Shown: positions 1-64,000 of the stretch, one piece after another
Layout of the letters: every line of letters starts with the position of its first letter
How positions within the stretch are numbered: position 1 is the first letter of the stretch
Assembly: GCA_019118365.1 (NCBI GenBank)
Contig: DWZA01000109.1
Coordinates: 54,110 to 118,109 of the forward strand
Length of the DNA: 64,000 nucleotides
Source of the DNA: Candidatus Lachnoclostridium stercoravium
GTDB lineage: Bacteria > Bacillota > Clostridia > Lachnospirales > Lachnospiraceae
Reading direction: 5' to 3'
Program-made: the position numbers and the translations under genes
Notes under the pieces: model-generated
What the model saw: the letters and a program-made list of their open reading frames with translations, nothing else
Told to the model about the DNA's origin: nothing
The model's database searches: none

Positions 1-334
1 CCAGGGATCCGCCGATCACGAATACGATATGGCTGATCCCGTCGATCCCCAGCTTGCTGATCTTTTGGGAAAGCTCTACGGAATCCAGCATCTGGCCGTC
101 GATGGCCAGAGCGATCACGTACGCCCCTTCCCGGATCTGGGACAGGATCCTCTCTCCTTCTTTTTCTTTTATCTGCTCTTCAACAGCAGAAGACGCCCCT
201 TCCGGCGTCTTCTCGTCTGCCACCTGGATGATCTCCAATCTGCAGTATCTGCTCAGCCTTTTGCTGTACTCAGCGATGGCCTGCTCCAGGTATTTCTCTT
301 TGATCTTTCCAACTGTTACAAGGGTGATCCTCAT
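1..334 (-). CDS. rlmH: 23S rRNA (pseudouridine1915-N3)-methyltransferase RlmH, 3' end outside window
   Basis: Not in ORF track. Manual translation from ATG at 334: [44 protein letters not shown]...[11 protein letters not shown], the typical RlmH SPOUT sequence. ATGA overlap with the GNAT stop. Confidence 0.93.
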
Positions 335-828
335 TGTTCAAACTCCATGATCATGTCGTACCAGACCGCTCCCCCATGGACCGATTCTGACACGCCCATA
401 TTTCTATATCCGAATTTCCCGTAATACGGGATCAGCCGTTCCTTGCAGGTCAGGATCAGCCCTTTTCTTCCCTTTTCTTCTGCAGAGCGGATCAGCCCTT
501 CCATCAGGGCCGCAGCGATCCCCTGCCGGCGGTATTGGGGAAGAACGTCCAGCCCGAATATGCTCTGGTATGCGCCGTCTTCTTTGTGGAGGCCCGCATC
601 CTCAAACATATCGTCGCTGATGGTCTTTTTATCCGTAACCGCTCCGTTGATAAAGCCGATGATGGCGCCTCCCTGCTCTTCCGCTACGAGAAAGCTTTCC
701 GGAAACGCCTGGATCCGAAGGCGCAGCGACTCCCTGCCGGCCGCCTCTGCTTCTGGAAAACATATGCGCTCCACTTCAGCCACCTGATCCAGATCCTCCG
801 GCCGCGCCTGTCTGATTATGTATTCCAT
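331..828 (-). CDS. GNAT family N-acetyltransferase
   Basis: Acetyl-CoA motif A ([11 protein letters not shown]) and YYGKFGY. Confidence 0.88.
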
Positions 829-843
829 AAATTCCTCCTGAAA

Positions 844-1542
844 CTATACCCGGAAATAATATCCCACGCCCCATTTTGTGTGGACATACTTCGGATCGCT
901 GGGACTGGGCTCGATCTTCTCCCGGAGACGTCTTACATGGACGTCCACCGTCCTTACGTCGCCGGTATCCGCAGCCTTATTGCCCCATACGTAAGTAAGG
1001 AGCGCTTCCCTGCTGTAGACCTTATTGGGGTTGCATACTAAAAGCTCCAGAAGGTCAAATTCCTTTGCCGTCAGATTGATCTCCTTATCGCCGATAAATA
1101 CCCTGCGCCCCTCAACGTCCAGACGCAGATCTCCCGCTGTGACCACCTTGTTCTCCTTGTGGCCCGTATTCCTGGACTGTTTGGAATTTCGCCGCATGAT
1201 CGCCTTGATCCTGGCCTTGACCTCCAGGATGTTAAAGGGCTTTGTGATATAGTCGTCCGCGCCGTATTCCAGGCCGAGGATCTTATCCATATCGTCGCCC
1301 TTTGCGGTCAGCATGATGATCGGCATCTCGGAAAATTCCCGTATCGCCTGGCACACTTCATAACCGTTGTGCTTTGGAAGCATCACATCCAACAGTACAA
1401 TATCATACTCTTTTTCCTTCGCCATATTGATGGCTTCTTCCCCGTCATAGGCGCAGTCTACTTCCATCCCGTCCTGTTCCAGGCTGAAACGGATCCCCTT
1501 TACGATCAATTTTTCATCATCCACTACCAATGCTCTAGCCAT
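844..1542 (-). CDS. OmpR/PhoB family response regulator
   Basis: Receiver domain (LVVDDE, LLDVMLP, GADDYITKPF) plus winged helix (RTVDVHVRRLREKIE, TKWGVGY). Confidence 0.95.
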   Translation of the reverse strand: MARALVVDDEKLIVKGIRFSLEQDGMEVDCAYDGEEAINMAKEKEYDIVLLDVMLPKHNGYEVCQAIREFSEMPIIMLTAKGDDMDKILGLEYGADDYITKPFNILEVKARIKAIMRRNSKQSRNTGHKENKVVTAGDLRLDVEGRRVFIGDKEINLTAKEFDLLELLVCNPNKVYSREALLTYVWGNKAADTGDVRTVDVHVRRLREKIEPSPSDPKYVHTKWGVGYYFRV

Positions 1543-1559
1543 TTCCCGTCATGCTCTCC

Positions 1560-2219
1560 TTATACGCTAATCCTGTCTTTTATTTTTTCAAACGCTGCAT
1601 CTTTGATCCCTGATATGTTTTTAATATCCTCGATCGACCGGAACGGGCCTTCTTCCTCCCTGTAGCGGATAATATCCGCCGCCCTGCTCTCGCCGATCCC
1701 ATTAAGCGTCATCAGTTCTTCTTTTCCGGCTGTGTTTAAATTTACCTTGCCGTCTCCGCCCGCCGTTCCCGAAACAGCCTGCAAGCCTGCTTCAGGCGTC
1801 AGTCCGGACGCTTCTGCTTCTTCCTCTGACAAAACGACGATCTTCATCCCGTCTGTCACCGGTCCGGCAAGATTCAGATATTCCTCCGCGGCCGCTTCCG
1901 TCAGGCCGCCTGCCGCTTCCACTGCCTGGAAAACACGGCTGCCTTCTTCCAGCTGATATACGCCCGGCGAAACCACTTCGCCGCATATATGTACATAATA
2001 AAGAGGCACAGGGACTGTCTCCATCTCTGTGCTGCTCTCCGCGGTTTCGCTCTCCTGCGCCTCATACCCGCCATAGCCGGCAGAACCGCTTTCTTCCAGG
2101 TTTTCCCCGGATGCTTCCTCATAAACGGCAGCCTGCTGCGCTGGTCCCGCGCTCATGCCGTAGCATATGCCCGCGCAGGCCATGCACGCCGCCGCTACCG
2201 CTGCTTTTTTATATTTCAT
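1560..2219 (-). CDS. comEA: ComEA family DNA-binding protein (SLBB + helix-hairpin-helix)
   Basis: VHICGEVVSPGVY...RVFQAVEAAGG, then VNLNTA...LNGIGESRA...IKNISGIK HhH repeats. Confidence 0.9.
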   Translation of the reverse strand: MKYKKAAVAAACMACAGICYGMSAGPAQQAAVYEEASGENLEESGSAGYGGYEAQESETAESSTEMETVPVPLYYVHICGEVVSPGVYQLEEGSRVFQAVEAAGGLTEAAAEEYLNLAGPVTDGMKIVVLSEEEAEASGLTPEAGLQAVSGTAGGDGKVNLNTAGKEELMTLNGIGESRAADIIRYREEEGPFRSIEDIKNISGIKDAAFEKIKDRISV

Positions 2220-2292
2220 GGATCCACCTTCCTTTCAGGCGGATACCATATTCAGTCTGACAATACTATTTTACATAAAATAATATGAGAAA

Positions 2293-2721
2293 TCAATAAC
2301 GAAAAATAATAATTCCGGCGACCGCCACTGCCGCTCCGATGGCCTTCTTCCATTCAAAAGGAACTTTTTCCGTTCCAAACAGCCCGAAGAGTTCGATCAG
2401 ATAGGCGATGATGATCTGGGATACCACGATCAGGAGAGCAGATTTCGCCGGTCCCAGGCTTCCAACGCTTTTAATGACCGTGTAAGTAATAAACGCTCCC
2501 AGCACTCCGCCCGCCAGCAGATATCTGGGGCTTACGGCCGCCAGGGCGGAAATGCTCTCCCTTCCGGTAAACGCCCAGGCCGCCGCGCATACAAAAAAAG
2601 CGGTCAGCTGCACCCAGCCGGCGGATACCCAGACGCTGGTCTGTTTTGTCACTCCTGTATTAAACACTCCCTGGATGCTCATAAGCGCGCCGGAAACCAG
2701 CGCAGTAAGGATTCCCCACAT
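2293..2721 (-). CDS. DMT family (YdcZ-like) membrane transporter
   Basis: Hydrophobic 142 aa protein with SIQGVFN and LAGGVLGA motifs. Confidence 0.8.
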   Translation of the reverse strand: MWGILTALVSGALMSIQGVFNTGVTKQTSVWVSAGWVQLTAFFVCAAAWAFTGRESISALAAVSPRYLLAGGVLGAFITYTVIKSVGSLGPAKSALLIVVSQIIIAYLIELFGLFGTEKVPFEWKKAIGAAVAVAGIIIFRY

Positions 2722-2811
2722 ATATCTTCCTCCATATTGCTTTTGTTTTGATCTTCAGCATTATTCTGCGGCAATATGAAAAAAATATACCTTTTCGGGT
2801 GCGTCTCGTTT

Positions 2812-3651
2812 TTATTTTCTCGCCAGGGCCGCCCGCACCAGATGTTTTGCCAGAACGGAGGTAGTCACTCCTCCGACTCCCCCTGGGACAGGCGTGGCTG
2901 CCGCCGCTTTGTCCTGAATGGACGCGAAATCCACGTCTCCGCACAGATTTCCATCCTCATCCACATTGATCCCCACGTCGATCACCACGGCTCCGTCTCC
3001 TACAAAGCTTCCGTTTAACATCCTTGCTTTGCCTGCTGCCGCAGCAAGGATCTGGGCGTTCCTGCAAGTCCCTTCCAGATCCTTTGTCCTGGTGTGGCAG
3101 ATAGTGACCGTAGCGTTTTCCTTTAAAGCGAGCATGGCCAGAGGCCTTCCTACTACCATGCTGCGCCCCACGATGGTCATCCGTTTTCCTTCCAGGGAAA
3201 TATTTCCCGCCTTCAGTATCTCTATCACCGCCTCGGCTGTACACGGCGCAAAACCGTCCTCTTCCCCTGCGAATACCTTTGCGATGTTCTCCGGCGATAT
3301 CCCGTCCAGGTCCTTGCCAGGATCGATCATCCTCTCGATATCCTTTTCCCTGATCTGTTTCGGCAGAGGCCTTAAAAGCAGGATCCCGTCAATATTTTCA
3401 TCCTGGTTGATCTTCTGGAACTGCTCTTTAAACTCGCCGTCGCTTATATCTGCCGGAAATGTATAGGAATCCGCCAGAAGCCCCAGTTTTTCCATCTTTT
3501 TTATGGCGTTTCTCTCATAAGAAATATCATCCGGCTTTTCTCCCACCCGCACGATCGCCAGCCTTGGAGTATAACCGTTCAGCCGTCCCATCTCATGGTC
3601 GATCTCTTCTTTTATCTTTGCCGCTGCAACTGCGCCTTTTAATATCTCCAT
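2812..3651 (-). CDS. folD: Bifunctional methylenetetrahydrofolate dehydrogenase/cyclohydrolase
   Basis: KDLDG, PCTAEA, VGRSMVVGRP, TICHTRT, DVGIN, TPVPGGVG motifs. Confidence 0.93.
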   Translation of the reverse strand: MEILKGAVAAAKIKEEIDHEMGRLNGYTPRLAIVRVGEKPDDISYERNAIKKMEKLGLLADSYTFPADISDGEFKEQFQKINQDENIDGILLLRPLPKQIREKDIERMIDPGKDLDGISPENIAKVFAGEEDGFAPCTAEAVIEILKAGNISLEGKRMTIVGRSMVVGRPLAMLALKENATVTICHTRTKDLEGTCRNAQILAAAAGKARMLNGSFVGDGAVVIDVGINVDEDGNLCGDVDFASIQDKAAAATPVPGGVGGVTTSVLAKHLVRAALARK

Positions 3652-3652
3652 C

Positions 3653-4282
3653 TTATTTCTTCAGTCCTTTCAGGATCTTATCGTAAATCTCATCCGCTGC
3701 TTCCGTGCCGCGGTCGATCATCAGCTGCGCTCTCTCGTTGAGTCTCTCCGCTTCGTCCCGGTTCTTCATAGATCCGGTATTGATAAATACGTTCATAGCC
3801 GCTCCGGTAAGGGAGGCGCGGATGAACTGGACGCCTACGCCCACGTCGCTGATAGCCATGCGGCTTCCCTTTTCCGCCAGGACAGAGAGGATCGCCAGCA
3901 TCTCCATGCACGTTTCCATGATCTGCATCGGGATCAGGCTTGCCGCCAGAAGACTTGCTTCCATCACCTGGTCTTTGTACTGCTTTTCCAGATCCGTCTC
4001 ATAGGGCAGCCGGTAAGCGGCCGCCAGAGGGGCGAAAACTTCTCCGTCCCTGTCGGCCAGATCCGTGAAGCCTCTCTGCAGCTCCTTCATCCTTTCCAGA
4101 AGTTCCTTCAGTTCTTCTTCATATTCCGCATATTTTTTCTTTCCGATCGTCAGATTCGCCACCATCTGCCCCAGGCCGTTTCCGATCGCGCCCCCGATGG
4201 CGGAAGCTCCGCCGCCGCCCGGAACAGGAGCCTTTGACGAAAGCTCCCCTAAAAACTCTTCAATTGTCTTTTTCTCTGTCAT
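3653..4282 (-). CDS. fchA: Formiminotetrahydrofolate cyclodeaminase / methenyl-THF cyclohydrolase family
   Basis: LSSKAPVPGGGGASA, MVANLTIGKKKY, SDVGVG, NVFIN; adjacent to folD. Confidence 0.85.
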   Translation of the reverse strand: MTEKKTIEEFLGELSSKAPVPGGGGASAIGGAIGNGLGQMVANLTIGKKKYAEYEEELKELLERMKELQRGFTDLADRDGEVFAPLAAAYRLPYETDLEKQYKDQVMEASLLAASLIPMQIMETCMEMLAILSVLAEKGSRMAISDVGVGVQFIRASLTGAAMNVFINTGSMKNRDEAERLNERAQLMIDRGTEAADEIYDKILKGLKK

Positions 4283-4363
4283 ATCGCCATCCCTTTCCTG
4301 TCTGATTTTCCCTAATCATATCATTATTATGGAAAAATTGAAAGCCCTGCATATTTCTTCCCA

Positions 4364-4402
4364 TTTTTATATTTATGCACTAATTTTGAATATAATATAA
4401 AT
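4364..4402. promoter_or_regulatory. Possible tandem ARG boxes upstream of argG
   Basis: TTTATATTTATGCA (4366) and TGAATATAATATAA (4387) lie 21 bp apart, the ArgR tandem spacing. Both are imperfect and the region is AT-rich. Confidence 0.35.
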
Positions 4403-4504
4403 ATTTATAAATTTTACTCTTGATTTTTCCGGGATAATGTTGTATATTTATGAAAGTTTGAAACAGACCATAACAGAAATGATACATATATGAGGAGGAT
4501 CACT

Positions 4505-5731
4505 ATGAAAGAGAAAGTTGTTTTAGCATATTCCGGCGGACTTGATACCACAGCCATCATCCCGTGGCTGAAAGAGCATTTTGATTATGAAGTAATCTGC
4601 TGCTGCGTTGACTGCGGCCAGGGCAGCGAGCTGGACGGCCTGGAAGAGAGGGCGAAGCTGTCCGGCGCTTCCAAATTATACATTGAAGACATCGTCGACG
4701 ATTTCAGCGACAATTACATCGTTCCCTGCGTCCAGGCGGGCGCCGTATATGAAAATAAATACCTGCTGGGCACCTCTATGGCCCGTCCGGCAATCGCAAA
4801 ACGCCTTGTAGAGATCGCAAGGAAGGAAGGCGCTGTAGCCATCTGCCATGGCGCTACAGGCAAAGGCAACGACCAGATCCGTTTCGAGCTGGGCATCAAG
4901 GCTCTTGCTCCTGATCTAAAGATCATCGCTCCATGGCGTATGACCGACGTCTGGACCATGAAGTCCCGTGAAGACGAGATCGAATACTGCAAACAGCACG
5001 GCATCAATCTCCCGTTCTCCGCAGACAACAGCTACAGCCGCGACCGCAACTTATGGCACATCAGCCACGAAGGCCTGGAGCTTGAGGATCCGGCAAACGA
5101 GCCGAATTACGATCATCTCCTTGTCCTGGGAGTTACTCCGCAGAAGGCTCCTGATAAAGAAACTGAAGTGACCATGACATTTGAAAAAGGCGTTCCTACC
5201 AGCGTAAACGGCAAGAAGATGAAAGTTTCCGACATCATCAAGGAACTGAACAAGCTGGGCGGTGAAAATGGCATCGGTATCGTAGATATCGTAGAAAACC
5301 GTGTGGTAGGCATGAAATCCCGCGGCGTTTATGAGACTCCTGGCGGAACCATCCTCATGGAAGCTCATCAGCAGCTGGAAGAACTGGTATTAGACAGGGC
5401 TACTATGGAAGTGAAGAAAGACATGGGCAACAAGTTCGCTCAGATCGTATATGAAGGAAAATGGTTCACTCCTTTAAGGGAGGCGATCCAGGCATTCGTA
5501 GAATCTACTCAGGAATATGTGACCGGCGAAGTAAAATTCAAACTGTACAAGGGCAACATCATCAAAGCCGGCACAACTTCTCCATACTCTCTGTACAGCG
5601 AGTCCCTGGCTTCCTTCACAACAGGCGACCTCTATGATCACCACGACGCGGACGGATTCATCACCCTGTTCGGTCTGCCGTTAAAGGTAAGGGCTATGAA
5701 GATGGCTGAACTGGCAAAGAACCAGAAATAA
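4505..5731 (+). CDS. argG: Argininosuccinate synthase
   Basis: [33 protein letters not shown]; GAGGAGG RBS before ATG 4505. Confidence 0.98.
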
Positions 5732-5743
5732 AACAGAATTTGA

Positions 5744-5791
5744 AAAAGATGGCGGATATCTTCCTTTCCGGGAGCGTATCCGCCATCTTTT
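5744..5791. terminator. Bidirectional intrinsic terminator
   Basis: AAAAGATGGCGGATA / TATCCGCCATCTTTT inverted repeat between convergent argG and hxlR-like genes. Confidence 0.85.
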
Positions 5792-5800
5792 AATTTTTAA

Positions 5801-6139
5801 CTATTTCCTGGGCCTGTTCTCTTCTCCCCAGATGCACAGCTGATCCAGGACGACCATCAGAGATTTTCCAAGATCGCTGAGGCTGTATTCCACCTTTGGC
5901 GGGATCTGAGGATATTCCGTCCTGACGATCAGGCGATCGGCTTCCAGCTCTTTCAGATTGGCGCTGAGCGTTTTATCTGAAATATTTTTCAGATAACGTT
6001 TCAGTTCATTAAAACGTACCACCTGGAACTCCATCAGGCAGTACAGGATCACCATCTTATGCTTGCCGGAAATGAGGGACAGGGTATAATGGAAGCCTGT
6101 ATCTTCAAAATTCGCATTTTCAATATACTTCTGGATCAT
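5801..6139 (-). CDS. HxlR family winged-helix transcriptional regulator
   Basis: LISGKHK...RFNELKR...ISDKTLSANLKELEADRLI...YPQIPPKVEYSLS; start reassigned to ATG 6139. Confidence 0.9.
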   Translation of the reverse strand: MIQKYIENANFEDTGFHYTLSLISGKHKMVILYCLMEFQVVRFNELKRYLKNISDKTLSANLKELEADRLIVRTEYPQIPPKVEYSLSDLGKSLMVVLDQLCIWGEENRPRK

Positions 6140-6261
6140 AACACTTTCCTCGCAGATAGTACCTGTCTTAATTGCCAGTACTTGAACTTCTTTTTTTTCC
6201 CAAGTATAATTATATGTAGGACACAAGATCCTGTCAAACTCTTTTACAATGGGAGGTTATT

Positions 6262-6840
6262 ATGAGAACAAAATTAAATATCACAGAAGGTATTTTCCCA
6301 ATGCCAGTCCTGATGGTCGCAACTTACAATGAAGACGGCAGCGTCAATGTCATGAACGCCGCATGGGGCACCATGCAGGCACGGGATACGGTTGCTCTCA
6401 GCCTGACAGAAAGCCACAAGACCGTGAAAAATATCAAGGAACGCGGCGCATTTACGATCAGCATTGCCACAGCCGCTCATATAACGGAGGCTGATTATTT
6501 TGGCGTAGAATCCGGCAATCTCGTAGCAGACAAGTTCGCCCGGAGCGGCCTGACTGCCAGCAGGGCAGAAATGGTCGACGCGCCTGTGATCAATGAATTC
6601 CCTATTTGCCTGGAATGCCAGTTCATCGAATACCAGGATGGAGAGTATGGCTGCGGCGTGATCGGAAAGGTCGTGAATGTCACTGCTGATGAAAGCGTTA
6701 TAACAAATGGAAAGGTCGACATTTCCCTGGTAAACGCGATCGCGTTTGATCCGTACACCCATGGATATTATAAAGTGACCGAGCGCGTCGGCGAAGCTTT
6801 CAGCGACGGTCTGAAGCTGAAACCCTCAAATACCCCGTAA
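6262..6840 (+). CDS. Flavin reductase / flavoredoxin family protein
   Basis: FPMPVLMVAT, NVMNAAWG, SHKTVKNI, DYFGVESG, APVINEFPICLEC; divergent from HxlR. Confidence 0.87.
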   Translation: MRTKLNITEGIFPMPVLMVATYNEDGSVNVMNAAWGTMQARDTVALSLTESHKTVKNIKERGAFTISIATAAHITEADYFGVESGNLVADKFARSGLTASRAEMVDAPVINEFPICLECQFIEYQDGEYGCGVIGKVVNVTADESVITNGKVDISLVNAIAFDPYTHGYYKVTERVGEAFSDGLKLKPSNTP

Positions 6841-6952
6841 TAAACTGTCCGATATAGATATCCTATTCCAGGGCCGGCCATGGGAGTCTTGCCGCACAAA
6901 TCCTTTCGTGCGGCAGCGCCATGCCGCCGCTATTTTGAATCTGATATCTTTT

Positions 6953-7285
6953 TTATGCATAACGCTTCTGCGCCCGGTACATGCGGACCACAGAAAAGCC
7001 GATCGCTATGGCAAACACTGTTATCCCCATATAGATCAGTTCTTCTTTCTGAAAGATCCCATACAGGATCCAGAACGCTCCCATGGAGAAAGCGCCCAGT
7101 CCGTCCAGAGCGCATGCTTTGCCCATCTGCTGGGTATATTCTTCCACATCTTCCGCCTTTACCTTGCCGTGGGGGAAGAGAAAGATCAGTCCGATCTTCC
7201 TGTGCCACCATATATGAAAGCCAAAGGCCATGGTAATGCTTCCCAATACTATGCAGACCACTGCTGCCGCGATCAGATCTCCCAT
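6953..7285 (-). CDS. Small membrane protein (DUF3784-like)
   Basis: Three hydrophobic segments; ends YRAQKRY; RBS present. Confidence 0.6.
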   Translation of the reverse strand: MGDLIAAAVVCIVLGSITMAFGFHIWWHRKIGLIFLFPHGKVKAEDVEEYTQQMGKACALDGLGAFSMGAFWILYGIFQKEELIYMGITVFAIAIGFSVVRMYRAQKRYA

Positions 7286-7318
7286 AACTTCATCTCCAGT
7301 TTTCTTCTACTTCTTTTT

Positions 7319-7447
7319 TCAGGTCGCAGAACATATTTCATACAAACCAACTGATCCAGTTAATATCACATTATCGTAAGGTTCCTCATATGCAAATATA
7401 TCTTTCATATTAGACAAAGCCGCACAAAAGTTCTCATATTTTTTCAT
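7319..7447 (-). pseudogene. Truncated HEPN / nucleotidyltransferase substrate-binding protein (HI0074-like), 42 aa remnant
   Basis: Manual translation MKKYENFCAALSNMKDIFAYEEPYDNVILTGSVGLYEICSAT-stop. It overlaps the MNT 3' end, as in MNT-HEPN operons, and stops before any RxxxxH motif. Confidence 0.75.
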
Positions 7448-7727
7448 AAATTACTATTCCTTCCTTGCTGATAGATTCCAGAAGTTCTTTCTGAACGCTT
7501 GCGTCTAAATCTACGATATCATATTTCAAAAGCGTCGAAGTTTCTTCATCTACATCCAGAGAAAAACGGACAGTATCTCCCCCCTGTACGGCGAGGTCAA
7601 TATCGCTCTTAGGCCGATAATCGCCCCTTGCTCTGGAGCCAAATAAGATCACTTTATTTACCCCATACTTTTCCGCCAATTTTCGTATTTCCTGGATCAC
7701 CAGAGGCTTTATACCTGTTTCCGTCAT
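7434..7727 (-). CDS. Minimal nucleotidyltransferase (MNT, type VII TA antitoxin-like)
   Basis: ILFGSRARGDYRPKSDIDLAV (GS-x10-DxD) and YDIVDL; 97 aa from ATG 7727. Confidence 0.9.
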   Translation of the reverse strand: MTETGIKPLVIQEIRKLAEKYGVNKVILFGSRARGDYRPKSDIDLAVQGGDTVRFSLDVDEETSTLLKYDIVDLDASVQKELLESISKEGIVIYEKI

Positions 7728-7912
7728 ATTTCCCCGCCTTCCCTGTGTCATTATCATTTCACATATCAGTTCAGCCATGCTCCTTCCTGCCGGCACAGCT
7801 GAACAGTTACTATTTTACTATGGTTCGGTTTTCTTCACAATGTTTTTATGAATTCTTTATATACTTTCCTATTGGATTATGATAAAATAAGCGCCATAAG
7901 GAGGGATGATTT

Positions 7913-8620
7913 ATGGATAATAATACACAGCAGTTTTACAGCCAGTCCTATGGCTACCAGGCGGAATCTCTCGGCAGATATACTTCCAAGACTTTCGGAT
8001 GGATGTTCGCAGGACTGCTTATCACATTTTTAACCGCATTTTTCGGATATGCTACAAGAACGATCTTATACGTATTTACCATTCCATACGCATATCTGAT
8101 CTTAGCGGCAGCGGAGCTGGCGGTAGTGATTTACCTTTCCGCCAGGATCGAGAAGATGTCCGTAGGTACGGCAAGACTTCTGTTCTTCCTGTACTCTATT
8201 TTAAACGGCGTCGTGTTCTCCGCTCTGTTTCTGGTTTACGCAACCGCAGACCTGATCCTGATCTTTGGCGCTACGTCGCTGTTCTTCGGTATCATGGCAA
8301 TCCTTGGTTATACCACTAACGCGGATTTCAGCAGGATCCGTCCCTTTATGACGGCAGGACTTATCTTCCTGATCGCATTCTGGATCCTGTCCATCTTTAT
8401 CAACCTGCAGCAGTTTGAGACGATCGTATGCACGATCGGAATCTTCCTGTTCCTGGTGCTCACAGCATATGACACTCAGAAGATCCGCGCATACCACGCC
8501 TACTACTCCAATCAGCCGGAGATGGCGGCAAAGGCTTCGATCTTCTCCGCACTCCAGCTTTACCTGGATTTCATCAACCTGTTCCTCTATCTGCTGAGAT
8601 TTGTAGGAAAGAAAAATTAA
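7913..8620 (+). CDS. Bax inhibitor-1 / YccA family membrane protein
   Basis: Multi-TM protein with LTAYDTQKI and SALQLYLDFINLFLYLLR. Confidence 0.92.
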   Translation: MDNNTQQFYSQSYGYQAESLGRYTSKTFGWMFAGLLITFLTAFFGYATRTILYVFTIPYAYLILAAAELAVVIYLSARIEKMSVGTARLLFFLYSILNGVVFSALFLVYATADLILIFGATSLFFGIMAILGYTTNADFSRIRPFMTAGLIFLIAFWILSIFINLQQFETIVCTIGIFLFLVLTAYDTQKIRAYHAYYSNQPEMAAKASIFSALQLYLDFINLFLYLLRFVGKKN

Positions 8621-8684
8621 AGCCTGGCGCTGATCTTTTTCACGGGAGAATAAACGGTTTAAACTGCAAAATTCTTTGTTTTAT

Positions 8685-8950
8685 CCGTACATTTAGCGGG
8701 ATTACACCGCTTAAAGAAACTCTTTCATATTTTGAGCCGTACTTCTCTGTTGAGAATACGGCTCAAAATGCATTTTTTCGGTTTATAACCGTATATTTTA
8801 CATAAAAGTACGGATGAAACGAGGATTTCTCACTCTTAGACCGTACTTACCAGTCTAAAGGTACTGACAAAATACGTATTTTGGAATTTTAATCCGTATT
8901 TACCAGATTCAGGTACGGTTTAAAAGCTATTTTTTCATTCAGAAGCCGTA
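8685..8950. repeat. Degenerate 52-bp-period array of CCGTA-N15-TACGG palindromic units
   Basis: CCGTA at 8685, 8737, 8789, 8841, 8894, 8946; TACGG at +20 in the units at 8737, 8789, 8894 (TACTG at +21 in the 8841 unit). Confidence 0.85.
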
Positions 8951-9006
8951 TTCTTACATCCCATTTCAATTTTCTGAATGCAGCAGCACGCCAGCGGCAT
9001 ATCGAT

Positions 9007-9522
9007 TTACTTTCCAAGAAGTCCCCTATATATCTCCAGGCTCTCGTCGTCAAACAATACGAACACGATCTTATCCAGCTTTTCCGGATTTTTCTGCGAA
9101 AATTCCCGCGCCGTCTCCACCGCGATCTCTGCCGCCTGTCTTTTGGGGTATCCATAGATTCCCGTGGAAATTGCAGGAAACGCGATCGAGCGGATCCCGT
9201 TCTGAGCCGCCAGCTCCAGAGAAGTTTCATAGCAGGATCTTAAAAGCTCCGGTTCGTTCTTGTTCCCGCCGTTCCATACCGGCCCTACCGTATGGATCAC
9301 GTACTTGCAGGGAAGCTTATGTCCTCCTGTGATCTTTGCATCCCCTGTTTTACAGCCGTGAAGCTTCATGCACTCCAAAAGCAGGCCTTTCCCTGCCGCC
9401 CGATGGATAGCGCCGTCCACTCCCCCGCCTCCTAACAGAGACGAATTTGCCGCGTTTACGATCGCGTCCACGTCCGTCAGTTTCGTGATGTCCCCTTTGA
9501 TCGCTTCCAATCTAGCCGCCAT
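9007..9522 (-). CDS. Macrodomain protein (MacroD/YmdB type, ADP-ribose deacylase)
   Basis: [50 protein letters not shown]. Confidence 0.95.
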
Positions 9523-9546
9523 GATCTCATCCTCCTTCCCGTTCCA

Positions 9547-10573
9547 TCAGCGCCCTGCAGCTTTTCCGGCTGCCGATTCCCTGAATAACGCCAATATCTG
9601 ATCTACAAAAATATTTCTTATTTCCTGATTAGGAATAACCAGCCGAAAACGGTTTCCATCCGGTTCTCCCCGCCAGGTCAGGTATCCCGTCATAAAAAGC
9701 GCGCTCCAGATATTGTCAGCCGAAGTATATAATTCTGGATACGTCAGTTCCTGCCGGATCTCTTTTTCCACCGTTTCCCCATCGATCAGCCGTTCCATTT
9801 CTATCTTTGCAGCCGCCTTATGGTTTCCCATATCCTTTACAAAATGCCTTACCACATCATTTCCGCTGGTATTGATCCAATAGTTCTGAGGCGGAAGCTT
9901 TGCATTGTTCCGATGTTTTCCGCAATAGCAGCTAACATCCCACGGGCAGTAAATCTCTGTATTTCCAAATCGATAGCCGTCATACCATTCTTTCACGCTT
10001 TCGTAATTATCTCCCAGCCCATAGTAATCCAGCATCGCCCGCACTTCCTCATCCGAAAACCCAAAGTACTCGTCAAAATCCACATCTGTAACAGAAAAAA
10101 CATTAAAATTATTCAACCCTGTAAAAATGCTCTCCTTTGCCACCCGCAGGCAGCCTGTAAGCACGGCAAAATATAAATTTTCGTTGGTTTTCAAAGCCGT
10201 TCCGAACAGGCTGCGGATCAGGCGGATCATCGGTTCATAATAGCCCCGTTCATTGGCCTTTGCCAGCGGAACATCGTATTCGTCGATCAAAAGAATCGTT
10301 TTTTTTCCATAATGCCGTTTTAATAATTCTGTCATCTCCCGGAGGCTGTAATATAATGTTCCGTCATCCATATCAGGCTTCAGGAGCGCTGCAAACAGGT
10401 CTTTATCAGTTTGGGATAGCTTTGGGCTGTCCAAAAGGAACTGCAGGATTCACCAGCCCCCAATTTCCCAACAGTTCTCTGATCAGCCCGGTTTTATCTA
10501 CATAGTAAAATCCGTCCCTGCGGATCTGTTCAAAATTTTCGATCCCGATCGGGAGCTTTCTGTCTGTCTCCAT
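9547..10573 (-). pseudogene. AAA-ATPase-like / PD-(D/E)XK nuclease family gene remnant
   Basis: N-terminus METDRKLPIGIENFEQIRRDGFYYVDKTGLI (10573-10406) shifts frame before Walker A. The second frame has LIDEYDVP, LTGCLRVAKESIFTGLNN, WYDGYRFG, PQNYWINTSGN and stops before any nuclease domain. Confidence 0.88.
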
Positions 10574-10667
10574 GACCTGATTCCCTCCTCCCAGATACTT
10601 CCTACTGCTATTATTCTAACATTGATCCAGTCCGCAGACAAGGTTATCCTTCCTCCCCTGCAAAGAC

Positions 10668-10707
10668 AAAAAAATATACGGCTGGCAAGCAAGAGCTCAT
10701 CAGCCGT
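10668..10707 (-). terminator. Intrinsic terminator of the 11-gene operon
   Basis: ACGGCTG / CAGCCGT stem, with a T tract on the minus strand. Confidence 0.6.
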
Positions 10708-10772
10708 TTGTTAGAGGAATCAGCTACAAAATGTTAAAAATCCAGTATTTCCAGGGCGCATCCTAAAGCGCT

Positions 10773-11522
10773 TTACCTTCCCGCTGCCCAGGACAGAAGA
10801 TTCTTCCACAGCCTGCGGTTGCATTCTGACTTGCAGAATTCTTCCGGCATCCAATGGGGTGCGCAGTCGCTGGCCCAGGCGAAGGTTTTTCCTTTTCCAT
10901 AATATCCGATCGTAAGGATCGGGTCCCCTTCATAAGACACCAGCACCTGGCCGCTTTCTTTTGCCTTCAGCCGGTTATATCCCAAAAGAGGGTTCCATGT
11001 TTCGTCCAGCCCTTCCAGGATCGGATGGGAAGCCGGATCGATATGGATCACCGCGCCGTAAGGACGCTCCACCCGGTCGTCCCCTGCTTCCATGGTCACC
11101 GGAAGGATCTCTTCGACCTTTGTGCCGCCCCATCTTCCTTTTCCTTCGATCCCCATAAACGTCATGTAGCCGCCGATCATACCGAAAGCGCCGCCTTCTT
11201 CTACATACTCTTTTATCACTTCCATCAGATCCGGCGTCGTTTTGCTGCTGAAAAATGTGTCCGGATGGAGATAAAATGTATTGGAGCCTACGTCGCTGAT
11301 CAGGACTGCATCGTACTGCGCCAGTTTTTCTTTTGTATCCGGGAACTCGTAGGGAACCATGTGGGCGGGGATATGGGTGATCTCCGCAAAATCTTTCATA
11401 TAGTCCCTGACGCGGCCGATCTCTGTCTCATATCCGCCTACTGTAAACTGATCCACACCCTTTGTCTCTGTTTTTGTAAAAAACCAGGATTCCCCTGCAA
11501 ATAATACCTTGATCTTTTCCAT
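10773..11522 (-). CDS. Glutamine amidotransferase-like (GATase1-like, DUF1355/STM3548 type) protein
   Basis: KVLFAGESW, LISDVGSNTFYLHP, MIGGYMTF (no catalytic Cys), WASDCAPHW. Confidence 0.8.
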   Translation of the reverse strand: MEKIKVLFAGESWFFTKTETKGVDQFTVGGYETEIGRVRDYMKDFAEITHIPAHMVPYEFPDTKEKLAQYDAVLISDVGSNTFYLHPDTFFSSKTTPDLMEVIKEYVEEGGAFGMIGGYMTFMGIEGKGRWGGTKVEEILPVTMEAGDDRVERPYGAVIHIDPASHPILEGLDETWNPLLGYNRLKAKESGQVLVSYEGDPILTIGYYGKGKTFAWASDCAPHWMPEEFCKSECNRRLWKNLLSWAAGR

Positions 11523-11543
11523 ATCTTCTCCTTTTTCTAAGAC

Positions 11544-12653
11544 TCATCGTTTCTTTTCCGCTATTTTCAGGCCTTCCAGCAAAAGCATGACCGTCCTTAC
11601 CATTACTTTCATATTTTCCAGCTTATCCAGGCTGTAGACGTCTTTCGGAGAATGAAGGATCCCCTGATCGTTGAAGGTCAGCATGCAGGACGGGATACCT
11701 TTTGCGTAGTAAGCTTCCTGATCGCTTCCAGGAGGAGGCGGACAGAGGAAAATCGTCTCAAACTCATCTTTTTTCCCTTTCAGGATCTCCCCGATCCTTC
11801 TTTCAAAAGATTCCGGGCCGCTCCATACTTCCATGACTTTTTCGCGCCCTACTCCGTCAATGCATAAGTTCATGGAAACCGTATCTTTACTTTCCTTTTC
11901 CGCCCGATTTCTGGCTCCCGCCAGGTCAAACTCTTCCCCGTCTGTCAGCAGCAGTTCAATAGGAGCATTCAGTTGATAATCTTTCTTCAGACGGCGTCCG
12001 ATCTCCAGCACTACCGCAGCGCCTGCCGCATTGTCGTACGCCCCAGGGGTATTATAAACCGTATCATAATGGCCGCAGATCACTATCTTTTTCCCATTGC
12101 GGACACCCTCCAAACTGCCGACGACGTTCCGGCACTTTCCCGGCTGCCGCCTTGTCTTTGCCCAGCCTGCGACCTTTGCTTTTCTTTCTGCTGCATTTCG
12201 GATCCGTTCCCCTTCTTCCAGTCCCACAAGGTAGTGGGGCAGGTCGCCGCCGGTAAAAAGCATCTGGGGGATGGCTTCTCCATTTCCCCTGACAGTTACA
12301 TAAGCCGCTGTCTTTCCTTCCCTGTCAGTTACGCCGTACCGATCCCAGGAATACATATTCCAGAGCCTATTCTTTCCCAGCCATTCCAGGGTTCCTTCAA
12401 ATCCAGCCGAGGCGCCGCTGTCTAAAAAGAGACAGGACTTTAACCCTTCCGCTCCCTCTACTGACAGCTGCCAGCCGTCCTGCTCCCAGACTTCCACATC
12501 ATAGCTTTCGGTAAATGCCCTGAACGTGATCTTTGCCATCTCTGCTTCCAGAAAACGGCTGCACGCTTTAGCAGCGTCCGATCCCATCATCCTGGGGCCA
12601 AAGCCTACGATGTGCTTCCAGTTTTCATGCATTTGCATAAATTCCTGATCCAT
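11544..12653 (-). CDS. M28 family metallopeptidase
   Basis: GHYDTV, PGAYDNAAG, DGEE, SDQ, LHSPKD zinc-ligand motifs. Confidence 0.85.
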   Translation of the reverse strand: MDQEFMQMHENWKHIVGFGPRMMGSDAAKACSRFLEAEMAKITFRAFTESYDVEVWEQDGWQLSVEGAEGLKSCLFLDSGASAGFEGTLEWLGKNRLWNMYSWDRYGVTDREGKTAAYVTVRGNGEAIPQMLFTGGDLPHYLVGLEEGERIRNAAERKAKVAGWAKTRRQPGKCRNVVGSLEGVRNGKKIVICGHYDTVYNTPGAYDNAAGAAVVLEIGRRLKKDYQLNAPIELLLTDGEEFDLAGARNRAEKESKDTVSMNLCIDGVGREKVMEVWSGPESFERRIGEILKGKKDEFETIFLCPPPPGSDQEAYYAKGIPSCMLTFNDQGILHSPKDVYSLDKLENMKVMVRTVMLLLEGLKIAEKKR

Positions 12654-12670
12654 TTTTCCAGCTCCTTATC

Positions 12671-14119
12671 TTATTGATCCTCCTGAAACGGATAAAGCGT
12701 CCACGGCAGTTTCGTATAAATTTCACTTTTATCTTCCAGTTTCATAAAGGTATAACCAGGCGTCAGCGCCAATATCGCCTGCCGGCCCAGCTTTACAATA
12801 TCCGGGAAGTGATATGCCTGTTTGATAATGATGATATCGTACTCTGAAGGATCGAAATTCCCTGCTTTGCACTGATCCATATCTGTAAACGAATCCGGTA
12901 CGTCTGTGATCGTAATATCCACAGCCCCGCAGGAAACCGTAACCATGTTGGCGATCGGCTTCATATTTCCTCTCATTGGAAGATACATTAAGGTCCTTCC
13001 TTTTGATTTCAGAGTTCCCTTTATGCGTACTGGCTGAGAATAAGCGTCTACCCCAGTTCCAAGCATGCAGTCGATCTCATCTCCTTCTTTATGCTCCATC
13101 AGCTTTCGGCAGGCTTCTCTGTCATAGATCGTTGATACCAACACCTTTTTACCGCCAAAATCCTTTTCCAGGCAGAGTTTCAGCATAACGGTATTCATGC
13201 CCGTGGCTCCCCCGGTGGTATTGTCTCCGGAATCAGAGATAACGACTGGTCTTTTATCACTTTGTACAGCCATTTCCAGCGCAATCTCTGGTTCCACCAG
13301 CGCGCCCTCAAAGTGGAACTGTTCTCTTCTGTCATATACGTAGTGAGCCATCTTCTTCGCCTCTTCCATGGCGTATGGATAATATTCCATACTGCTGGGA
13401 ACGATCACCGCGCAGGGATATGTATTCTCTGTATTTGCAGAATGCATGGAGATAAAGAAACTTGCAGTTTCTATCTTTTCCGATCTCTCCAGCTCTTTAC
13501 ACCTGGCGATCACTGTTTTTAACGGCTCGTCTCTCGTCAGCGCCGAATCTCCGCACATCAACATAGGCAGTCTGACAAAAGCCGGTTTTACCCTGCGGCC
13601 TTTTTTTATCAGATCGATCAGCGCTTCCGCAGCAGCCCGGTACGTATCCTGCTGGTCTTCATGAGGCGCAGTATGATAGGCTCGCAGAACGTCTGCATAT
13701 TCCGTCAGATCCGGAGAAATATTTCCATGGGGATCCATTGCCACGGCAATGGGGATCTGATCGCCGATAACTTTTCTTATCTTACGCAGCATAAAAAGTT
13801 CCCCGCTTCCGATATTTTCCACATAAGCCGCTCCGTGGAGCTGAAGCCATATCCCGTCCAGGGAACCGGCATTTTTTATATCTTCCACGATCCTCTCTGT
13901 AAAGTAACGGAACGCACCTTCTTCGATAACGCCGTATGACATCCACCCGGTATAGGACGAAGCGACGATCTCGACCCCTTCTTTTTCAAAAGCTTTCACG
14001 GCCCCTGGAAAATATTCCAGCATTTCCTCTTTTTCCGCTGTTACAAAATCCTCTTTTTTTGTAAGCACTGGATTAAACGTATTGGATTCATGATAAAATC
14101 CTGCCATTAAAATACGCAT
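12671..14119 (-). CDS. M81 family (MlrC-like) metallopeptidase
   Basis: MRILMAGFYHESNTF, LHGA, DPHGN, PHED, DSGDNTTGG; start reassigned to ATG 14119. Confidence 0.88.
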   Translation of the reverse strand: MRILMAGFYHESNTFNPVLTKKEDFVTAEKEEMLEYFPGAVKAFEKEGVEIVASSYTGWMSYGVIEEGAFRYFTERIVEDIKNAGSLDGIWLQLHGAAYVENIGSGELFMLRKIRKVIGDQIPIAVAMDPHGNISPDLTEYADVLRAYHTAPHEDQQDTYRAAAEALIDLIKKGRRVKPAFVRLPMLMCGDSALTRDEPLKTVIARCKELERSEKIETASFFISMHSANTENTYPCAVIVPSSMEYYPYAMEEAKKMAHYVYDRREQFHFEGALVEPEIALEMAVQSDKRPVVISDSGDNTTGGATGMNTVMLKLCLEKDFGGKKVLVSTIYDREACRKLMEHKEGDEIDCMLGTGVDAYSQPVRIKGTLKSKGRTLMYLPMRGNMKPIANMVTVSCGAVDITITDVPDSFTDMDQCKAGNFDPSEYDIIIIKQAYHFPDIVKLGRQAILALTPGYTFMKLEDKSEIYTKLPWTLYPFQEDQ

Positions 14120-15294
14120 TTTTGTTCTCCTTCCTTTCTGGCGGTCAAACATTTTATTAAAAGCAGCGTATTCAGGATACCCATACCTGCCAATGCCGCT
14201 GCAAATGGAAAGCGATCTCCGTTCTGTGAAAGAATGCGCCGCAGTATATCGATCACAAACGGAGAGGAAAATGATCCCAGGCTTAAAAGCGCCTGCGTTA
14301 CAGCCAGACTGAGTTTTGTCGACTCCGGCGTGCTGGCCTTGCTCGTATGGTAATATCCATAAGGCATGATCAGAGCGTTTCCCACTCCCAAAAACGCCAG
14401 AGCCACATAGATCATCCAGGGCTGGTCCGCGATGATCAGCATTGCAAAGGATACAGCCACCGCCATTCCGCTGGCAAAGCCGACCCATTCTCCGATCACG
14501 CTGTAAAGCTTTCCAAACCAGACCCCGGATAAAGCGCTGATCAGGGTCATAAGAGCCATAGACAAACTGACGGTCATCGCTGTTCCGATATGTTCCGCCT
14601 TCATCACCAGCGATACATTCGAATACATAACAAGATAGATCATATTGTAAAACGCCATTATGACTCCAACGCCAAAGGCTTTTTTGCTGATCCGGACCTT
14701 CTTTTTTTCTTCCTTTTGCTTTTTCGGCTTGTCTGGAAGGAAAAAAAGGATCAAAAGAAAGACCGCGCCTCCCAGGGCATACACCAGAAATCCATATCTC
14801 CAGCTGATAGAAGACAGCAGTCCTGTCGCTAAGAGGGCGCTCATCTGCCCGAAATTGCCTACGGCAAACTGTTGTCCCATAGCGGCCGCCCGTTCTTCTC
14901 CTTCATAAAAGTCTGTGATCAGCCCCAATGCCAACGGGAAAAATATCCCCGTTCCCATCCCCATTACAAACCGCGCTGCGAGTATCTTCTGAAAATCATC
15001 AAGAAATATGGGAAGCACTCCTGCAGCAGTAAATAGAAACACCCCCGTAAGAAGGATGAGCTTATTTCCAAAATATGAAACGCAGACTCCGCTTATCAAC
15101 ACAAAAATGGTCATCGACAATGTAGGATAGGCCAGCAGGCTCTGCAGTTCTACCGTAGAAGCCTCTGGGAATGCTTCCTGGATGCTTCCCAATTCCACAG
15201 ATATTGTATTGTTGACCATTGTTACAAGAGACACGGAAAGGATTACAAATTTCAAAAACTGACCGTTTACTTCTCTTCTTTTCGCATTTTCCAT
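14107..15294 (-). CDS. MFS transporter
   Basis: About 12 hydrophobic segments; ARFVMGMGTG and ITDFYEGEERA motifs. Confidence 0.88.
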   Translation of the reverse strand: MENAKRREVNGQFLKFVILSVSLVTMVNNTISVELGSIQEAFPEASTVELQSLLAYPTLSMTIFVLISGVCVSYFGNKLILLTGVFLFTAAGVLPIFLDDFQKILAARFVMGMGTGIFFPLALGLITDFYEGEERAAAMGQQFAVGNFGQMSALLATGLLSSISWRYGFLVYALGGAVFLLILFFLPDKPKKQKEEKKKVRISKKAFGVGVIMAFYNMIYLVMYSNVSLVMKAEHIGTAMTVSLSMALMTLISALSGVWFGKLYSVIGEWVGFASGMAVAVSFAMLIIADQPWMIYVALAFLGVGNALIMPYGYYHTSKASTPESTKLSLAVTQALLSLGSFSSPFVIDILRRILSQNGDRFPFAAALAGMGILNTLLLIKCLTARKEGEQKCVF

Positions 15295-15417
15295 ATCATG
15301 TCCACTGTCCCTTTCGGCTAGTCTTCTTTTTCCATGGCCATAGCCCATGCAGGATCCAAAAGATAGGGCCTCAAATATCCTGTCGTATCGGACATAGGAA
15401 ACGCTTCATCTTTCAGG

Positions 15418-16650
15418 CTATTTTTCCTCTGCCAGCTGATACAGAGAATCATAAAGCACCTTTACTCCTGCTTCGCAGTCTTCTGGAGACGAATACTCGT
15501 TTCCATTATGGCTTAATCCGTCTTTAGAGCGGATAAAGATCATTCCGGATGGGCAGAACGGTATCAATGCGCCGGAGTCATGTCCTGCTCCGCTCGGCAT
15601 CTTATATACAGGATATCCTTCTTTCATGCACGCTTCTTCGATCACCTTCTGGATACGCGGATCGCATGGTTTTTCTGTGGTTTCCCTCGACAATACGTTT
15701 AATTCCCATGTTACTTTTCTGCGGCTGCAGATCTCTTCTACTCTTTCATTGATCCTTTTTAACAGCTGATCTCTCACCTCAGGGATCTGGTGGCGGATAT
15801 CTATGCTGAATTTCGCAGTTCCCGGAACTACGTTGACCCCGCCTGGCTCTGCTACGATCCTTCCTACCGTCGCTACGCAGCCTTCGCTTTTCTTTGTTTC
15901 ATCTTCGATCGCCAGGATCACCTCAGAAGCTGCGCACAGCGCATCCTTACGGAGCGGCAGCGGCGTAGTCCCTGCGTGAGCCGATTGTCCTTTGATAACA
16001 TACTCGCCGCGGATCTGAGCGCAGATCCCTGTTACGATCCCTACAGAAAGCCCTTTGCTTTCCAATACCGCTCCCTGTTCAATATGGAGCTCCAGATGAG
16101 CTTTTGCATATCCCTCCGGCAGCGCCGCATCTGTCACATGATCCGGATCGATCCCGCATTCTCTCAACGCTTCTGTAACAGAGATCCCGTCTTTATCCAC
16201 ATGTTCCATGATCCCTTCCGGAGGCTTTCCCACCATATGGGCGGCTCCGGAATAAGAACCGACAAATCTGGTCCCCTCTTCGTCTCTGTAAGCGATCACT
16301 TCGATCGGATGGAGCGTCTCGATACCTTCTTCGTTCATAGCCTGAAGCGCTTCGATCCCTCCGATCACGCCCAGGCGTCCGTCAAAAATCCCTCCGCCGT
16401 AAACCGTATCGATATGAGAACCTGTCATTACAACAGAAGACTGTGGATCCTTTCCCTCTTTTCTTCCGATCAGATTTCCAGCTGCGTCTACACGCACTTT
16501 TAATCCCGCTTCTTCCATGTATTTTCTGACCAGGGCATGAGCCTCGTTTTCTTCTTTTGACAGCGCGAGACAATAGATCCCGTCTTCTTTCTTTCCGATC
16601 TTTCCAAGCTCCGTTAAACGGTTAAAAATCCGCTCCTTATTGACTGCCAT
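15418..16650 (-). CDS. M20 family Zn amidohydrolase (allantoate amidohydrolase / N-carbamoyl-amino acid hydrolase type)
   Basis: GSHIDTV, FDGRLGV, DEEG, ELHIEQG, SGAGHDS, SHN..EY. Confidence 0.9.
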   Translation of the reverse strand: MAVNKERIFNRLTELGKIGKKEDGIYCLALSKEENEAHALVRKYMEEAGLKVRVDAAGNLIGRKEGKDPQSSVVMTGSHIDTVYGGGIFDGRLGVIGGIEALQAMNEEGIETLHPIEVIAYRDEEGTRFVGSYSGAAHMVGKPPEGIMEHVDKDGISVTEALRECGIDPDHVTDAALPEGYAKAHLELHIEQGAVLESKGLSVGIVTGICAQIRGEYVIKGQSAHAGTTPLPLRKDALCAASEVILAIEDETKKSEGCVATVGRIVAEPGGVNVVPGTAKFSIDIRHQIPEVRDQLLKRINERVEEICSRRKVTWELNVLSRETTEKPCDPRIQKVIEEACMKEGYPVYKMPSGAGHDSGALIPFCPSGMIFIRSKDGLSHNGNEYSSPEDCEAGVKVLYDSLYQLAEEK

Positions 16651-16666
16651 AATGATACCTCCCCTT

Positions 16667-17920
16667 TTATGCTGCATAATCGACAGTTTTCTTTCCGTTG
16701 TATACGTCTCTGTCCAGTTCGCCCTCTACATTGGCTACCAGCATAGCTACGATCACGTCCGCATCTACATTTAAAAGCGTGCGGAACATTCCGGAAAACC
16801 AGTCGATCCCCAGAAGCAGCGCGATCGCATCCACCGGCAGGCCAAGGCTTGTTGCAAGGAATGTCATACTCACTACTGCGCCTCCCGGCACGGTGATCGT
16901 TCCCATACACAGCATACAGGACAGTACGATTCCCATTACGATCTGAGACATAGTCAGCTCTACGTTGCATGACTGACTCATAAACATGATATACGCCACA
17001 TTGCACAGCGCCGCTCCGTTACTGTTCATGGACATTGCCAAAGGTCCTACAAAGTCAGATACTCTCCGGCTTACTCCAAATTTTGTTACGCTGTCTTCCA
17101 TCTTCGTTGGCAAAGTGATAGCTGAGGACGTTGTTGTCAGGGCGATCATGGACATCTTCATAAATTTTTTCGGCATCATAAGCGGATTCACGCCGCAGCG
17201 AATCCCTGCAAATGGAATATATACTACCAGCATGATCAGATCGCCGATGGCCAGTACTGCAAGGAACTTTAACATCGGCAATACAACTGCAAATCCGATC
17301 GCGCCGGATACGTTTGCCAGCAGGCAGAACACGCCGATCGGCGCCAGCTTCATAACTGTCTGGATAATGTTCAGGACAACGCTGTTGACTCCTTTTAACA
17401 TCCGGATGACGATATCATCTCCAGTAGCCGCTGTATACGTACTGCACGCCGCTCCAAAGAACAGTGCAAAGACAATACACGGGATCATGCTGCCTGCCGC
17501 CATGGACTCAATAATATTCGTTGGGATAAATCCCAAAAGGGTATCCTGGATACTGCCGGCTTCCGCCACTGTCCCGGCTTCTGTAGGCTCGCTGATCACG
17601 ATCCCAAGGCCCGGCTGGATGATCACACAGAGGAAATACCCCAGCACTGCCGCAAAAACAGTAAAGAGGATAAACCATTTAAAGGTATTAAATCCCATTC
17701 TTCCCAGTCCTTTTCCCTGCTGGTTCCCTACAGATCCCGCTACCGCCGTCATGACCAGGACTACTACCGACATCTGGATCAGCCGGATGAACATATCTCC
17801 GATAAATTTCAGGTTTCCTGCCCATGGGCCTACGATCCCGCCAAATACTACGCCTCCGATCGTCGCGATCAGGATCTGCGTCGTCATGGATATCTTTTTC
17901 TTTTCTGTCTTTCCTGCCAT
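16667..17920 (-). CDS. Dicarboxylate/amino acid:cation symporter (DAACS)
   Basis: TTSSAITLP, SMNSNG, DWFSGMFRTLLNV. Confidence 0.92.
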   Translation of the reverse strand: MAGKTEKKKISMTTQILIATIGGVVFGGIVGPWAGNLKFIGDMFIRLIQMSVVVLVMTAVAGSVGNQQGKGLGRMGFNTFKWFILFTVFAAVLGYFLCVIIQPGLGIVISEPTEAGTVAEAGSIQDTLLGFIPTNIIESMAAGSMIPCIVFALFFGAACSTYTAATGDDIVIRMLKGVNSVVLNIIQTVMKLAPIGVFCLLANVSGAIGFAVVLPMLKFLAVLAIGDLIMLVVYIPFAGIRCGVNPLMMPKKFMKMSMIALTTTSSAITLPTKMEDSVTKFGVSRRVSDFVGPLAMSMNSNGAALCNVAYIMFMSQSCNVELTMSQIVMGIVLSCMLCMGTITVPGGAVVSMTFLATSLGLPVDAIALLLGIDWFSGMFRTLLNVDADVIVAMLVANVEGELDRDVYNGKKTVDYAA

Positions 17921-17971
17921 AATGTTATCTCCCTTCTCCGTTCAATATTCCCCAGGTTTTTTCGTTATTTT

Positions 17972-18403
17972 TTACTCTTCCATCAGTTCAATATGCAGCG
18001 TCTGTTCCCCTTTGCGCTGTACGATGGTGCTGAATTCTTCCAGGTCTTCCAAACCTTCCGTGATCGTAAGCACCAGATTTCCATAAAGATGGCCCATCTG
18101 GGTAGCGATGCTGCACGGACCGCAGGACATGAAGAATTCCCCGTCCCACTGAAGGTGCGGCACGTTGCCCGGATATACGATGATCTCTCCCTTTGACGGG
18201 ATCCTGGTCATATATTCGTCCGGAAGGCCGTGGGCCCAGTCTTCCAGAGGCATAAAGCAGGCTTTTCCGCTCCAGATCACCTGGATCATCTTCGCGTCCC
18301 AGGGGAGCCGGTCTAACAGCCATTTACAAGTAACCGGGCTCTTCTCCTCCTCCAGTCTTGCGATAAACGTAAATTTTCCCGACGTCATCTTCACCTTTTT
18401 CAT
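17972..18403 (-). CDS. DUF3830 family protein
   Basis: ARLEEEKSPVTC...LP...IWSGKAC...PSKGEIIVYPG...GN pattern. Confidence 0.75.
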   Translation of the reverse strand: MKKVKMTSGKFTFIARLEEEKSPVTCKWLLDRLPWDAKMIQVIWSGKACFMPLEDWAHGLPDEYMTRIPSKGEIIVYPGNVPHLQWDGEFFMSCGPCSIATQMGHLYGNLVLTITEGLEDLEEFSTIVQRKGEQTLHIELMEE

Positions 18404-19218
18404 GTTTCACTTTCTCCTTTCTTTCTTTTCTCTGCGCCTTTTCGGGCGTTTTCTATAAAAATCCTGGCCTTTTCGGGGTTCACAGGATTTTTCATATCCC
18501 CGTCCTTGATCCACGTGGCCACGCTGACCCCGTCGAAATATGTAAGAAGTTCTTCAATGTTGTCTCCTGTGGAGCCGCCTCCTAAAAATATAGGCGCGTC
18601 CCCAACACGTTTTCTTGCCCGTTTCACCATCTGGATACTTTCCTCCGGAGTTTTTCCGGCTATAAAAAGGCCGTCGGCAAAGGCCTCGTGGATGCTTTCC
18701 CAGGCCGCGTCTTCGATGGGCTTTGCTCCCAGCGGCACGCCGTGGACTTCATAGACGTCCGCGTAGACCGGGATCTTTGTCTTTATCCGTTTCCGCAAAG
18801 CCGCGATCTCACAGCACTGCGCCTGCAAAAGGCCTGCGCTGGTCACTTCCGCCCCGGTAAACAGATGCTCTACCCGGACGAAATCCGCCCCGATCGCGTC
18901 GGCTACCGCCAGCGCCGCCACGCCGTCCCAGTTGACCAGAACTCCCATAACTGCCTTTGGAAAATGGTTTCTTATCCTTTCGCCGATCACCGTCATATAT
19001 GCGATAGCCTCCGGAGACGAGATCTGCCTGATGGGCATATCGTTCATGTTCTGGATGATAAAACCGTCAAAGCCGTTTTCCATGATCATCTCCGCCTCTT
19101 TTAGCGCCTGGTCCGAGATCTGACCGATACTCATGTTTTCGTGGCGGTAGCTTCCCGGAAGCGGTTCCGGCTGGATCATGGAAAGGATCAGAGGGAACTT
19201 CTTTCTGTCGATCATCAT
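18400..19218 (-). CDS. BtpA/SgcQ family TIM-barrel protein
   Basis: PLPGS, IIQNMND, GVLVNWD, ADFVRV, YADVYEVHG, ADGLFIAG, FLGGG; start at 19218 (ATGA overlap). Confidence 0.85.
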   Translation of the reverse strand: MMIDRKKFPLILSMIQPEPLPGSYRHENMSIGQISDQALKEAEMIMENGFDGFIIQNMNDMPIRQISSPEAIAYMTVIGERIRNHFPKAVMGVLVNWDGVAALAVADAIGADFVRVEHLFTGAEVTSAGLLQAQCCEIAALRKRIKTKIPVYADVYEVHGVPLGAKPIEDAAWESIHEAFADGLFIAGKTPEESIQMVKRARKRVGDAPIFLGGGSTGDNIEELLTYFDGVSVATWIKDGDMKNPVNPEKARIFIENARKGAEKRKKGESET

Positions 19219-20192
19219 TCTTTTCCTCCTTCCAGCTGTTTCAGATATCCCGCTGCGGCTGCGTAAAATCCTGCTGCAGGGATGATGCCCAGTTCTGTGA
19301 TAAATCCCGTGATATACTCCGCCGGTATGGGAAGAAGTTCCGGGCAGCTGAAATCGATCTTTTCCATTTCCTCCTCCGTCAGTCCCACAGAAGCAAATCT
19401 GCTTTTCAGATCGTTTACCACTGCTTCCCGATGATACCCATACAGGCCCCTGCCGTCGATCTTCATCATCGGCGTCAGCACGTAAAATGGCACTCCAAGC
19501 GTTTTGCATACAAGCGCCGCCATCTCTGATCCTGTCGTATTATATGCCGTTCCATCCGGCAGCGCGGTTTCCGCGCCGCAGAACGCTCCGTCGCACTGAC
19601 GCAGATAGTACATCATCGCCGCGTCAGGAATAAAATGGGTCCGGATCCCTTTCGCGGCCGTCGTCCTGGCAAAAGCCGCACCTCCGTTTATGCTCCGGCT
19701 CTCTGGAATAAAAACTTCGATATCCGCGCCTTCTTTCGCTTCCAGAAAAGCATTGACTGTGCTGGAATAGTCGAAGACCAGGATCTTTTTCATGTTCTTT
19801 GAAAACCTCGCAGCGTATTCTACGATCTTTTCCAGATTTTCTCTTGTCTTTTCTCTGTAAGCAGAAACAGCATTATTAATTGCTTTTTCCGCCTGATCCA
19901 TTTCCATCGTTTCCAGGCCGGACATTCCAGCCAGCATCTCGTGGATACCATTTGTTACAGCGCAGCTGGCTTTTCCTCTTGTTTCAATAAAAAATGCCGC
20001 CAGCGCTCCGATCTCTTCCTTCAGCGTTTTAACGTCTGCGCTCCTTTTCTTCCCTTCCTCCGCCAGATCCAGGAACATATCTCCGATCATACGGATATGT
20101 GTGGAAGCTCCTAAAACCCTCTGGCTTACAATATCGTCAAACATCTTTTTTCCATTTTCTGATAATGATCCTCTGATTTTTTCCATACGCAC
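19215..20192 (-). CDS. eIF-2B alpha/beta/delta (IF-2B) family protein, sugar-phosphate isomerase-like
   Basis: FDYSSTV, PESRS, FIPDAAM, GAE, NTTGS, IPAEYITGFITELG. Confidence 0.82.
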   Translation of the reverse strand: MRMEKIRGSLSENGKKMFDDIVSQRVLGASTHIRMIGDMFLDLAEEGKKRSADVKTLKEEIGALAAFFIETRGKASCAVTNGIHEMLAGMSGLETMEMDQAEKAINNAVSAYREKTRENLEKIVEYAARFSKNMKKILVFDYSSTVNAFLEAKEGADIEVFIPESRSINGGAAFARTTAAKGIRTHFIPDAAMMYYLRQCDGAFCGAETALPDGTAYNTTGSEMAALVCKTLGVPFYVLTPMMKIDGRGLYGYHREAVVNDLKSRFASVGLTEEEMEKIDFSCPELLPIPAEYITGFITELGIIPAAGFYAAAAGYLKQLEGGKE

Positions 20193-21185
20193 TTACCCTT
20201 GCTCCTGAAACTTTCCCTTAAGGAAAGCCTCTATTTCTTTAATATCTGTCTGTCCCGTTCTCGCTCCTTCCTTCTGGATCACAAAAGAGGCCGCCGCCGC
20301 TCCGTATTCCGCCGCCCATCTTGCGGTCATCCCCTTTGCCATACATGCCAGAAATGTTCCATTAAAACTGTCGCCCGCCCCTGTGGTATCCCGGATCTCA
20401 TCCGGATGGAACGCCTCGTAATGAAAAGAATCTCCTCTTTGATACACACAGCCGCCTTTCTGCGCGCATGTGACTACGACCGTCTCTATCCCCAGACTCA
20501 GGAGATACCTGGCTGCTGTTTCCATGTTTTCTGTGGGAAACAGGCTGTAAATGCCTTCTTCATTTGTAAAAAGGACGGATACGCGGCTGAAGATATGCTC
20601 CCAGTTATCGATCCCCGGCTTTTCTGCATGGACCTCATAATCCAGGGAAAGTTTTGTACCGCTTCCCGCCAGTTCCTGCGCCGTACGTTCTGCCAAGGCG
20701 TGATCCATAGAACAGATGTGGACATACTCCGCCTGCCTGACGTAATCGTAATCGATCCGCCGGATATCCGGACTAGTAAGGGGAGAAACCACCGCGCTTA
20801 AGTATTTTTCTCCGCTTCCGTCAAGAAAAACAACGCAGTAAAATGTGTTCTCTTTCTCGTCTTCGTAAAGTCCTGTGATATCTATCCCTCTGTTTTTATA
20901 GTCTTCCTTCAGGAACCTGCCGTAATCGTCCTTTCCCACAGCGGTCACGATCCCGCAGGATACTCCCATCTTAACTGCCTGGGAACAGAAATTCCCGATA
21001 ATGCCTCCCGGCAGCTTTCCGATCTCCTTTGCCCGTACCTTTTCTCCCCGTCCAGGCATCCGGTCTACCTTTAAGAACAGGTCCATATCGGATTCTCCGA
21101 TCCCGATAATGCTGATCCTTTTGTTCGATTTATCTGTCAACAACGATCTCTTCCTCTCCTTCAAAAGGGATCCATGGATTTTCAT
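20193..21185 (-). CDS. PfkB family carbohydrate kinase (probable TTG start at 21140)
   Basis: PGGIIGN, VGKDDYG, DTTGAGDSFNG anion hole. Confidence 0.9.
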   Translation of the reverse strand: MKIHGSLLKERKRSLLTDKSNKRISIIGIGESDMDLFLKVDRMPGRGEKVRAKEIGKLPGGIIGNFCSQAVKMGVSCGIVTAVGKDDYGRFLKEDYKNRGIDITGLYEDEKENTFYCVVFLDGSGEKYLSAVVSPLTSPDIRRIDYDYVRQAEYVHICSMDHALAERTAQELAGSGTKLSLDYEVHAEKPGIDNWEHIFSRVSVLFTNEEGIYSLFPTENMETAARYLLSLGIETVVVTCAQKGGCVYQRGDSFHYEAFHPDEIRDTTGAGDSFNGTFLACMAKGMTARWAAEYGAAAASFVIQKEGARTGQTDIKEIEAFLKGKFQEQG

Positions 21186-21636
21186 CCTGGTCGATAAAGT
21201 CTTTTTTCTGCTCTACCATAAAATAATAGGTAGCGGTGCCTTTTACCGCAAAAGCTGGAGAATGCCAGGCGCCTCTTCCAATGATGATCACGGTCCCTGC
21301 CGGGATCCGGAAAGCTTTTACTGTCTCCGGATTTGGTTTAGCTGTAAAGGAACCGAGAAACGCCGGGATGTCCGCCAGCATGATCAGGTCTTCCTTGGCC
21401 GCCCACAGTACTTCTTCCCTGCTCACGTGGCGCTCCATGGCCGTTATCTTCTCCGGCAGTTCTTCCGAATATACGACGCCTATGCCCATGGGCGCGTCCG
21501 GGAGGACGAAATCCATAGGAGAACAGCATTTCCATCCTTCTCCTGCTTTTGTGATCGTATTTCTGTAAGGGAAAACGACCCTTCCATAAGGAGCAAAACT
21601 TTCTTTGGTAAGCTCTGTTACCGGAATATGTTTCAT
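21130..21636 (-). CDS. Ureidoglycolate lyase (AllA)-like cupin
   Basis: ELTKESFAPYG, MERH, GAWH. Confidence 0.72.
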   Translation of the reverse strand: MKHIPVTELTKESFAPYGRVVFPYRNTITKAGEGWKCCSPMDFVLPDAPMGIGVVYSEELPEKITAMERHVSREEVLWAAKEDLIMLADIPAFLGSFTAKPNPETVKAFRIPAGTVIIIGRGAWHSPAFAVKGTATYYFMVEQKKDFIDQDENPWIPFEGEEEIVVDR

Positions 21637-21835
21637 AAATATCTCCTTTCTTTTATTATCGTTTATGTTTGTTTATTCAATCATTATATGTTTATATTAA
21701 TCATTTACATCCCAATTGTCAAGGAGATATTTGTGTAATTTTTATATTTTTAAACGTTTTTTCACAATTTTTATGTTATATATTTTTTTATGTCTTTACA
21801 TTCGCTTTGCAGTTTGGTATTATAATGTCAATCAA

Positions 21836-21854
21836 AATGTTCGTTTTAAACAAT
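21836..21854. promoter_or_regulatory. Candidate DeoR/GlpR-type operator
   Basis: AATGTTCGTTTTAAACAAT is a near-palindrome resembling the GlpR half-site ATGTTCG. Further TATGTT half-sites lie in the same divergent intergenic region. Confidence 0.35.
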
Positions 21855-21868
21855 AAGGGGAGAGAATT

Positions 21869-22645
21869 ATGTTAAAAAGTGAAAGGCTTGCACAGATACA
21901 GAGCATGCTGAACCGATATGGAAAAGTAGAAGTGAATAATTTATGCCGTATGTTTCATGTTACGGAGATGACGATACGAAGGGACTTAAATGAACTTGAG
22001 CAGCAGAATCTGGCCATCCGTTCCCACGGCGGCGCCATTGCGCCGCCGGAAACCGTGATCACAGAACGGCCGTATCAGACAAGGATCACGTCACACCTGA
22101 AAGAAAAAGAGGCGATCGCCCGCCTGGCCCTGCCTCTGATCCCCTCCGGCGCCAAAGTCTTCTTTGATTCCAGCACCACGGTCTACTGCCTGGCCCGGCT
22201 TCTTTCCAATGAGCAGAATCTTCTTGTGGTCACAGACACCCTGACTACCGCCCTGGAGCTAAACACCAGGACCAGCATAAGCGTCATGTGCCTGGGAGGC
22301 GAGCTGCGGAAAAATTCCAATTCCTGCACAGGAATGTTCGCGGAAAACATGCTCCACACCATGTATTTTGACTGTTCCTTCCTGGGCGTTTACGGCCTCA
22401 CAGAAGACGGCTATCTGTCCACCCCCAGCACGGTGGAATATTCCCTGAAGCGGCTGATCATCGAACGTTCCAAAAAGGTGGTGCTCATGGCAGACAGCAG
22501 CAAGATCGGAACCCCCAGTTTTCTTCAGCTGGGCCATATTTCCGAGATTAGCACCATGATCACAGATTCCGGGATCCCCCGGTCTTTTATTGAGTGCTGC
22601 CAGAAAAATAATACGGAAATACTGATCGCAGATATACCGCGATAA
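21869..22645 (+). CDS. DeoR/GlpR family transcriptional regulator
   Basis: VTEMTIRRDLNELE, RSHGGA, FFDSSTT, ADSSKIG. Confidence 0.95.
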   Translation: MLKSERLAQIQSMLNRYGKVEVNNLCRMFHVTEMTIRRDLNELEQQNLAIRSHGGAIAPPETVITERPYQTRITSHLKEKEAIARLALPLIPSGAKVFFDSSTTVYCLARLLSNEQNLLVVTDTLTTALELNTRTSISVMCLGGELRKNSNSCTGMFAENMLHTMYFDCSFLGVYGLTEDGYLSTPSTVEYSLKRLIIERSKKVVLMADSSKIGTPSFLQLGHISEISTMITDSGIPRSFIECCQKNNTEILIADIPR

Positions 22646-22670
22646 GATCACAACAAAAAGGAGATCATTT

Positions 22671-23879
22671 ATGAAATACGATTTTACTTCCATCATGAAA
22701 CGTTCCGGCATGGACGCCATTGCCGTAGACTCTCTTGGCAAAACGCCCATGGCGCCCCTGCCGCCCAAAGAGGGCTTTGACGTCATCCCCATGTGGGTGG
22801 CGGATATGAATTTTCCTACTGTACCCACGATCCCGGAAGCCATCATTGCGCGTGCAGCTCACCCGGCTTACGGCTACTTTTCTCCCAGGAAAGAGTATTA
22901 TGATTCTATCATCCAGTGGCAGAAGGACCGCAACGGCGTGATGGATCTTACTCCTGAATGCATTGGCTACGAAAACGGCGTTTTAGGCGGCGTGATCAGC
23001 GCCCTGAACGTTTTCTGTTCCAAAGGGGACAAGGTCCTTCTCCATTCTCCTACTTATATCGGCTTTACCAATACTCTGAACAACAACGGATACCGTATGG
23101 TCCTTTCTCCTCTGGTGCAGGATGAGAATCTGGTGTGGAGAATGGATTTTGACGACATGGAAAAGAAGATCAAAGAAAATAAGATCCATGCGGCGATCTT
23201 CTGTTCTCCCTACAATCCCTGCGGCCGCGTGTGGGAACGCTGGGAGATTGAAAAAGCCATGGAACTTTATAAAAAATATGACGTGATGGTGGTTTCCGAT
23301 GAGATCTGGTCCGATATTATCCTGAACGGCCATAAGCATATCCCTACCCAGAGCGTATCGGAAGATGCAAAGATGCGCACGGTAGCCCTTTACGCCCCTT
23401 CCAAGACCTTCAACCTTGCAGGCCTTGTAGGAAGCTACCACATCATTTACAATTCCTTTATCCGCGACCGGGTGAAGAAGGAATCTTCCCTGTCTCACTA
23501 TAATGATATGAACGTTCTTTCTATGCACGCCCTGATCGGAGCCTACCGGCAGGAAGGGCAGGAATGGGTGGACGAGCTGTGCCAGGTCCTCAGTGAAAAC
23601 GTGGATTACGCCTGCCAGTATATCAAAGATCATTTTGAAGGTGTAGAAGCCGCTCATCCGGAAGGAACCTATATGCTGTTTGCCGACTGCACAAAGTGGT
23701 GCCAGGCCCATGGAAAGACCATCGACGATGTGGAAAAGGCTGCCTGGGATGTGGGCGTCGCCTGCCAGGACGGACGTATGTTCCACGGCCCGTGCCACCT
23801 GCGCATCAACCTTGCCCTGCCTCTTTCCCGCGTCAAAGAGGCCTTTGAGCGCCTGGACAAATATGTATTCAACGCATAA
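22671..23879 (+). CDS. MalY/PatB family PLP-dependent cystathionine beta-lyase
   Basis: PMWVADMNF, CSPYNPCGRVW, SDEIW, SKTFNLAG, LRINLA. Confidence 0.93.
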   Translation: MKYDFTSIMKRSGMDAIAVDSLGKTPMAPLPPKEGFDVIPMWVADMNFPTVPTIPEAIIARAAHPAYGYFSPRKEYYDSIIQWQKDRNGVMDLTPECIGYENGVLGGVISALNVFCSKGDKVLLHSPTYIGFTNTLNNNGYRMVLSPLVQDENLVWRMDFDDMEKKIKENKIHAAIFCSPYNPCGRVWERWEIEKAMELYKKYDVMVVSDEIWSDIILNGHKHIPTQSVSEDAKMRTVALYAPSKTFNLAGLVGSYHIIYNSFIRDRVKKESSLSHYNDMNVLSMHALIGAYRQEGQEWVDELCQVLSENVDYACQYIKDHFEGVEAAHPEGTYMLFADCTKWCQAHGKTIDDVEKAAWDVGVACQDGRMFHGPCHLRINLALPLSRVKEAFERLDKYVFNA

Positions 23880-23933
23880 AAATCGGAGGGTATCCCGGCC
23901 CTGAAACGGCCTGAGGGATACCCTCCGATTTTT
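23878..23933. terminator. Bidirectional intrinsic terminator
   Basis: AAAAATCGGAGGGTATCCC / GGGATACCCTCCGATTTTT 19-bp arms between convergent genes. Confidence 0.9.
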
Positions 23934-23934
23934 T

Positions 23935-24780
23935 CTATCCTGCTAGCGCCGTCACTCCAAAGTAAGCCAGGACGACGATACCCAGGATGATCCGGTAATA
24001 GCCGAAAAACTTAAAATCATTATTCTTGATATATCCCACCAAAAACTTAATGGAATATACGGAAACCACAAACGCTACCGCCATGCCGAAAAGCAGGTAA
24101 AACACCTGGATCCCTGTGAAGCTGTAGCCGTTGGCCAGATAGGATACCACCTTTAAAAAGCTGGCTCCGAACATGACCGGGATCCCCAGGAAGAAGGAAA
24201 ATTCCGCGGCGGCCCCTCTGGAACAGCCTAAAAACATAGCGCCCAGGATCGTCGCTCCGGAACGGGAGGTTCCTGGTATCATAGCCAGCACCTGGAACAG
24301 GCCGATGTAAAGAGCGATCTGGAAAGAGATCTGCCCTACCCGCTCCATTTTAAATTTCCGTCCTTCGTTGTAGCGTTCCAGCACGATAAACAGCACGCCG
24401 TAAAGGATGAGCATAGCCGCCACCACATAGGCGTTGTCCATCAACACCCGGTCGATCCAGTCGTTTAAAAGAAGGCCGAATACCATAGCCGGGAGGCAGG
24501 CCACTACGATCTTCATCCAGAGACGCAGCGTCGCGATCCTCTGGTTGGAACGCTTCCTCCTGTCAAAAGGATTCAGACGCCGGAAATAAATGACCACTAC
24601 CGCCAGGATCGCCCCAAGCTGTATGACTACGTTAAACATATTTACAAACGCTTCGGACTGCTTCACCTGGATGATCTGATTGACAAGGATCAAATGGCCG
24701 GTGCTGCTGATAGGAAGCCATTCGGTAAAGCCTTCCACGATGCCCAGCACCAGGATCTTCAGTAATTCAATAATATCCAT
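23935..24780 (-). CDS. uppP: Undecaprenyl-diphosphate phosphatase
   Basis: GIVEGFTEWLPISSTGH, IQLGAI, PGTSRSG. Confidence 0.97.
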   Translation of the reverse strand: MDIIELLKILVLGIVEGFTEWLPISSTGHLILVNQIIQVKQSEAFVNMFNVVIQLGAILAVVVIYFRRLNPFDRRKRSNQRIATLRLWMKIVVACLPAMVFGLLLNDWIDRVLMDNAYVVAAMLILYGVLFIVLERYNEGRKFKMERVGQISFQIALYIGLFQVLAMIPGTSRSGATILGAMFLGCSRGAAAEFSFFLGIPVMFGASFLKVVSYLANGYSFTGIQVFYLLFGMAVAFVVSVYSIKFLVGYIKNNDFKFFGYYRIILGIVVLAYFGVTALAG

Positions 24781-24793
24781 CTTTTTCCCTCCT

Positions 24794-25474
24794 TTACCTG
24801 TTAATATTTTCTATCTGCCAGTCAATAGGAGACAGATGGTTCGCCTCCAGATAGGCGTTGGTTTTGCTGAACGGCCTGCTGCCGAAAAATCCCCGGTTCG
24901 CTGACAGGGGGCTTGGGTGAGGCGATTCCAGGATCAGATGCTTCGGGTTGGTCAGCATGCTCTTCTTGCTCCTTGCCGGCCCGCCCCACAGGATAAATAC
25001 CATCGGCCGGTCCTGTTCGTTCAGGATCTTTATGGCCGCATCCGTAAACTCTTCCCAGCCGATCCCCCGGTGAGAATTGGCCTGATGGGCGCGCACCGTA
25101 AGCACTGTATTTAAGAGCATAACGCCCTGATCCGCCCATTTTTTCAGGTAGCCGTTGTCAGGGATGTAGCAGCCCAGATCGTCGTGAAGCTCCTGGTAGA
25201 TGTTCACCAGAGACGGCGGGATATCCACGTCCGGTTTTACGGAAAAGCAAAGGCCGTGAGCCTGGCCGTAATTATGATAGGGATCCTGCCCAAGGATCAC
25301 TACTTTTACTTTTGATAAGGGGGTGAATGCAAAGGCGTTGAATATATCGTCGGGATCCGGAAAGATCCGCCTTGTCTCGTATTCATGCTTTACTGTCTCG
25401 TATAATTTTCTGTAATAAGGTTTCTTAAACTCTGCCTTTAACGGCTCAAGCCAGTCGTTGTCGATCGCTGCCAT
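24794..25474 (-). CDS. ung: Uracil-DNA glycosylase
   Basis: GQDPYH, IPPSLVNI, LLNTVLTV, HPSPLS. Confidence 0.98.
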   Translation of the reverse strand: MAAIDNDWLEPLKAEFKKPYYRKLYETVKHEYETRRIFPDPDDIFNAFAFTPLSKVKVVILGQDPYHNYGQAHGLCFSVKPDVDIPPSLVNIYQELHDDLGCYIPDNGYLKKWADQGVMLLNTVLTVRAHQANSHRGIGWEEFTDAAIKILNEQDRPMVFILWGGPARSKKSMLTNPKHLILESPHPSPLSANRGFFGSRPFSKTNAYLEANHLSPIDWQIENINR

Positions 25475-25525
25475 GTGTCTCTCCTTTTGTCGTCTTGCGC
25501 TGTCATGATCTCCTGCAGCCGGCGG

Positions 25526-26287
25526 CTACAGCCTTACCGATATGCCTCTTCCCCTCAGATATTCTTTCAGCTCGCGGATCTCCAGCTCTTTATAGTGGAA
25601 CAGGGAGGCGGCCAGAGCCGCGTCTGCCTTTCCTTCTGTCAGGGCATCGTAAAAATGCTCTTTTGTCCCCGCGCCGCCGGAAGCGATCACAGGTACGGAT
25701 ACGTTCTCTGCGATCACAGCGTTCAGTTCATTGTCGTATCCCGCTTTCGTGCCGTCGCAGTCCATGCTGGTAAGAAGGATCTCCCCAGCTCCCAGCCGGT
25801 CCGCCTTTATGGCCCACTCCACCGCGTCCAGACCAGTGTCGATCCGTCCGCCGTTTTTATATACGTTCCATCCGCCGCCGTCTTCCCGCCGCCTTGCGTC
25901 AATGGCTACCACTACGCACTGCCTGCCGAATTTGTCTGCGGCCTCGCTGATCAGCTCCGGCCTGTTGATGGCGGATGAATTGATAGAGATCTTATCCGCG
26001 CCTTCTCTTAAAAGCAGCCGGAAATCTTCTACGGTGCGGATCCCGCCTCCTACGGTAAAGGGGATGAACACCTGCTCCGCCACTCTCCTTACCATATCTA
26101 CCACTGTATTCCGGTTGTCGGAGGAAGCTGTGATATCCAGAAATACCAGTTCGTCCGCTCCCGCCTGGTCGTAAGCCCTGGCGATCTCCACCGGATCCCC
26201 GGCGTCCCTTAAGTTGACAAAATTAACGCCCTTCACTACCCTTCCGTCATGGACGTCCAGGCAGGGAATGATTCTTTTTGTAAACAT
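25526..26287 (-). CDS. hisF: Imidazole glycerol phosphate synthase cyclase subunit
   Basis: [32 protein letters not shown]. Confidence 0.98.
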
Positions 26288-26297
26288 CTGCTTCCTC

Positions 26298-26906
26298 CTA
26301 TGTAAGCTCTACAAAATTTTTTAGGATCCTAAGGCCTACGGCGCTGCTCTTTTCCGGGTGGAACTGGCATGCGAACACATTTCCCCGCTCCACAGCAGCG
26401 TGGATATGGGCCGTATATTCCGTCGAAGCGGCCACGATCTCCTCGTCTTCTGCTTTCAGATAATAGGAATGCACGAAATATACATAGGAGCCCTGTCCGA
26501 TCCCGGCAAACAGCCTCGTTCCTTCCCGGATATCCAGGGAATTCCAGCCCATATGAGGGATCTTATATCCCATCTGATCCGGAAGCCTTAAGATCTTTCC
26601 CGGAAGGATGGAAAGCCCCTTCACTCCCGGAGATTCCTCGCTGCTTTCAAAAAGCAGCTGAAGGCCCAGGCATATTCCCAAAAGCGGCGTGCCTTTCCTT
26701 ACGATCTCATGGATCACATCCACTAGCCCGTACTGCTCCAGCTTTCCCATGGCGTCCCCAAAGGAGCCGACGCCTGGAAGGATCACTTTATCCGCTTTTA
26801 AAAGCTCGTCTTTATCCCTGGTGATCACCGGAGTCTCCCCCAATGCTTCCAGAGCCTTTTCTACACTTCTTAAATTGCCGGCATCATAATCGATCAGTCC
26901 GATCAT
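26298..26906 (-). CDS. hisH: Imidazole glycerol phosphate synthase glutaminase subunit
   Basis: LPGVG, GICLGLQ, PHMGWN, QFHPEKS. Confidence 0.98.
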
Positions 26907-26947
26907 ACCGTCTCACCGCCTTAACCAGTTTTCTTTTCTTTGTAATC

Positions 26948-27619
26948 TTACCACAGCCTGGGCGAATCCACAATGAATTTCACCGAATCCGCCTGTATGC
27001 CCTCCGCTTTATCTTTCAGTTCTTCGGATATCTGGAAAAACGTTTTATTGACCCTGTAGAATTTCGCCTTGTTGTTAAAATAGGCCGTTTTCTCAAATGG
27101 CCACCGGATGATGCCCGGATATTCAAAGCCTGCCCCCAGCTCCAGAACTGTCAGCTTCCTGTTGAGCGTTCCGGAAAGCCACTGTTTATAGGCGTTCCAC
27201 TGGGGAAGATATCCTTCTTCAATATATTTTCCCGCCCGGACCGTGTTGGGGATCAGCGGCGCGCCGCAATGCGGACAGACGCCGTCCATCTCTTCTGCCT
27301 CTGATTCTTCCCATATATCTGCGGTACATGCTTTTTCGCACTGGAACCAGTGATCGTTGCCGCAGGGAGCCACGATCCGTTTCTCATCCAGACTGCTTTC
27401 AAAAATTTTCCCATCCGTATTCAGGGTAACGATAAAATAATCCTTTCCGTCTAACAGGCGGGCCAGCGCTTCGTAGCCTTCCTGTATATCCGGCCGTTTA
27501 TCTCCGTCCCACTCCTCCCCAAGGCCTACCAGGACCTTGTGGATAAAAAGGCTTTTTCCATTCCACTCATCCTTTAAGAGAGCATCCTCTCCGGAGTGGA
27601 CGATACATTCATTTTCCAT
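26948..27619 (-). CDS. Degenerate Sir2/sirtuin-like protein (class M-like)
   Basis: YFIVTLNTDG, QCEKAC...CPHCG zinc ribbon, LELGAGFEYPGIIRWPFE, FYRVN; the N-terminal GAGxS motif is absent. Confidence 0.7.
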   Translation of the reverse strand: MENECIVHSGEDALLKDEWNGKSLFIHKVLVGLGEEWDGDKRPDIQEGYEALARLLDGKDYFIVTLNTDGKIFESSLDEKRIVAPCGNDHWFQCEKACTADIWEESEAEEMDGVCPHCGAPLIPNTVRAGKYIEEGYLPQWNAYKQWLSGTLNRKLTVLELGAGFEYPGIIRWPFEKTAYFNNKAKFYRVNKTFFQISEELKDKAEGIQADSVKFIVDSPRLW

Positions 27620-27669
27620 AGTTTCTCCTGTCCTTTCGCCGCAGCGCTTCTTAAGCTGTCATGGCAGCA

Positions 27670-27736
27670 GTTCAGCCATGTATCTTCCCTCCAGCACAGA
27701 ATGCGCTGGAGGGAAGCCCTGGATGTCCGGCTGAAC
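27670..27736. repeat. GTTCAGCC...GGCTGAAC REP/MITE-like element
   Basis: Terminal inverted repeat plus internal CTTCCCTCCAGC / GCTGGAGGGAAG hairpin; near-identical to 50392-50449. Confidence 0.88.
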
Positions 27737-27745
27737 TGATATGAT

Positions 27746-28948
27746 CTATTTTTCCTCGCACACCTGGAAAATGTAAAACTTCAGGTAATAGGATTCGTCG
27801 GCTGCCCAAAGGATCGGATGGTCCGCCGCCTGCGTCCGGTACTCTACCTGGCGCAGCCTTTTATGGCTTCCTGCCGCCGCTTCCCGGATGGTCTTGGCAA
27901 ACAGCTCCGGATCCATAAAATGGGAGCAGGAACAGGTGGCCAGATAGCCTCCGTCCTTTACCAGCTTCATTCCCCGCAGATTGATCTCCCGGTAGCCTTT
28001 TACCGCGTTCTTCACAGACGCCCTGGACTTTGTAAAAGCCGGCGGATCCAGGATGACTACGTCGTACTTCTCTCCGTCTTCTTCCAGCTGCGGGAGCAGG
28101 TCGAACACATCAGCGCAGACGAATCTCACCTTGTCAGACAGGCCGTTTAGCTCTGCGTTCTCCCTGGCCTGGGCGATCCCCAGTTCAGAGGCGTCCACGC
28201 CCAGCACAGACTCCGCCCCTGCGACGCCTGCGTTTAAGGCGAAGGAACCGGTATGGGTAAAGCAGTCCAGAACCTTTTTCCCTTTGCAGAGGCGCTGCAC
28301 TGCCAGACGGTTGTACTTCTGATCCAGGAAAAATCCCGTCTTCTGCCCATCCTGTACATCTACAATATATTTCACGCCGTTCTCGACGATCTCTACTTTT
28401 GTGTCAAAAGGTTCGCCAATAAATCCCTTATACCGTTCCATGCCTTCCTGCAGCCGGACTTTGGCGTCGCTTCTTTCATAGACGCCCCGTATCCGGATAC
28501 CGTCCTCTGCCAGGACTTTTTTCAATTTTTCCAGGATCACCGGCTTCCAGCGGTCGATCCCTAACGCCAGGGATTCTACTACCAGCACGTCTGAAAACTT
28601 GTCGATCACAATGCCCGGCAAAAAGTCCGCTTCGCCGAAGATCAGGCGGCAGCTTCCGGTATCCACTGTGCTTTTCCGGTATTCCCAGGCGTTCCTCACC
28701 CGCATTTCAATAAAATCCTCGTCTACGACGGCGTTTCTTTTCCTGGACATCATACGCACCGTGATCTTTGACTTTGTATTGATAAATCCATGGCCAAGGC
28801 AATAGCCGTCAAAATCCTCTACCAGGACCATATCCCCGTTTTCAAAGGCGCCGTCGATCTTATCGATCTCATTGTCGTAGATCCACATGCCTCCGGCCTT
28901 TAAGCTCCTGCCTTCGCCTTTTTTGATCCTTACAACTGCTTTTTCCAT
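27746..28948 (-). CDS. rlmI: RlmI/YwbD family rRNA m5C methyltransferase
   Basis: PUA-like N-terminus, GQKTGFFLDQ, LDCFTHTGSF, ILDPPAF, TCSCS. Confidence 0.85.
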   Translation of the reverse strand: MEKAVVRIKKGEGRSLKAGGMWIYDNEIDKIDGAFENGDMVLVEDFDGYCLGHGFINTKSKITVRMMSRKRNAVVDEDFIEMRVRNAWEYRKSTVDTGSCRLIFGEADFLPGIVIDKFSDVLVVESLALGIDRWKPVILEKLKKVLAEDGIRIRGVYERSDAKVRLQEGMERYKGFIGEPFDTKVEIVENGVKYIVDVQDGQKTGFFLDQKYNRLAVQRLCKGKKVLDCFTHTGSFALNAGVAGAESVLGVDASELGIAQARENAELNGLSDKVRFVCADVFDLLPQLEEDGEKYDVVILDPPAFTKSRASVKNAVKGYREINLRGMKLVKDGGYLATCSCSHFMDPELFAKTIREAAAGSHKRLRQVEYRTQAADHPILWAADESYYLKFYIFQVCEEK

Positions 28949-28961
28949 CTATATCCCTCTC

Positions 28962-29744
28962 TTAATCTCTGGCCTGCGCAAGCTTTTTCAAAATGCCGAT
29001 GGACCGCGCCGCTTCCTCGGACGGAACGCCGGAAAACGCTTCAATACTTACGATCCCGTCGTAATGGAGCGAGCGAAGCTTCGCAAAAAATTCCTCATAT
29101 CGGTCTTCGTGGGAAGGAAGAAGTCCCAGCCTGGCGGTCCCTTCCAGCTGCGCCATATGTACGTGGCCGATCAGAGACGGATCCTGCTCCAGATCCCGCA
29201 GGGACTCCCGGTTGATGTCGATATGGTAAAGGTCGCAGACAAGAGCCATATTCTTTTTATTTACCCGTCTTACAAGCTCCGCCCCATGGTTCCAGGACAG
29301 ACCATAGTTGGCTTCCGTAGGATTTAAGTGTTCCCACAGGATCCGGATCCCGTAGGCTTCTGCCACATCGCAGAAAATGGAAAGAAATTCCGCCGCCTGG
29401 GAATTGGAAAGGGGCACGTCGTATCCGTAGGGAAGCCTTCTGCAGGCCGGAGAACCTATGCCGATAGCGCCGATCCCAAGCTTTGCTCCCACTTCGCAGA
29501 GCCTTTTTGCGTACTCCCTTGTCTTATCCGCAGAAGCGCCTTCTCCTACGATCGGCACGGAAGCCGGAACAGCAGAATTGAAGCCGCAGCATTTTACCCT
29601 GCCTTCCCGGATCGTTTTCGCCATCTCGTCCAGTCTGGACGGCTCATACTCCACTACGTCCCTGCCCGCCAGCTCGATATAATCATATCCTAATTCATCC
29701 AGCAATCCATAATTATCAAACGTTGTACAAAAACCAAACTTCAT
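28962..29744 (-). CDS. Sugar phosphate isomerase/epimerase (xylose isomerase-like TIM barrel)
   Basis: GYDYIEL, WEHLN..E, DLYH, HVH, SIE metal ligands; start reassigned to MKFGFC at 29744. Confidence 0.82.
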   Translation of the reverse strand: MKFGFCTTFDNYGLLDELGYDYIELAGRDVVEYEPSRLDEMAKTIREGRVKCCGFNSAVPASVPIVGEGASADKTREYAKRLCEVGAKLGIGAIGIGSPACRRLPYGYDVPLSNSQAAEFLSIFCDVAEAYGIRILWEHLNPTEANYGLSWNHGAELVRRVNKKNMALVCDLYHIDINRESLRDLEQDPSLIGHVHMAQLEGTARLGLLPSHEDRYEEFFAKLRSLHYDGIVSIEAFSGVPSEEAARSIGILKKLAQARD

Positions 29745-29793
29745 TCCAAATCCTCCTGAAATCTTTATCTTTTTGTCCATAACACTGAAGGTA

Positions 29794-29934
29794 ACTCGCA
29801 CTAAGCTCGAAAACACCTCGCTAAGTGCTCCTAGTATACCATGTCCACTAAAACTCGTGGAAGACCTTGTTAAGTGGACAGGTATGACTCGCACTAAGCT
29901 CGAAAGCACCTCGCTAAGTGCTCCTAGTATACCA
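29794..29934. repeat. A-B-A tandem hairpin repeat (48-bp direct repeats around a related 45-bp unit)
   Basis: 29794-29841 and 29887-29934 are identical at 47 of 48 positions; the middle unit shares the CACTAA...TAAGTG core. Confidence 0.9.
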
Positions 29935-30030
29935 CAAAACAGGCCTGGCTGAAATAGCATTGCCATAATTTTCCGGCCGCTTACAAATTCTCCGGATTCT
30001 CTTTTCCCTCACTGTGACCCCAGATTTTTC

Positions 30031-30077
30031 TTGCAAGACCAAAGTGTCCTGATTATAATGTTAATATAGTGTTAACA
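30031..30077 (+). promoter_or_regulatory. Sigma70-type promoter of lysR with overlapping LysR-type dyad
   Basis: TTGCAA-17 bp-TATAAT, followed by TGTTAA-N7-TTAACA containing T-N11-A. Confidence 0.7.
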
Positions 30078-30120
30078 AGCCGAACATTCTCACTACTGAC
30101 TATAGGAAAAGGATTATTTT

Positions 30121-31017
30121 ATGGATACCCATTATCTTAACTATATTCTTACGATCGCTGAAAAACGCAACATGACAAAGGCCGCCCAGGAGCTTTTTGT
30201 CTCCCAGTCCTCTTTAAGCCAGTATCTGTCCAAGCTGGAGCAGGAGCTTGGGACGCCTCTTTTTCTCCGGGCAAAGGGCGAGCTGGTGCCTACTGCTGCC
30301 GGAGATCTCTATATCTCGGCGGCAAAGCAGGTGATCTCCATCAAAAATCAGCTTTATAAGGACATATCCGCTCTGGAAAATAAGGGAAATATCACCATCG
30401 GCACTACTTCCCAGTTCGGCCTTGGGATCATGGCCCAGGTCATCCCGAAATTCCGTATCGAATATCCGGATTATACCATTGAGATCACAGAATCGTCCAA
30501 TCAGGCCCTTGTAAAGCTTCTTTTAGACGGGCAGATCGATTTCGGCCTGATGGCCGCCAACCGCATCGACGTTTTTCCGGAAGGGACCGCTGAAGTCCTG
30601 CGGGAGGAAGAGCTGTGGCTGGCTGTTCCGGCTTCCCACCCCTTCTGCCAGAACGACCCTCCGGCTACGATCTCCCACCAGGCGATCACTGAATATTTCA
30701 GCGAGGATAATTTTATCCTGGCCAAGCCAGGCTCCACCATCCGGAACCTGTCCGACGAGATCTTTCAGACCTACCATTTTTCACCCAGCGCCAGCTGCGA
30801 GACAAACAACATTCCTATGGCCCTTAAAATGGCTGCTTCCGGCGCAGGCATCGCCTTTCTGGCGGAATCCTGCATTACCTTAAGCCTGCCCCTCTGCTAT
30901 TTCCGGCTGGATCCGCCCATGCATCGGCTGAATGTCCTTGCCCGGCGAAAATCCCTGGAGATCGGTCCGGCGGAGGAATGCTTCTGCAGCTATATCCGCA
31001 GCCACTTCCACCGGTAG
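30121..31017 (+). CDS. LysR family transcriptional regulator
   Basis: NMTKAAQELFVSQSSLSQYLSKLEQELG HTH. Confidence 0.95.
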   Translation: MDTHYLNYILTIAEKRNMTKAAQELFVSQSSLSQYLSKLEQELGTPLFLRAKGELVPTAAGDLYISAAKQVISIKNQLYKDISALENKGNITIGTTSQFGLGIMAQVIPKFRIEYPDYTIEITESSNQALVKLLLDGQIDFGLMAANRIDVFPEGTAEVLREEELWLAVPASHPFCQNDPPATISHQAITEYFSEDNFILAKPGSTIRNLSDEIFQTYHFSPSASCETNNIPMALKMAASGAGIAFLAESCITLSLPLCYFRLDPPMHRLNVLARRKSLEIGPAEECFCSYIRSHFHR

Positions 31018-31093
31018 GCTTTGAGATCTGCGAAGGATTTTCCGTAATCCGACAAGACGCTTCACCGGCACGTCTTGCTGGGTACTTCATAAC

Positions 31094-31140
31094 AAGGCCT
31101 TATGGAAAAAGCCATATTTACGCTCTTTCCATAAGGCCTT
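31094..31140. terminator. Hairpin, probable terminator
   Basis: AAGGCCTTATGGAAA / TTTCCATAAGGCCTT 15-bp arms followed by TCTTTT. Confidence 0.7.
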
Positions 31141-31171
31141 TCTTTTCTGTTCATAGCAATTATTGGCAACC

Positions 31172-31202
31172 GTTCAGCCGTGTATCTTCTTGCCCGGCTG
31201 AA
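31172..31202. repeat. Minimal GTTCAGCCG...CGGCTGAA element
   Basis: Same termini as the 27670 and 50392 copies with a 14-nt interior. Confidence 0.7.
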
Positions 31203-31211
31203 GTGATACAA

Positions 31212-32465
31212 TTATTGTGCTGCATATTTCGTACTTCTTCCCCTGCCTTCAATTCTTACGACGCCTTTTTTGCTCATTTCTTTCAGCAGCTGTGTTGTCT
31301 TTGATTTGCCAAATGGGACATACGGAGCAATTTCACTGATCGATTTCAGCATTGTCCTGCTTAAAAGCTTATATATTTTTCTTTCATCTTCCGTTAGATC
31401 CAGGTCTTTCTCAAAAACCGGGAGTACGATCTTAATCGTATTTTCCGACACTTCAAAATCCGGCTGTTTCAATTCCCCTTCATAGAGCTGTTTTATCCGT
31501 GTAATACCTGTGCCGAATATTTCGACAAATCCCAGCCTGTAAAATACATTTGCCAGATTCCTGTTTCTTAGAACGGAAAGCTTTCCCGATAAATACTCAT
31601 CCACTGTTATTCCAGACGGCAGTCCTCCCGGAGAAATAATTTCTATTCTGTCGTCAAACATGGAAACTTTTATTTGCGGCTCCACATCCCATGTTCGATG
31701 GATCAATGCATTCGCAATTGCCTCTCTGAATGCTGCTTCCGGTATTTTTTCTATTTTTTTCCTGTCGGCGCCCTGTATTTCTTCGTATTGGTAGTAATCT
31801 CTGAATATCTCCAGAGTTTTTTCATATACTGTCAAAATGGATATATTGTCAAATGTCGCCCTCTTATGGATCACACTGATGTTTTCACCGAACTTCGCAA
31901 TATCAATTCCCGGAAAATGGTTTTTATCTGCCAAAATACCAGCCGCATTATTGTATCCAATGGCGCTGTTATATAAGTTCAGCGTTTTCAAAGTATCCTG
32001 ATTAAAGGTTTCAATCTGGATGCATTCTTTCAATTTTTGACATAAAGTATCAAACGTCAGGTTTTGATCTTTACATGGCAATTCTTCAAATCTGATATTT
32101 TTTCCTTCCAGGATCAGTCTTGACAACTCCAGCGTATCAACCTCTATGGTTGCAGTATCATTTCGTTTATATGCCTTTGATTTATATAAATATGGCTTTT
32201 GAAGACCGCCTTTTACAGTCAGTTTGATCGTCCTGTCATTATTCTGCAATTCCAGTGTATAATCCGGCTGTGGAGTAATACTGTCGTTAATTTTGTTTTC
32301 AATATCCAGGCACGCTTGCTTTACATCTGATAATCCTTTAATTTTTCCATTGTCATCAATGCCAAAAAAAATCTCTCCGCCATCGTAATTCGAAAAGGCG
32401 CTTACTGTTTTTAAAAATGTATTTGTAATCGTTTCTTTGAACTCTATTGTCCTTGTTTCACGCAT
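31212..32465 (-). CDS. AlbA_2 (Schlafen-like) + HATPase_c_4 + HTH protein (RecG-C-like ATP-binding protein)
   Basis: IEFKE...SAFSNYDGGEIFFGIDDNG; FREAIANALIHR, FDDRIEIISPGGLP, RNRNLANVF, GTGI; visibly AT-richer than neighbours. Confidence 0.85.
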   Translation of the reverse strand: MRETRTIEFKETITNTFLKTVSAFSNYDGGEIFFGIDDNGKIKGLSDVKQACLDIENKINDSITPQPDYTLELQNNDRTIKLTVKGGLQKPYLYKSKAYKRNDTATIEVDTLELSRLILEGKNIRFEELPCKDQNLTFDTLCQKLKECIQIETFNQDTLKTLNLYNSAIGYNNAAGILADKNHFPGIDIAKFGENISVIHKRATFDNISILTVYEKTLEIFRDYYQYEEIQGADRKKIEKIPEAAFREAIANALIHRTWDVEPQIKVSMFDDRIEIISPGGLPSGITVDEYLSGKLSVLRNRNLANVFYRLGFVEIFGTGITRIKQLYEGELKQPDFEVSENTIKIVLPVFEKDLDLTEDERKIYKLLSRTMLKSISEIAPYVPFGKSKTTQLLKEMSKKGVVRIEGRGRSTKYAAQ

Positions 32466-32509
32466 ACACCATGCCTCCTTTTCTAATTATATTACTATAT
32501 TATACGCAG

Positions 32510-32561
32510 AAACGGTCGAAAAATCAATCGTATTTTTTTACGATTGATTTTTCGACCGTTT
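32510..32561. repeat. Perfect 23-bp inverted repeat with 6-nt loop
   Basis: AAACGGTCGAAAAATCAATCGTA-TTTTTT-TACGATTGATTTTTCGACCGTTT. Confidence 0.9.
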
Positions 32562-32629
32562 TAAACCATTTCAATCTGTAACAGACGGCGCGGCAAAAGC
32601 TGTACGTATCGCCGTATTTTAAGCCAGGT

Positions 32630-33433
32630 TTATTTCAGTCCGGCCTTCCGGATCATCTCATTCAGCTGGCTGCCCTGCTGTTTCCAGAAATTGCTTAAGA
32701 TCCTCAGTTCCATTCCCACGTTGAAGTGGCGTACGCCAAGGTCTAAATAATACTGTGCGTCTTCTACGCTGTTCATCTCGGCTCTTACGTGGACGCCGTG
32801 TTTTTTTGCGGCTTCGAACATCTTAAGTTCTGCTTCCCTGACTCTTTCTTTATTTTCCGCCATATTGAAGCCGGAACTTAAAGCAAAGTCGTTTGGCCCG
32901 AACTGCACCATATCGATCCCCGGTACGGAACAGATCTCATCAATGTTGTCTAACGCTTCTTTCTTCTCGACCATGAACACTTTTACGGTCCTGGAAGCCA
33001 TCCTTGCGTATTCTTCCTGCTTCATGGAGCAGTTATTTCCTACCCATCTGCGGTTTACAAATCCCATTCCGCCTTCAAATTCCGGGCATTCCGGGGTGAT
33101 CATCTTAATGGTCTTCGCCACGTCCTCAGCGGTTCTGTGATCTGTAAAGAGCACGGCCTGGAAGCCGGAAGCGATCGCTTTCTGAGCCACATAATAACGG
33201 TTCTGGTAATCCACTTTGATCATGGTCCCCATATCGTGAACTTCTGCAGCTCTTGCGATATTTTCAAAATCATACTGCCCGTAAGGCGCATACTCTGCCA
33301 GGAATTCGATATAATCGTATTCCCCTGTGGCTCCCGCCATTTCTGTCACAGTGGCCCAGGAGGACTGAAGCCTTGTAGCCACCGTAGGCATATTATTGTC
33401 CAGCATATATCTTAATTTGTTTTCTTTCATCAT
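32630..33433 (-). CDS. HpcH/HpaI aldolase family protein (atypical active site)
   Basis: VFMVEK and QFGPNDF metal ligands; LAEYAP in place of DxEH. Confidence 0.82.
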   Translation of the reverse strand: MMKENKLRYMLDNNMPTVATRLQSSWATVTEMAGATGEYDYIEFLAEYAPYGQYDFENIARAAEVHDMGTMIKVDYQNRYYVAQKAIASGFQAVLFTDHRTAEDVAKTIKMITPECPEFEGGMGFVNRRWVGNNCSMKQEEYARMASRTVKVFMVEKKEALDNIDEICSVPGIDMVQFGPNDFALSSGFNMAENKERVREAELKMFEAAKKHGVHVRAEMNSVEDAQYYLDLGVRHFNVGMELRILSNFWKQQGSQLNEMIRKAGLK

Positions 33434-33464
33434 TTTTCCATTCTCCTTCTTTTACTGCCGCAGT

Positions 33465-34967
33465 TTAAGCTGCCGCTTTCTGAGCCTTCATTCTTAAAAC
33501 CTCTTTCCGGATCGTCATTGCCAGAGTGAAGACGGCGATGATCAGGAATACGCAGCAGATCGGGGATGTGAGGAACGGGATAAAGCTTCCCTGGCTTCTC
33601 ATCAGGCCTCTGCGCAGGTTGGTTTCCAGGATCGGGCCAAGGATAAAGCCCAGGATCAGCGGAGGCTGCGGATAGTTCAGTTTTTTCATTCCGTAGCCGA
33701 TGACTCCGAAGACTACCATAGCCGCTACGTCAAATACACGGTTATTCGTTCCAAATGCGCCTACTACGCAGAATACGCATACGATGGGAAGAAGCAGATT
33801 TTTCGGTACGGAAAGGATCCGGATAAAGGCGCGGATACCAACGTACTCCACGATCAGCATCATAATGTTGGCTACGATCAGAGCCGCGAAGATACCATAT
33901 ACGAGAACTGCTTCTGAACGGAACAAAAGCGGCCCTGGGGTAATGCCGTGGATCATAAATCCAGCCAGGATCAGCGCTGTTGTGTTGTCTCCAGGAAGGC
34001 CCAGAGTCAGAAGAGGAACAAGGGCGCCGCCGGTGCAGGCGTTATTGGATGACTCGGAAGCAACGATACCGTCTACAACGCCAGTTCCGAATTTCTCCGG
34101 ATACTTGGAGTGGTTCTTTACTACAGAATAGGCGATGATGTTGCAGACGCTGCCTCCAAGTCCGGGAAGGATACCGATACCGGTTCCGATCGCTACGGAC
34201 ACCCAGAAGTTAAAGCCCTGTCCTTTAATATCTTCTCTTGTAAAGCCAAAGCCTTTGATCTTGCAGGCGCGTACCTCCAGGTTCTGTTTCTTGAATTTTT
34301 CTTCGATCGCCGTCAGGACTTCCGCCACAGCGAACAGGCCGATCAGCATAGGAAGGATGTTAAAGCCTGCGTTCAGATCCGTGACCCCGAACGTAAAACG
34401 GGTCAGACTGGTAATAGGGGCGATCCCCACAAAGGACAATGTCATGCCCAGCATAGCCGCGATGATACCTTTTGCCACAGAATCCGAAGCAAGGCTGGCG
34501 ATCATGGTCATGGAGAACAGTGCGATGCCAAAATACTCATAAGCGCTGAACTGAAGGGCTACCTTTGCAATAGCTGGTGCAAGGAACATCAGGACGATAT
34601 AGCTTACAAGTCCGCCGAAGAAGGAGCATACGATACCTACTCCCAATGCTTTCGGCGCTTCGCCTTTCTGGGCCATGGGATAGCCGTCAAATGTGGTTGC
34701 CACAGAAGATGCCGTACCTGGCATTTTCAAAAGGATGGCGGAGATCAGTCCTCCGGACGTACCTCCTATATACAGGGAAACAAGAAGAGACAGACCAGCC
34801 ACCGGCTCCATTCCGAACGTCAGCGGCAGAAACAGCGCGACGCCCATAGTTACGGACAGACCGGGGATCGCTCCCACGATGATCCCCATGATGGTTCCCA
34901 TAAGCATAAGCAGCATGATCTTAATGTCACATATGGATAAAATACCGGCAATAATTTCAGATGACAT
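33465..34967 (-). CDS. tctA: Tripartite tricarboxylate transporter TctA
   Basis: GAIPGL, MPGTASSVATTFDGYPMA, ESSNNA, LTLGLPGD. Confidence 0.95.
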   Translation of the reverse strand: MSSEIIAGILSICDIKIMLLMLMGTIMGIIVGAIPGLSVTMGVALFLPLTFGMEPVAGLSLLVSLYIGGTSGGLISAILLKMPGTASSVATTFDGYPMAQKGEAPKALGVGIVCSFFGGLVSYIVLMFLAPAIAKVALQFSAYEYFGIALFSMTMIASLASDSVAKGIIAAMLGMTLSFVGIAPITSLTRFTFGVTDLNAGFNILPMLIGLFAVAEVLTAIEEKFKKQNLEVRACKIKGFGFTREDIKGQGFNFWVSVAIGTGIGILPGLGGSVCNIIAYSVVKNHSKYPEKFGTGVVDGIVASESSNNACTGGALVPLLTLGLPGDNTTALILAGFMIHGITPGPLLFRSEAVLVYGIFAALIVANIMMLIVEYVGIRAFIRILSVPKNLLLPIVCVFCVVGAFGTNNRVFDVAAMVVFGVIGYGMKKLNYPQPPLILGFILGPILETNLRRGLMRSQGSFIPFLTSPICCVFLIIAVFTLAMTIRKEVLRMKAQKAAA

Positions 34968-34977
34968 AAGCTACCTC

Positions 34978-35442
34978 CTATAAAATCCCGCCTGGAAGAC
35001 GGATCCCAAAAACTTCCGTAAATACAACGTCGACGAATACAACGAGAACAACTGTAATGATCCCGTATTTCACTGGCTTAAAGTTTTCCTTCTTTGTCAT
35101 CAGATAGATCGCCGCGTAAAGGAAAACGATGCTTGTGATAATAAAGCCTACGGACCTGAGCAGAGCGGCATAGGCGATCAGGAAAACAAGCATGATCACA
35201 ACGCCTTTATAATTTGACTTGTATCCCGGATCTTTTTCCGGCTCCTGGGATTTCGCTTCCTTAGCACCCCGATAGGTGATAAAACAAAATGTAATAAACA
35301 TGATCACTGATGCGATCTCTGGAAGAAAGCCGGCGCCGATCCATGAGTCTTCCTGCGAAGCGATCTGTATACTCATGAAAAACATTCCGGCGGAAAATAT
35401 CAGGCCGCATATTCCGCTGACCAGATCTTTATATTTATTCAT
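34978..35442 (-). CDS. tctB: Tripartite tricarboxylate transporter TctB
   Basis: 4 TM, GAGFLP, GFIITS, FGIRLPGG; adjacent to tctA. Confidence 0.88.
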   Translation of the reverse strand: MNKYKDLVSGICGLIFSAGMFFMSIQIASQEDSWIGAGFLPEIASVIMFITFCFITYRGAKEAKSQEPEKDPGYKSNYKGVVIMLVFLIAYAALLRSVGFIITSIVFLYAAIYLMTKKENFKPVKYGIITVVLVVFVDVVFTEVFGIRLPGGIL

Positions 35443-35535
35443 ACTGCGTCCTCCTGTAGTCATTTGACAGCTTTAGAGAGAGGAACCGGCTAAAAAAGCC
35501 GGTTCCGTCCTGTTGTGAAGTATCCTTAGTATGGG

Positions 35536-36513
35536 TTACTGAGCGGCTGTAAACAGATCTTTGTAAGAATTCAGCTGTTCATAAATTTCCTGAGCATATG
35601 TAGTCGCTTCTTCCGGATTCATATAAACAGGTGTTAACGCATAGGAATCCTGAGCTGCTTTTACAAACTCTTCGTTGGCAACTGCTTTTTCCATAGCCGC
35701 GCTGAAGGTATCCACGATCTCGTCCGGAGTCTCTTTCGGGAATGCTACAAAGAAGAATTTTCCGAATTCCATGTTCAGGCCCTGTTCCTTTGCCGTCGGG
35801 ATATCGTCAAACAGCGGGTTTCTCTCTGCGGAAAGAAGAGCTAACGGGATAAATTCGCCTGTTGACAGGTAATCCTTTACCAGAGCGTACTCTACGTTGA
35901 TGATATCTGTGTTATGTCCTGCCAGCGCCGCGATCTTATCTGCGTTGCCGCCGATATCTACAAGATTCAGATCAATTCCCGCTTCTTTTTCCAGAGCCAG
36001 ACCGATCAGCTGCGGATAGCCGCCTACAGCCATACCAAATTCGATCTTGCCTGGATTTGCCTTGGCCTGCTCGATGAACTCGTCCAGAGTAGAGAATCCG
36101 GAATCGTTATGAGTAACCAGGAGAGTGGTATTAGCCTGGAGGCAAACGCCGGCCATCTTAAATTCATCCAGCTGATAATCGATCAGTCCGGAGATCTCTG
36201 GAAGCATGGCCTCTGTATGATAGAACAGGCAGGTATATCCGTCTGGATCAGAAGTCCTTACCTGCTCCATGCCGATGGTTCCTGAGGAACCGGAAACATT
36301 TACGATCGGGATAGATACGTCCAGCTCCGGCTCCATATACTGCGCCAGGAGTCTGGCGTTGGAGTCTGTGTCTCCGCCTGCGCCTACCGGCACGATCATC
36401 TGGACTGCGTCGCTGGGATAAACCTCTTCGCCTTTGCTGCATCCAGTTGCCATCAATGCGGCCATGCTCACTGCAAGGAGCCCTGCTGCTGCTTTCTTCA
36501 TTGTTTTTTTCAT
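35536..36513 (-). CDS. tctC: TctC/Bug family substrate-binding lipoprotein
   Basis: Lipobox ATGC; VPVGAGGDTDSNAR, NVSGSSG. Confidence 0.92.
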   Translation of the reverse strand: MKKTMKKAAAGLLAVSMAALMATGCSKGEEVYPSDAVQMIVPVGAGGDTDSNARLLAQYMEPELDVSIPIVNVSGSSGTIGMEQVRTSDPDGYTCLFYHTEAMLPEISGLIDYQLDEFKMAGVCLQANTTLLVTHNDSGFSTLDEFIEQAKANPGKIEFGMAVGGYPQLIGLALEKEAGIDLNLVDIGGNADKIAALAGHNTDIINVEYALVKDYLSTGEFIPLALLSAERNPLFDDIPTAKEQGLNMEFGKFFFVAFPKETPDEIVDTFSAAMEKAVANEEFVKAAQDSYALTPVYMNPEEATTYAQEIYEQLNSYKDLFTAAQ

Positions 36514-36626
36514 GTTTTTTTCCTCTCTTTCCTCTCTTTTTCTTTTTTGATTGATGTGTTATTTTAACGATTCAGGATCTCTTTCTTCCTGGATTGTTAT
36601 TTTCGAAATATCTGTACTAACTGAGC

Positions 36627-36644
36627 TAACTGTTATAACAGTTA
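36627..36644. promoter_or_regulatory. Probable GntR operator upstream of tctC
   Basis: Perfect 18-bp palindrome TAACTGTTATAACAGTTA, repeated upstream of gntR. Confidence 0.8.
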
Positions 36645-36729
36645 TTGCAAAAAATAAATAAGAGAAGTTTTTTCTCTTTAACAGCCATCCGGTAAGGGGA
36701 TAAATAATCCCACCGGACAGCTCTAACGC

Positions 36730-37443
36730 TTATTTCGTGCCTTCATTCCATGTCGCTTCAATTGCCAGAAGAGAGTCGTTTACGTGGATCCTCATGGCAT
36801 CCTCGGCGGTCTGAGGATCTCCCTCCTTGATCTTATCTACCAGAAGCCTGTGCCAATATCTGGGATACTGACATCCCGGCGCTCTTGAACCTGTTCCCTT
36901 GCACAGGATCCAGAATAGATTGATCTTGCGCAGCGTATCTACCAGAAGAGAATTTCCTGTAAATTCCGTAAGTCTGGTGTGAAAATTCAGGTGCGTATCG
37001 CTTGTGTTCAGCACTGTATTTTCATTGTAAGGGACTGTATCCAGTTCTGTCGCTAACGCCCACAGCACTGCTTCCTGCTCTGCTGTCATATGTTCTGAGA
37101 GATACCTGGCTGACTGACATTCGATCGCTTCTCTCAGCTGATAGCTCTGGCGGATCTTATCCAGCGTAGGAACCGTAACAAACGACCCCCATTGGGGCTT
37201 CGATTCAACCAGCCTGTCATCCTCAAGCCTTTTTAATGCTTCGATGACCGGGATCACGCTGACGCCCGTAGCGTCCGCCATCTTCCTTCGGGAAAGCTTC
37301 ATTCCCGGCGGGAATTCCCCGTTTAAGATCTTCTGGGAGATGATCCTGTAAGCGACATCGGAGGCTGTCTGAAAACCTGCACCTGCCATCGATGTCTCCC
37401 TTTCTCTGTTTAATGTTTTTTCATTATTCTTTTTATTATCCAT
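36730..37443 (-). CDS. GntR (FadR subfamily) transcriptional regulator
   Basis: GEFPPGMKLS, GVSVIPVIEALKRLE, FCD domain with FH...GN. Confidence 0.93.
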   Translation of the reverse strand: MDNKKNNEKTLNRERETSMAGAGFQTASDVAYRIISQKILNGEFPPGMKLSRRKMADATGVSVIPVIEALKRLEDDRLVESKPQWGSFVTVPTLDKIRQSYQLREAIECQSARYLSEHMTAEQEAVLWALATELDTVPYNENTVLNTSDTHLNFHTRLTEFTGNSLLVDTLRKINLFWILCKGTGSRAPGCQYPRYWHRLLVDKIKEGDPQTAEDAMRIHVNDSLLAIEATWNEGTK

Positions 37444-37469
37444 ACCTCTCTGTCTGTAATTACATAGTA

Positions 37470-37486
37470 TAACTGTTATAACAGTT
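37470..37486. promoter_or_regulatory. Probable GntR autoregulatory operator
   Basis: TAACTGTTATAACAGTT, 17 of 18 bases of the 36627 palindrome. Confidence 0.8.
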
Positions 37487-37660
37487 TGTCAACCAATTTC
37501 GTTTTTCCGTTAGCATTTTTGCCATTTTCAATAAACTGTATACGATCATTTTGTAAATAATGTCCAAAACATGCTTTCATCATATAAAGGCCTCTGCTTT
37601 TAAAAAGGGGCTGATCATCCTTTTCAGGAAGCTGACCAACCCCTTACTGTGTTTTACGGC

Positions 37661-38803
37661 TTATTTCTTGATCTCCATGCCGACGCGCACCAGACGGAAC
37701 GCTCTGTCAGCAGCTCCTTTGTAAAGCTCGACTGCGCGGTCCAGCGCCTCTTCAATGTCCATAGCTCCATTGATCGTCGGTATGATACTCTCTACGCCAA
37801 ATTCAAAGATCTTATCAGCGCCTGTGCCCATACCGCCTACGATAGCGATCGCCGGGATACCGTGGTTCTTACATCTCTGTCCGATGCCGCTTGGAACTTT
37901 GCCGAATGCGGACTGCCAGTCGATACGTCCTTCTCCTGTAACTACCATATCAACGCCTTCCAGCAGCTTGTCAAATTCGATCAGATCCAGAACTGTCTCA
38001 ATGCCGGATTTCATATTAGCATTAAGGAATACCTTAAACGCAGCGCCTAATCCGCCTGCCGCGCCTGTTCCTTCGATCTTGTCCACATCAATGCCTGTTT
38101 TCGCCAGGATGATATCTTTGTACTTGATCATGCCTGCTTCCAGGGTATCCAGGATCTCCGGTGTGCCGCCCTTCTGCTTTCCAAAGGTATAGGTAGCTCC
38201 GTCCGGGCCTGTAAGAGGATTGGTAACGTCGCACATTACCGTAAACTCTGTTTCCTTTACTGCCGGGTGAAGGCCGCTCATATCAAAATCAGCAACTTTT
38301 GTCAGGTCAGATCCAACTCCGGATAATACATTGCCCTCTGCGTCAAAGAACTTCACTCCCAGAGCGCTCATAGCTCCCATGCCGCCGTCGTTGGTAGCGC
38401 TTCCGCCGATAGCGATGGAGATCTTTCTGTATCCGCTGTCCAGCGCGTCTTTGATCAGTTCGCCTGTACCATAGGAAGTGGTATTAAGAGGATTTCTCTT
38501 ATCTGTCGGCACCATAGGAAGTCCGGAAGCCGCAGCCATCTCGATAATAGCGGAATCTCCGTTGAACTCGCCGTATGTAGCTTCTGTCTCTTCCATCAGC
38601 GGGCCGTGAACTTTGACCTTCTTGATCGTTCCCTTCGTCACAGCGATAACTGCATCTACAGTTCCCTCGCCGCCGTCCGCCACCGGAACGCCTGCCGTCT
38701 CGCAGCCTGGAAAGATCTTCTCCGCTGATTCTGTCAGCAGCTCGATGATCTTTTCTGAAGATAATGTTCCCTTAAAGGAATCTGAAGCAAATAAAAATTT
38801 CAT
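37661..38803 (-). CDS. garK: Glycerate kinase
   Basis: ASDSFKG, ADGGEGT, GGSATNDGG, FGKQKG, GAAGG, TGEGRID. Confidence 0.95.
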   Translation of the reverse strand: MKFLFASDSFKGTLSSEKIIELLTESAEKIFPGCETAGVPVADGGEGTVDAVIAVTKGTIKKVKVHGPLMEETEATYGEFNGDSAIIEMAAASGLPMVPTDKRNPLNTTSYGTGELIKDALDSGYRKISIAIGGSATNDGGMGAMSALGVKFFDAEGNVLSGVGSDLTKVADFDMSGLHPAVKETEFTVMCDVTNPLTGPDGATYTFGKQKGGTPEILDTLEAGMIKYKDIILAKTGIDVDKIEGTGAAGGLGAAFKVFLNANMKSGIETVLDLIEFDKLLEGVDMVVTGEGRIDWQSAFGKVPSGIGQRCKNHGIPAIAIVGGMGTGADKIFEFGVESIIPTINGAMDIEEALDRAVELYKGAADRAFRLVRVGMEIKK

Positions 38804-38901
38804 AATGCCCTCCAACCTTTCATAATCTCATACATCATTAGTACTATAATACCACAGATTGAGACAGGCGGACAACCAATTTTTCATATTATTTTCTATC
38901 C

Positions 38902-39039
38902 GTTCAGCCGTGCGCTGCAATAAGCTGAAAAAGGCGAGGAAAGCTTGCTTTCACGAGTTCTTTGAAGCTTATTGCAGCATACGGGGAACCTTCCCCGCTT
39001 CTTGGGCGCTAAAGCGCCCAAGAAGATTTTCGGCTGAAC
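38902..39039. repeat. GTTCAGCCG...CGGCTGAAC element with nested hairpins
   Basis: Same termini; interior CTGCAATAAGCT / AGCTTATTGCAG and CTTCTTGGGCGC / GCGCCCAAGAAG. Confidence 0.8.
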
Positions 39040-39055
39040 GGAATCCGCAATAAAT

Positions 39056-39343
39056 CTACTTTTCTCCTATCTCCGCAAAGAACATCTCATAAAAATCATC
39101 CTGACCGTCCAGCTTTGGAGAATTTTCTCCGCCGCCGTTGGTGCTGCGCTTCATGGTCGCATAAAACTCTTCTCCCGCTTCGATCAGGTCCATCTCATAG
39201 ATCTCATATCCCAGTTCCCGGCACAGCCTGCAGAAAGACTCCACCGGATATTTTTCTTTCCTGGTTTCCAGGAAGCGCTGGCGCAGCGCCTCGTCTTTCC
39301 TGGCCATATTTTCCAATTCGATCAGCATAGCAGGTATCGTCAC
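39056..39343 (-). CDS. Hypothetical protein (95 aa)
   Basis: Clean ORF with GGAGGGG RBS and GTG start; acidic C-terminus with STNGGGEN. Confidence 0.7.
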   Translation of the reverse strand: MTIPAMLIELENMARKDEALRQRFLETRKEKYPVESFCRLCRELGYEIYEMDLIEAGEEFYATMKRSTNGGGENSPKLDGQDDFYEMFFAEIGEK

Positions 39344-39497
39344 ACTAACCCCTCCCTCTTTTTTCTGTATCCCATAATACGCAAAGAGGCAACACGTTCC
39401 CGGCCGCGCTGCCTCTTTGCTTTGTATACTTTTTCTAAAGCTATTATACGGAGTTTACCTCAAAAATTCAATATAAAATTATGGTTCCACGATCATG

Positions 39498-39548
39498 GCA
39501 AGCTTGTAACGCTGTTTATCATATATCCTGGCGCACAGCTGAACTGTT
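39498..39548. repeat. Right half of the GTTCAGCC-family element
   Basis: 51 nt with 2 mismatches to 50488-50538; overlaps the stop codon of the LarA-like gene. Confidence 0.9.
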
Positions 39549-40847
39549 ACGCTTTTCTGATTCCATCTCGTCGATCCTCACCAGATCTCCATTCTCTTTA
39601 AACTGCATATCAAACGGCTTCCCTACGATCTGGATCTGCGGATACCTGGCCGCTTCTTCCCAAAGCGCTTCTGATAAAAAAATCCTTCCGATATCCAGTG
39701 TATTTTTTATCCATATCATTTTAGGCCTCTCATAATCAATACCCATACATCCATTGATCGCCGTCTGTATTGCTACCCTGTCGTTATCAACTACCATTGG
39801 CATCTTCGCGGAATTATAGATTCTGGACGTGATCAGGTTCGGGTAGGTATTCATAAAATCAATGGCATCCCTATATTTTTCCGGAACCACGTCCAGAAGC
39901 CCCATGCCGCAGGCATTTCCATGAGTCTCTTCCGTCAGGCGCAGGCCGCAGATCATCTGCTGATGCGCATCTTTTGGAATGCCGTCATGGGTATACCTGG
40001 AAATGATCATGGTATCCATACCAGCCCCGCTGATATTTTTCCCTGTTTCCTCTACCAGCAGTACGTCGTAGCTGGGAATAACGATCTTAGGAAAATTCTG
40101 ATATGCTTTTTTCAGCAGCAGCGGCTCTTTTTCCAAAATTTCCGCTGCCTTTATCACATGGATCTCCGCAGTTTCGTCATAGGCGTTTTCAATCAGGCCC
40201 ACTCCAAAGAGCACTGGGGTATGTTCCAAAATAAATCTTCCGATCTTCTGGATATTTTCCGACATATTTACCATACCCAGGCTATGGCATAACGCTGCTC
40301 CCTTCTGTTTGCCCAGTCCGATAACAGCCATCTTTAACAGGCCGCTTTCAACCGGACCATTAAAAGATGGATGTGGTTTGATCCGGTTGACCAGGACAAT
40401 GCCGTCGGATTCCAAAGCATATCTGTCCACATATACCGGCAGACCGTCTGGTTCTGTCCTGCCAATGCAGACCGTATCCATAGAGGCCAGGATCGGACAG
40501 CCGCAGCTTTCCTCTGTAATGCCAAGAGAAGCCAGAACCTCAGCCTGCCCCTGAGCTGTAGCCCCGCCGTGGCTCCCCATAGCTGGTATGATAAAGGGTT
40601 CCCCGCCTTTTTCCCGGATAAAACTGGCAATTTCACTGATAACCAGGGCGATGTTATCGATTCCCCTGCTTCCTGCCGTAATAGCAATGCGGCCGCCCGG
40701 CCTGACCGAAGCGCCTGCGCCGGAAAGCTCCAGCCTTTTACGGATTTCGGCTTTCGGATCTTCCACTTTCGGCCTTGGAAATATCTGTCTTGCTTCCACC
40801 ATTCTGGGAATTTTAATATGGGAAACCAGTTCTGCCAATCTGCTCAT
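39519..40847 (-). CDS. LarA superfamily (lactate racemase domain) protein
   Basis: AITAGSRGI, PAMGSHGGATAQGQ, NRIKPH, ESGLLKM..IGLGKQKGA, GMDT, NACGMG. Confidence 0.82.
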   Translation of the reverse strand: MSRLAELVSHIKIPRMVEARQIFPRPKVEDPKAEIRKRLELSGAGASVRPGGRIAITAGSRGIDNIALVISEIASFIREKGGEPFIIPAMGSHGGATAQGQAEVLASLGITEESCGCPILASMDTVCIGRTEPDGLPVYVDRYALESDGIVLVNRIKPHPSFNGPVESGLLKMAVIGLGKQKGAALCHSLGMVNMSENIQKIGRFILEHTPVLFGVGLIENAYDETAEIHVIKAAEILEKEPLLLKKAYQNFPKIVIPSYDVLLVEETGKNISGAGMDTMIISRYTHDGIPKDAHQQMICGLRLTEETHGNACGMGLLDVVPEKYRDAIDFMNTYPNLITSRIYNSAKMPMVVDNDRVAIQTAINGCMGIDYERPKMIWIKNTLDIGRIFLSEALWEEAARYPQIQIVGKPFDMQFKENGDLVRIDEMESEKRNSSAVRQDI

Positions 40848-40865
40848 AGTCCGTCCTTTCTCCGC

Positions 40866-42161
40866 TCAGCCGATCTTTCCTACGCCGATCAGATTGCCCT
40901 CTTCGTCAAATTTCATTTCTTCCGGTTCTGATTCGATCACAAGGCGCGGATTTTTCTTTGCCTCCTCGTAATACGCTTCTGAAAGCATGATATGTTCTAC
41001 CTGGAGGCTATTGGCGATGCGGACGATCCGCACGTTGTCTTTATCGATGCCGGTGCAGGTGCGGATGCAGACCTGGATGGCTTCCTTATCATTTTTCATT
41101 ACCATAGGCACTCTGGCATTTTCTACCACTGTGGACGTGATCAGGTTCGGATAAGTCAGGTCAAAATCCACTTTGTCGAAAAATCTCCTGGTAGTGGCGT
41201 GAGCCATTCCCATGCCGCAGCCGCTGTGATGGCTTTCCTTGCTCAGATCCAGGATCGCCACTCTCTGAGACTTCAGTCCGCCGCTTGCGTAAGGCGTGAC
41301 AAAAGTTCCTGTGATATTGGGATCCATGCCGCTTCCGCTGAAATTCTTTCCGATCACATCGCAGATAAGTACGTCGCATTCCGGCACCACGATACAGGGT
41401 AAAAGCTGCTTTGCCTCTTCCAGAAGGGCCGGCTCCCAGTCCTCGATCTCGTCGTGGTTTACCACTGCGATCTTTGCCGTCTCATCGTAGGCGTTTTCCA
41501 GGACTGCTACGGCAAAAAGGATATTGACATGCTTTAAGATCGCCCGGCCGAACATGGGCACATATTTTGCCATCTGCCCAAATCCTGCTTCATGGCATAC
41601 TTCTGCTCCGGCCTGCTTGCCAAGGCCGATGGTCATCATTTTCATAATGCCGCTTTCATACGGGCCTCGGAAGCATGTATGGGGTTTGATCCGGCAGTTG
41701 ACGATGATGCCGTCCGCTTCTGCGGCGTCCCTTCCGATCAGCACGTCCATCCCTTCTTCATTGACGCCGATCTTTACCACTTCCATGCTGCATTTTACCG
41801 GACAGCCCATAGATTCTTCAGTCACCCCATAATTTTTAAGGATCTCCCTCTGCCCTTCTTCCGTGGCTCCGCCGTGGCTTCCCATGGCGGCTACGATAAA
41901 CGGTTTTCCGCCCTTTTCCTTTACAAAATCCACGATCGTTTTTGTGATCGTCAGGATATTGGCGATCTGGCGGCTCCCTACGGTGATCGCCACGGTCATC
42001 CCCGGTTTGATCTGGGAGGCAAATTTTTCTTCATTCATCTTCTCTCCCAGGATCTCCGGGATCTGATCCGCCTCGATCCTGTCCTCCGGAAATATCTGCC
42101 TCACCTGAAACATCCGGGGGATCTTCACATTTTCTACCAAGCTCGATACCACGCTCTTCAT
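40866..42161 (-). CDS. LarA superfamily (lactate racemase domain) protein, paralog
   Basis: AITVGSRQI, AMGSHGGATEEGQ, RIKPH, ESGIMKM..IGLGKQAGA, GMDPN. Confidence 0.82.
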   Translation of the reverse strand: MKSVVSSLVENVKIPRMFQVRQIFPEDRIEADQIPEILGEKMNEEKFASQIKPGMTVAITVGSRQIANILTITKTIVDFVKEKGGKPFIVAAMGSHGGATEEGQREILKNYGVTEESMGCPVKCSMEVVKIGVNEEGMDVLIGRDAAEADGIIVNCRIKPHTCFRGPYESGIMKMMTIGLGKQAGAEVCHEAGFGQMAKYVPMFGRAILKHVNILFAVAVLENAYDETAKIAVVNHDEIEDWEPALLEEAKQLLPCIVVPECDVLICDVIGKNFSGSGMDPNITGTFVTPYASGGLKSQRVAILDLSKESHHSGCGMGMAHATTRRFFDKVDFDLTYPNLITSTVVENARVPMVMKNDKEAIQVCIRTCTGIDKDNVRIVRIANSLQVEHIMLSEAYYEEAKKNPRLVIESEPEEMKFDEEGNLIGVGKIG

Positions 42162-42334
42162 ATTCTGTCCCTTGCCTTTCTTTGCTGTCTGTTACCCGGC
42201 AAATGTCTTTCCCTGCAGATGCGGCGGCAGATTTCCGGGTATATTGCCAGAAAAGGCGCTGCTAAAAATAGCAGCGCCTCCTTTGGGTCAATCTTCTGGA
42301 GAACTTATGGTCTGCGTCAGCAGACCTTTACATC

Positions 42335-43378
42335 TTACTGCGCTTCCAGCTCATCAGCGATAGCTTTGATCGTATTGAAAGTTTCTTCTTCTGTCTTCTC
42401 TGTATCTGCCGGGCTCTTATAGTTCGGTTCCATCTGGAGATCTGCAAGAGCCTGCTTGCCTTCCTCGCTGTCTAAGATCTGCTTAACCAGGTTGTCGTAC
42501 CATGTGATAACCTCGTCTGGTGTTTCCTTCGGGAAGTAGAAGGAGAATTCCTGGTTCGGATAGGAGTAGTCGATACCCTGTTCTTTCAGTGTTGGAAGAT
42601 CCTTTGTGATATCGTATCTCTCTTCTGTCGGAACGCCGATGCAGGTGAAGTCGCCTGTTTCAAGGTAATCCTTGCAGTTTACATACGGGCCAGGCATTAA
42701 GTCGATCTGTCCGGAAAGCATAGCTGCGATCTTATCGGATGTAGAACCTGCGTCTACAAGGTCAAGGTCGATGCCTGCAGCTTTCTCGAATCCAAGAAGC
42801 TCATAATATGTATAAGCGCCAACCTCTGTACATGCCTTTAACTGGCCAGGAGCAGCCTTTGCAGCCTCGATAAAGGAATCCAGATCCGGATATTTGTCTG
42901 TAAAGGTGTAGAACTGCTGTGCCGGCTCAAGAGCGAAGCTTGGTCCGATCTTGAATGCTGTGTAGTTGTAATCTGTAACGCCTGCGATGTTCGCAACGTT
43001 TACAAGAGCGTGGCCGTAAAGGCAGGTCATGCCGTCCGGAGCGGACTCCAGAACCTGGTTAGCTGCTACAGAACCAGCGGCGCCATTGGAGTTTACAACG
43101 ATGAAGTCAACGCCTGTCAGCTCTTTTGCGTACTGTGCGAATACACGTGCGGAAAGGTCTGTGTCTCCGCCTGCTCCTGCAGGTACTACGATAGATACAG
43201 TTCCTTCTGGTTTCCAGTCGCTTGCTGCCGCTGCATCGCCGCCCTCTGCTGCGGCTTCGCTTCCGGACTCAGCTGCCGGAGCTGCTGTTGTTTCAGAAGC
43301 TGTCTCAGATCCGCCGCAGGCTGCCAGGCTGAGAGCCATGGTTCCTGCCAGAATAGTTGCCAGGATTTTCTTTTTCAT
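42335..43378 (-). CDS. tctC: TctC/Bug family substrate-binding lipoprotein
   Basis: Lipobox LAAC, Ala/Glu-rich linker, VPAGAGGDTDLSAR. Confidence 0.92.
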   Translation of the reverse strand: MKKKILATILAGTMALSLAACGGSETASETTAAPAAESGSEAAAEGGDAAAASDWKPEGTVSIVVPAGAGGDTDLSARVFAQYAKELTGVDFIVVNSNGAAGSVAANQVLESAPDGMTCLYGHALVNVANIAGVTDYNYTAFKIGPSFALEPAQQFYTFTDKYPDLDSFIEAAKAAPGQLKACTEVGAYTYYELLGFEKAAGIDLDLVDAGSTSDKIAAMLSGQIDLMPGPYVNCKDYLETGDFTCIGVPTEERYDITKDLPTLKEQGIDYSYPNQEFSFYFPKETPDEVITWYDNLVKQILDSEEGKQALADLQMEPNYKSPADTEKTEEETFNTIKAIADELEAQ

Positions 43379-43442
43379 AATAATCTCTCCTTTTTGATGA
43401 ATTTTATATAAAATCTTTATTTTATATCAGTTTGAAATCTCC

Positions 43443-44960
43443 TTACGTGATCGGCGCCGGATTGAAAATGCACAGATCGTTGCACAGATTATACTGCTCT
43501 GCGAAAGGTTTCTTCCTGCCGCTGGCCACGTCGATGATCTCGTTAAACAGCAGTGTTCCGATGTCGGCGATAGTAGCGTCTCCCGTAGCGATCGGGCCTG
43601 CGCATACATCGATCAGATCCGGCCACTGTTCCTTCATATCATTTCTGGAACATACTTTGATCACCGGGGCGATCGCAAGGCCGTAAGGCGTTCCGCGTCC
43701 TGTCATAAATACCTGAAGTCCGATGCCGGAAGCCAGCTGGCACGGTCCGCAGACAATATCGCTTGCAGGCGTAGCCGCATAGATCAGGCCGTGTTTCGTA
43801 GGCTTTTCTCCTGGGGAAAGGACTTCCACGATCGGAGAGGTTCCGGATTTTGCGATGGAACCCATGGCCTTTTCCACGATATTGGCAAGGCCTCCTTTTT
43901 TATTGCCGGGAGTCGGGTTGGCGCTGCGGTCTACTTCTCCTTCTTTCAGGTAGTTGTCGTACCACTTCATCTCAGCTGCCAGCTTTTTGCCCACCTCTTC
44001 ATTGATACAGCGGTGAGCCAGGAGGTAAACTCCGTCCCGGACTTCAGTTACTTCTGAAAACATTACTGTAGCTCCGCCTTTTACCAGCATATCCGCCGCA
44101 TAGCCTGCGGATGGATTGGCCGTTACGCCGGAGAAGGCGTCGCTTCCGCCGCACTGCATACCGATAAGAAGATCGGATAAAGGAAGAGTCTCCCTCTTTC
44201 TCTCGTTTAAGATCTTAAGCTTCTTATCCGCCATTTCCATCAGCGCGTCGATCATAGCCTGAAAGCCCTGTTTTTCCTGAAGGACGATCACGTTCTCCGG
44301 GCTGATATCGGCTTCGTCCAGAAGCTTTTCTACTGTAAGCTTCTCACATCCCAGGCTGACTACCATCAGCTGGCCGCCGAAATTCGGATGCTTTGCCAGG
44401 TTTCTTAAAGAACGGATGGGAACCACCGCCTCCGGAGCGTTGATAGCAACGCCGCAGCCGTAAGCATGGTTGATCGGCACGATAGCGTCTACGTTGGGAT
44501 ACTTTGGAAGAAGCTCTTTTCTCATCTTCTCAACCGCCACGTTCAGCACGCCGGTCACGCACTGTACTGTGGTGGAAATGCCCAGGATATTCCTGGTCCC
44601 TGCCGGGCCGCCCCACGGATTCCGATAGCCTTCCCAGGTCTTTACCGGAGGCTCTGGAAGATCTGTCACGATATTAGTGGCAAATTCCATATTGTCTACA
44701 TCCGGCGGAGTGGGAAGCTCCAGCATAAACTCATTGATCCAGTCGCCTTTTTTGATCTCTTCCAGGGCATAGCCTAAAACTACGCCGTAGCGGATCACAG
44801 GTTCTCCCTTAGGGATATCCTGGAGGGCGATCTTATGAGCCTGTGGGATGTCATGGCGGGCGGTCACGCCCTCCATGACTTCTGTTCCTGCTTTGATCTC
44901 GTTTACCGCGATCGCCACATTATCTTCGTCTTTGATCTTTACATATAAAGGAATGCTCAT
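43443..44960 (-). CDS. garD: Galactarate dehydratase (SAF + UxaA/GarD)
   Basis: DNVAIA, HKIAL, GTRNILGI, HAYGCG, QCGGSDAFSG, NPTPGNKKGG, FNPAPIT. Confidence 0.93.
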   Translation of the reverse strand: MSIPLYVKIKDEDNVAIAVNEIKAGTEVMEGVTARHDIPQAHKIALQDIPKGEPVIRYGVVLGYALEEIKKGDWINEFMLELPTPPDVDNMEFATNIVTDLPEPPVKTWEGYRNPWGGPAGTRNILGISTTVQCVTGVLNVAVEKMRKELLPKYPNVDAIVPINHAYGCGVAINAPEAVVPIRSLRNLAKHPNFGGQLMVVSLGCEKLTVEKLLDEADISPENVIVLQEKQGFQAMIDALMEMADKKLKILNERKRETLPLSDLLIGMQCGGSDAFSGVTANPSAGYAADMLVKGGATVMFSEVTEVRDGVYLLAHRCINEEVGKKLAAEMKWYDNYLKEGEVDRSANPTPGNKKGGLANIVEKAMGSIAKSGTSPIVEVLSPGEKPTKHGLIYAATPASDIVCGPCQLASGIGLQVFMTGRGTPYGLAIAPVIKVCSRNDMKEQWPDLIDVCAGPIATGDATIADIGTLLFNEIIDVASGRKKPFAEQYNLCNDLCIFNPAPIT

Positions 44961-44977
44961 TTTCCCCCTCTTTTCTT

Positions 44978-46483
44978 TTACGCCGCTTTCTTTTTCTTCA
45001 GGTAAGCGCGGTATTCTTTATACATCGTCCATACGAGAACGCCGATAGCGATAAAGAAGAACGCATCGAAGATCGGTCTTTCAAAGAATGCTCCAAAGGA
45101 CTTGTACTGCATGATGCCTCGTCTTAAGTATGTCTCCAGCATTTCCCCGATCAGGAAGCACAGTACGAACGGGGTCGTCGGCAGGCTGAACTTGTGGTAC
45201 AGATAGCCGATCACGCCGAATACCAGTACAGACTGTACGTCGAAGATACGGTTGTTGGTAGCGTACGCGCCTACGCAGCACAGTACCAGGATCAGCGGAA
45301 GCAGGATGTGCTTCGGCACCTTTAATACCTGTACGAAGCCTTTGATACAGGTCCATTCTACGATCAGCATGATGAACGCGCAGATCATACATGCAGCGAA
45401 GATTCCATATACAACGTCCGCATTCTTTACGAACAGCAGCGGGCCTGCGGAAAGTCCGTGGATCAGGAAGCCGCCTAACATCATAGCCGTAACGCCGTCT
45501 CCTGGGATACCAAGTACCAGCAGCGGGATCATGGCTCCGCCGATGGTGGCGTTGTTTGCAGACTCAGTAGCTACGATACCGTCCGGGCAGCCTTTACCAA
45601 AGCGCTCCGGATATTTGGACATATTTCTCGCTGTTACGTATGCCAGCATACCGGAGGTGGAACCGCCGATACCAGGCAGGATACCGATACCGGTACCGAT
45701 CAGAGAAGAACGTACGAAGTTCGGCAGATGGTGTACAAATTCCTGCCAGCTGAAGCCAAAGCCTTTTACTTTTTTGACTGCCAGCGTCTCTACCTTGCCG
45801 CCCTTCATGCTCTCTGCAGTGATCAGGATATCGGAGATAGCGAAGATACCGATCAGGGTAGGAAGAGTATCAAAACCAGCCATCAGGCTGCTGTTTCCAA
45901 AGGTAAATCTTGCAGTACCGTCGATAGGAGCCATGCCGATCAGGGTGAACATCAGTCCCAGCATACCGGCCAGGATACCACGGAGCATATTTCCGGAAGA
46001 AAGGATGGCCACCATGGTCAGGGCGAAGAAGCAGATACCGAAGTTCTCCGCCGGCGTGAACTTCAGGGCGATGTCCGCTAAGGACGGCGCGCAGAAGGTC
46101 AGGATGATAAAGGAAAATACTGAGCCAAGGAACGAGAACACGATACCAAGTCCCAAAGCTTTCATGGCCTCGCCGTTCTGGGCCATGGGGTAGCCGTCAA
46201 AGGTAGTGGCGATAGACGAGGCCGTACCTGGCATGTTCAGCAGGATGGCCGAGATCAGACCGCCGGAGATACCGCCGATGTAAACGGCTACTAATGTGTT
46301 CAGGCCCATGGAAGGCGTCATGCTGAAAGTCAGAGGCAGCATGAGCGCTACCGCCATTGAAGCGGACAGGCCTGGGATAGATCCAAATACGATACCGATG
46401 GCAACGCCGGCCACCATCATGGCCAGAGACGCCGGTGTACAAACGCTGACGTACGCGTTTCCTAACATTGCTAATGCTTCCAT
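44978..46483 (-). CDS. tctA: Tripartite tricarboxylate transporter TctA
   Basis: MPGTASSIATTFDGYPMA, ESANNA, LGIPGD. Confidence 0.95.
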   Translation of the reverse strand: MEALAMLGNAYVSVCTPASLAMMVAGVAIGIVFGSIPGLSASMAVALMLPLTFSMTPSMGLNTLVAVYIGGISGGLISAILLNMPGTASSIATTFDGYPMAQNGEAMKALGLGIVFSFLGSVFSFIILTFCAPSLADIALKFTPAENFGICFFALTMVAILSSGNMLRGILAGMLGLMFTLIGMAPIDGTARFTFGNSSLMAGFDTLPTLIGIFAISDILITAESMKGGKVETLAVKKVKGFGFSWQEFVHHLPNFVRSSLIGTGIGILPGIGGSTSGMLAYVTARNMSKYPERFGKGCPDGIVATESANNATIGGAMIPLLVLGIPGDGVTAMMLGGFLIHGLSAGPLLFVKNADVVYGIFAACMICAFIMLIVEWTCIKGFVQVLKVPKHILLPLILVLCCVGAYATNNRIFDVQSVLVFGVIGYLYHKFSLPTTPFVLCFLIGEMLETYLRRGIMQYKSFGAFFERPIFDAFFFIAIGVLVWTMYKEYRAYLKKKKAA

Positions 46484-46494
46484 ACTTCCACCTC

Positions 46495-46992
46495 CTATAA
46501 GTTGATCGTAAAGATACCTGCCGGCAGCACGATCTTGAACCCGTAACGGAACAGGAAGAATACTACCAGGGTAAATACAACGTTCAGGACAGCCAGTTTG
46601 ATGATGTCCGCTTTTGTCCTCTTGTCATCCGGGGACAGGACGATCATCTGGGCCATCAGGTAAACCAGCGTGGAAATAAGGAATCCTACCGGCTGGAGGA
46701 TGAACACGTAGATCAGCACCAGGATGATACTTAAGAGCACGCGCTTGTAATCGCAGTCCGGAATGGAAGCCGGGTCGATCTCAGCGATGCGCAGCTTCAT
46801 ATTTTTTACATTTAAGAATGTCAGGAGCGCTGCCAGGATAAAGCTGACGGCGCCGATACACATAGGCATGAAATCCGGTCCGATCTCCATGACCTTGGAC
46901 TTTGGCAGCAACTGGGCGCCGATCATGATCGCTGCAGAGAGAGCCATAAAGAACACGCCTACAACGATGTCTCCATACTTTTTGAAGAACAT
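46495..46992 (-). CDS. tctB: Tripartite tricarboxylate transporter TctB
   Basis: IGPDFMP, GFLIST, FKIVLPAG. Confidence 0.88.
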   Translation of the reverse strand: MFFKKYGDIVVGVFFMALSAAIMIGAQLLPKSKVMEIGPDFMPMCIGAVSFILAALLTFLNVKNMKLRIAEIDPASIPDCDYKRVLLSIILVLIYVFILQPVGFLISTLVYLMAQMIVLSPDDKRTKADIIKLAVLNVVFTLVVFFLFRYGFKIVLPAGIFTINL

Positions 46993-47221
46993 TTCTAGTT
47001 TCCCCCTTTTGATTAGTCGTAACCGAACAGGTTACGTTTGATAATTTTCAACTCTTTTACCTTACCACGAACTATGCGAAAAATCTAATTCATTCTTCTA
47101 ATCGGGGCAATAAGCAATTCTAATTTCCTGATGATACCAGGGTCAAACGGTCGAAATTCCGATGCAAGCTTGCTTGCAAGAGGATTTTCGATCTTGGGGC
47201 CCCCAATATCATTCCCACTTC

Positions 47222-48550
47222 TTATCGTACCAGGCACGGACGCTTCGGATCAAACTTCCATCCTGGGATCAGGTACTGCATTCCCACAGCGTCGTCTCTT
47301 CCGCCCAGGCAGTTGTCCAGGTAAAGCTGATGGGCTTTGTGGATCTGGTCCATATCCACTTCGATGCCAAGGCCAGGCTTCTTCGGAACCGCCACGCAGC
47401 CGTCTACGATCTGAAGCGGTTCTTTTGTCAGGCGCTCCAGGCCTTCCTGCCAGATCCAGTGGGTATCCAGGGCGTTGTATTCTCCTGGAACTGCGGCGCC
47501 TACCTGTGTGAACATAGCCAGGGAGATATCAAAATGGTTGTTGGAATGGGATCCCCATGTATATCCGAAATCATGGCACATCTGAGCTACGCGCACAGAT
47601 CCGCTCATAGTCCAGAAATGCGGGTCAGCCAGGATGATGTCCACTGCCTGGGACTCCAGGGAATGGCCAACTTCTCTCCAGTCTGTAGCGATCATGTTGG
47701 TCGCTGTCGGGAAACCGGTGCGGCGTCTGAATTCGCTCATGATCTCTCTTCCGGAGTAAACGCCTTCAGCTCCGCAGGGATCTTCGCAATATGTAAGAAT
47801 GCCCTTCATGCCCTTTACGTACTCGATGGCATCCTTTAACAGCCAGCCTCCGTTCGGGTCCAGGTCGATCCTGGCATCCGGAAATTCTTTCTTTAACGCG
47901 CGGATCACATCCATCTCTTCATTTCCCGGAAGGACGCCGCCCTTCAGCTTGAAGTCCTGGAAACCGTATTTTTCTTTTGTCGCTTTTGCGAAAGCCACGA
48001 TCTTGTCTGCTGTCAGAGCTTCCTCGTGACGAATCCTGTACCATTCGCAGTCGGAATCCGGTTCGGAATCATATGGGAGGTCTGTCTTGTTCCTGTCCCC
48101 CACAAAGAACAAGTAGCCTAACATCCTTACCTTGTCTCTCTGCTGTCCGTCTCCTAAAAGCTCGCAGACCGGCACCTCCAGATATTTTCCAAGTAGATCC
48201 AGACACGGCGCTTCGATAGCGGTGATCACATGGACTCCTGTACGCAGGTCAAAAGTCTGGTTTCCTCTCACGTCCTCTTCGCCCTTGCTGTCCAGATACT
48301 TTTTCACCTTTAACAGCGTGCTCTTATACTCGCTGACCTTTGTTCCTTCTACTAACGGGATACATTCTTCCAGAGCTTTTGTGATCTTCTGACCTCCTGG
48401 AACTTCTCCTACTCCCAGTTCCCCGTTGTCTGCGTGAAGGATCACTACGTTTCTTGTAAAGTAGGGTGCATGGGCTCCGCTCAAGTTCAGTTCCATGCAA
48501 TCCTTGCCCGCTACTGGATAAACTTCCATTTTTGTGATAATCGGTGACAT
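47222..48550 (-). CDS. gudD: Glucarate dehydratase (enolase superfamily)
   Basis: [50 protein letters not shown]. Confidence 0.95.
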
Positions 48551-48720
48551 ATTGTGCTCCTTTCCCAAGCTGAAAGCTGTCATATTTCTGCACAACTCTC
48601 TTGATTTTTCTTGATATTATTGTATAAAATAAATATATCTTAGTCAAATTAATTAATTTGTGTTATTTACTTAGTAAAACTTATTTACAAAATTTTAACA
48701 GCGCAAAGAAGGAGGCTCCT

Positions 48721-49641
48721 ATGGATCTGAAACAATTGGAATATATCGTAAAGATCGCAGAAGAAAACAGCATAACAAAGGCTGCGGAACAGCTTTACAT
48801 CACCCAGTCTGCTTTGAACCAGCAGCTTTTAAAGCTGGAAAACGAACTTGGCACGCAGCTTTTCCACCGTTCCAAAAACGACTTCCGTCTTACGGAAGCC
48901 GGCAATATCTACGTTTCCTACGCAAAAAGGATCATTCAGCTCAAGCATGAAGCTTACGGGATCTTAAACGACCTGGCAAACAACAAGACCGGTCATCTCC
49001 GGATCGGTCTGACCCCTGAACGCGGGCTGCAGATGTTCGTGGCCGTTTATCCCAAATTTTATAAATGGTATCCGAAACTTACTATCGAACCCCTGGAAAT
49101 AAGCGTAAAAAAACAGGTATCCATGATCTCCAATGGATACCTGGACCTTGGTTTTGTCACCCTTCACAAAAGAGAAAAAGAAGGGTACGAATACGTCCAT
49201 ATCAAAGATGAAGAATTGTTTTTAGCGGTTCCCAGCTCTCATCCCCTCGCCCGTCAGGCAAACGCTCCTGGAGAGCCTCCGGCTGAGATGGACCTGGAAT
49301 ATTTCAAGCATGAGCGCTTTGCGCTGATGTTTAAGGAATCCACCATGCGCGAGGTGATCGACGAGCTTTTCCGCGAAGCCGGTTTCCTTCCCGATATCCT
49401 CTTTGAAAGCTCCAGCAACCATACCCTTCACACTATGGTAAAAAATAATCTCTGCTGCACGATCCTGCCGGAGATCTACGCGGTGGAGGACGACAAAGTC
49501 GCTTATTTCCGCCTCCCCTCCCGCCCGGTCTGGGAGATATGCGCCGTATACAAAAAAGGTTCTTATCTGACAAAGGCAGGAAAAGATTTTATCAATATGG
49601 CTTCTCTTTTCTGGAATTCTCCGGAAGGAAGCCACTGCTGA
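48721..49641 (+). CDS. LysR family transcriptional regulator
   Basis: SITKAAEQLYITQSALNQQ HTH; divergent from gudD. Confidence 0.95.
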   Translation: MDLKQLEYIVKIAEENSITKAAEQLYITQSALNQQLLKLENELGTQLFHRSKNDFRLTEAGNIYVSYAKRIIQLKHEAYGILNDLANNKTGHLRIGLTPERGLQMFVAVYPKFYKWYPKLTIEPLEISVKKQVSMISNGYLDLGFVTLHKREKEGYEYVHIKDEELFLAVPSSHPLARQANAPGEPPAEMDLEYFKHERFALMFKESTMREVIDELFREAGFLPDILFESSSNHTLHTMVKNNLCCTILPEIYAVEDDKVAYFRLPSRPVWEICAVYKKGSYLTKAGKDFINMASLFWNSPEGSHC

Positions 49642-49650
49642 AAAAAGCGC

Positions 49651-50373
49651 CTATTTTGATCGGTTTCTTATATATTCGATGACTCCCCGCGCCGACCGTT
49701 CCTCCGCCGGGATCGTAAGAAAAGGCTCGTGGATATCCGGGAGATAGTGGGCGTCGGAATTGCTGATGATCCTGCAGGTTTCCAGATATGGCTCTTTTGC
49801 CTTCAGCCTGTGCAGGTTCTTCAAATCGAAGATCTCCGCTGTTCCGAACCGGCTGTCCGGCGGAATGAATCCCAGGTTATTGATCAGGCTGTTGGCGCTT
49901 TTATCAATATGGGCCGGGAACATGACTCCGCCGTAGGAAGCCGTAAACTCCCACAGGTCGTCGAAGGAAATACTGCAGGCGTTGATCAGGAGCTTATCTA
50001 TAACGCCGCATTTTTCGTCCTGAGTATTATAGATCTCCTGTTTTCCGAAAATATCTTCCCTGTTTTTTATATCCGGAAGCCTGTCGTAGACATATCGGTC
50101 AAATTCCATGGCAGGCTCCAGATCCGGGAACAGGCAGACGGCGTGAACCTCCTCGCTGGTACAGATCTCCATGCCGGGGATCGCCAGAAGGCCGTATTCT
50201 TTCGCCGCCGCCAGGACCGCCGGACAGTTTTTGCACGTATTGTGATCCGTTACCGCTATCACAGCCAGTCCCTTGATCATAGCCATGCCTGCGATATTGG
50301 CAGGGGTCATGTCGTCGTCCCCGCAGGGGGAGGCGCAGGAATGGATGTGGAGGTCATAATAAAGATTTTCCAT
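49651..50373 (-). CDS. PHP domain phosphoesterase
   Basis: DLHIHS, TDHN, EEVH, PAHID, NSDAH. Confidence 0.9.
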   Translation of the reverse strand: MENLYYDLHIHSCASPCGDDDMTPANIAGMAMIKGLAVIAVTDHNTCKNCPAVLAAAKEYGLLAIPGMEICTSEEVHAVCLFPDLEPAMEFDRYVYDRLPDIKNREDIFGKQEIYNTQDEKCGVIDKLLINACSISFDDLWEFTASYGGVMFPAHIDKSANSLINNLGFIPPDSRFGTAEIFDLKNLHRLKAKEPYLETCRIISNSDAHYLPDIHEPFLTIPAEERSARGVIEYIRNRSK

Positions 50374-50391
50374 CTTTCACCCCTTACAACC

Positions 50392-50534
50392 GTTCAGCCG
50401 TATATCTTCCCTCCAGCACAGAATGTGCTGGAGGGAAGCCTGGGATGTCATCCCTATGCCAGGATATATGGTAAATCGCTTTTACAAGCAAGCTTGTAAC
50501 GCTCTTTATCATATATCCTGGCGCACGGCTGAAC
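50392..50534. repeat. Full-length composite GTTCAGCCG...CGGCTGAAC element (143 bp)
   Basis: Terminal IR; hairpin 1 shared with the 27670 copy; right half shared with the 39498 copy. Confidence 0.92.
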
Positions 50535-50868
50535 TGTTCTTCATATAATCGTGTATCTTCAGAGCCGCTTCAAATACCGGCTCTTCTGTTTCCATCACGC
50601 AGATCCCCTGAAGCTTTGCCTTATTGAGAGCCGCCTCGTCCAGCTTCGCGCCTTCCGCCATGACCACGCAGGCTGCATCCGCAAGGGATGCCACCGCCAG
50701 GGTGTTCATATTGGCCATAACGGTCACCCAGGCGCAGCCCGCCGGCGCCCTTCCCATAGCAATGCTCAGAAGATCGCAGCAAAATACAGCCTGGATCTGC
50801 CTGTCCATCTCCCCGCCTTCGCTCGCCAGGGAAAATATACCCTTATCCGCCAGTTCCTGAACTGTCAT
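50509..50868 (-). CDS. DRTGG domain protein
   Basis: FCCDLLS.AM, WVTV, AVASL, ACVVM..G. Confidence 0.8.
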   Translation of the reverse strand: MTVQELADKGIFSLASEGGEMDRQIQAVFCCDLLSIAMGRAPAGCAWVTVMANMNTLAVASLADAACVVMAEGAKLDEAALNKAKLQGICVMETEEPVFEAALKIHDYMKNSSAVRQDI

Positions 50869-50871
50869 AGC

Positions 50872-52260
50872 TTACTCCTTTCCATCCTCGTCCAGCTTCG
50901 CCATATCTGCGGAAAGCTTCTGTATATATCTCTGCAGAAGGCGCAGAGTCTCCTTCTCTCCCCGTTTTCCTTCCGCCATATCTTCCGCCAGAGTGGAGGC
51001 TTCCACAGAAAGCTTGTGAAGGCTGTCCTTTAACTGGTAAACGCAGTCTTCTTCCCTGGCTTCGCCGCGGACAATATCCTCTGCCAGGGCTTTACAGGTA
51101 GGCGCTCCGCAGGACCCACAGTCCAGACCGGGGAGCTTCCTTACCAGACGTTCCACCTGGTTCAGCCGCGCAAGGCTCTCCATCATCGTCGCTCCAAGGC
51201 TGAATACCGGCTCGTACACCACGTCCGAGGTCCAGTGGACAAACTGCTCCGCCTTTTCCTCTTCCATATGGCTCCTTGCGACCGGCATATATTTTCTCAG
51301 ACGTTTCAGCTTGACTGCGGAAACGTAAGGATTCTCCACAGTAAGGACCCCGCCGACGCAGCCGCCGCTGCAGGCGTTCAGCTCCACGAACTGCAGCTGG
51401 GAGAACTTCTGATCCTCCAGATCCTCCAGCACGCGGATCACGTTTTCAATGCCGTCGGCAGCCAGGTAGCTCTCCGTAAAAAGTCCGCCCGCCTCGCCGC
51501 CGGTCCTGCCCCAGCTTACGCCTATCTTTCCGCAGGTGCCGATTTCCTCCGGCTCTTCTCCTACTGCTTTCATATAAGAAAGCAGGTGAGGGTAAATATC
51601 CTTGATCGCCATCACACAGTCGATCTCGCTCTTTTCCGTACCCAATGGGGCCTTTGCATAGGTCACTTTTGACGGGCACGGAGAAATAAAGCAGATGCCG
51701 ATCTTCTCTCTTGGCAGGCCTGTCTTTTCCATCGCCCTCTGCAGCGCCAGAGAGGCGGCCACCTCTACCGGCGGGTTCAGCGGAAGCAGATGGGGGATCA
51801 GGTTCGGGAAACGGACCCGGATCAGGCGCACCACAGACGGGCATGCCGTACTGATCAGCGGCAGATCCTCCTCATGGGTGGATATGTATTCCCTGGTCGC
51901 CTCAGATACCAGCTCCGCCGCCGCTCCCACCTCAAAAACGTCGTCAAATCCCATTAATCTCAACGCGTTCAGGACAATGTTCACATCGTCCAGATTATTA
52001 AACTGGCTGTAGAGGGACGGCGCCGGAAGAGCCACCGTATACTCGTACCGCCTGATAGCATCCAGCTTGTCATACGCCGCCTGCTTGGCATGGTATGGAC
52101 AGACGCGGATGCACTCTCCGCAGTCAATGCAGAATTTTTTATTGATCCTGGCCTTTCCTCCCCTCACCCGGATCGCCTGGGTGGGACAGCGCTTGATGCA
52201 GTTTATGCATCCCCGGCACAGATCTTCGTCCAAATGTACAGAATGATAAAATTTATCCAC
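50872..52260 (-). CDS. Putative sensory (group C/D-like) [FeFe]-hydrogenase with N-terminal 2x[4Fe-4S] and C-terminal Fe-S domain
   Basis: CxxCxxCxxxCP twice; divergent H-cluster motifs STACP, SPCPSK, ELNACSGGCVGG; LPGLDCGSCGAPTC. Confidence 0.8.
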   Translation of the reverse strand: MDKFYHSVHLDEDLCRGCINCIKRCPTQAIRVRGGKARINKKFCIDCGECIRVCPYHAKQAAYDKLDAIRRYEYTVALPAPSLYSQFNNLDDVNIVLNALRLMGFDDVFEVGAAAELVSEATREYISTHEEDLPLISTACPSVVRLIRVRFPNLIPHLLPLNPPVEVAASLALQRAMEKTGLPREKIGICFISPCPSKVTYAKAPLGTEKSEIDCVMAIKDIYPHLLSYMKAVGEEPEEIGTCGKIGVSWGRTGGEAGGLFTESYLAADGIENVIRVLEDLEDQKFSQLQFVELNACSGGCVGGVLTVENPYVSAVKLKRLRKYMPVARSHMEEEKAEQFVHWTSDVVYEPVFSLGATMMESLARLNQVERLVRKLPGLDCGSCGAPTCKALAEDIVRGEAREEDCVYQLKDSLHKLSVEASTLAEDMAEGKRGEKETLRLLQRYIQKLSADMAKLDEDGKE

Positions 52261-52694
52261 TACACGTTCACCACCATCGTAATCGTCGTACCGACTCCTA
52301 ATTCCGTCTCTATCTTCATATCGTCCGAATATTTTTTCATATTCGGCAGCCCCATCCCGGCGCCAAACCCCAGCGCCCGCACTGCGTCCGGCGCGGTGGA
52401 ATATCCAGCCTGCATAGCCAGGTCGATATCCGGTATGCCGGGCCCCTGGTCCGCCAGGATCATGGTTATCGCCTCAGGAGTGATCGTCACCGTGATCTTT
52501 CCGCCTTTTGCATGGATGACCATATTGATCTCCCCTTCATACATGGCGATCGCCACCTTCCGCACTGCCTCCGGACTCACTCCCAGCTGTTTCAGCTTGC
52601 TTTTTACATCGCTGCTGGCTTCCCCTGCCCTCGTAAAATCATCAGGAGAAATCTCATATTCCAGAACGATCTGATCATCCATATCCCGTCTCAC
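52260..52694 (-). CDS. RsbT-like anti-sigma / Ser-Thr kinase (HATPase_c)
   Basis: YEGEINMVIHA, DQGPGI, GFGAGMGLPN. Confidence 0.88.
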   Translation of the reverse strand: MRRDMDDQIVLEYEISPDDFTRAGEASSDVKSKLKQLGVSPEAVRKVAIAMYEGEINMVIHAKGGKITVTITPEAITMILADQGPGIPDIDLAMQAGYSTAPDAVRALGFGAGMGLPNMKKYSDDMKIETELGVGTTITMVVNV

Positions 52695-53026
52695 CTCAAT
52701 CCTGCTTCGTAGAGCAGACCGCAGGTCTTGAACATGGAAAACGCTGTGGAAAGGATCACCATATCCTTTTCACCAGCCATCCTGCACATCTGCTCATCCG
52801 GTTTTTTGCCCCGCACAAAAATAATACAGGCCATATCCAACATCTCCGCTGTCCTGATCACCTGGGGGTTGCATAAGCCTGTCACCAATACGCTGTGATC
52901 CTCCGCAAAGGCCAGCACGTCGCTCATCATATCCGAACTGTACACGCTTCCAGCCTTTCCGCAAAGATGCTCTTTCCCCATAAGCACTTCCGCCCCAAGC
53001 ACCTTCTGAATATCCTCTACCGTCAT
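52691..53026 (-). CDS. DRTGG domain protein
   Basis: SSDMMSDVLA, LVTGL, IRTAEM, IFVRGK. Confidence 0.82.
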   Translation of the reverse strand: MTVEDIQKVLGAEVLMGKEHLCGKAGSVYSSDMMSDVLAFAEDHSVLVTGLCNPQVIRTAEMLDMACIIFVRGKKPDEQMCRMAGEKDMVILSTAFSMFKTCGLLYEAGLR

Positions 53027-53261
53027 ACTTTCATGACTCTCCCTTCTTCAAATTATCACTTGAACCGTATACTATCAGGATATCATTTCATCTGGTAATT
53101 ATCAACAGAAAGAAATTGCTTTTTTTGCTCTAAATTGTGCTTTTTCTGGTGTAAATTTTTATTTTTCTAGCATTTTATATGGAGTTATGCTAAAATGTTT
53201 CTTGTATGTTGCATAAGTCTTATTAAAATTAAAGTAACAATGTTAAGGAGGTTTTTTAAAC

Positions 53262-53753
53262 ATGGCTTCGAAAGCACAAAGCGTTCCTTTCCAGGGAACA
53301 AAAGAACAGGAAGCTGCCCTGAAAGAAACCATCGCCAGCCTCAAAGATACAAAAGGCTGTCTGATGCCTATCATGCAGAAAGCCCAGGAGATCTACGGCT
53401 ATCTTCCGATTGAAGTTCAGACCATGATCTCTGATGAGACAGGGATCCCCCTGGAAAAAATTTACGGAGTCTCTACATTTTACGCGCAGTTCGCCCTTCA
53501 GCCAAAGGGACGTTACCAGATTTCCGTCTGTCTTGGAACCGCGTGTTATGTAAAGGGATCCGGCGAGATATTCAAGAAACTGGAAGAGATCTTAGGGATC
53601 ACCAACGGACAGTGTACTCCTGACGGGAAATTCTCCCTGGATTCCTGCCGCTGCGTAGGCGCCTGCGGACTGGCTCCGGTCATGATGATCAACGACGAGG
53701 TTTACGGACGTCTGACTCCTGATCAGATCCCCGGCATCCTTGCAAAATACTGA
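53262..53753 (+). CDS. hydC: NuoE-like [2Fe-2S] subunit of electron-bifurcating hydrogenase
   Basis: YGYLP, VCLGTACYVKG, CVGACGLAP. Confidence 0.9.
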   Translation: MASKAQSVPFQGTKEQEAALKETIASLKDTKGCLMPIMQKAQEIYGYLPIEVQTMISDETGIPLEKIYGVSTFYAQFALQPKGRYQISVCLGTACYVKGSGEIFKKLEEILGITNGQCTPDGKFSLDSCRCVGACGLAPVMMINDEVYGRLTPDQIPGILAKY

Positions 53754-53759
53754 TCCTCT

Positions 53760-54317
53760 ATGCTGCCGGAAATTTCTTTAAATATATTGGATGTGGCAGA
53801 AAATTCCACCAGGGCGAAAGCCACCCTCGTTTCCATACTGGTAGAGGCCGATACCGCAGGGGACCTTTTGAAAGTCGTCATCGGCGACAATGGCTGCGGT
53901 ATGACGAAAGAACAGATCGATCATGTAACGGATCCGTTTTTCACCACAAGGACCACCCGCAAGGTGGGGCTGGGCGTTCCGTTTTTCAAGTACGCTGCGG
54001 AAAGCACTGGGGGAAGTTTTTCGATCGAATCCCAGCCGGGAACCGGAACCACCGTGACCGCTGTCTTCGTCCTTTCTCATATAGACCGGATGCCTTTGGG
54101 AGATATCTCTTCCACCATACATACTCTGATCGTTTACCATCCGGATACAGATTTTTGTTACACCTACCGCTACAATGGACGGGAGTTTACCCTGGACACC
54201 AGGCAGTTCAGGGAGATCCTTGGGGACGTGCCCTTTGATACGCCGGAAGTTTCCGCCTACATCATGGATTATCTTACAGAAAACAAAACAGACACTGACA
54301 ACGGGGCAGTATACTGA
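53760..54317 (+). CDS. HATPase_c (histidine kinase-like) ATP-binding protein
   Basis: DVAENS, DNGCGM, DPFFTT, GLG, GTGT; no HisKA or sensor domain evident. Confidence 0.85.
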   Translation: MLPEISLNILDVAENSTRAKATLVSILVEADTAGDLLKVVIGDNGCGMTKEQIDHVTDPFFTTRTTRKVGLGVPFFKYAAESTGGSFSIESQPGTGTTVTAVFVLSHIDRMPLGDISSTIHTLIVYHPDTDFCYTYRYNGREFTLDTRQFREILGDVPFDTPEVSAYIMDYLTENKTDTDNGAVY

Positions 54318-54340
54318 TCTGCCCGGAATAAGGAGGCATT

Positions 54341-54718
54341 ATGAAATCTCTTGAAGAGCTGAAAGCAATCCGCGAAAAGATGCAGAACCAGGTAAGCATG
54401 CGCGCGGAAGACCATACCCATACAAGGGTTGTCGTAGGCATGGCCACCTGCGGGATCGCCGCCGGAGCAAGGCCGGTCCTTACCACCCTTTCCAATCTGG
54501 TACAGGAAAAAGGACTTACCGACCATATCTCAGTGACGCAGACCGGCTGCATCGGCCTCTGCCAGTATGAGCCGATCGTGGAAGTCATTGAGCCCGGAAA
54601 GCCCAAGATCACCTATATCAAGATGAATCCGGCCAAGGCCGCAGAAATCGTAGATAAGCATCTGATCGGCGGCCATGTGGTTGACGAATATACCATGGCC
54701 GCAGCAGACATTAAATAA
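54341..54718 (+). CDS. Thioredoxin-like [2Fe-2S] ferredoxin subunit (HndB/HydD-like)
   Basis: VGMATCGIAAGA, TGCIGLCQYEPIV. Confidence 0.88.
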   Translation: MKSLEELKAIREKMQNQVSMRAEDHTHTRVVVGMATCGIAAGARPVLTTLSNLVQEKGLTDHISVTQTGCIGLCQYEPIVEVIEPGKPKITYIKMNPAKAAEIVDKHLIGGHVVDEYTMAAADIK

Positions 54719-54731
54719 GGAGGATTTGCCA

Positions 54732-56519
54732 ATGTATCGTTCACACGTATTAGTCTGCGGCGGAACTGGATGTACTTCCTCCGGAAGCCATAAGATTATC
54801 GACACGCTGAAAGAAGAACTGAAGAAACAGGGCCTGGAAGAGGAAGTTTCCGTGGTTCAGACCGGCTGCCACGGCCTTTGCGCTCTTGGTCCGATCATGA
54901 TCATCTACCCGGACGCCACCTTTTATTCCATGGTACAGCCGGAGGATATCCCGGAGATCGTTACTGAGCATCTTTTAAAGGGACGTCCGGTAAAACGCCT
55001 TTTATACCAGGAGACAGTTACTCCTGTAGGAGTAAAATCCCTGGCTGACACCAATTTCTATAAAAAACAGCATCGTATCGCTTTAAGAAACTGCGGTATC
55101 ATCAATCCGGAAGTGATCGAAGAATATATCGGTACCGGCGGATACGCCGCTCTTGGAAAAGTCCTTACAGAGATGACTCCGGACGACGTGATCCAGTGCC
55201 TGATGGACAGCGGCCTGCGCGGAAGAGGCGGCGGCGGCTTCCCTACCGGTTTAAAATGGAAGCTGGCCAAAGGCAACGACGCTGACCAGAAGTACGTCTG
55301 TTGCAACGCCGACGAGGGCGACCCAGGGGCGTTCATGGACCGTTCCATCCTGGAAGGCGATCCTCACGCAGTTCTGGAAGCTATGGCCATCGCCGGCTAT
55401 GCCATCGGCGCAAACCAGGGTTATATCTATGTCCGCGCGGAATATCCTATCGCTGTAAAGCGTCTTGAGATCGCCATCAAGCAGGCCAGAGAGATGGAGC
55501 TTCTTGGAAAAGACATCTTTGGCACCGGTTTTGACTTTGACATCGACCTGCGCCTCGGCGCCGGAGCTTTCGTCTGCGGCGAAGAGACTGCCCTTATGAC
55601 ATCTATCGAAGGAAACCGCGGCGAGCCAAGGCCAAGACCTCCGTATCCGGCTCAGAAAGGCCTCTTCGGAAAGCCAACTATTTTAAATAATGTAGAAACT
55701 TACGCCAATATCCCGCAGATCATCTTAAACGGACCGGAATGGTTCGCTTCCATGGGTACGGAAAAGTCCAAAGGAACCAAGGTATTCGCCCTGGGCGGCA
55801 AGATCCACAACACCGGCCTGGTAGAGATCCCTATGGGAACCACCCTTCGCGAAGTTATTGAAGAGATCGGCGGCGGCATTCCTAACGGCAAGAAGTTCAA
55901 AGCCGCCCAGACCGGCGGTCCGTCCGGCGGCTGTATCCCGGCAGAGCACTTCGACGTACCTATCGACTATGACAACCTGATCGCTATCGGCTCCATGATG
56001 GGTTCCGGCGGTCTGATCGTTATGGACGAAGACGACTGTATGGTAGATATCGCCAAGTTCTTCCTGGAATTTACCGTAGAAGAATCCTGCGGCAAATGTA
56101 CCTCCTGCCGTATCGGTACAAAACGTATGCTGGAGCTTCTGACAAAGATCACCAAGGGACAGGCTACCATGGAAGACTTAGACAAGCTGGAAGAGCTGTG
56201 CTATTACGTAAAAGCCAACTCCGCATGCGCGCTTGGCCAGACCGCTCCAAACCCGGTACTCTCCACCCTCCGTTATTTCCGTCCGGAATACGAGGCTCAT
56301 ATTAAAGAGAAACGCTGTCCTGCAGGCGTATGTAAGGCCCTTCTTTCCTTCCATATCGATCCGGATAAATGTAAGGGATGTACGCTCTGCGCACGCAACT
56401 GTCCGAATAACGCCATCATGGGCACCGTCCGCGCTCCTCACGTCATCGACCAGGAGAAATGTATCAAGTGCGGCGCCTGCATGGAAAAATGTAAATTCGG
56501 CGCGATCTACAAACAGTAA
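54732..56519 (+). CDS. hydB: NuoF-like NADH/FMN subunit of electron-bifurcating hydrogenase
   Basis: SGLRGRGGGGFP, NADEGDPGAFMDR, GAGAFVCGEETAL, ESCGKCTSCRIG, C-terminal 2x[4Fe-4S]. Confidence 0.95.
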   Translation: MYRSHVLVCGGTGCTSSGSHKIIDTLKEELKKQGLEEEVSVVQTGCHGLCALGPIMIIYPDATFYSMVQPEDIPEIVTEHLLKGRPVKRLLYQETVTPVGVKSLADTNFYKKQHRIALRNCGIINPEVIEEYIGTGGYAALGKVLTEMTPDDVIQCLMDSGLRGRGGGGFPTGLKWKLAKGNDADQKYVCCNADEGDPGAFMDRSILEGDPHAVLEAMAIAGYAIGANQGYIYVRAEYPIAVKRLEIAIKQAREMELLGKDIFGTGFDFDIDLRLGAGAFVCGEETALMTSIEGNRGEPRPRPPYPAQKGLFGKPTILNNVETYANIPQIILNGPEWFASMGTEKSKGTKVFALGGKIHNTGLVEIPMGTTLREVIEEIGGGIPNGKKFKAAQTGGPSGGCIPAEHFDVPIDYDNLIAIGSMMGSGGLIVMDEDDCMVDIAKFFLEFTVEESCGKCTSCRIGTKRMLELLTKITKGQATMEDLDKLEELCYYVKANSACALGQTAPNPVLSTLRYFRPEYEAHIKEKRCPAGVCKALLSFHIDPDKCKGCTLCARNCPNNAIMGTVRAPHVIDQEKCIKCGACMEKCKFGAIYKQ

Positions 56520-56534
56520 TGGAGGAGAACCAAT

Positions 56535-58280
56535 ATGGAGAATGTTACAGTTAAAATCAACGGCTTAGAAGTCAGCGCTCCTGCCGGCTCCACCATTCTG
56601 GAGGCTGCCAGGCTCGCAGGCGTTGAGATACCTACTTTATGTTATTTAAAGGAGATCAATGAGATCGGCGCATGCCGTATGTGTATCGTTGAAGTAAAGG
56701 GAGCCAGAGGGCTTGTGGCCTCCTGCGTATATCCTGTAAGCGACGGCATGGAAGTATGGACCAACACGCCAAAGATCATCGAATCCAGAAAAAAGACCCT
56801 TCAGCTGCTCCTTTCCAACCATGACAGGAAATGTCTTTCCTGCGTCCGCAGCGGCAACTGCGAGCTGCAGAAGCTGTGTAAGGAACTGGGCGTGGAGGAT
56901 GAAGATTATTACGACGGCGAGCGCACCCCGTCCGAGATCGACGACAGCGCCGCCCACATGATCCGCGACAACAGTAAATGTATCCTCTGCCGCCGCTGCA
57001 GCGCAGTCTGTGAGAAGGTACAGGGGATCGGCGTGATCGGACCGAACAAGAGAGGTTTCGCTACATTTATCGGCTCTGCTTTCGACATGGGACTTGGCGA
57101 GACAAGCTGCGTTTCCTGCGGCCAGTGTATCGCAGTATGTCCTACCGGCGCTCTGTCTGAGAAAGACTGCACTGACGATGTTCTGGCAGCGATCGCGGAT
57201 CCGTCCAAGCATGTGATCGTACAGACCGCTCCTTCTGTCCGCGCCGCTTTAGGCGAAGAATTCGGCTATCCTATCGGAACCAACGTAGAAGGCAAGATGG
57301 TAGCTGCTTTAAGGCGCATCGGCTTTGATAAAGTATTCGACACAGATTTCGCGGCTGACTTGACGATCATGGAGGAAGCCCACGAATTCCTGGAAAGAGT
57401 AAAGAACGGCGGCGTGCTGCCTCTGATCACTTCCTGCTCCCCAGGATGGATCAAATACTGCGAGCACTACTTCCCGGATATGACAGAGAACCTGTCTTCC
57501 TGCAAGTCTCCGCAGCAGATGTTCGGCGCCATCGCCAAATCCTACTATGCGGAAAAAGCCGGTATCGACGCAAAGGATATCGTATCCGTCAGCGTTATGC
57601 CATGTACTGCCAAAAAGTTTGAGATCGGCCGTGACGACCAGGCTGCCAACGGCGTTCCGGACGTAGATTACGCTATGACTACAAGGGAACTGGCCCGCCT
57701 GATCCGCAAGTGCGGCTTAAAGTTCAATCTGCTGCCAGATGAAGAATTCGATGCTCCTTTAGGTTTAAGTACCGGAGCCGCCACCATCTTCGGAGCTACC
57801 GGCGGCGTTATGGAAGCAGCCCTGCGTACTGCTGTTGAGACTCTTACCGGCGAGGAGCTGGAGAGCGTAGATTTTAAAGAAGTCCGCGGCACAGCAGGCA
57901 TCAAGGAAGCCACCTACCACGTTGCCGGAATGGATGTAAACGTAGCCGTTGCATCAGGCCTTGGCAATGCAAGAGAGCTTCTTAACCGCGTTAAATCCGG
58001 CGAAGCGAATTATCACTTCATCGAGATCATGGGCTGTCCAGGAGGCTGCGTAAATGGCGGCGGCCAGCCGCAGCAGCCGGGATATGTGCGCAATACCACA
58101 GATATCCGCGCTCTGAGAGCCAAAGTTCTTTATGACGACGACGCGGCAGACAAGATCCGCAAGTCCCATGAGAACCCGGCGATCAAAGAACTGTACGCCA
58201 CATATCTGGGCGAACCGGGAAGCGAGAAGGCGCACCACCTGCTCCATACCACATATGTAAAGAGAAAGATCAACGGATAA
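56535..58280 (+). CDS. hydA: [FeFe]-hydrogenase catalytic subunit (group A3-type)
   Basis: H-cluster motifs TSCSPGW, MPCTAKKFE, EIMGCPGGCVNGGGQP; N-terminal 2Fe-2S, His-ligated and 2x[4Fe-4S] clusters. Confidence 0.95.
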   Translation: MENVTVKINGLEVSAPAGSTILEAARLAGVEIPTLCYLKEINEIGACRMCIVEVKGARGLVASCVYPVSDGMEVWTNTPKIIESRKKTLQLLLSNHDRKCLSCVRSGNCELQKLCKELGVEDEDYYDGERTPSEIDDSAAHMIRDNSKCILCRRCSAVCEKVQGIGVIGPNKRGFATFIGSAFDMGLGETSCVSCGQCIAVCPTGALSEKDCTDDVLAAIADPSKHVIVQTAPSVRAALGEEFGYPIGTNVEGKMVAALRRIGFDKVFDTDFAADLTIMEEAHEFLERVKNGGVLPLITSCSPGWIKYCEHYFPDMTENLSSCKSPQQMFGAIAKSYYAEKAGIDAKDIVSVSVMPCTAKKFEIGRDDQAANGVPDVDYAMTTRELARLIRKCGLKFNLLPDEEFDAPLGLSTGAATIFGATGGVMEAALRTAVETLTGEELESVDFKEVRGTAGIKEATYHVAGMDVNVAVASGLGNARELLNRVKSGEANYHFIEIMGCPGGCVNGGGQPQQPGYVRNTTDIRALRAKVLYDDDAADKIRKSHENPAIKELYATYLGEPGSEKAHHLLHTTYVKRKING

Positions 58281-58292
58281 ACCATATTAAAT

Positions 58293-58321
58293 GGGGCCAT
58301 CGCACTAAGTGCGATGGCCCC
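58293..58321. terminator. Hairpin terminator after hydA
   Basis: GGGGCCATCGCAC-TAA-GTGCGATGGCCCC between convergent operons. Confidence 0.85.
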
Positions 58322-58378
58322 TCTTATCTTTTACTCATTAAATACTGTATTTCTTTCCTATACTCTGGTTGTTTTAAA

Positions 58379-59878
58379 TCATGCCGCCTGTCCGGCTTTT
58401 TTCTTCCTGCTTTCTTTCAGCTCGCTCCGGATGGATAAAAGCACCATGACCGCCGTCAGTATGAAAAATACCAGAGCGATGGGGGAAGCCAGGATCGGTC
58501 CCATGGAGCCTTCGCTCCTCATAAGGGATCGTCTGACATTTTCCTCCAGGAGGGGAGCCAGGATGAATCCGACTACCATAGGCGCCAGGGGATATTTATA
58601 CTTCTTCAGTACATATCCGATCAGTCCGAAGATGACCATAACAAGGATGTCAAATACCCGGTTGTTTGCGGAGAAGGAACCGACGAAGCAGCAGGCGATG
58701 ACTACCGGAAGGAGGTAGGAGCCTGGTATGCTGAGGACTCTCGCGAACAGGGACAGTCCCATAAATTCCGATACCATCATCACCAGGTTGGCGATCATAA
58801 AGGCTGCAAACAGGGTGTATACCAGATCCGCGCTTGTCTTAAAAAGTAATGGTCCAGGCGTAATGCTGTGGATCTGGAAACCAGCCAGGATCATGGATGT
58901 GGCGTTGTCTCCAGGAATGCCCAGAGTCAGCAGTACGATCAGCGCGCCGCCGATAGTGGCGTTATTGGCTGTTTCCGAAGCTACGACTCCATCCAGGATA
59001 CCTGTGCCGAATTTTTCCGGATATTTGGAACGTTTCTTGCAGAATGCGTAAGCCATAAGGTTTGATACGTTTCCGCCGATACCTGGAAGTATGCCGATCA
59101 CCAGTCCGATGACTGCCGCCGGTACGGCGTTTCTCAGCTGATAGACAAATTCCTTCAGGGACAGGCCCATTCCTTTGATCTTTGTATACGGCACTTTCTG
59201 CGTCGCCGACGCTCCCTTTTCCGCTGTTTCGATGATCTGCGATACGGCGAAGGTTCCGATCAGAAGAGGCACCAGATTGAATCCTGCGGAAAGCTCCTGG
59301 ATCCCGCCGGTATATCTCATATAAGAGCTCAGCCGGTCAATGCCTACGAAGGAAAGAGCGATCCCCAGGCAGCATGACAGCAGGCCTTTGTTGATATTTC
59401 CCGCCGACAGGCCGGAAACTGTAGTCAGGGCGAACAGGATCACTGCAAAATACTCGTAAGGTCCGAATTTCAAAGCCACCCCTGCGATCACCGGTCCCAG
59501 ATAAGTGAGCACCAGCGCTCCGAAAGTCCCGCCGACAAAGGAGAACAGGATCGCAGTGCCGAGGGCTTTGCCCGCCTCGCCATTTCTAGCCATTGGATAT
59601 CCGTCAAAACATGTGGCGATGGAGGACGGCGTGCCTGGGATCCCCAGCAGCACGGCTGAGATCAGGCCGCCGGAAAGACCGCCTACGTAAATGGCGATCA
59701 GGAAGGAAATTCCGTTCACTGGTTCCATGGTAAATGTCATTGGAAGGAACAGCGCCAGCGCTGTAAATGCCGAAAGGCCTGGGATCGCGCCGAACACGAT
59801 CCCCCCGACTACGCCTCCTACGATCAACGCCAGCGTGACCGGGTCAAATACGGATATAAATCCCTGGATCAATTGCAT
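58379..59878 (-). CDS. tctA: Tripartite tricarboxylate transporter TctA
   Basis: IPGTPSSIATCFDGYPMA, SETANNA, LGIPGD. Confidence 0.95.
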   Translation of the reverse strand: MQLIQGFISVFDPVTLALIVGGVVGGIVFGAIPGLSAFTALALFLPMTFTMEPVNGISFLIAIYVGGLSGGLISAVLLGIPGTPSSIATCFDGYPMARNGEAGKALGTAILFSFVGGTFGALVLTYLGPVIAGVALKFGPYEYFAVILFALTTVSGLSAGNINKGLLSCCLGIALSFVGIDRLSSYMRYTGGIQELSAGFNLVPLLIGTFAVSQIIETAEKGASATQKVPYTKIKGMGLSLKEFVYQLRNAVPAAVIGLVIGILPGIGGNVSNLMAYAFCKKRSKYPEKFGTGILDGVVASETANNATIGGALIVLLTLGIPGDNATSMILAGFQIHSITPGPLLFKTSADLVYTLFAAFMIANLVMMVSEFMGLSLFARVLSIPGSYLLPVVIACCFVGSFSANNRVFDILVMVIFGLIGYVLKKYKYPLAPMVVGFILAPLLEENVRRSLMRSEGSMGPILASPIALVFFILTAVMVLLSIRSELKESRKKKAGQAA

Positions 59879-59890
59879 GCTGTCCCCTCC

Positions 59891-60388
59891 TTAACCTAAG
59901 ATTCCTGTTGGCAGGAATATACTGAATGCATAGTAAAATAAGTAATAGATAAATACCGGCGTCAGGACGGAAACAAGCCCTGTCACCACAAGGGTCTTCT
60001 TGCTTTTTAAAGCTTCCTTTGACAGAAGCAGGCTGATCTGGCAGAACAGATATAGGGCTGTCATTATGATAAAGCCTATCGCGTCTACAAGGACCGCATA
60101 GAGGAACAGGATCGCCAGGGTAGCCACCGCGTTTATGGCAAGCTTTTCTGTCTTTCCTTCTTTTTCTCCCTCTGCTTCTGCTTTTTCCTCATCCGGCGTT
60201 TTCTTCCATGCCATCGCGATCTGCACGACAGCCAGGATCGCTGTGAAAATGGCGATCGTCCGCGGGAAAAACTGGGGTCCCATAACGTCCGCCGTAGTGA
60301 GGACGATGGAGAACGATCCCGCGTACAGCGCTATGGCAAAAACCAGGAAAAATATCCCGGAAGCTATGTTCTTTTTCCGTTCGCTCAT
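59891..60388 (-). CDS. tctB: Tripartite tricarboxylate transporter TctB
   Basis: MGPQFFPR, IGFIIMT, FSIFLPTG. Confidence 0.88.
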   Translation of the reverse strand: MSERKKNIASGIFFLVFAIALYAGSFSIVLTTADVMGPQFFPRTIAIFTAILAVVQIAMAWKKTPDEEKAEAEGEKEGKTEKLAINAVATLAILFLYAVLVDAIGFIIMTALYLFCQISLLLSKEALKSKKTLVVTGLVSVLTPVFIYYLFYYAFSIFLPTGILG

Positions 60389-60405
60389 TTTTTACTCCCT
60401 CATTT

Positions 60406-61473
60406 CTATTTTGTCCCTGATGCTAAGAATTCTTCTGTGTAAGGAACAAGGGTATCCTCATAAAACTGATTTGCATACTCCTGAGCCTCTTCCTTCGCAA
60501 TGTAGTCCACAGTCAGATAATTGGCCTCCATTGTAGCGATAAATTCCGGATCCTGGGTCACTTTCTCTAAGCCGTCGGAAAGGATGTCCACGATCTCGTC
60601 CGGAGTGTCAGGATGTACTCCCAGCCAGAACCATTTGCTGCAGTCGATATCTTTCAGGCCGTATTCCGAAGGCATAGGCACGTCTGGAAGGAGCTCGTTC
60701 TTCTCTGCTCCCAGCAGGCACAGAGCCTGGAATTCTCCAGTTGCAAAGTAGTCTTTTGCCAGAGCGTAAGCCAGCACGGCTGTATCTGTCTGCTGTCCTA
60801 AAAGGGCCGTCATCTTCGCCGAGTTATTTCCAACGTCCATCATCTTAAATTCCGCGCCCCACTCTTTGTTCATGGCGATGCCGTAGATCTGGTTGGCTGC
60901 GCCGATCTTCATGGCATATTCGATGGTGTTGGGGGCTGCTTTCGTCTTCTCCACAACGTCCGCGATGCTCTCGTAGCCGGAAGCTGAATTGGCCACAAGC
61001 ACCGTCGTATTGTCAAACAGCGGGATTCCTACGGTCTTGAAGCTGTCAATGCATACGTCTGTGGTTCCCATCATTTTCGGTATGTAGGCGTCCAGTCCGT
61101 TGATCACCATGGTATATCCGTCCGGTTCGCCGTCAAGCACCTGCTGCATGCCTAAGATCGTCGCTCCGCCGTCCACATTGGTAACGATCACGTTCACACC
61201 CAGATATTTGGATAAATACTGGGCGATTACTCTTGTATTGTAATCCGTATCGCCTCCGGCCTTTACCGGGCAGATGATCTGGATCGGTTTTTTCGGGAAA
61301 TCCGCGTTTCCTACAGTCTCCGTTTCGCCTGCGTCCTCTCCTGTCCCCTGGCTTTCTGTGCTCTGAGCCGCTTCCTTTGCCGTAGTCTCAGCCGGCTCCG
61401 CCTTCTTCTGGCACCCCGCTGCTGCTATCATCACTGCTGCCGTACATAAAAGTATTGCTGTCCTCTTCTTCAT
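60406..61473 (-). CDS. tctC: TctC/Bug family substrate-binding lipoprotein
   Basis: Lipobox AAGC; CPVKAGGDTDYNTR, NVDGG. Confidence 0.92.
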   Translation of the reverse strand: MKKRTAILLCTAAVMIAAAGCQKKAEPAETTAKEAAQSTESQGTGEDAGETETVGNADFPKKPIQIICPVKAGGDTDYNTRVIAQYLSKYLGVNVIVTNVDGGATILGMQQVLDGEPDGYTMVINGLDAYIPKMMGTTDVCIDSFKTVGIPLFDNTTVLVANSASGYESIADVVEKTKAAPNTIEYAMKIGAANQIYGIAMNKEWGAEFKMMDVGNNSAKMTALLGQQTDTAVLAYALAKDYFATGEFQALCLLGAEKNELLPDVPMPSEYGLKDIDCSKWFWLGVHPDTPDEIVDILSDGLEKVTQDPEFIATMEANYLTVDYIAKEEAQEYANQFYEDTLVPYTEEFLASGTK

Positions 61474-61496
61474 GTTTCTCCTTCTCCTTTCCTTTT

Positions 61497-62291
61497 TTAC
61501 CTCTGCGGATATGACTCGCGGAACTTGTTGACCTGGTCTAAAGCGATCTTTCCAAGAGTTGTGGTATCAGACATCATGACTACCAGGCTGTAGCCTTTCT
61601 CATACAGCTTTTTCGCCTGTTCGAAGTCTCCTGCTACTGTAGCAAGAAATTTGTCCGATGGCAAGACTGCTTCTTCTACTTTCCGGATCGCCTCCTGCAC
61701 TTCCTCTGCCTGAGGATTACAGAAATAGCCGAAAGAAGTGGCAAGGTCCATAGGGCCGATGAAAATGCCGTCCAGTCCGTTGGTCTGTACGATCTCTTCA
61801 ATATTGTCCACGGCTGTCTTTGTCTCTACGGCGATCATAACGTCGATCTGCTCGTTGGCATATTCCAGATAATTTCTCTTGTCCATTCCATAGCCGCCTG
61901 CGCGGGGGCTTGGAGCGATCCCCCGGATCCCCTCCAGCGGATATTTGCACGCGCTTACCGCCTGCCTTGCTTCCTGCGCAGTGTTAACATATGGTATCAA
62001 CAATCCGTTTAAACCTGTGTCCAGCATTTTCTTGATCGTTACAAAATCATTCCAGGGCGCCCTGGCAAAAGGCACCACGTCATATCTGGCGATGGCCTGA
62101 AGCTGGCTGATCAGCTGCATGATATCTCCCGGTCCATGCTCCATATCTACCATCAGCACGTCGAAGCCTGCCTTCGCCATGATCTCCGCTGTCACAGGGC
62201 TGGCTGACTGAAGCCATCCGGCGCAGAGCTTTTTCTTTTCTGCCAGAAGCTTTTTTGCCCTGTTGTGAAAAATTTCGTCTCTCCTTAACAT
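61497..62291 (-). CDS. HpcH/HpaI aldolase family (2-keto-3-deoxyglucarate aldolase GarL-like)
   Basis: VDMEHGP, ARAPW, KYPLEGIRG, AVET, IFIGPMDL. Confidence 0.9.
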   Translation of the reverse strand: MLRRDEIFHNRAKKLLAEKKKLCAGWLQSASPVTAEIMAKAGFDVLMVDMEHGPGDIMQLISQLQAIARYDVVPFARAPWNDFVTIKKMLDTGLNGLLIPYVNTAQEARQAVSACKYPLEGIRGIAPSPRAGGYGMDKRNYLEYANEQIDVMIAVETKTAVDNIEEIVQTNGLDGIFIGPMDLATSFGYFCNPQAEEVQEAIRKVEEAVLPSDKFLATVAGDFEQAKKLYEKGYSLVVMMSDTTTLGKIALDQVNKFRESYPQR

Positions 62292-62336
62292 ATTCGAAAC
62301 CTCCTGAATACTTTGTCTCTCTTCACCTTTTTATAA

Positions 62337-62352
62337 AGCAATCTCTGTGCCA
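62337..62352 (-). promoter_or_regulatory. Sigma54 -24/-12 promoter
   Basis: Minus strand reads TGGCAC-AGAGA-TTGCT, an exact consensus, about 45 bp upstream of the aldolase start. Confidence 0.9.
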
Positions 62353-62472
62353 GGTCGTTTTTTGCACATTTTCCGTTGTTTTTATTGATTTAGAGCCGCC
62401 ATTTGTAATATAATGTTTAAACAAAACGTTTTTGAAACAATCTGATCTTAAATAAAGTAAAGGAGAGCTGCC

Positions 62473-64000
62473 ATGATACGGATCGCCCTTGTCGTCCCCC
62501 ACAAAGATTTTATCCCCAACGCCGCAACGATCCTGGAACAGCATAACAAGATGTATGCTGCCAGCGACTCGGAACAATATGTAATGGAAGAGGTCATCGT
62601 CAACAGCCGCAACTCTGACGACGTCCATATAAAGGCGGATATCGTGCTTACCCGCGGCCTTTTAGCGGAGATCCTGGCGAAACTTTCCGCCGATATCCCG
62701 GTAGTGGAGATCTCCGTGCCGACTGCGGATATCTTAAGGACCATCCGCTCCTGCATCCAGCTGTATGATCCTGCCCAGATCGGCATTATCGCCGCAGGGA
62801 ACATGCTGGCAGGCATCTCCGGACTTTCCGACCTTTGCGAAGCGCCTATCAAAACCTACGTGCTCTCCCCTAACTGGAACAACGAAGCGCTGGTAGACCA
62901 GGCTGTATCGGAAGGCTGTGATGTGATCATCGGCGGCGTCAACACCTGCCGCTATGCGGAAATGATCCACATCCCCAATATGATCATCCAGACCAGCCGG
63001 GAAGCTTTCTGGAACGCCCTCACCACCGCGAAGCGCACCTGCATGATCTACCGGCGGGAACAGGAAAAATCCCTGCACATGCAGTCCATCCTGGATATTT
63101 CCCATGACGGGATCATTTTTATCGATGCTTCCCGCAGGATCACCACGCTGAACTTAAAGGCCCAGACTATTTTGCGGATCGACGGAAATTACCTGGGAAA
63201 GCGGATCTCCGACTTTCTCCTGCCTGTAGAGCTGAAGCATATTTTCTCCGACAACAAGGAGTATTCCGACGAGCCTTTTACCATTAACGGCTACACCTTA
63301 AGCATCAGCAAGACGTTTATCAAAACGAAGGCATTTATATCCGGCGCCATCATCAATCTCCAGATCGTTTCCGACAGTCACGGAACCGACGACTCGTCCA
63401 AAAAATCTTCGTCCGGCAGCGGTTTTATCGCGAAACTTCATTTTGACGATATCATCTGGAAGTCTCCTGCCATGGCCCAGACCATACATACCGCCCAGCG
63501 CTACAGCCTGACGGAAGCCAATATCCTGCTGATCGGGGAAAGCGGGACTGGAAAGGAAATATTTGCCCAGAGCATCCACAACGCCAGCCTTCGAAAGAAC
63601 GGCCCCTTTGTGGCTGTGAACTGCGCCGCTATCCCGGACAACCTTCTGGAAAGCGAACTTTTAGGCTATGAATCCGGTTCCTTTACCGGCGCAAAAAAGT
63701 CCGGAAAACCCGGACTTTTCGAACTGGCCCATCACGGCACTATATTTTTAGATGAGATCGGGGAGATCCCCCTTGCCCTGCAGGCGAAGCTCCTTCGAGT
63801 GATCCAGGAAAAGGAGATCATACGCATCGGGGCCAGCAATGTGATACAGGTAGACGTGCGGATCGTCGCCGCCACCAACAAGAACCTGGAAAAGCTGGTG
63901 GACGAGGGGCGTTTCCGGGAAGACCTGTTTTACCGGCTGGACGTGCTGCGGATCTCCATTCCGCCTCTGCGCCAGCGAAAGGAAGATATTCCCCTGCTCG
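62473..64000 (+). CDS. PrpR-like sigma54-interacting activator (PrpR_N + PAS-like + AAA), 3' end outside window
   Basis: Not in ORF track. Manual translation MIRIALVV...DIVLTRG...IPVVEI; [33 protein letters not shown]. Confidence 0.93.

Follow-up and report, generated by a model that had tools for sequence, protein, structure and literature searches.

The minus-strand gene run at 10773-21636 of the analysed window, 64,000 nucleotides of Candidatus Lachnoclostridium stercoravium DNA, is, judging from its sequence signals, a genuine bacterial operon in which a putative, uncharacterised sugar-phosphate pathway is combined with amide-cutting enzymes and an acidic-amino-acid-type transporter. We tentatively read it as a DeoR-controlled composite catabolic operon in which independently evolving cassettes were fused, co-ordinating sugar and amide-compound breakdown, a reading that could well be correct. 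With moderate confidence, the sugar would be ribose-like and the amide compound an acidic amino acid bearing an N-carbamoyl or N-acyl group; the two may be imported as one N-linked conjugate.

The ORF listing gave 11 genes in an unbroken run, bounded by a divergent DeoR gene and a single terminator (Table 1). Together with the signal and fold analyses, it confirmed the original observation of one putative operon with this layout, and profile searches of the predicted ORFs against Pfam and NCBIfam reproduced all 11 family calls. The genes are closely packed. The PfkB and IF-2B-like genes abut (0 nt), and overlaps join cupin and PfkB (at most 56 nt, measured from the first ATG), IF-2B-like and BtpA (4 nt), BtpA and DUF3830 (4 nt, start over stop codon), DAACS and M20 (11 nt) and MFS and M81 (16 nt), while gaps separate DUF3830 and DAACS (51 nt), M20 and MFS (69 nt), M81 and M28 (17 nt) and M28 and GATase1_like (21 nt). 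A strong promoter-like sequence, TTGACA-17-TAATAT, precedes the cupin gene on the minus strand (21722-21694). Both the MFE (-28.2 kcal/mol) and the centroid fold of positions 10664-10772 contain the terminator hairpin, which is followed by AUAUUUUUUU.

Table 1. Predicted features of the operon and its flanks
Feature	Position	Strand	Basis
Intrinsic terminator	10666..10707 (approx.)	-	12-pair interrupted stem + U-tract, after last gene
GATase1_like protein	10773..11522	-	PF07090, 281 bits
M28-family metallopeptidase	11544..12653	-	PF04389, 87 bits
M81 (MlrC-like) metallopeptidase	12671..14122	-	DUF1485 + MlrC_C
MFS transporter	14107..15348	-	PF07690, MFS_1
M20 amidase, hydantoinase/carbamoylase family	15418..16677	-	TIGR01879, 447 bits (cut-off 204)
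DAACS (SDF) cation symporter	16667..17920	-	PF00375, 327 bits
DUF3830, small cyclophilin-like protein	17972..18403	-	PF12903
BtpA/SgcQ-family TIM barrel	18400..19218	-	TIGR00259, 183 bits (cut-off 153)
IF-2B-fold protein	19215..20192	-	PF01008, 124 bits
PfkB-family sugar kinase	20193..21185	-	PF00294, 153 bits
AllA-like cupin, divergent	21130..21636	-	Ureidogly_lyase PF04115, weak (37 bits, E 3e-9)
Divergent promoter/operator region (predicted)	21637..21868	.	Promoter motifs on both strands + palindrome
DeoR-family regulator	21869..22645	+	HTH_DeoR + DeoRC; divergent from operon
PatB-family C-S lyase	22671..23879	+	TIGR04350, 292 bits (cut-off 340)

The control region also contains a plus-strand promoter-like sequence, TTTACA-17-TATTAT (21795-21823), and a palindrome, TGTTTAAAACGAACA (21838-21852), which occurs once in the window. 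The palindrome, like the AAACAT repeats past the -10, is common to loci L038, L040, L042 and L001. The DeoR protein fell under every NCBIfam equivalog cut-off (GlpR 201/300, AgaR 193/260) and is 70%-78% identical to the DeoR proteins of fused as well as standalone sugar blocks. One predicted promoter and one predicted DeoR-type operator may serve the whole run, the operator recurring in standalone sugar operons.

The 11 genes form a mosaic of four blocks and no single conserved set. The sugar block (DeoR, AllA-like cupin, PfkB, IF-2B-like and BtpA) is usually standalone, and the triad of DUF3830, DAACS and L-carbamoylase-type M20 is mostly so; the third block is the M28 and GATase1-like pair, and the fourth the MFS and M81 insert. 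Among 80 BtpA loci from metagenomes, none carried DUF3830. The Pelethocola genome (G695) contains the sugar block without any DUF3830, and Lachnospiraceae 62-35 carries both blocks unlinked. In most standalone sugar blocks (L040, L043, L046, L060, L067), a CUT2 ABC importer with an RbsB-like, ribose/allose-type binding protein lies between cupin and PfkB. The fused operons, in contrast, have no internal CUT2 importer, and their transporters are DAACS plus, in the window, MFS. A gene for a glucose/maltose-type PTS EIICB stands beside DeoR in L038, and the sugar importer may therefore simply lie outside the operon, a point against the composite reading.

This modularity invites a serious alternative, which we consider possible but somewhat less likely than the composite reading: biochemically independent cassettes, one for the use of a ribose-like sugar (cupin to BtpA) and one for the salvage of N-carbamoyl or N-acyl acidic amino acids (DUF3830-DAACS-M20, M81, M28 and GATase1-like), came under one promoter when an accessory region was rearranged, and have no substrate in common. 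The modules lie apart in most genomes, where both halves are self-sufficient, which also counts against the composite reading. Triads without sugar genes adjoin PucR regulators, and the source genome holds a second, paralogous triad of this kind elsewhere, in a non-sugar context. In Clostridium sp. AM58-1XD (L001), the closest named relative, the cupin is frameshifted and PfkB internally deleted, whereas the amide genes are intact; this decay of sugar genes likewise weighs against the composite reading. The region left of BacA has no synteny to a same-genus genome, and the uneven per-gene identity to L038 (58%-94%) suggests a mosaic history. The MFS and M81 pair, which lies inside a fused operon only here and was not found in any other fused copy (L038 has no MFS between M20 and M28), appears to be a lineage-specific insert. 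In L034, a 62%-identical M81 adjoins a DUF3830-SDF-M20 triad, with a 35%-identical MFS near it.

Against independence stands the recurrence of the sugar/amide gene fusion. L038 contains DeoR, cupin, PfkB, IF-2B, BtpA, DUF3830, SDF, M20, M28 and GATase1_like in that order, a nine-gene version on a metagenome contig that is missing only MFS and M81; L039 begins identically. Two other genomes hold partial fused versions: L001 (DeoR to IF2B, BtpA, DUF3830, DAACS, M28 and GATase1) and L003 (BtpA, DUF3830, DAACS and M20; 66%-71% identity). The expected co-occurrence of the genes was therefore borne out for the sugar/amidohydrolase linkage (L038/L039, L001, L003) but not for the full 11-gene set. The BtpA-DUF3830 junction is kept in at least four assemblies at identity levels of ca. 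90% and ca. 66%, its start-stop overlap in the window also argues against independence, and a promoter and operator-motif scan of the window detected no internal promoter or operator inside the run. Moreover, the M28 and GATase1_like pair, which recurs in L001, L002, L038 and L132, is separately tied to sugar transport: in Diplocloster modestus (L132), LacI regulators and a CUT2 ABC transporter of sugar type are encoded in the same operon as the orthologous M28 (50% identity) and GATase1_like (66%). GATase1_like also adjoins M20 and/or M28 genes in L131-L133. Other IF2B-type/BtpA cassettes lie beside aglycone-removing enzymes, namely nucleoside phosphorylases (L026), ADP-ribosylglycohydrolase (L045, L126) and Amidohydro_2 (x2, in ca. 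40 loci). The composite reading draws on these independent links of amidases and aglycone removal with sugar systems, and on the recurrence of the fusion across divergence, the tight junctions and the importer pattern. Against it, the sugar genes are no more diverged in fused than in standalone operons, which suggests unchanged chemistry and a free sugar.

Within the sugar block, the cupin accompanies DeoR-PfkB-IF2B-BtpA in every case, and six orthologues share its motifs ERHVSR and WHSPAF without change. The top NCBIfam matches of PfkB were far under cut-off (ribokinase 128/300, tagatose kinase 105/420, ribose-1-P kinases ca. 100). Alignment of the IF-2B-fold protein with R15P isomerase (3a11/3vm6) placed D141 at Cys133 and E208 at Asp202; the Cys/Asp catalytic pair of known isomerases is thus Asp/Glu here. 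Because D141 and E208 are invariant in 121 of 121 homologues, the protein is probably a working enzyme. BtpA adjoins the IF-2B-like gene in all loci whose contig reaches far enough and is 62%-75% identical among A2 loci. Its AF2 model (pLDDT 83.7) matched phosphate-binding barrels best in Foldseek (PcrB, Ru5P 3-epimerase, ThiE and TrpA; TM 0.5-0.6). A literature search found no paper on BtpA/SgcQ function, nor any on that of DUF3830.

Among 1.84 billion proteins, DUF3830 is represented by no more than 345 cluster representatives. The top Foldseek matches of its AF2 model (pLDDT 88) were the Pictet-Spenglerases KslB/McbB (TM 0.76) and 3KOP, and its modelled fold resembles enzymes binding an amino acid and a carbonyl compound. 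The DAACS protein, linked with DUF3830 and M20 in many loci, was under the GltP (172/638) and DctA (167/513) cut-offs; we know of no DAACS carrier that transports glycoconjugates, a point against the composite reading. For M20, the original assignment held as to a carbamoylase type, the nearest structure being N-carbamoyl-L-amino acid hydrolase (3n5f, 1e-122), but not as to AllC (285 bits against 598), and ErtE was also missed (393/520). M20 thus appears closest to L-carbamoylases, which, with the DUF3830 fold and the invariant D141 and E208, favours the composite reading. The M81 ORF extends to 14488, its domain beginning at the 14122 ATG; it matched PDB 3iuu (7e-32), and assignment as a microcystinase was rejected (MlrC model 84/999). 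GATase1_like matched the Salmonella STM1381 structure 3soz (3e-62).

From gene content, order and modularity, the recurrent fusion and the residue substitutions, all directly observed, we infer the following substrates and reactions. DAACS and/or MFS would take up a derivative of an acidic amino acid or ureido acid, to which the ribose-like sugar may be N-linked or with which it may share a source. M20, aided by DUF3830, and then M81, M28 and GATase1-like may remove carbamoyl, acyl or peptidyl groups, amide hydrolysis yielding amino acid, NH3 and CO2. PfkB would phosphorylate the sugar, the Asp/Glu IF-2B-fold enzyme would isomerise it, and BtpA, probably a metal-dependent phosphate-binding barrel, could act as epimerase or lyase to give a central metabolite. 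A sugar phosphate would lift DeoR repression across the full transcript. A conjugate of a sugar with an N-linked acidic amino acid or ureido compound is still compatible with these data; the t6A-like nucleoside, ring-opened nucleoside and Amadori compound originally proposed are guesses.

A specific version of the original proposal is unlikely, namely that the operon takes apart a ribosyl-ureido compound or a nucleoside with a carbamoyl-amino-acid modification (t6A-like, or a dihydropyrimidine nucleoside with its ring opened). In this version the cupin would cleave an N-glycosyl ureide, M20 would hydrolyse the N-carbamoyl amino acid, and the kinase, isomerase and BtpA would consume ribose. AllA, ureidoglycolate lyase, frees the ureido group carried by a carbinolamide carbon, and membership of the cupin in this family fits such a route, as do the L-carbamoylase-like M20, the ribose/allose-like binding protein of standalone cassettes and the phosphorylases and ADP-ribosylglycohydrolases beside related ones. 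However, the similarity of the cupin to AllA is weak (E 0.3 against AllA structures), neither a nucleosidase nor a phosphorylase is encoded in the operon, and the cupin stays with the sugar block even without M20 or DUF3830, so its substrate needs no carbamoylase.

A variant of a characterised pathway is very improbable: AllA-like and AllC-family proteins recall allantoin/ureide degradation, PfkB with an acidic-amino-acid-type carrier recalls Salmonella fra, and PfkB with an e2b2-like protein recalls the R1P kinase/R15P isomerase pair, but the cut-offs for AllC, FrlD (90/247), R15P isomerase (83/314) and R1P kinases (ca. 100/330-500) were missed, the R15P isomerase catalytic residues are replaced, and the window operon lacks allantoinase and other allantoin genes, the SIS deglycase of fructosamine (frl/fra) deglycation and the RuBisCO of the archaeal pentose-bisphosphate route. 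No equivalog-level NCBIfam match was obtained, and the literature and curated models assign no pathway to this gene set, in agreement with the original prediction.

Membership of the PatB-family gene in the system is uncertain. Aminotransferases near other loci are of HisC and AlaAT types and thus unrelated to it. The gene starts 26 nt after DeoR and is followed by a terminator-like site at 23913.

The run of 11 consecutive minus-strand genes in the original prediction was accurate, being reproduced by ORF listing and Pfam/NCBIfam scans of the window, and the divergent DeoR gene and the one terminator that it described were both present at the operon ends. Neighbouring genes overlapped slightly or were separated by at most 69 nt, except for the larger overlap of the cupin and PfkB genes (up to 56 nt, assuming that PfkB starts at the first ATG). 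The 232-bp intergenic region between DeoR and the cupin contained the top promoter-like site of the scan (TTGACA-17-TAATAT), and a stem-loop with a U-tract was found 3′ of the last gene, GATase1_like. The spacing, the one promoter-like site and the one terminator support a predicted single transcription unit of 11 genes. Synteny with a same-genus genome (G083:C15) started at BacA/UDG, from window position 23938 rightwards, and was absent to the left; thus, the operon is accessory, with the DeoR/operon side lying in a variable region.

Genes of the operon and its divergent regulator (window coordinates)
Feature	Position	Strand	Basis
AllA-like cupin	21130-21636	minus	PF04115 at 37 bits
PfkB kinase	20193-21185	minus	Pfam/NCBIfam
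IF-2B-fold protein	19215-20192	minus	Pfam/NCBIfam
BtpA	18400-19218	minus	Pfam/NCBIfam
DUF3830	17972-18403	minus	Pfam/NCBIfam
DAACS/SDF symporter	16667-17920	minus	Pfam/NCBIfam
M20 amidase	15418-16677	minus	Pfam/NCBIfam
MFS	14107-15348	minus	Pfam/NCBIfam
M81/MlrC-like	12671-14122	minus	Pfam/NCBIfam
M28	11544-12653	minus	Pfam/NCBIfam
GATase1_like	10773-11522	minus	Pfam/NCBIfam
DeoR	21869-22645	divergent from operon	

Five of the 11 products belong to families without an assigned biochemical function (GATase1_like PF07090, BtpA/SgcQ, DUF3830, the Asp/Glu IF-2B subfamily and non-MlrC M81). The IF-2B-like protein has an IF-2B fold (PF01008, 124 bits vs. a cut-off of 22) and aligned over its full length to the Thermococcus ribose-1,5-bisphosphate isomerase (3a11/3vm6; 3a11 E 7e-14). 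However, the catalytic Cys (Tk Cys133) is replaced by D141 in a DYSST motif and the catalytic Asp (Asp202) by E208 in a GAET motif, and its scores fell below the ribose-1,5-bisphosphate isomerase/MtnA equivalog cut-offs (TIGR00511: 83/314 bits; TIGR00512: 40/279). A canonical R15P or MTR-1-P isomerase was rejected because of this replacement of Cys/Asp by Asp/Glu, yet D141 and E208 were invariant in 121 of 121 homologues (38%–98% identity), which suggests that the protein is very probably still an enzyme.

The BtpA protein was assigned to the BtpA/SgcQ family (TIGR00259: 183 bits vs. a cut-off of 153; PF03437: 175 bits), with a score below the cut-off of the photosystem I BtpA equivalog (137/400), and was unusually constrained (62%–75% identity over the aligned loci). 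Since a PDB sequence search gave no match, its fold was searched instead. The model (pLDDT 83.7) predicted a (beta/alpha)8 barrel whose phosphate-binding end carries GGG / S-x-A-T, and Foldseek matched it to generic phosphate-binding barrels only (TM 0.5–0.6; PcrB, ribulose-5-P 3-epimerase, ThiE, TrpA/TrpF and KDPGal aldolase). Asp, Glu, His and Asn residues are invariant at its strand ends and may point to a metal-assisted reaction of a phosphosugar; a class I aldolase was judged unlikely, as no barrel strand carries an invariant Lys.

On the amide side, the DUF3830 protein likewise gave no match in a PDB sequence search. Its model (pLDDT 88) predicted a cyclophilin-like fold, and the top matches in the fold search were the orphan structure 3KOP and the bacterial Pictet-Spenglerases KslB and McbB, enzymes that bind an amino acid and a carbonyl compound. 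The M20 protein passed the hydantoinase/carbamoylase model (TIGR01879, 447/204) and was closest to 3n5f (1e-122), the Geobacillus L-carbamoylase AmaB (N-carbamoyl-L-amino acid hydrolase), and remained below the equivalog cut-offs for AllC (TIGR03176, 285/598) and the N-carbamyl-L-glutamate amidohydrolase ErtE (NF058540, 393/520). The M81 protein showed family-level M81 domains only and scored 84/999 with the microcystinase MlrC model (NF041767), while GATase1_like resembled the Salmonella orphan structures STM1381 and STM3548. The cupin exceeded the PF04115 cut-off of 23 bits (E 3e-9), and its orthologues keep ERH and WHSPAF motifs; its similarity to the AllA structures 1xsq/1yqc was not significant (E 0.3), and NCBIfam gave no match. 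Its context was always DeoR-PfkB-IF2B-BtpA and never allantoin genes.

The neighbourhoods of DUF3830, IF-2B-like, BtpA and GATase1_like, used as probes in species genomes, metagenome contigs and a protein collection, revealed that the gene set is a mosaic of four blocks: a sugar block (DeoR, cupin, PfkB, IF-2B-like, BtpA), a triad (DUF3830, DAACS, M20), a pair (M28, GATase1_like) and an insert (MFS, M81). The IF-2B-like and BtpA genes adjoined in every locus of sufficient length (80 metagenomic BtpA loci and three other family genomes) and occurred in three forms. The first (ca. 40 loci) has a mannose-type PTS upstream, with an Amidohydro_2 gene on either side, and a GntR regulator, and the second (ca. 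25 loci) has an ABC importer and PfkB upstream with a GntR regulator. The third (DeoR, (DUF6616), cupin, CUT2 ABC, PfkB, IF-2B, BtpA) was found in Anaerotruncus colihominis, Ca. Pelethocola and metagenomes, and its ABC binding protein is ribose/allose-like; the sugar block of the window corresponds to this form without the ABC genes. Both marker families are rare: with the genome of the window counted, the IF-2B-like protein was found in 4 of 301 family genomes and 2 of 399 class genomes, and DUF3830 in 2 of 301 family genomes, with just 345 cluster representatives in 1.84 billion proteins.

The triad, with its L-carbamoylase-type M20, also recurred without sugar genes and was often duplicated around a PucR regulator. 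A second copy lies on the same contig ca. 47 kb upstream of the window start (C70:6691-9620; order DAACS-M20-DUF3830), and its products were 73% (M20), 69% (DAACS) and 57% (DUF3830) identical to those of the operon. Its neighbourhood (aldose epimerase / NfnAB-like / MatE / GGGtGRT) was syntenic with three other loci (L012, L017 and L027); the NfnAB-like pair beside sister triads was considered as a clue to dihydropyrimidine dehydrogenase and rejected, its domain make-up being read as housekeeping NfnAB-type. The M28 and GATase1_like pair recurred in four loci, namely Clostridium sp. AM58-1XD (L001), L002, the metagenome contig L038 and Diplocloster modestus (L132). In a further locus (L131:5631-16018), a 72% identical GATase1_like orthologue lies between an Opp-type peptide ABC system with M20 and AllF/AllG/AllH-like genes, in a ureide/oxamate-type context that also includes a carbamate kinase. 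A contig carrying an M81 protein 62% identical to that of the window, adjoining a triad, was also found (L034).

The expectation that the neighbourhood is conserved held for the fusion of sugar block, triad and pair, which recurred in whole or in part in four loci (L038, L039, L001 and L003), and failed for MFS and M81, whose position between M20 and M28 was restricted to the window among the loci surveyed. L038 matches the window operon minus these two genes, with identities of 78% (DeoR), 67% (cupin), 66% (PfkB), 58% (IF-2B), 76% (BtpA), 94% (DUF3830), 91% (SDF), 81% (M20), 62% (M28) and 76% (GATase1_like), and the start of this arrangement was repeated in the metagenome contig L039. The AM58-1XD locus comprises DeoR to IF-2B, BtpA, DUF3830, DAACS, M28 and GATase1; here the cupin orthologue is spread over three reading frames by two frameshifts (L001:7300-8190) and the PfkB orthologue has an internal deletion of ca. 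190 residues (about 61–247 missing), beside intact IF-2B-like, BtpA and amide genes. An Oscillospiraceae MAG (L003) carries BtpA, DUF3830, DAACS and M20 at 66%–71% identity. The fusion was found in none of the 80 metagenomic BtpA loci, the Pelethocola genome has the sugar block and no DUF3830, and in Lachnospiraceae 62-35 the sugar block and triad are on different scaffolds.

The fused loci (window, L038 and L001) and two standalone sugar-block loci (L040 and L042) share the TTGACA promoter followed by AAACAT repeats after the −10 element, and the intergenic regions of all five contain a palindrome, TGTTT(A/G)AAA(C/A)GAACA, beside the DeoR start. The window version, TGTTTAAAACGAACA (21838-21852), is a candidate DeoR operator and occurs once in the 64-kb window; an internal operator was rejected, as the window has no second match. 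These shared features and the single occurrence place the amide genes under the sugar-cassette regulator/operator.

Two readings fit these data: coupled substrate handling, or independent cassettes that became joined. We tentatively prefer the former, in which the operon would handle both a ribose-like sugar and an acidic amino acid with an N-carbamoyl or N-acyl group, the two perhaps being imported as one N-linked conjugate or derived from one source. This is consistent with the recurrence and tight junctions of the fusion, the single sugar-type control region and the absence of an in-operon sugar importer exactly where DAACS is present. In addition, M28/GATase1_like in Diplocloster is independently associated with a LacI-controlled sugar-type ABC system, and elsewhere IF2B(Asp/Glu)/BtpA genes are accompanied by aglycone-removing enzymes (nucleoside phosphorylases, ADP-ribosylglycohydrolase and Amidohydro_2). 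It is quite possible, however, that two cassettes were merely brought together by rearrangement. Each is self-sufficient elsewhere, divergence of the sugar genes is no greater in fused operons than in standalone ones, the AM58-1XD cupin and PfkB have decayed beside intact amide genes, DeoR in L038 adjoins a PTS gene, and DAACS carriers are not known to transport glycoconjugates.

A more specific version of coupled handling, which is unlikely, assigns a step to several products. The Asp/Glu IF-2B protein and BtpA would form an unrecognised route in which N-glycosyl or ribose-like sugars with a terminal phosphate first undergo an Amadori-type isomerisation and are then cleaved or epimerised, and the fused operon would couple this route to the release and destruction of an aglycone that contains nitrogen. 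An N-carbamoyl acidic amino acid would be set free by the AllA-like cupin and converted by the L-carbamoylase M20 to the amino acid, NH3 and CO2, with DUF3830 assisting as a new small-molecule enzyme or chaperone. If true, this would provide the first functions for BtpA/SgcQ, DUF3830, GATase1-like PF07090 and non-microcystin M81. The nucleoside-ureide operon originally suggested, a sub-case of coupled handling, is improbable: it is weakened because the cupin remains part of the sugar block where a genome encodes neither DUF3830 nor a carbamoylase.

Among the closest known systems, Salmonella fra (fructose-asparagine/aspartate utilisation) and E. coli frlABCDR (fructoselysine) have a similar operon logic, in which an N-linked sugar-amino acid conjugate is processed by a dicarboxylate/amino-acid-type carrier, a kinase of the PfkB family and an amidase step, with a repressor. 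However, the SIS-type deglycase of fra/frl is not among the 11 window products, the window kinase is below the FrlD fructosamine kinase cut-off (90/247), its regulator is DeoR rather than GntR, and IF-2B-like, BtpA, cupin and DUF3830 have no counterpart in either system. The archaeal pentose-bisphosphate pathway (ribose-1-phosphate kinase, ribose-1,5-bisphosphate isomerase and RuBisCO), which we compared along with the aldose-1-phosphate isomerases MtnA/DrdI, also places PfkB beside an IF-2B-fold protein that the window protein matches in fold and length, though not in its catalytic Cys/Asp; the window operon lacks RuBisCO, and the obligatory IF-2B-like partner is instead the BtpA barrel. E. 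coli sgc (DeoR regulator SgcR, BtpA-family SgcQ, M42 peptidase-like SgcX, PTS components and SgcE epimerase), a cluster itself uncharacterised to our knowledge, similarly combines a DeoR regulator, a BtpA/SgcQ barrel and a binuclear-metallopeptidase-like protein in one sugar-type cluster, but has a PTS and an RPE-like epimerase and lacks IF-2B-like, cupin, DUF3830, DAACS and M20.

The M20 family assignment and its match to 3n5f recall L-carbamoylase/hydantoin amidases, and the PucR regulators adjoining sister triads recall PucR-controlled ureide catabolism. Unlike in such systems, hydantoinase, racemase and allantoin genes are all missing from the window operon, and the constant partners of its M20 type are DUF3830 and a DAACS carrier, a combination not found in the literature search. 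The uncharacterised GntR cassettes (man-PTS/Amidohydro_2 or ABC/PfkB) share the two adjoining core genes and, before them, a step of terminal phosphorylation (PfkB or mannose-type PTS), whereas the window type alone is DeoR-controlled and cupin-bearing, has no sugar importer within the operon and is fused to DUF3830/DAACS/M20 and peptidase genes. Literature searches on DUF3830, SgcQ, BtpA family/PF03437, ureidosuccinase and eIF2B-like+BtpA+PfkB returned nothing relevant, and no curated model or paper was found that assigns the set or its core families, in agreement with the claim that no described pathway has this gene set. A variant of a characterised pathway (allantoin, frl/fra or pentose bisphosphate) is very improbable, as every equivalog and catalytic-residue test failed. 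We would classify the locus as a catabolic operon under repressor control whose substrate may be a sugar conjugate.

The comparative map splits a vague cluster into testable units, namely a widespread phosphosugar cassette (the Asp/Glu IF-2B–BtpA pair, fed by a PfkB kinase or mannose-type PTS) and a rare ureido/acyl-amino-acid module (the DUF3830-DAACS-M20 triad). Gut metagenomes commonly contain, via Anaerotruncus colihominis, the standalone cassette's ribose-type binding protein, through which the sugar ligand could be approached directly; solving this ligand would also account for the orphan SgcQ of E. coli, while the fused operon hints at which nitrogen compound goes with that sugar in the gut. 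The value of the locus thus lies in its handles on five orphan families, in a system that is real, recurrent and directly testable.

Several neighbouring genes were also observed. The gene after DeoR encodes a PatB/MalY-family C-S lyase in the window (22671-23879) and a MalX-like glucose/maltose PTS EIICB in L038 (L038:615-2219), together recalling the malX-malY pair of E. coli. The idea that an aminotransferase is a conserved member of the pathway was rejected, since the one after DeoR is this PatB-type lyase and those near other loci are of HisC and AlaAT types. Just downstream of the operon terminator, an AAA-ATPase_like gene (PF09820, 9547-10620) is seemingly split: ORF 9547-10434 covers profile positions 120–201 only, and another start, followed by a typical N-terminus, is present at ca. 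10573, so the gene is probably a frameshifted pseudogene. A macro-domain protein (ADP-ribose-binding type) is encoded ca. 1.2 kb downstream of the operon (9007-9522), and a 43% identical protein near the L012 sister triad; its presence near both loci is probably a coincidence.

Follow-up and report, generated by a model that had tools for sequence, protein, structure and literature searches.

The A-B-A triple hairpin upstream of a xylose isomerase-like gene in Candidatus Lachnoclostridium stercoravium is likely to represent one and a half head-to-tail copies of a 93-nt non-coding module, drawn from a mobile set of promoter-region modules that sit at extended -10 boxes. The descriptive part of this account is well supported. 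Read in the sense of the downstream gene, the module has the layout ATGGTATA(A/C)T, hairpin A', hairpin B' and again ATGGTATA(A/C)T. Members of the set are A'B' (93 nt), a second module X' (111 nt) and further types in sister species, and each is flanked by the -10 box on both sides. No published description of the repeat was found in literature searches or in Rfam. Judged from the sequences, what appears to be novel is an insertion core that coincides with the extended -10 of a promoter, together with hairpin pairs in head-to-tail order and no transposase found.

Organization of the A-B-A locus

The window, by which we mean the whole 64,000-nt stretch of DNA that was analysed, contains two 48-nt direct repeats, A1 and A2, that are identical at 47 of 48 positions, lie 93 nt apart from start to start and flank a 45-nt central unit B with an 11-nt inverted repeat (Table 1). 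The first-pass annotation had described two 48-bp copies with one mismatch around a 45-bp unit and had proposed that all three units fold as hairpins with a mismatch, and both statements were borne out. RNA folding predicted a hairpin for each A copy, with a stem of 5 + 3 bp split by an A.A mismatch and a loop of 13 nt, and an extended hairpin for B at -17.8 kcal/mol (z = -2.7) whose outer stem pairs (ATACC/GGTAT) take in half of the boundary motif. The fold z-score of the 149-nt region was -4.1 on the plus strand and -2.8 on the minus strand. The impression that CTA/TAG words are rare elsewhere also held, as the frequencies per kb in the region and in the window were 14.2 and 0.2 for CTAG and 35.5 and 1.1 for CTAA. 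On the minus strand each A copy opens with TGGTATACT and then AGGAG, the extended -10 match noticed before. The reading of the region as the leader of an epimerase gene had to be corrected, because the downstream gene encodes a xylose isomerase-like TIM-barrel protein and starts at 29744, not at 29966.

Table 1. Coordinates of the features discussed in the text; positions are those of the window unless a contig is named.
Feature	Position	Strand	Remarks
A2 module, gene-distal	29887..29934	-	Predicted hairpin G29891-C29921; boundary motif TGGTATACT at 29926-29934
B module	29842..29886	-	Predicted extended hairpin 29837-29884
A1 module, start of truncated second unit (by analogy)	29794..29841	-	Predicted hairpin G29798-C29828
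Stretch from A1 to ribosome-binding site	29758..29793	-	Unit similarity fades near 29786 (GAGTTACCT)
Ribosome-binding site of downstream gene	29751..29757	-	AGGAGGA
Downstream gene, 260-aa xylose isomerase-like TIM-barrel protein	28962..29744	-	Pfam AP_endonuc_2; ATG at 29744
Promoter-like site of LysR gene	30031-30059	+	TTGCAA-17-TATAAT
Divergent LysR-family regulator gene	30121..31017	+	
Repeat Y	50392-50538, 27666-27727, 39498-39550; C43:35723-35877		Also on many other contigs

The A-B-A arrangement was present within the same 376-nt intergenic region of five independent metagenome contigs, with 0-5 differences and an identical downstream protein, and is therefore not the assembly artefact that the first-pass annotation had considered. 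In one strain contig (L169), the base that distinguishes A1 from A2 (29813, 29906) was swapped between the copies, which suggests exchange between them. The same contig carried a C in place of the A of GTTATGGAC at 29780.

A second TGGTATACT lies within A1 at 29833-29841, 88 nt upstream of the ATG, and the window copy A1 has no clean boundary toward the gene. Further downstream, GTTATGGAC (29775-29783) can be aligned with GTTATACT, which precedes the orthologue in the related genome G005; from its sequence, it may be either a decayed native -10 box or a decayed remnant of B. By analogy, the locus would be read as a full A2'-B' unit, followed by a regenerated core at 29833-29841 and by A1', the beginning of a second, truncated unit. 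The TIM-barrel gene probably has its native -10 in the distal box of A2, on the analogy of the uvrA and C43 loci described below.

A dispersed 93-nt module bounded by an extended -10 box

The BLASTN search of the genome that had been suggested for A and B was informative. The 141-nt query gave 17 matches in the 3.0-Mb draft genome, and 14 of these were full B-A units of 93 nt, with 88-100% identity to the window copy and 90-100% identity to the consensus. The copies were dispersed over at least 14 contigs, and an extra A that completes A-B-A was present in only two of the 14 units, namely in the window and on contig C15. On the plus strand of the window the consensus reads TATTATACCAT, GTCCACTAAACTCGTGGAAGACCTCGTTAAGTGGACAGGTAT and GACTCGCACTAGGCTCGAAAACACCTCGCCAAGTGCTCCTATTATACCAT in succession. 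Both of its ends carry ATTATACCAT, the reverse complement of which, ATGGTATAAT, is a perfect extended -10, and every unit is bounded by ATGGTATAAT on the gene-sense strand. The module ends are direct repeats, and terminal inverted repeats are absent. In the same genome TATTATACCAT occurred 30 times versus 1.5 expected and TATACCATGTCC 19 times versus 0.4 expected.

The second module, X', is 111 nt long, contains unrelated GC-rich hairpins and has the same boundaries as A'B'. It adjoins a B-A unit at eight loci and is present in about 10 copies in all. Beyond the core and the GGAC hairpin end that flanks it, the two module types have nothing in common. A census of same-strand pairs of the motif TGNTAWAMT gave 28 pairs versus 8.5 expected, with 12 intervals of 92-93 nt (A'B') and seven of 108-111 nt (X'). 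About 68 further TGGTATA(A/C)T sites in the genome were unoccupied. On contig C15 the junction between the second A and X' falls at ATACCTG, a microhomology of 7 nt.

Another repeat, Y, of about 155 nt and with inverted ends (GTAGCAGTTCAGCCGTG ... CACAGCTGAACTATTAC), was far commoner than the -10 modules, with 183 BLAST matches in the genome, 73 of them of at least 120 nt. It often adjoins -10 modules, and on contig C59 an inserted copy of Y separates a B-A unit from the gene. Diverged hairpin subfamilies were also observed (C29:16400-17400 and C57:36980-37160), within longer repeats that flank a ribosomal-protein-like gene; an example is CACCAGGCTCGAAAAGGCCTCGCCAGGTG, where C-G replaces the T-A pair beside the mismatch.

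Position and orientation relative to genes

All 14 copies in the genome precede and face a gene whose reading direction is away from B; for the orientation, p = 0.0009 was reached already at 13 of 14. At 19 loci of relatives, judged by eye, most showed the same upstream arrangement. The order on the gene-sense strand was -10, A', B', -10, leader and ATG. The downstream genes are unrelated and encode, among others, a histidine kinase, RarA, UvrA, MurA, GalK, a MATE pump, a DD-carboxypeptidase and a MerR regulator, which excludes a regulon-specific leader. An earlier proposal of a gene-specific cis-regulatory leader was thus rejected, and so was a riboswitch, since a search of Rfam 15 (cmscan, E<=10) gave only four chance-level hits at E 1.7-9.3, none of them on the repeat.

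The boundary sequence ATGGTATAAT has the extended -10 form (TGnTATAAT) and is the sole candidate promoter at the empty C43 allele. The boundary boxes have no good -35, and a transcription start about 7 nt after the boundary box would fall inside the A' stem. The idea of duplicated promoter units survived in part, in that TGGTATA(A/C)T is the boundary of the unit and also the single native -10 of the gene at the empty allele.

Filled and empty alleles

At uvrA, in eight members of the genus, CGAACAAATGTTTGCAA (a LexA box with the -35) and a 17-nt spacer precede TGNGATATAAT, and the ATG follows after a leader of 38 to about 115 nt. The genome studied here has the same LexA box and spacer, followed by TGTGGTATAAT, A'-B', a second TGGTATAAT and a 29-nt leader, and its -10 box lies 17 nt after the TTGCAA inside the LexA box, as in the eight sister species. 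In the related genome G001 a different module is present twice, exactly at this insertion point. Among conspecific contigs with identical UvrA, some match the present genome and others add the 111-nt X' directly after the second box. The LexA box CGAACAAATGTTTGCAA is of the Cheo type, is conserved at uvrA across the genus and overlaps the -35 (L184-L195; C11:4816-4860 in the present genome). Both here and in G001, modules part the operator-promoter of uvrA from the gene and add a second -10 that is free of the operator.

A locus on contig C43 provided an empty allele within the species. In contig L251, AGAAAAT is followed by a single ATGGTATAAT, 38 nt before the ATG, and by AAGGAAAGG. The present genome and five other contigs carry a filled allele with 204 additional nucleotides (111 + 93) in the order ATGGTATAAT, X', ATGGTATAAT, A'B', ATGGTATAAT. 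We take the empty allele to be real and not an assembly collapse, because its bridging sequence could not arise from the collapse of a 10-nt repeat in a k-mer assembly. Thus, conspecific strains differ by whole modules, with the junction exactly at the 10-nt -10 core and in one orientation; judged from a T-to-A change at uvrA, the junction may be 10 or 11 nt long. The 10-nt core is found on both sides of each module, once at the empty site and with the same sequence at all loci, and it may for this last reason be a recombination core; a target-site duplication and a copy borne by the element would look alike. Deletion between direct repeats would yield the same empty allele, and the polymorphic sites fit gain or loss alike.

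The orthologues of the window gene in three relatives (G005, G008 and G002) are without the element. Junctions in sister species could not be defined for the window gene, rarA or galK, where the intergenic DNA is too diverged or rearranged. When the present genome was considered as the empty site for copies in relatives, there was only one close orthologue and its junction was blurred. No length polymorphism was seen at the C15, rarA and C26 loci among the conspecific contigs looked up. Several conspecific metagenome contigs (L253, L257-L259 and L263) end 135-410 nt upstream of module-bearing genes, so the repeats appear to break short-read assemblies. Upstream of galK, G008 has a 56-nt insert between TGG(T/C)ATAATAAGGAAACG direct repeats (L212) and G003 has a solitary diverged A'-like hairpin right after the -10 (L221). 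In G002 (L217), TGGTATAAT is followed by just the first 11 nt of A'.

Conservation of the hairpin across Lachnospiraceae

The stem, the A.A mismatch and the loop motif are common to A and B, and this hairpin core, with the loop TCG(T)RAAANACCTC, was found across Lachnospiraceae. In a set of 247 distinct hairpins, each of the three loop-proximal pairs (p1-p3) alternates between two Watson-Crick pairs, with counts of 186 C-G and 53 T-A, 175 G-C and 63 A-T, and 134 A-T and 101 G-C, and with few mismatched cells. Since the A.A mismatch was a selection criterion for this set, its conservation is supported instead by unfiltered counts (242 of 318 hairpins) and by an alignment of 35 units. In that alignment 94.5% of cells were paired, compared with 24-35% in slid controls, and both sides had changed at 14 of 24 pairs (75 cells); none of 500 shuffles reached the observed values of pairing and covariation. 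Pairing is kept by compensatory changes, and the structure is under selection. Counts of G.T and A.C mismatches (10 vs 18, p = 0.18) gave no strand signal.

Related units with 74-91% identity were present in several of 11 genomes of the same genus, some of them in tandem with a 93-nt period. The tandem array of G007 has 3.3 units, and a Muricomes genome has at least six units at the 93-nt period. The core pattern CACTARRYTCG-N6-8-CCTCRYYAAGTG matched more than 119 stretches in a collection of species-representative genomes, nearly all of them from Lachnospiraceae, including Butyrivibrio, Acetatifactor, C. symbiosum, Enterocloster, Faecalicatena, Hungatella and Dorea. The hairpins were intergenic family-wide, with 33 antisense and 25 sense to genes, 16 in convergent and 15 in divergent positions, so the association with -10 boxes holds for only part of the family. 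A phage or plasmid origin was rejected, as the hairpin core had one match among 2.9 million viral contigs and none in the plasmid collection. The first-pass annotation had also asked whether A is a known insertion sequence end or CRISPR repeat; apart from the single viral hit, no match was found in Rfam, plasmids or viral contigs. Two pattern matches lie inside a GC-rich tandem repeat on the chromosome of the gammaproteobacterium Algiphilus sp. (L108, 5203-5362). Hairpins of the family also occupy the rpsH-rplF spacer of the ribosomal protein operon, which is highly transcribed, in three genera (L058, L113 and L140), a position that is either conserved or recurrent.

Candidate enzymes and comparison with known elements

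The Y1/RAYT transposase domain (Y1_Tnp, PF01797) had no match in the genome, and among 41 relatives its presence did not track the repeat, with G000, G001, G010, G011 and G013 having repeats without Y1. Mobilisation by a RAYT or IS200 enzyme was rejected on these grounds. A search of the genome for an integron integrase (TIGR02249) gave a best score of 70.8 bits against a cut-off of 265. An integron was likewise rejected, as there is no integrase and the copies are dispersed instead of forming one attI-linked array. At 119 loci from other genomes no recurrent gene was found beside the hairpins, and, apart from the rpsH-rplF spacer, the neighbours that clustered were only ABC ATPases and regulators of generic kinds.

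Several known elements resemble the modules in part. REPINs are inverted doublets that are mobilised by the RAYT (Y1 HUH) transposase of the same genome (PMC8049555). Like the REP/BIME sequences and REPINs of Proteobacteria, the repeats described here are multicopy, short, intergenic imperfect palindromes with compensatory stems, which form mosaics and occur in both orientations relative to genes. In contrast to REPINs, the modules are arranged head-to-tail, no Y1 gene is present or correlated, and the insertion is at a -10 box. Putative mobile promoters and the reuse of promoters have been described (PMC3575422). Like those and the Correia elements, the modules are small repeats that put promoter elements before unrelated genes and add leader hairpins. 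In Neisseria, Correia (CREE/NEMIS) elements end in inverted repeats and cause the duplication of a TA target, whereas the modules lack inverted termini and the duplicated 10-nt core is the pre-existing extended -10 of the target gene. Direct rather than inverted repeats at the unit ends also distinguish them from a classical MITE.

The BOX elements of Streptococcus pneumoniae, boxA-boxB(n)-boxC, are modular, with variable internal modules, and form stable stem-loops in intergenic positions near gene starts. To our knowledge no transposase has been assigned to BOX, and we know of no BOX modules bounded by a promoter hexamer and of no defined core-site insertion. The modules of Lachnospiraceae resemble BOX and other Firmicute mosaics in their modularity, variable module number, location near gene starts, stem-loops and lack of a known transposase, but have no sequence relation to BOX and no Rfam match. 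The IS200/IS605 family requires the Y1 transposase TnpA and has a 4-5-nt target. Elements derived from this family share with the modules two related subterminal hairpins on one strand, a single orientation beside a fixed short sequence and the same short sequence at the far end. The differences are the lack of a TnpA Y1 in the genome, the target of about 10 nt, and the fact that X' shares the core and has different hairpins. As with attC sites, the modules form arrays in which each ends in the same core, which is paired with an inverse core in an imperfect hairpin with unpaired bases, and as with integron cassettes the insertion is just downstream of a promoter. Unlike in integrons, there is no integrase, about 19 dispersed promoters are involved and not one array, the modules are devoid of ORFs, and the core shows no relation to GTTRRRY. 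Of the earlier suggestions, HUH- or attC-like sites therefore came closest in behaviour, with gain or loss at a short core that pairs in a stem, but not in membership, as neither a Y1 transposase nor an integron integrase was found.

Alternative explanations

Spread might have needed no dedicated enzyme, if template switching or microhomology recombination took place between identical 10-14-nt -10 boxes (GGACATGGTATAAT), with tandem arrays arising by slippage and the hairpins being kept for some other host function. Such a route would account for junctions that are exact direct repeats, for the microhomology between the second A and X' on C15, for the swapped base in L169, which suggests conversion between copies, and for the missing transposase. 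We regard it as unlikely, yet as a serious rival: 10 nt is a short homology for ectopic recombination among some 19 dispersed loci, no module occupies the many other TGGTATA(A/C)T sites, a recognised site is suggested by the strict single orientation and the core-containing stems, and the module types have nothing but the core and the GGAC hairpin end in common. It also seems improbable to us that the hairpins are mainly a functional 5'-leader RNA, such as an mRNA stabiliser, a protein-binding site or a decoy for ribosome binding, with multiplicity due to selection and mobility secondary. Covarying pairs, the conserved loop and an A.A mismatch kept across the family would fit a structured RNA, the native promoter would transcribe the hairpins into the leader, gene-sense loops carry the Shine-Dalgarno-like GAGGT, and in other genera hairpin dimers lie directly before ribosome-binding sites, for example those of rplF and rplB. 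On the other side, the family-wide hairpins are sense and antisense to flanking genes in similar numbers (25 vs 33), the G.T and A.C counts show no strand bias, strains with and without modules encode identical proteins, and Rfam has no match.

The remaining two readings concern the window locus. The divergent intergenic region between a LysR gene and its target, with repeated dyads and -10-like boxes, would fit an array of operator or promoter units for a DNA-binding regulator, such as the divergent LysR protein. An array specific to this gene pair is nevertheless very improbable, as the unit also lies upstream of 13 other, unrelated genes without a LysR neighbour, orthologous loci in sister species, both LysR-less and LysR-linked, are without the element, and the conserved A.A mismatch favours a folded single strand over a duplex operator. 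As for an orphan CRISPR-like mini-array or an assembly artefact, to which we give practically no credence, the sole support is the repeat-unit-repeat layout with its 93-nt period. The CRISPR option, raised by the first-pass annotation, was rejected because the supposed spacer B is itself a conserved repeat that accompanies A at 14 loci and in other species; there is also no match to a CRISPR repeat or other Rfam family and no cas context in the window, and an artefact would have had to recur in five independent assemblies.

A model for insertion at promoters

In the mobile-module account that we prefer, a site-specific mechanism would move the modules, with the -10 core of about 10 nt as crossover or target. 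Because the end of a module would recreate the target, tandem and mixed arrays could build up. One half of the core, GGTAT, is predicted to pair with an internal ATACC in the stem of B' and with ATTATACC at the start of X', and such pairing of the core with an internal inverse copy would point to an enzyme that recognises folded single-stranded DNA. The geometry is similar to that of IS200/IS605, REP/RAYT and attC systems, which recombine at single-strand hairpins. More tentatively, the hairpin modules of about 90-110 nt could be undescribed promoter-targeting mini-elements, the oriented integration of which into the extended -10 is catalysed by a Lachnospiraceae enzyme. We consider this form of the model possible, though doubtful. 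Integration might occur into the strand that is exposed when a promoter is melted or replicated, and it would regenerate the -10 box, so that the target gene keeps its promoter and gains a structured leader and a regulator-independent -10. The putative enzyme would recognise the family-wide hairpin with its A.A mismatch and TCG..ACCTC loop.

At the window locus, the native promoter would be the distal box, which the divergent LysR regulator possibly controls, and transcription from this box would place three hairpins in a leader of about 180 nt. The internal box could add transcription that is independent of the regulator.

If the modules integrate at -10 boxes, they would be a natural means to rewire promoters without destroying them. 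At uvrA the insertion parts the gene from its SOS operator and places between them a second -10 without a LexA box, and at the window locus the arrangement could uncouple a gene for a sugar-phosphate enzyme from its LysR regulator. Since strains of an abundant gut Lachnospiraceae species are polymorphic for the modules, these may feed expression differences at the strain level. The conservation of the hairpin across the family implies that a binding protein or recombinase for it exists, and recombination by recognition of a 10-nt core within a hairpin would be mechanistically interesting.

What the first reader, a model, noticed from the sequence alone, without database searches (positions are those of the whole stretch)
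39519..42161. Tandem LarA-family paralogs inside the gudD-garD operon: candidate aldarate epimerases
Seen: two divergent LarA-like genes follow tctC; the second looks AT-richer, suggesting a separate origin. No larB/C/E is in the window. Established: the LarA superfamily uses the nickel-pincer cofactor to racemise or epimerise alpha-hydroxy acids, including D-gluconate 2-epimerase. Inference: these proteins epimerise C2/C5 of hexarates (e.g. mannarate or altrarate) to feed GudD and GarD, widening the substrate range.
Basis: partly seen in the sequence, partly recalled or inferred. Interest (0 to 1): 0.65.

Follow-up and report, generated by a model that had tools for sequence, protein, structure and literature searches.

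The report
Paired nickel-pincer epimerase genes beside aldarate dehydratases
Two old, diverged copies of an uncharacterised branch of the nickel-cofactor "mirror-image converting" LarA enzymes sit behind the glucarate and galactarate dehydratase genes of a gut Lachnospiraceae bacterium, and most likely reshape unusual sugar diacids so those dehydratases can use them, though no enzyme of this branch has been assayed.

Summary
Window 40866..42161 (A, 431 aa) and 39519..40847 (B, 442 aa), both on the minus strand, encode two LarA-superfamily proteins that are 45% identical. Both score above the curated cut-off of NCBIfam NF052515, "NPN-dependent isomerase, group 22". This is Group 22 of Desguin et al. 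2020, whose function is unknown.

- **Cofactor and fold:** both keep the residues equivalent to LarA R75, H108, H174, K184 and H200. Both model confidently as LarA folds. The genome carries nik-larB-larC-larE on another contig.
- **Origin:** they are ancient paralogs from separate, well-supported clades, not a recent duplication.
- **A-type context:** among 94 family loci, true GarD or GudD neighbours occur only in A's subclade and one related subclade (12 of 22 against 0 of 64). These subclades are also enriched for TctABC transporters.
- **B-type context:** B-type is rarer. It has changed residues that are near-invariant elsewhere in the family. In 4 of 8 loci it sits beside an A-type gene.

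I found no paper linking this group to aldarates. This is a solid, directly testable lead of moderate novelty: an orphan subfamily of a known enzyme kind.

The parts
40866..42161 (-). larAH-A: LarA-superfamily group-22 protein, 431 aa. R64, H96, H161, K174 and H190 are equivalent to LarA R75, H108, H174, K184 and H200. H312 and H321 are specific to its subclade.
   Evidence: NF052515 at 537 bits against a 400 cut-off. AF2 pLDDT 89.5, and the top 19 PDB fold hits are all LarA-family. Residues. Clade and context.
39519..40847 (-). larAH-B: second group-22 paralog, 442 aa. R61, H93, H159, K172 and H188 are kept. The active-site loop is remodelled (GAGMDTMIISRYTHDG). The family's R165 equivalent is lost; R284 and R342 are gained (A positions 286 and 344). 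The last ~10 codons come from a repeat.
   Evidence: NF052515 at 512 bits. 45% identical to A. AF2 pLDDT 90.6, top 16 PDB fold hits all LarA-family, tail 425-442 of low confidence. Clade-specific residues.
42243..42292 (-). Strong hairpin followed by UUUUCU between tctC and larAH-A. Probably a partial terminator or attenuator.
   Evidence: dG -29 kcal/mol, z -5.86, 0 of 200 shuffles fold as well. Sequence.
39381..39420 (-). Hairpin after larAH-B; likely the end of the transcription unit.
   Evidence: dG -32.9 kcal/mol, z -6.34. Inverted repeat I1.
42335..43378 (-). tctC: periplasmic or solute-binding receptor of a TTT transporter. Orthologues at 68-83% identity lie beside A-type genes in other genomes.
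   Evidence: Pfam TctC at 71 bits. Synteny in L015, L019, L022, L096 and L103.
43443..44960 (-). garD: galactarate dehydratase.
   Evidence: TIGR03248 at 775.7 bits against a 730.85 cut-off. SAF, GD_AH_second and GD_AH_C domains.
44978..46992 (-). tctB (46495..46992) and tctA (44978..46483): membrane parts of the TTT transporter.
   Evidence: Pfam TctA at 504 bits and TctB at 76 bits.
47222..48595 (-). gudD: glucarate dehydratase homologue. The true start is probably M16 (48550).
   Evidence: 802 bits to PDB 4hyr 'glucarate dehydratase', 680 to E. coli GudD 1ec7, 591 to GudX. TIGR03247 at 731.7 bits, below the 828.7 cut-off.
48658..49641 (+). Divergent LysR-type regulator. It is conserved (81% identity) in the syntenic locus L019.
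   Evidence: Pfam HTH_1 and LysR_substrate. Synteny.
37661..38815 (-). Glycerate kinase, the last step of the aldolase route for aldarates. It has its own promoter-like site.
   Evidence: TIGR00045 at 426 bits. Promoter-like site 38875..38846.
32630..37443 (-). GntR/FCD regulator (36730..37443), second tctC-tctB-tctA set (33465..36513) and an HpcH/HpaI-family aldolase (32630..33433; only a weak GarL match).

Best explanation
[quoted passage not shown] Proposed mechanism, by analogy with LarA: NPN is held by Arg64/61, Lys174/172 and His190/188 (A/B numbering). It abstracts a hydride from C2 of a 2-hydroxy acid. The two histidines, 96/93 and 161/159, shuttle the proton on either face, so the hydride returns to the opposite face and the stereocentre is inverted.

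Proposed substrates: six-carbon sugar diacids (hexarates) imported by the co-encoded TctABC system. The enzymes would invert the carbon next to a carboxylate. Stereoisomers that GudD and GarD cannot dehydrate would then become D-glucarate/L-idarate or galactarate. Candidates are D-mannarate, D- or L-talarate (= altrarate) and allarate.

Downstream route: the products go on to 5-keto-4-deoxyglucarate, then to pyruvate plus tartronate semialdehyde, then to glycerate (GarR and a DHDPS-type aldolase on contig C79), and finally to glycerate kinase in the window.

A-type is the core aldarate-linked epimerase. B-type is a rarer partner with a remodelled substrate pocket, which handles a different isomer or the other end of the molecule.

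Shown here: family membership, fold, residue conservation, presence of larBCE, ancient paralogy and clade-specific gene context. Inferred: NPN use, epimerase chemistry, substrate class and the division of labour.
For: - **Family:** both proteins score above the NF052515 cut-off. The family equals Desguin Group 22, whose members carry the same AMGSHGG and RIKPH motifs.
- **Fold:** the AF2 models have pLDDT 89.5 and 90.6. Every significant PDB fold hit is a LarA-family structure.
- **Residues:** R, H, H, K and H are invariant in 24- and 26-sequence alignments and in all clades. The K-to-H spacing of 16 matches LarA K184-H200.
- **Cofactor genes:** nik-like ABC genes followed by larB, larC and larE lie on C92. 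In the family sample, 9 of 10 genomes with group 22 have LarB, against 75 of 141 without (p=0.04).
- **Context:** GarD (>=57% identity) or GudD (>=54%) lies within 8 kb in 12 of 22 loci of A's subclade plus its 13-row relative. The figure is 0 of 64 elsewhere (p=4e-9). Tct is present in 15 of 22 against 12 of 64.
- **Informative single loci:** L015 has tctC-A-tctBA and A-gudD. L017 has gudD-A-tct beside GntR, a DHDPS aldolase, GarR and GlxK. L014 has A-tctBAC, a GarL-like aldolase and garD.
- **A/B partnership:** it recurs in L019 (tandem; 92% and 78% identity), L103 (A-LysR-B; 78% and 59%) and L096.
- **Divergence between A and B:** the 35 fixed differences between the clades cluster in the loops equivalent to LarA 175/176 and 294-298, which set substrate specificity.
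- **Pathway:** it is completed by GarR and an aldolase on C79.
Against: - No group-22 member has a known activity.
- The family lacks LarA K298 (T284 in A, I282 in B) and D72. Desguin et al. say loss of K298 might signal a different hydride-transfer reaction.
- GudD and GarD need no epimerase for glucarate or galactarate. The proposed extra isomers are not known to be abundant in the gut.
- Some A-subclade loci (L022, L103, L026) show only tctC and no dehydratase within reach.
- B-type has no aldarate context of its own. It occurs alone in L020, L102 and L104.
- A hairpin separates A and B from garD-tctC.
- LarB is common in the family (84 of 151 genomes). The same-genus genome has it without group 22, so its presence here is weak evidence.
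- The context counts are not phylogenetically independent, and many contigs are short.
Confidence: 0.5

Rival explanations
1. They are NPN-dependent epimerases of a different sugar acid: a hexonate, a hexuronate-derived acid, or the keto-deoxy product of the dehydratases. Their position near gudD and garD would then reflect a shared regulon for mixed sugar acids, not hexarates as substrates.
For: The sister Blautia subclade (63-66% identical to A) sits with a GntP permease, a Zn-dependent dehydrogenase, a mannitol-dehydrogenase-family enzyme and a UxaA-like dehydratase. That is a hexonate/hexuronate setting. Twenty other family loci lie beside UxaA-like rather than GarD enzymes. Desguin Table S1 lists SDR, dihydroxy-acid dehydratase, TRAP, sugar kinase and UxaC as the neighbours of Group 22.
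Against: Within A's subclade and its 13-row relative, the neighbours are true GarD or GudD orthologues and TTT transporters, not hexonate genes. In L015 the gene lies inside the tct operon and next to gudD. The aldolase step destroys the stereocentres of keto-deoxy-glucarate, so epimerising that compound would serve no purpose (inference).
Confidence: 0.2
2. They use NPN for a hydride-transfer reaction other than C2 inversion, for example moving the carbonyl (2-hydroxy to 3-oxo isomerisation) or a redox-neutral rearrangement of a sugar diacid.
For: Group 22 lacks the equivalents of LarA K298 and D72. Desguin et al. note that groups missing such residues may catalyse other hydride-mediated reactions. 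NCBI names the family only 'isomerase'. NPN chemistry beyond racemisation is now documented (NphT).
Against: Both catalytic histidines, which are needed only for two-faced proton transfer, are invariant in all clades. All characterised LarA homologues with both histidines are racemases or epimerases.
Confidence: 0.15
3. Only A is a working enzyme. B is a redundant, decaying or non-catalytic partner, such as a regulatory or structural subunit of a heteromer with A.
For: B-type has changed residues that are near-invariant in the family: R165 to S/N/C, N282 to M, G285 to S. It scores below the Pfam Lar_N threshold. It has a repeat-derived C-terminal tail of low model confidence. Half of the B-type loci lie beside an A-type gene.
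Against: All five cofactor and catalytic residues are invariant in the B clade. The B-specific substitutions are themselves fixed (>=88%) across the clade, which indicates purifying selection on a new pocket. B stays intact where A is reduced to a ~100-residue remnant (L096). B also occurs alone.
Confidence: 0.1
4. They are ordinary lactate, malate or tartrate racemases that lie next to a dicarboxylate transporter by coincidence.
For: TTT systems carry small di- and tricarboxylates. LarAH group 5 (Mar1, a malate racemase) is likewise tabulated with COG2721 dehydratases and TctC/TctA.
Against: Scores against the curated models are far below cut-off: LarA 19.8 against 460, and malate racemase 38 against 500. 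The specificity positions are T/C and L/I in A, and P/S and L/I in B. They are not F,F,W,E/Q (lactate) nor H/Q,K (malate).
Confidence: 0.05

Closest known systems
LarAH 'Group 22' of the LarA superfamily (Desguin et al. 2020, Sci Rep, PMC7583248), equal to NCBIfam NF052515 'nickel pincer cofactor-dependent isomerase, group 22'
   Same: Both window proteins exceed the curated HMM cut-off. They share the AMGSHGG, RIKPH and GLGK(Q/H)...H motifs of the listed members Rxyl_2987 and Bcoa_1745. They show the same pattern at the LarA reference positions: R75, H108, H174, K184 and H200 kept; D72 and K298 not kept.
   Different: The published group has no assigned function. Its tabulated neighbours are SDR, dihydroxy-acid dehydratase, TRAP, sugar kinases and UxaC. 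Here, one subclade is tied to GarD, GudD and TctABC, and two deeply diverged members are paired.
D-gluconate 2-epimerases GntE1/GntE2 (LarAH19 and LarAH20; Corynebacterium glutamicum, Thermotoga maritima)
   Same: They are NPN-dependent C2 epimerases of a six-carbon sugar acid that feed a dehydratase or kinase pathway. The manno-to-gluco inversion proposed here for D-mannarate to D-glucarate is the diacid analogue. Desguin et al. speculated that GntE1 might really act on D-glucarate/D-mannarate.
   Different: They belong to a different phylogenetic group. The GntE signature E, V, A, H at LarA positions 175, 176, 358 and 359 is absent here (T, C, L, I in A). Identity to solved LarA-family structures, including 4nar from T. 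maritima, is only 13-17%.
Lactate racemase LarA of Lactiplantibacillus plantarum (PDB 5HUQ) with LarB, LarC and LarE
   Same: Same two-domain fold. Same cofactor-tethering Lys and Ni-ligand His with spacing 16. Same two catalytic His. The same biosynthetic genes are present in the genome.
   Different: About 14% identity, with no phmmer hit to any PDB chain. The lactate-binding K298 and Q295 are replaced. NF033504 scores 19.8 bits against a 460 cut-off. The lar genes are not adjacent to A and B.
E. coli gud/gar D-glucarate and galactarate pathway (GudD, GarD, GarL, GarR, GarK)
   Same: GarD is above its equivalog cut-off, GudD is a close homologue, and glycerate kinase is in the window. GarR is elsewhere in the genome.
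   Different: The E. coli pathway has no epimerase, and it uses MFS permeases (GudP, GarP) rather than TTT transporters. Here the aldolase is probably of DHDPS type or a distant HpcH type rather than GarL.

Membership tests
LarA superfamily (NPN-dependent 2-hydroxy-acid racemases/epimerases) | Two-domain LarA fold | tested here: met
   AF2 models have pLDDT 89.5 (A) and 90.6 (B). Foldseek against PDB gives only LarA-family structures as the top 19 (A) and top 16 (B) hits, E 1e-10 to 1e-7, TM 0.43-0.56.
LarA superfamily (NPN-dependent 2-hydroxy-acid racemases/epimerases) | Two catalytic histidines (LarA H108 and H174) | tested here: met
   A has H96 and H161; B has H93 and H159. The profile alignment to 2yjg puts them on H108 and H174. 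The Desguin dataset gives H,H for Group 22. They are invariant in all clades.
LarA superfamily (NPN-dependent 2-hydroxy-acid racemases/epimerases) | NPN-binding residues R75, K184 (thioamide tether) and H200 (Ni ligand) | tested here: met
   A has R64, K174 and H190; B has R61, K172 and H188. All are invariant, and the K-to-H spacing of 16 matches LarA. The Desguin dataset gives R, K, H. The assignment rests on alignment, not on structural superposition.
LarA superfamily (NPN-dependent 2-hydroxy-acid racemases/epimerases) | Substrate-carboxylate residues Q295 and K298, and D72 | tested here: not met
   Group 22 has A at D72, T at Q295 and I at K298. Here A has P281/T284 and B has T279/I282. 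These are not universal in the superfamily, and the authors flag their loss as a possible sign of different chemistry.
LarA superfamily (NPN-dependent 2-hydroxy-acid racemases/epimerases) | Pfam Lar_N (PF09861) above the gathering score | tested here: inconclusive
   A scores 44.9 bits (passes 23.3). B scores 20.8 bits (fails). A also matches the clan relative DUF362.
LarA superfamily (NPN-dependent 2-hydroxy-acid racemases/epimerases) | larB, larC and larE present in the genome | tested here: met
   C92 carries LarB (299.5 bits, cut-off 175), LarC1 and LarC2 domains (202 and 151 bits) and LarE (265.6 bits, cut-off 150). They lie directly after nikABCDE-like genes.
LarA superfamily (NPN-dependent 2-hydroxy-acid racemases/epimerases) | Bound Ni-pincer cofactor and racemase/epimerase activity | not testable with these tools
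   Requires protein purification, metal and mass-spectrometry analysis, and assays.
NCBIfam NF052515 / Desguin Group 22 | Full-length HMM score above the curated cut-off (400 bits) | tested here: met
   A 536.9 bits; B 511.9 bits; both match profile positions 1 to ~391 of 392. They are the only two such genes in the genome.
Lactate racemase sensu stricto (NF033504) | Equivalog HMM above 460 bits; F,F,W,E/Q at LarA 175, 176, 358 and 359 | tested here: not met
   A scores 19.8 bits and B has no hit. The residues are T,C,L,I in A and P,S,L,I in B.
Malate racemases (LarAH5/6; NF052593, NF052595) | Equivalog HMM above cut-off; H/Q and K at LarA 358 and 359 | tested here: not met
   38.1 and 19.5 bits against cut-offs of 500 and 462. 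L/I stand at those positions.
D-gluconate 2-epimerases (GntE) | E,V,A,H at LarA 175, 176, 358 and 359; membership of groups 19/20 | tested here: not met
   The signature is absent. The proteins fall in Group 22.
Glucarate/galactarate catabolic cluster (gud/gar type) | GarD and GudD dehydratases plus downstream aldolase, tartronate-semialdehyde reductase and glycerate kinase | tested here: met
   GarD is above its cut-off. The GudD homologue scores 802 and 680 bits to solved glucarate dehydratases but is below the TIGR03247 cut-off. GlxK is in the window. GarR is above its cut-off and lies with a DHDPS-type aldolase on C79. No true GarL was found; the HpcH-family protein scores only 60 bits.

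The most novel reading that the evidence does not exclude
The A-type subclade of Group 22 would be the first nickel-pincer enzymes acting on aldaric acids: a hexarate 2-epimerase converting manno to gluco and talo to galacto configurations. B-type would be a neofunctionalised partner with a rebuilt pocket that inverts a different isomer or the other end of the molecule. Together with a dedicated TTT importer, they would form an 'invert, then dehydrate' funnel. It would let anaerobes in three phyla channel every alpha-epimer of a hexarate set into just two dehydratases, GudD and GarD.
Probability: 0.35. Interest if true: 0.65.

Novelty: new variant of a known kind. Interest (0 to 1): 0.5.

Why it matters
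About half of the LarA superfamily still has no assigned substrate, and Group 22 is one of its large orphan branches: each query returned more than 7,000 scored relatives at E <= 0.001 in the metagenome protein set.

The clade-specific link to GarD, GudD and TctABC narrows the search to a handful of obtainable compounds. It also gives a coupled assay, because the dehydratases convert the product to a ketone that is easy to detect.

If the idea is confirmed, three things follow:
- nickel-pincer chemistry would extend to sugar diacids;
- it would explain why glucarate/galactarate loci of gut and rumen anaerobes carry a nickel-dependent enzyme, and so add a nickel requirement to that pathway;
- it would supply stereo-inverting biocatalysts for aldaric acids, which are platform chemicals.

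The A/B pair also offers a natural example of specificity divergence within a single active-site scaffold.

Tried and rejected
- **Direct sequence search of A against PDB:** no hit. A 24-sequence profile gave only a marginal hit to 2yjg (E 0.19). Fold and residue assignment therefore rest on AF2 plus Foldseek and on the published Group 22 residue table.
- **Recent tandem duplication:** rejected. A and B fall in different clades, each with support of at least 99.
- **Foreign origin of B from base composition:** not supported. The 3-point GC difference lies within the spread of neighbouring genes.
- **'larBCE exist only to serve A and B':** rejected. LarB is in 84 of 151 genomes of the family, including the same-genus genome that has no group 22.
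- **Is the gudD homologue really a GudX-type protein?** It is closer to solved GudD than to GudX.
- **Literature:** searches for LarA with mannarate, glucarate or galactarate dehydratase, and for DUF2088 with dehydratase, found nothing beyond one speculative sentence about GntE1.
- **Model coordinates:** not available in the Python box, so no superposition on 5HUQ or pocket analysis could be done.
- **Extra context look-ups:** those for B-type relatives L021, L102 and L104 were uninformative.
Full report
**What is there**

On the minus strand the window carries, in order:
- a gudD homologue (47222..48595; the true start is probably M16);
- tctB (46495..46992);
- tctA (44978..46483);
- garD (43443..44960; TIGR03248 at 775.7 bits, above its cut-off);
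- tctC (42335..43378);
- ORF A (40866..42161, 431 aa);
- ORF B (39519..40847, 442 aa).

A divergent LysR gene lies upstream. Downstream of B come a hairpin, a small unannotated ORF, glycerate kinase with its own promoter-like site, a GntR/FCD regulator, a second tctCBA set and an HpcH-family aldolase.

A and B are 45% identical over their full length. They are separated by 18 nt containing a GAAAGGA ribosome-binding site. A strong hairpin (dG -29 kcal/mol, z -5.9, then UUUUCU) lies between tctC and A. The pair is therefore either read through from garD-tctC at a reduced level or forms its own unit. The consensus scan found no promoter in that gap.

**Family**

Both proteins exceed the curated cut-off of NCBIfam NF052515, "nickel pincer cofactor-dependent isomerase, group 22" (537 and 512 bits against 400). 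Matches to Pfam Lar_N are weak: 44.9 bits for A, and 20.8 bits for B, which is below threshold. Curated models for lactate racemase, malate racemases and LarAH10 score far below their cut-offs.

The supplementary dataset of Desguin et al. 2020 (PMC7583248) lists "Group 22" members (Rxyl_2987, Bcoa_1745, Cagg_0419) with the same AMGSHGG, RIKPH and GLGK motifs. It gives their residues at the LarA reference positions as follows:

| LarA position | Residue in Group 22 |
|---|---|
| D72 | A |
| R75 | R |
| H108 | H |
| H174 | H |
| K184 | K |
| H200 | H |
| Q295 | T |
| K298 | I |

In that paper the group has 20 members and "unknown function". Its neighbours are SDR, dihydroxy-acid dehydratase, LarE, TRAP transporters, sugar kinases, IclR and UxaC.

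In the window proteins the equivalents are R64, H96, H161, K174 and H190 in A, and R61, H93, H159, K172 and H188 in B. All are invariant in two alignments of 24 and 26 diverse relatives and in every clade examined. The Lys-to-His spacing of 16 matches LarA K184-H200.

Sequence search against PDB finds nothing, and a profile finds only a marginal hit to 2yjg. AlphaFold models are confident (pLDDT 89.5 and 90.6). Their only significant structural neighbours are LarA-family structures: 7s91, 9q3j, 9q3k, 2yjg, 9eia, 6d6z, 5huq and 4nar, at 13-17% identity.

**Cofactor supply**

The genome has 3.0 Mb in 109 contigs and is 94% complete. On contig C92 it carries larB, larC (both domains) and larE, all above curated cut-offs, directly after a nikABCDE-like importer. 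A and B are the only LarA-superfamily genes detected in the genome.

In a sample of 151 genomes of the same family, 10 have group 22 and 9 of those have LarB. LarB is also present in 75 of the 141 without group 22, including the same-genus genome. Its presence is therefore necessary but not specific.

**Paralogy**

In a 125-sequence tree, A sits in a 31-member clade (support 99) and B sits in a separate 16-member clade (support 99) on the other side of the midpoint. A second tree built from genomic loci gives the same picture. The two genes are old paralogs, not a local duplication.

B is slightly AT-richer (48.6% against 51.6% GC), but this lies within the spread of neighbouring genes.

B-type relatives are far fewer than A-type. 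About 18 clusters lie above 55% identity, after which identity drops to the family background of about 50%.

**Gene context**

I fetched 80 genomic loci with family members and 14 more via exact-protein look-ups. I searched them with the window's own proteins and mapped the result on the tree.

True GarD (>=57% identity) or GudD (>=54%) orthologues within 8 kb occur as follows:
- 6 of 9 loci in A's subclade;
- 6 of 13 loci in a neighbouring subclade that includes Synergistaceae, Acidaminococcus, Treponemataceae, Oceanispirochaeta, Lachnoclostridium and Christensenella;
- 0 of 64 other loci, apart from B genes that sit next to an A gene (Fisher p = 4e-9).

Tct genes are also enriched, at 15 of 22 against 12 of 64. 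These counts are not phylogenetically independent, and many contigs are short.

Individual loci are informative:
- **L019:** fully syntenic with the window (LysR, gudD, tctB, tctA, garD, tctC, then A at 92% and B at 78% identity).
- **L014:** A, tctBAC, a GarL-like aldolase and garD.
- **L015:** tctC-A-tctB-tctA, plus a second A next to gudD.
- **L017 (Caproiciproducens):** gudD, A and tct, opposite a GntR regulator, a DHDPS-type aldolase, GarR (above cut-off) and glycerate kinase.

The third subclade of the same 27-member clade (Blautia, Mediterraneibacter) sits instead with a GntP permease, a Zn-dependent dehydrogenase, a mannitol-dehydrogenase-family enzyme and a UxaA-like dehydratase. That is a hexonate/hexuronate setting.

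The own genome completes the aldarate route with GarR and a DHDPS-type aldolase on contig C79. The gudD homologue is closer to solved glucarate dehydratases (802 bits to 4hyr, 680 to E. coli GudD) than to GudX (591).

**The B partner**

Of eight B-clade loci, four lie beside an A-type gene:
- the window;
- L019, in tandem;
- L103, arranged A-LysR-B, with A at 78% and B at 59% identity;
- L096, where A is reduced to its last ~100 residues while B is intact.

One further locus lies with a LysR gene and an enolase-superfamily acid-sugar dehydratase. Three are uninformative.

A-clade and B-clade differ at 35 positions that are fixed within each clade. These cluster in the segments equivalent to LarA F175/F176 and Y294-K298. 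The LarA literature treats F175/F176 as specificity determinants and lists the 294-298 positions among likely substrate-recognition residues. In the second segment, A reads GSGMDPNITGTFVTPY and B reads GAGMDTMIISRYTHDG.

B-type has replaced residues that are near-invariant elsewhere: R165, N282 and G285 in A numbering. It has gained R at A positions 286 and 344. A's subclade has two histidines of its own (H312 and H321), where the other clades have G at 312 and mostly D or S at 321.

This pattern fits two active enzymes with different pockets better than it fits a decaying copy.

**Interpretation**

The best reading is that A and B are NPN-dependent 2-hydroxy-acid epimerases for six-carbon sugar diacids taken up by the TTT system. 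A is the core aldarate-linked enzyme and B is a specialised partner.

Stereochemical bookkeeping (my own reasoning) gives two closed sets under inversion at the carbons next to the carboxylates:
- D-glucarate, D-mannarate and L-idarate;
- galactarate, D-talarate, L-talarate and allarate.

One dehydratase per set plus alpha-epimerases would therefore funnel all members of both sets. The manno-to-gluco and talo-to-galacto inversions share the same local configuration at C2 and C3. This could explain why A-type genes pair with either GudD or GarD.

None of this has been tested. The family lacks LarA K298 and D72, so a different hydride-transfer reaction cannot be excluded. No paper I could search links the group to aldarates. 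The nearest statement is a speculation that GntE1 might epimerise D-glucarate to D-mannarate.

Earlier notes of this scan report LarA-like genes beside UxaA/GarD-type dehydratases in other genomes. I treat them as leads only.

**Verdict**

This is a new variant within a known enzyme kind, with a clear experimental path.

Noticed in passing
window 39498-39548 and 50488-50538: A 51-bp repeat (49 of 51 identical; 0 matches expected by chance) overlaps the 3' end of larAH-B. It supplies B's last ~10 codons (…NSSAVRQDI-stop), which explains why B is about 10-14 residues longer than its orthologues. The tail has low model confidence.
   Followed up: partly
window 39056-39343 (-): A 95-aa ORF with a GGGAGGGG ribosome-binding site and a promoter-like TTGAAT-17-TATAAT upstream lies between larAH-B and glycerate kinase. 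It has no Pfam hit, and its function is unknown.
   Followed up: partly
L096 1273-1794: In a Eubacteriales MAG the A-type gene between tctC and B is reduced to its C-terminal ~100 residues (79% identical to A 331-424), while B is intact. This is either a natural loss of A or an assembly artefact.
   Followed up: partly
own genome, contig C92 (L006 1019-9300): A nikABCDE-like ABC importer is directly followed by larB, larC and larE in one same-strand gene string. The lar genes are nowhere near their only detectable LarA-family clients on C70.
   Followed up: yes
family-level genome sample: LarB is present in 84 of 151 genomes of this bacterial family, but group-22 LarAH in only 10. The same-genus genome has LarB without group 22, so other NPN clients must be common in these bacteria.
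   Followed up: no
own genome, contig C79 (L108 2020-8026): A sigma-54 PrpR-like activator, a transporter, GarR (above cut-off) and a DHDPS-family aldolase form a cluster. The same GarR and DHDPS-aldolase pair occurs in the Caproiciproducens aldarate locus. This suggests that Clostridia use a class I aldolase instead of GarL for keto-deoxy-glucarate.
   Followed up: partly
L011-L013 (Blautia) 3395-11284: The closest non-aldarate relatives of A form an operon of Zn-dependent dehydrogenase, GntP permease and LarAH, opposite GntR, a mannitol-dehydrogenase-family gene and a UxaA-like dehydratase. It resembles an L-galactonate-type route with an added epimerase.
   Followed up: no
window 47222-48595 (-): The longest ORF of the gudD homologue starts at a TTG 15 codons upstream of the residue where all homologues and solved structures begin (MSPIITK…). 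The real start is probably at 48550.
   Followed up: partly
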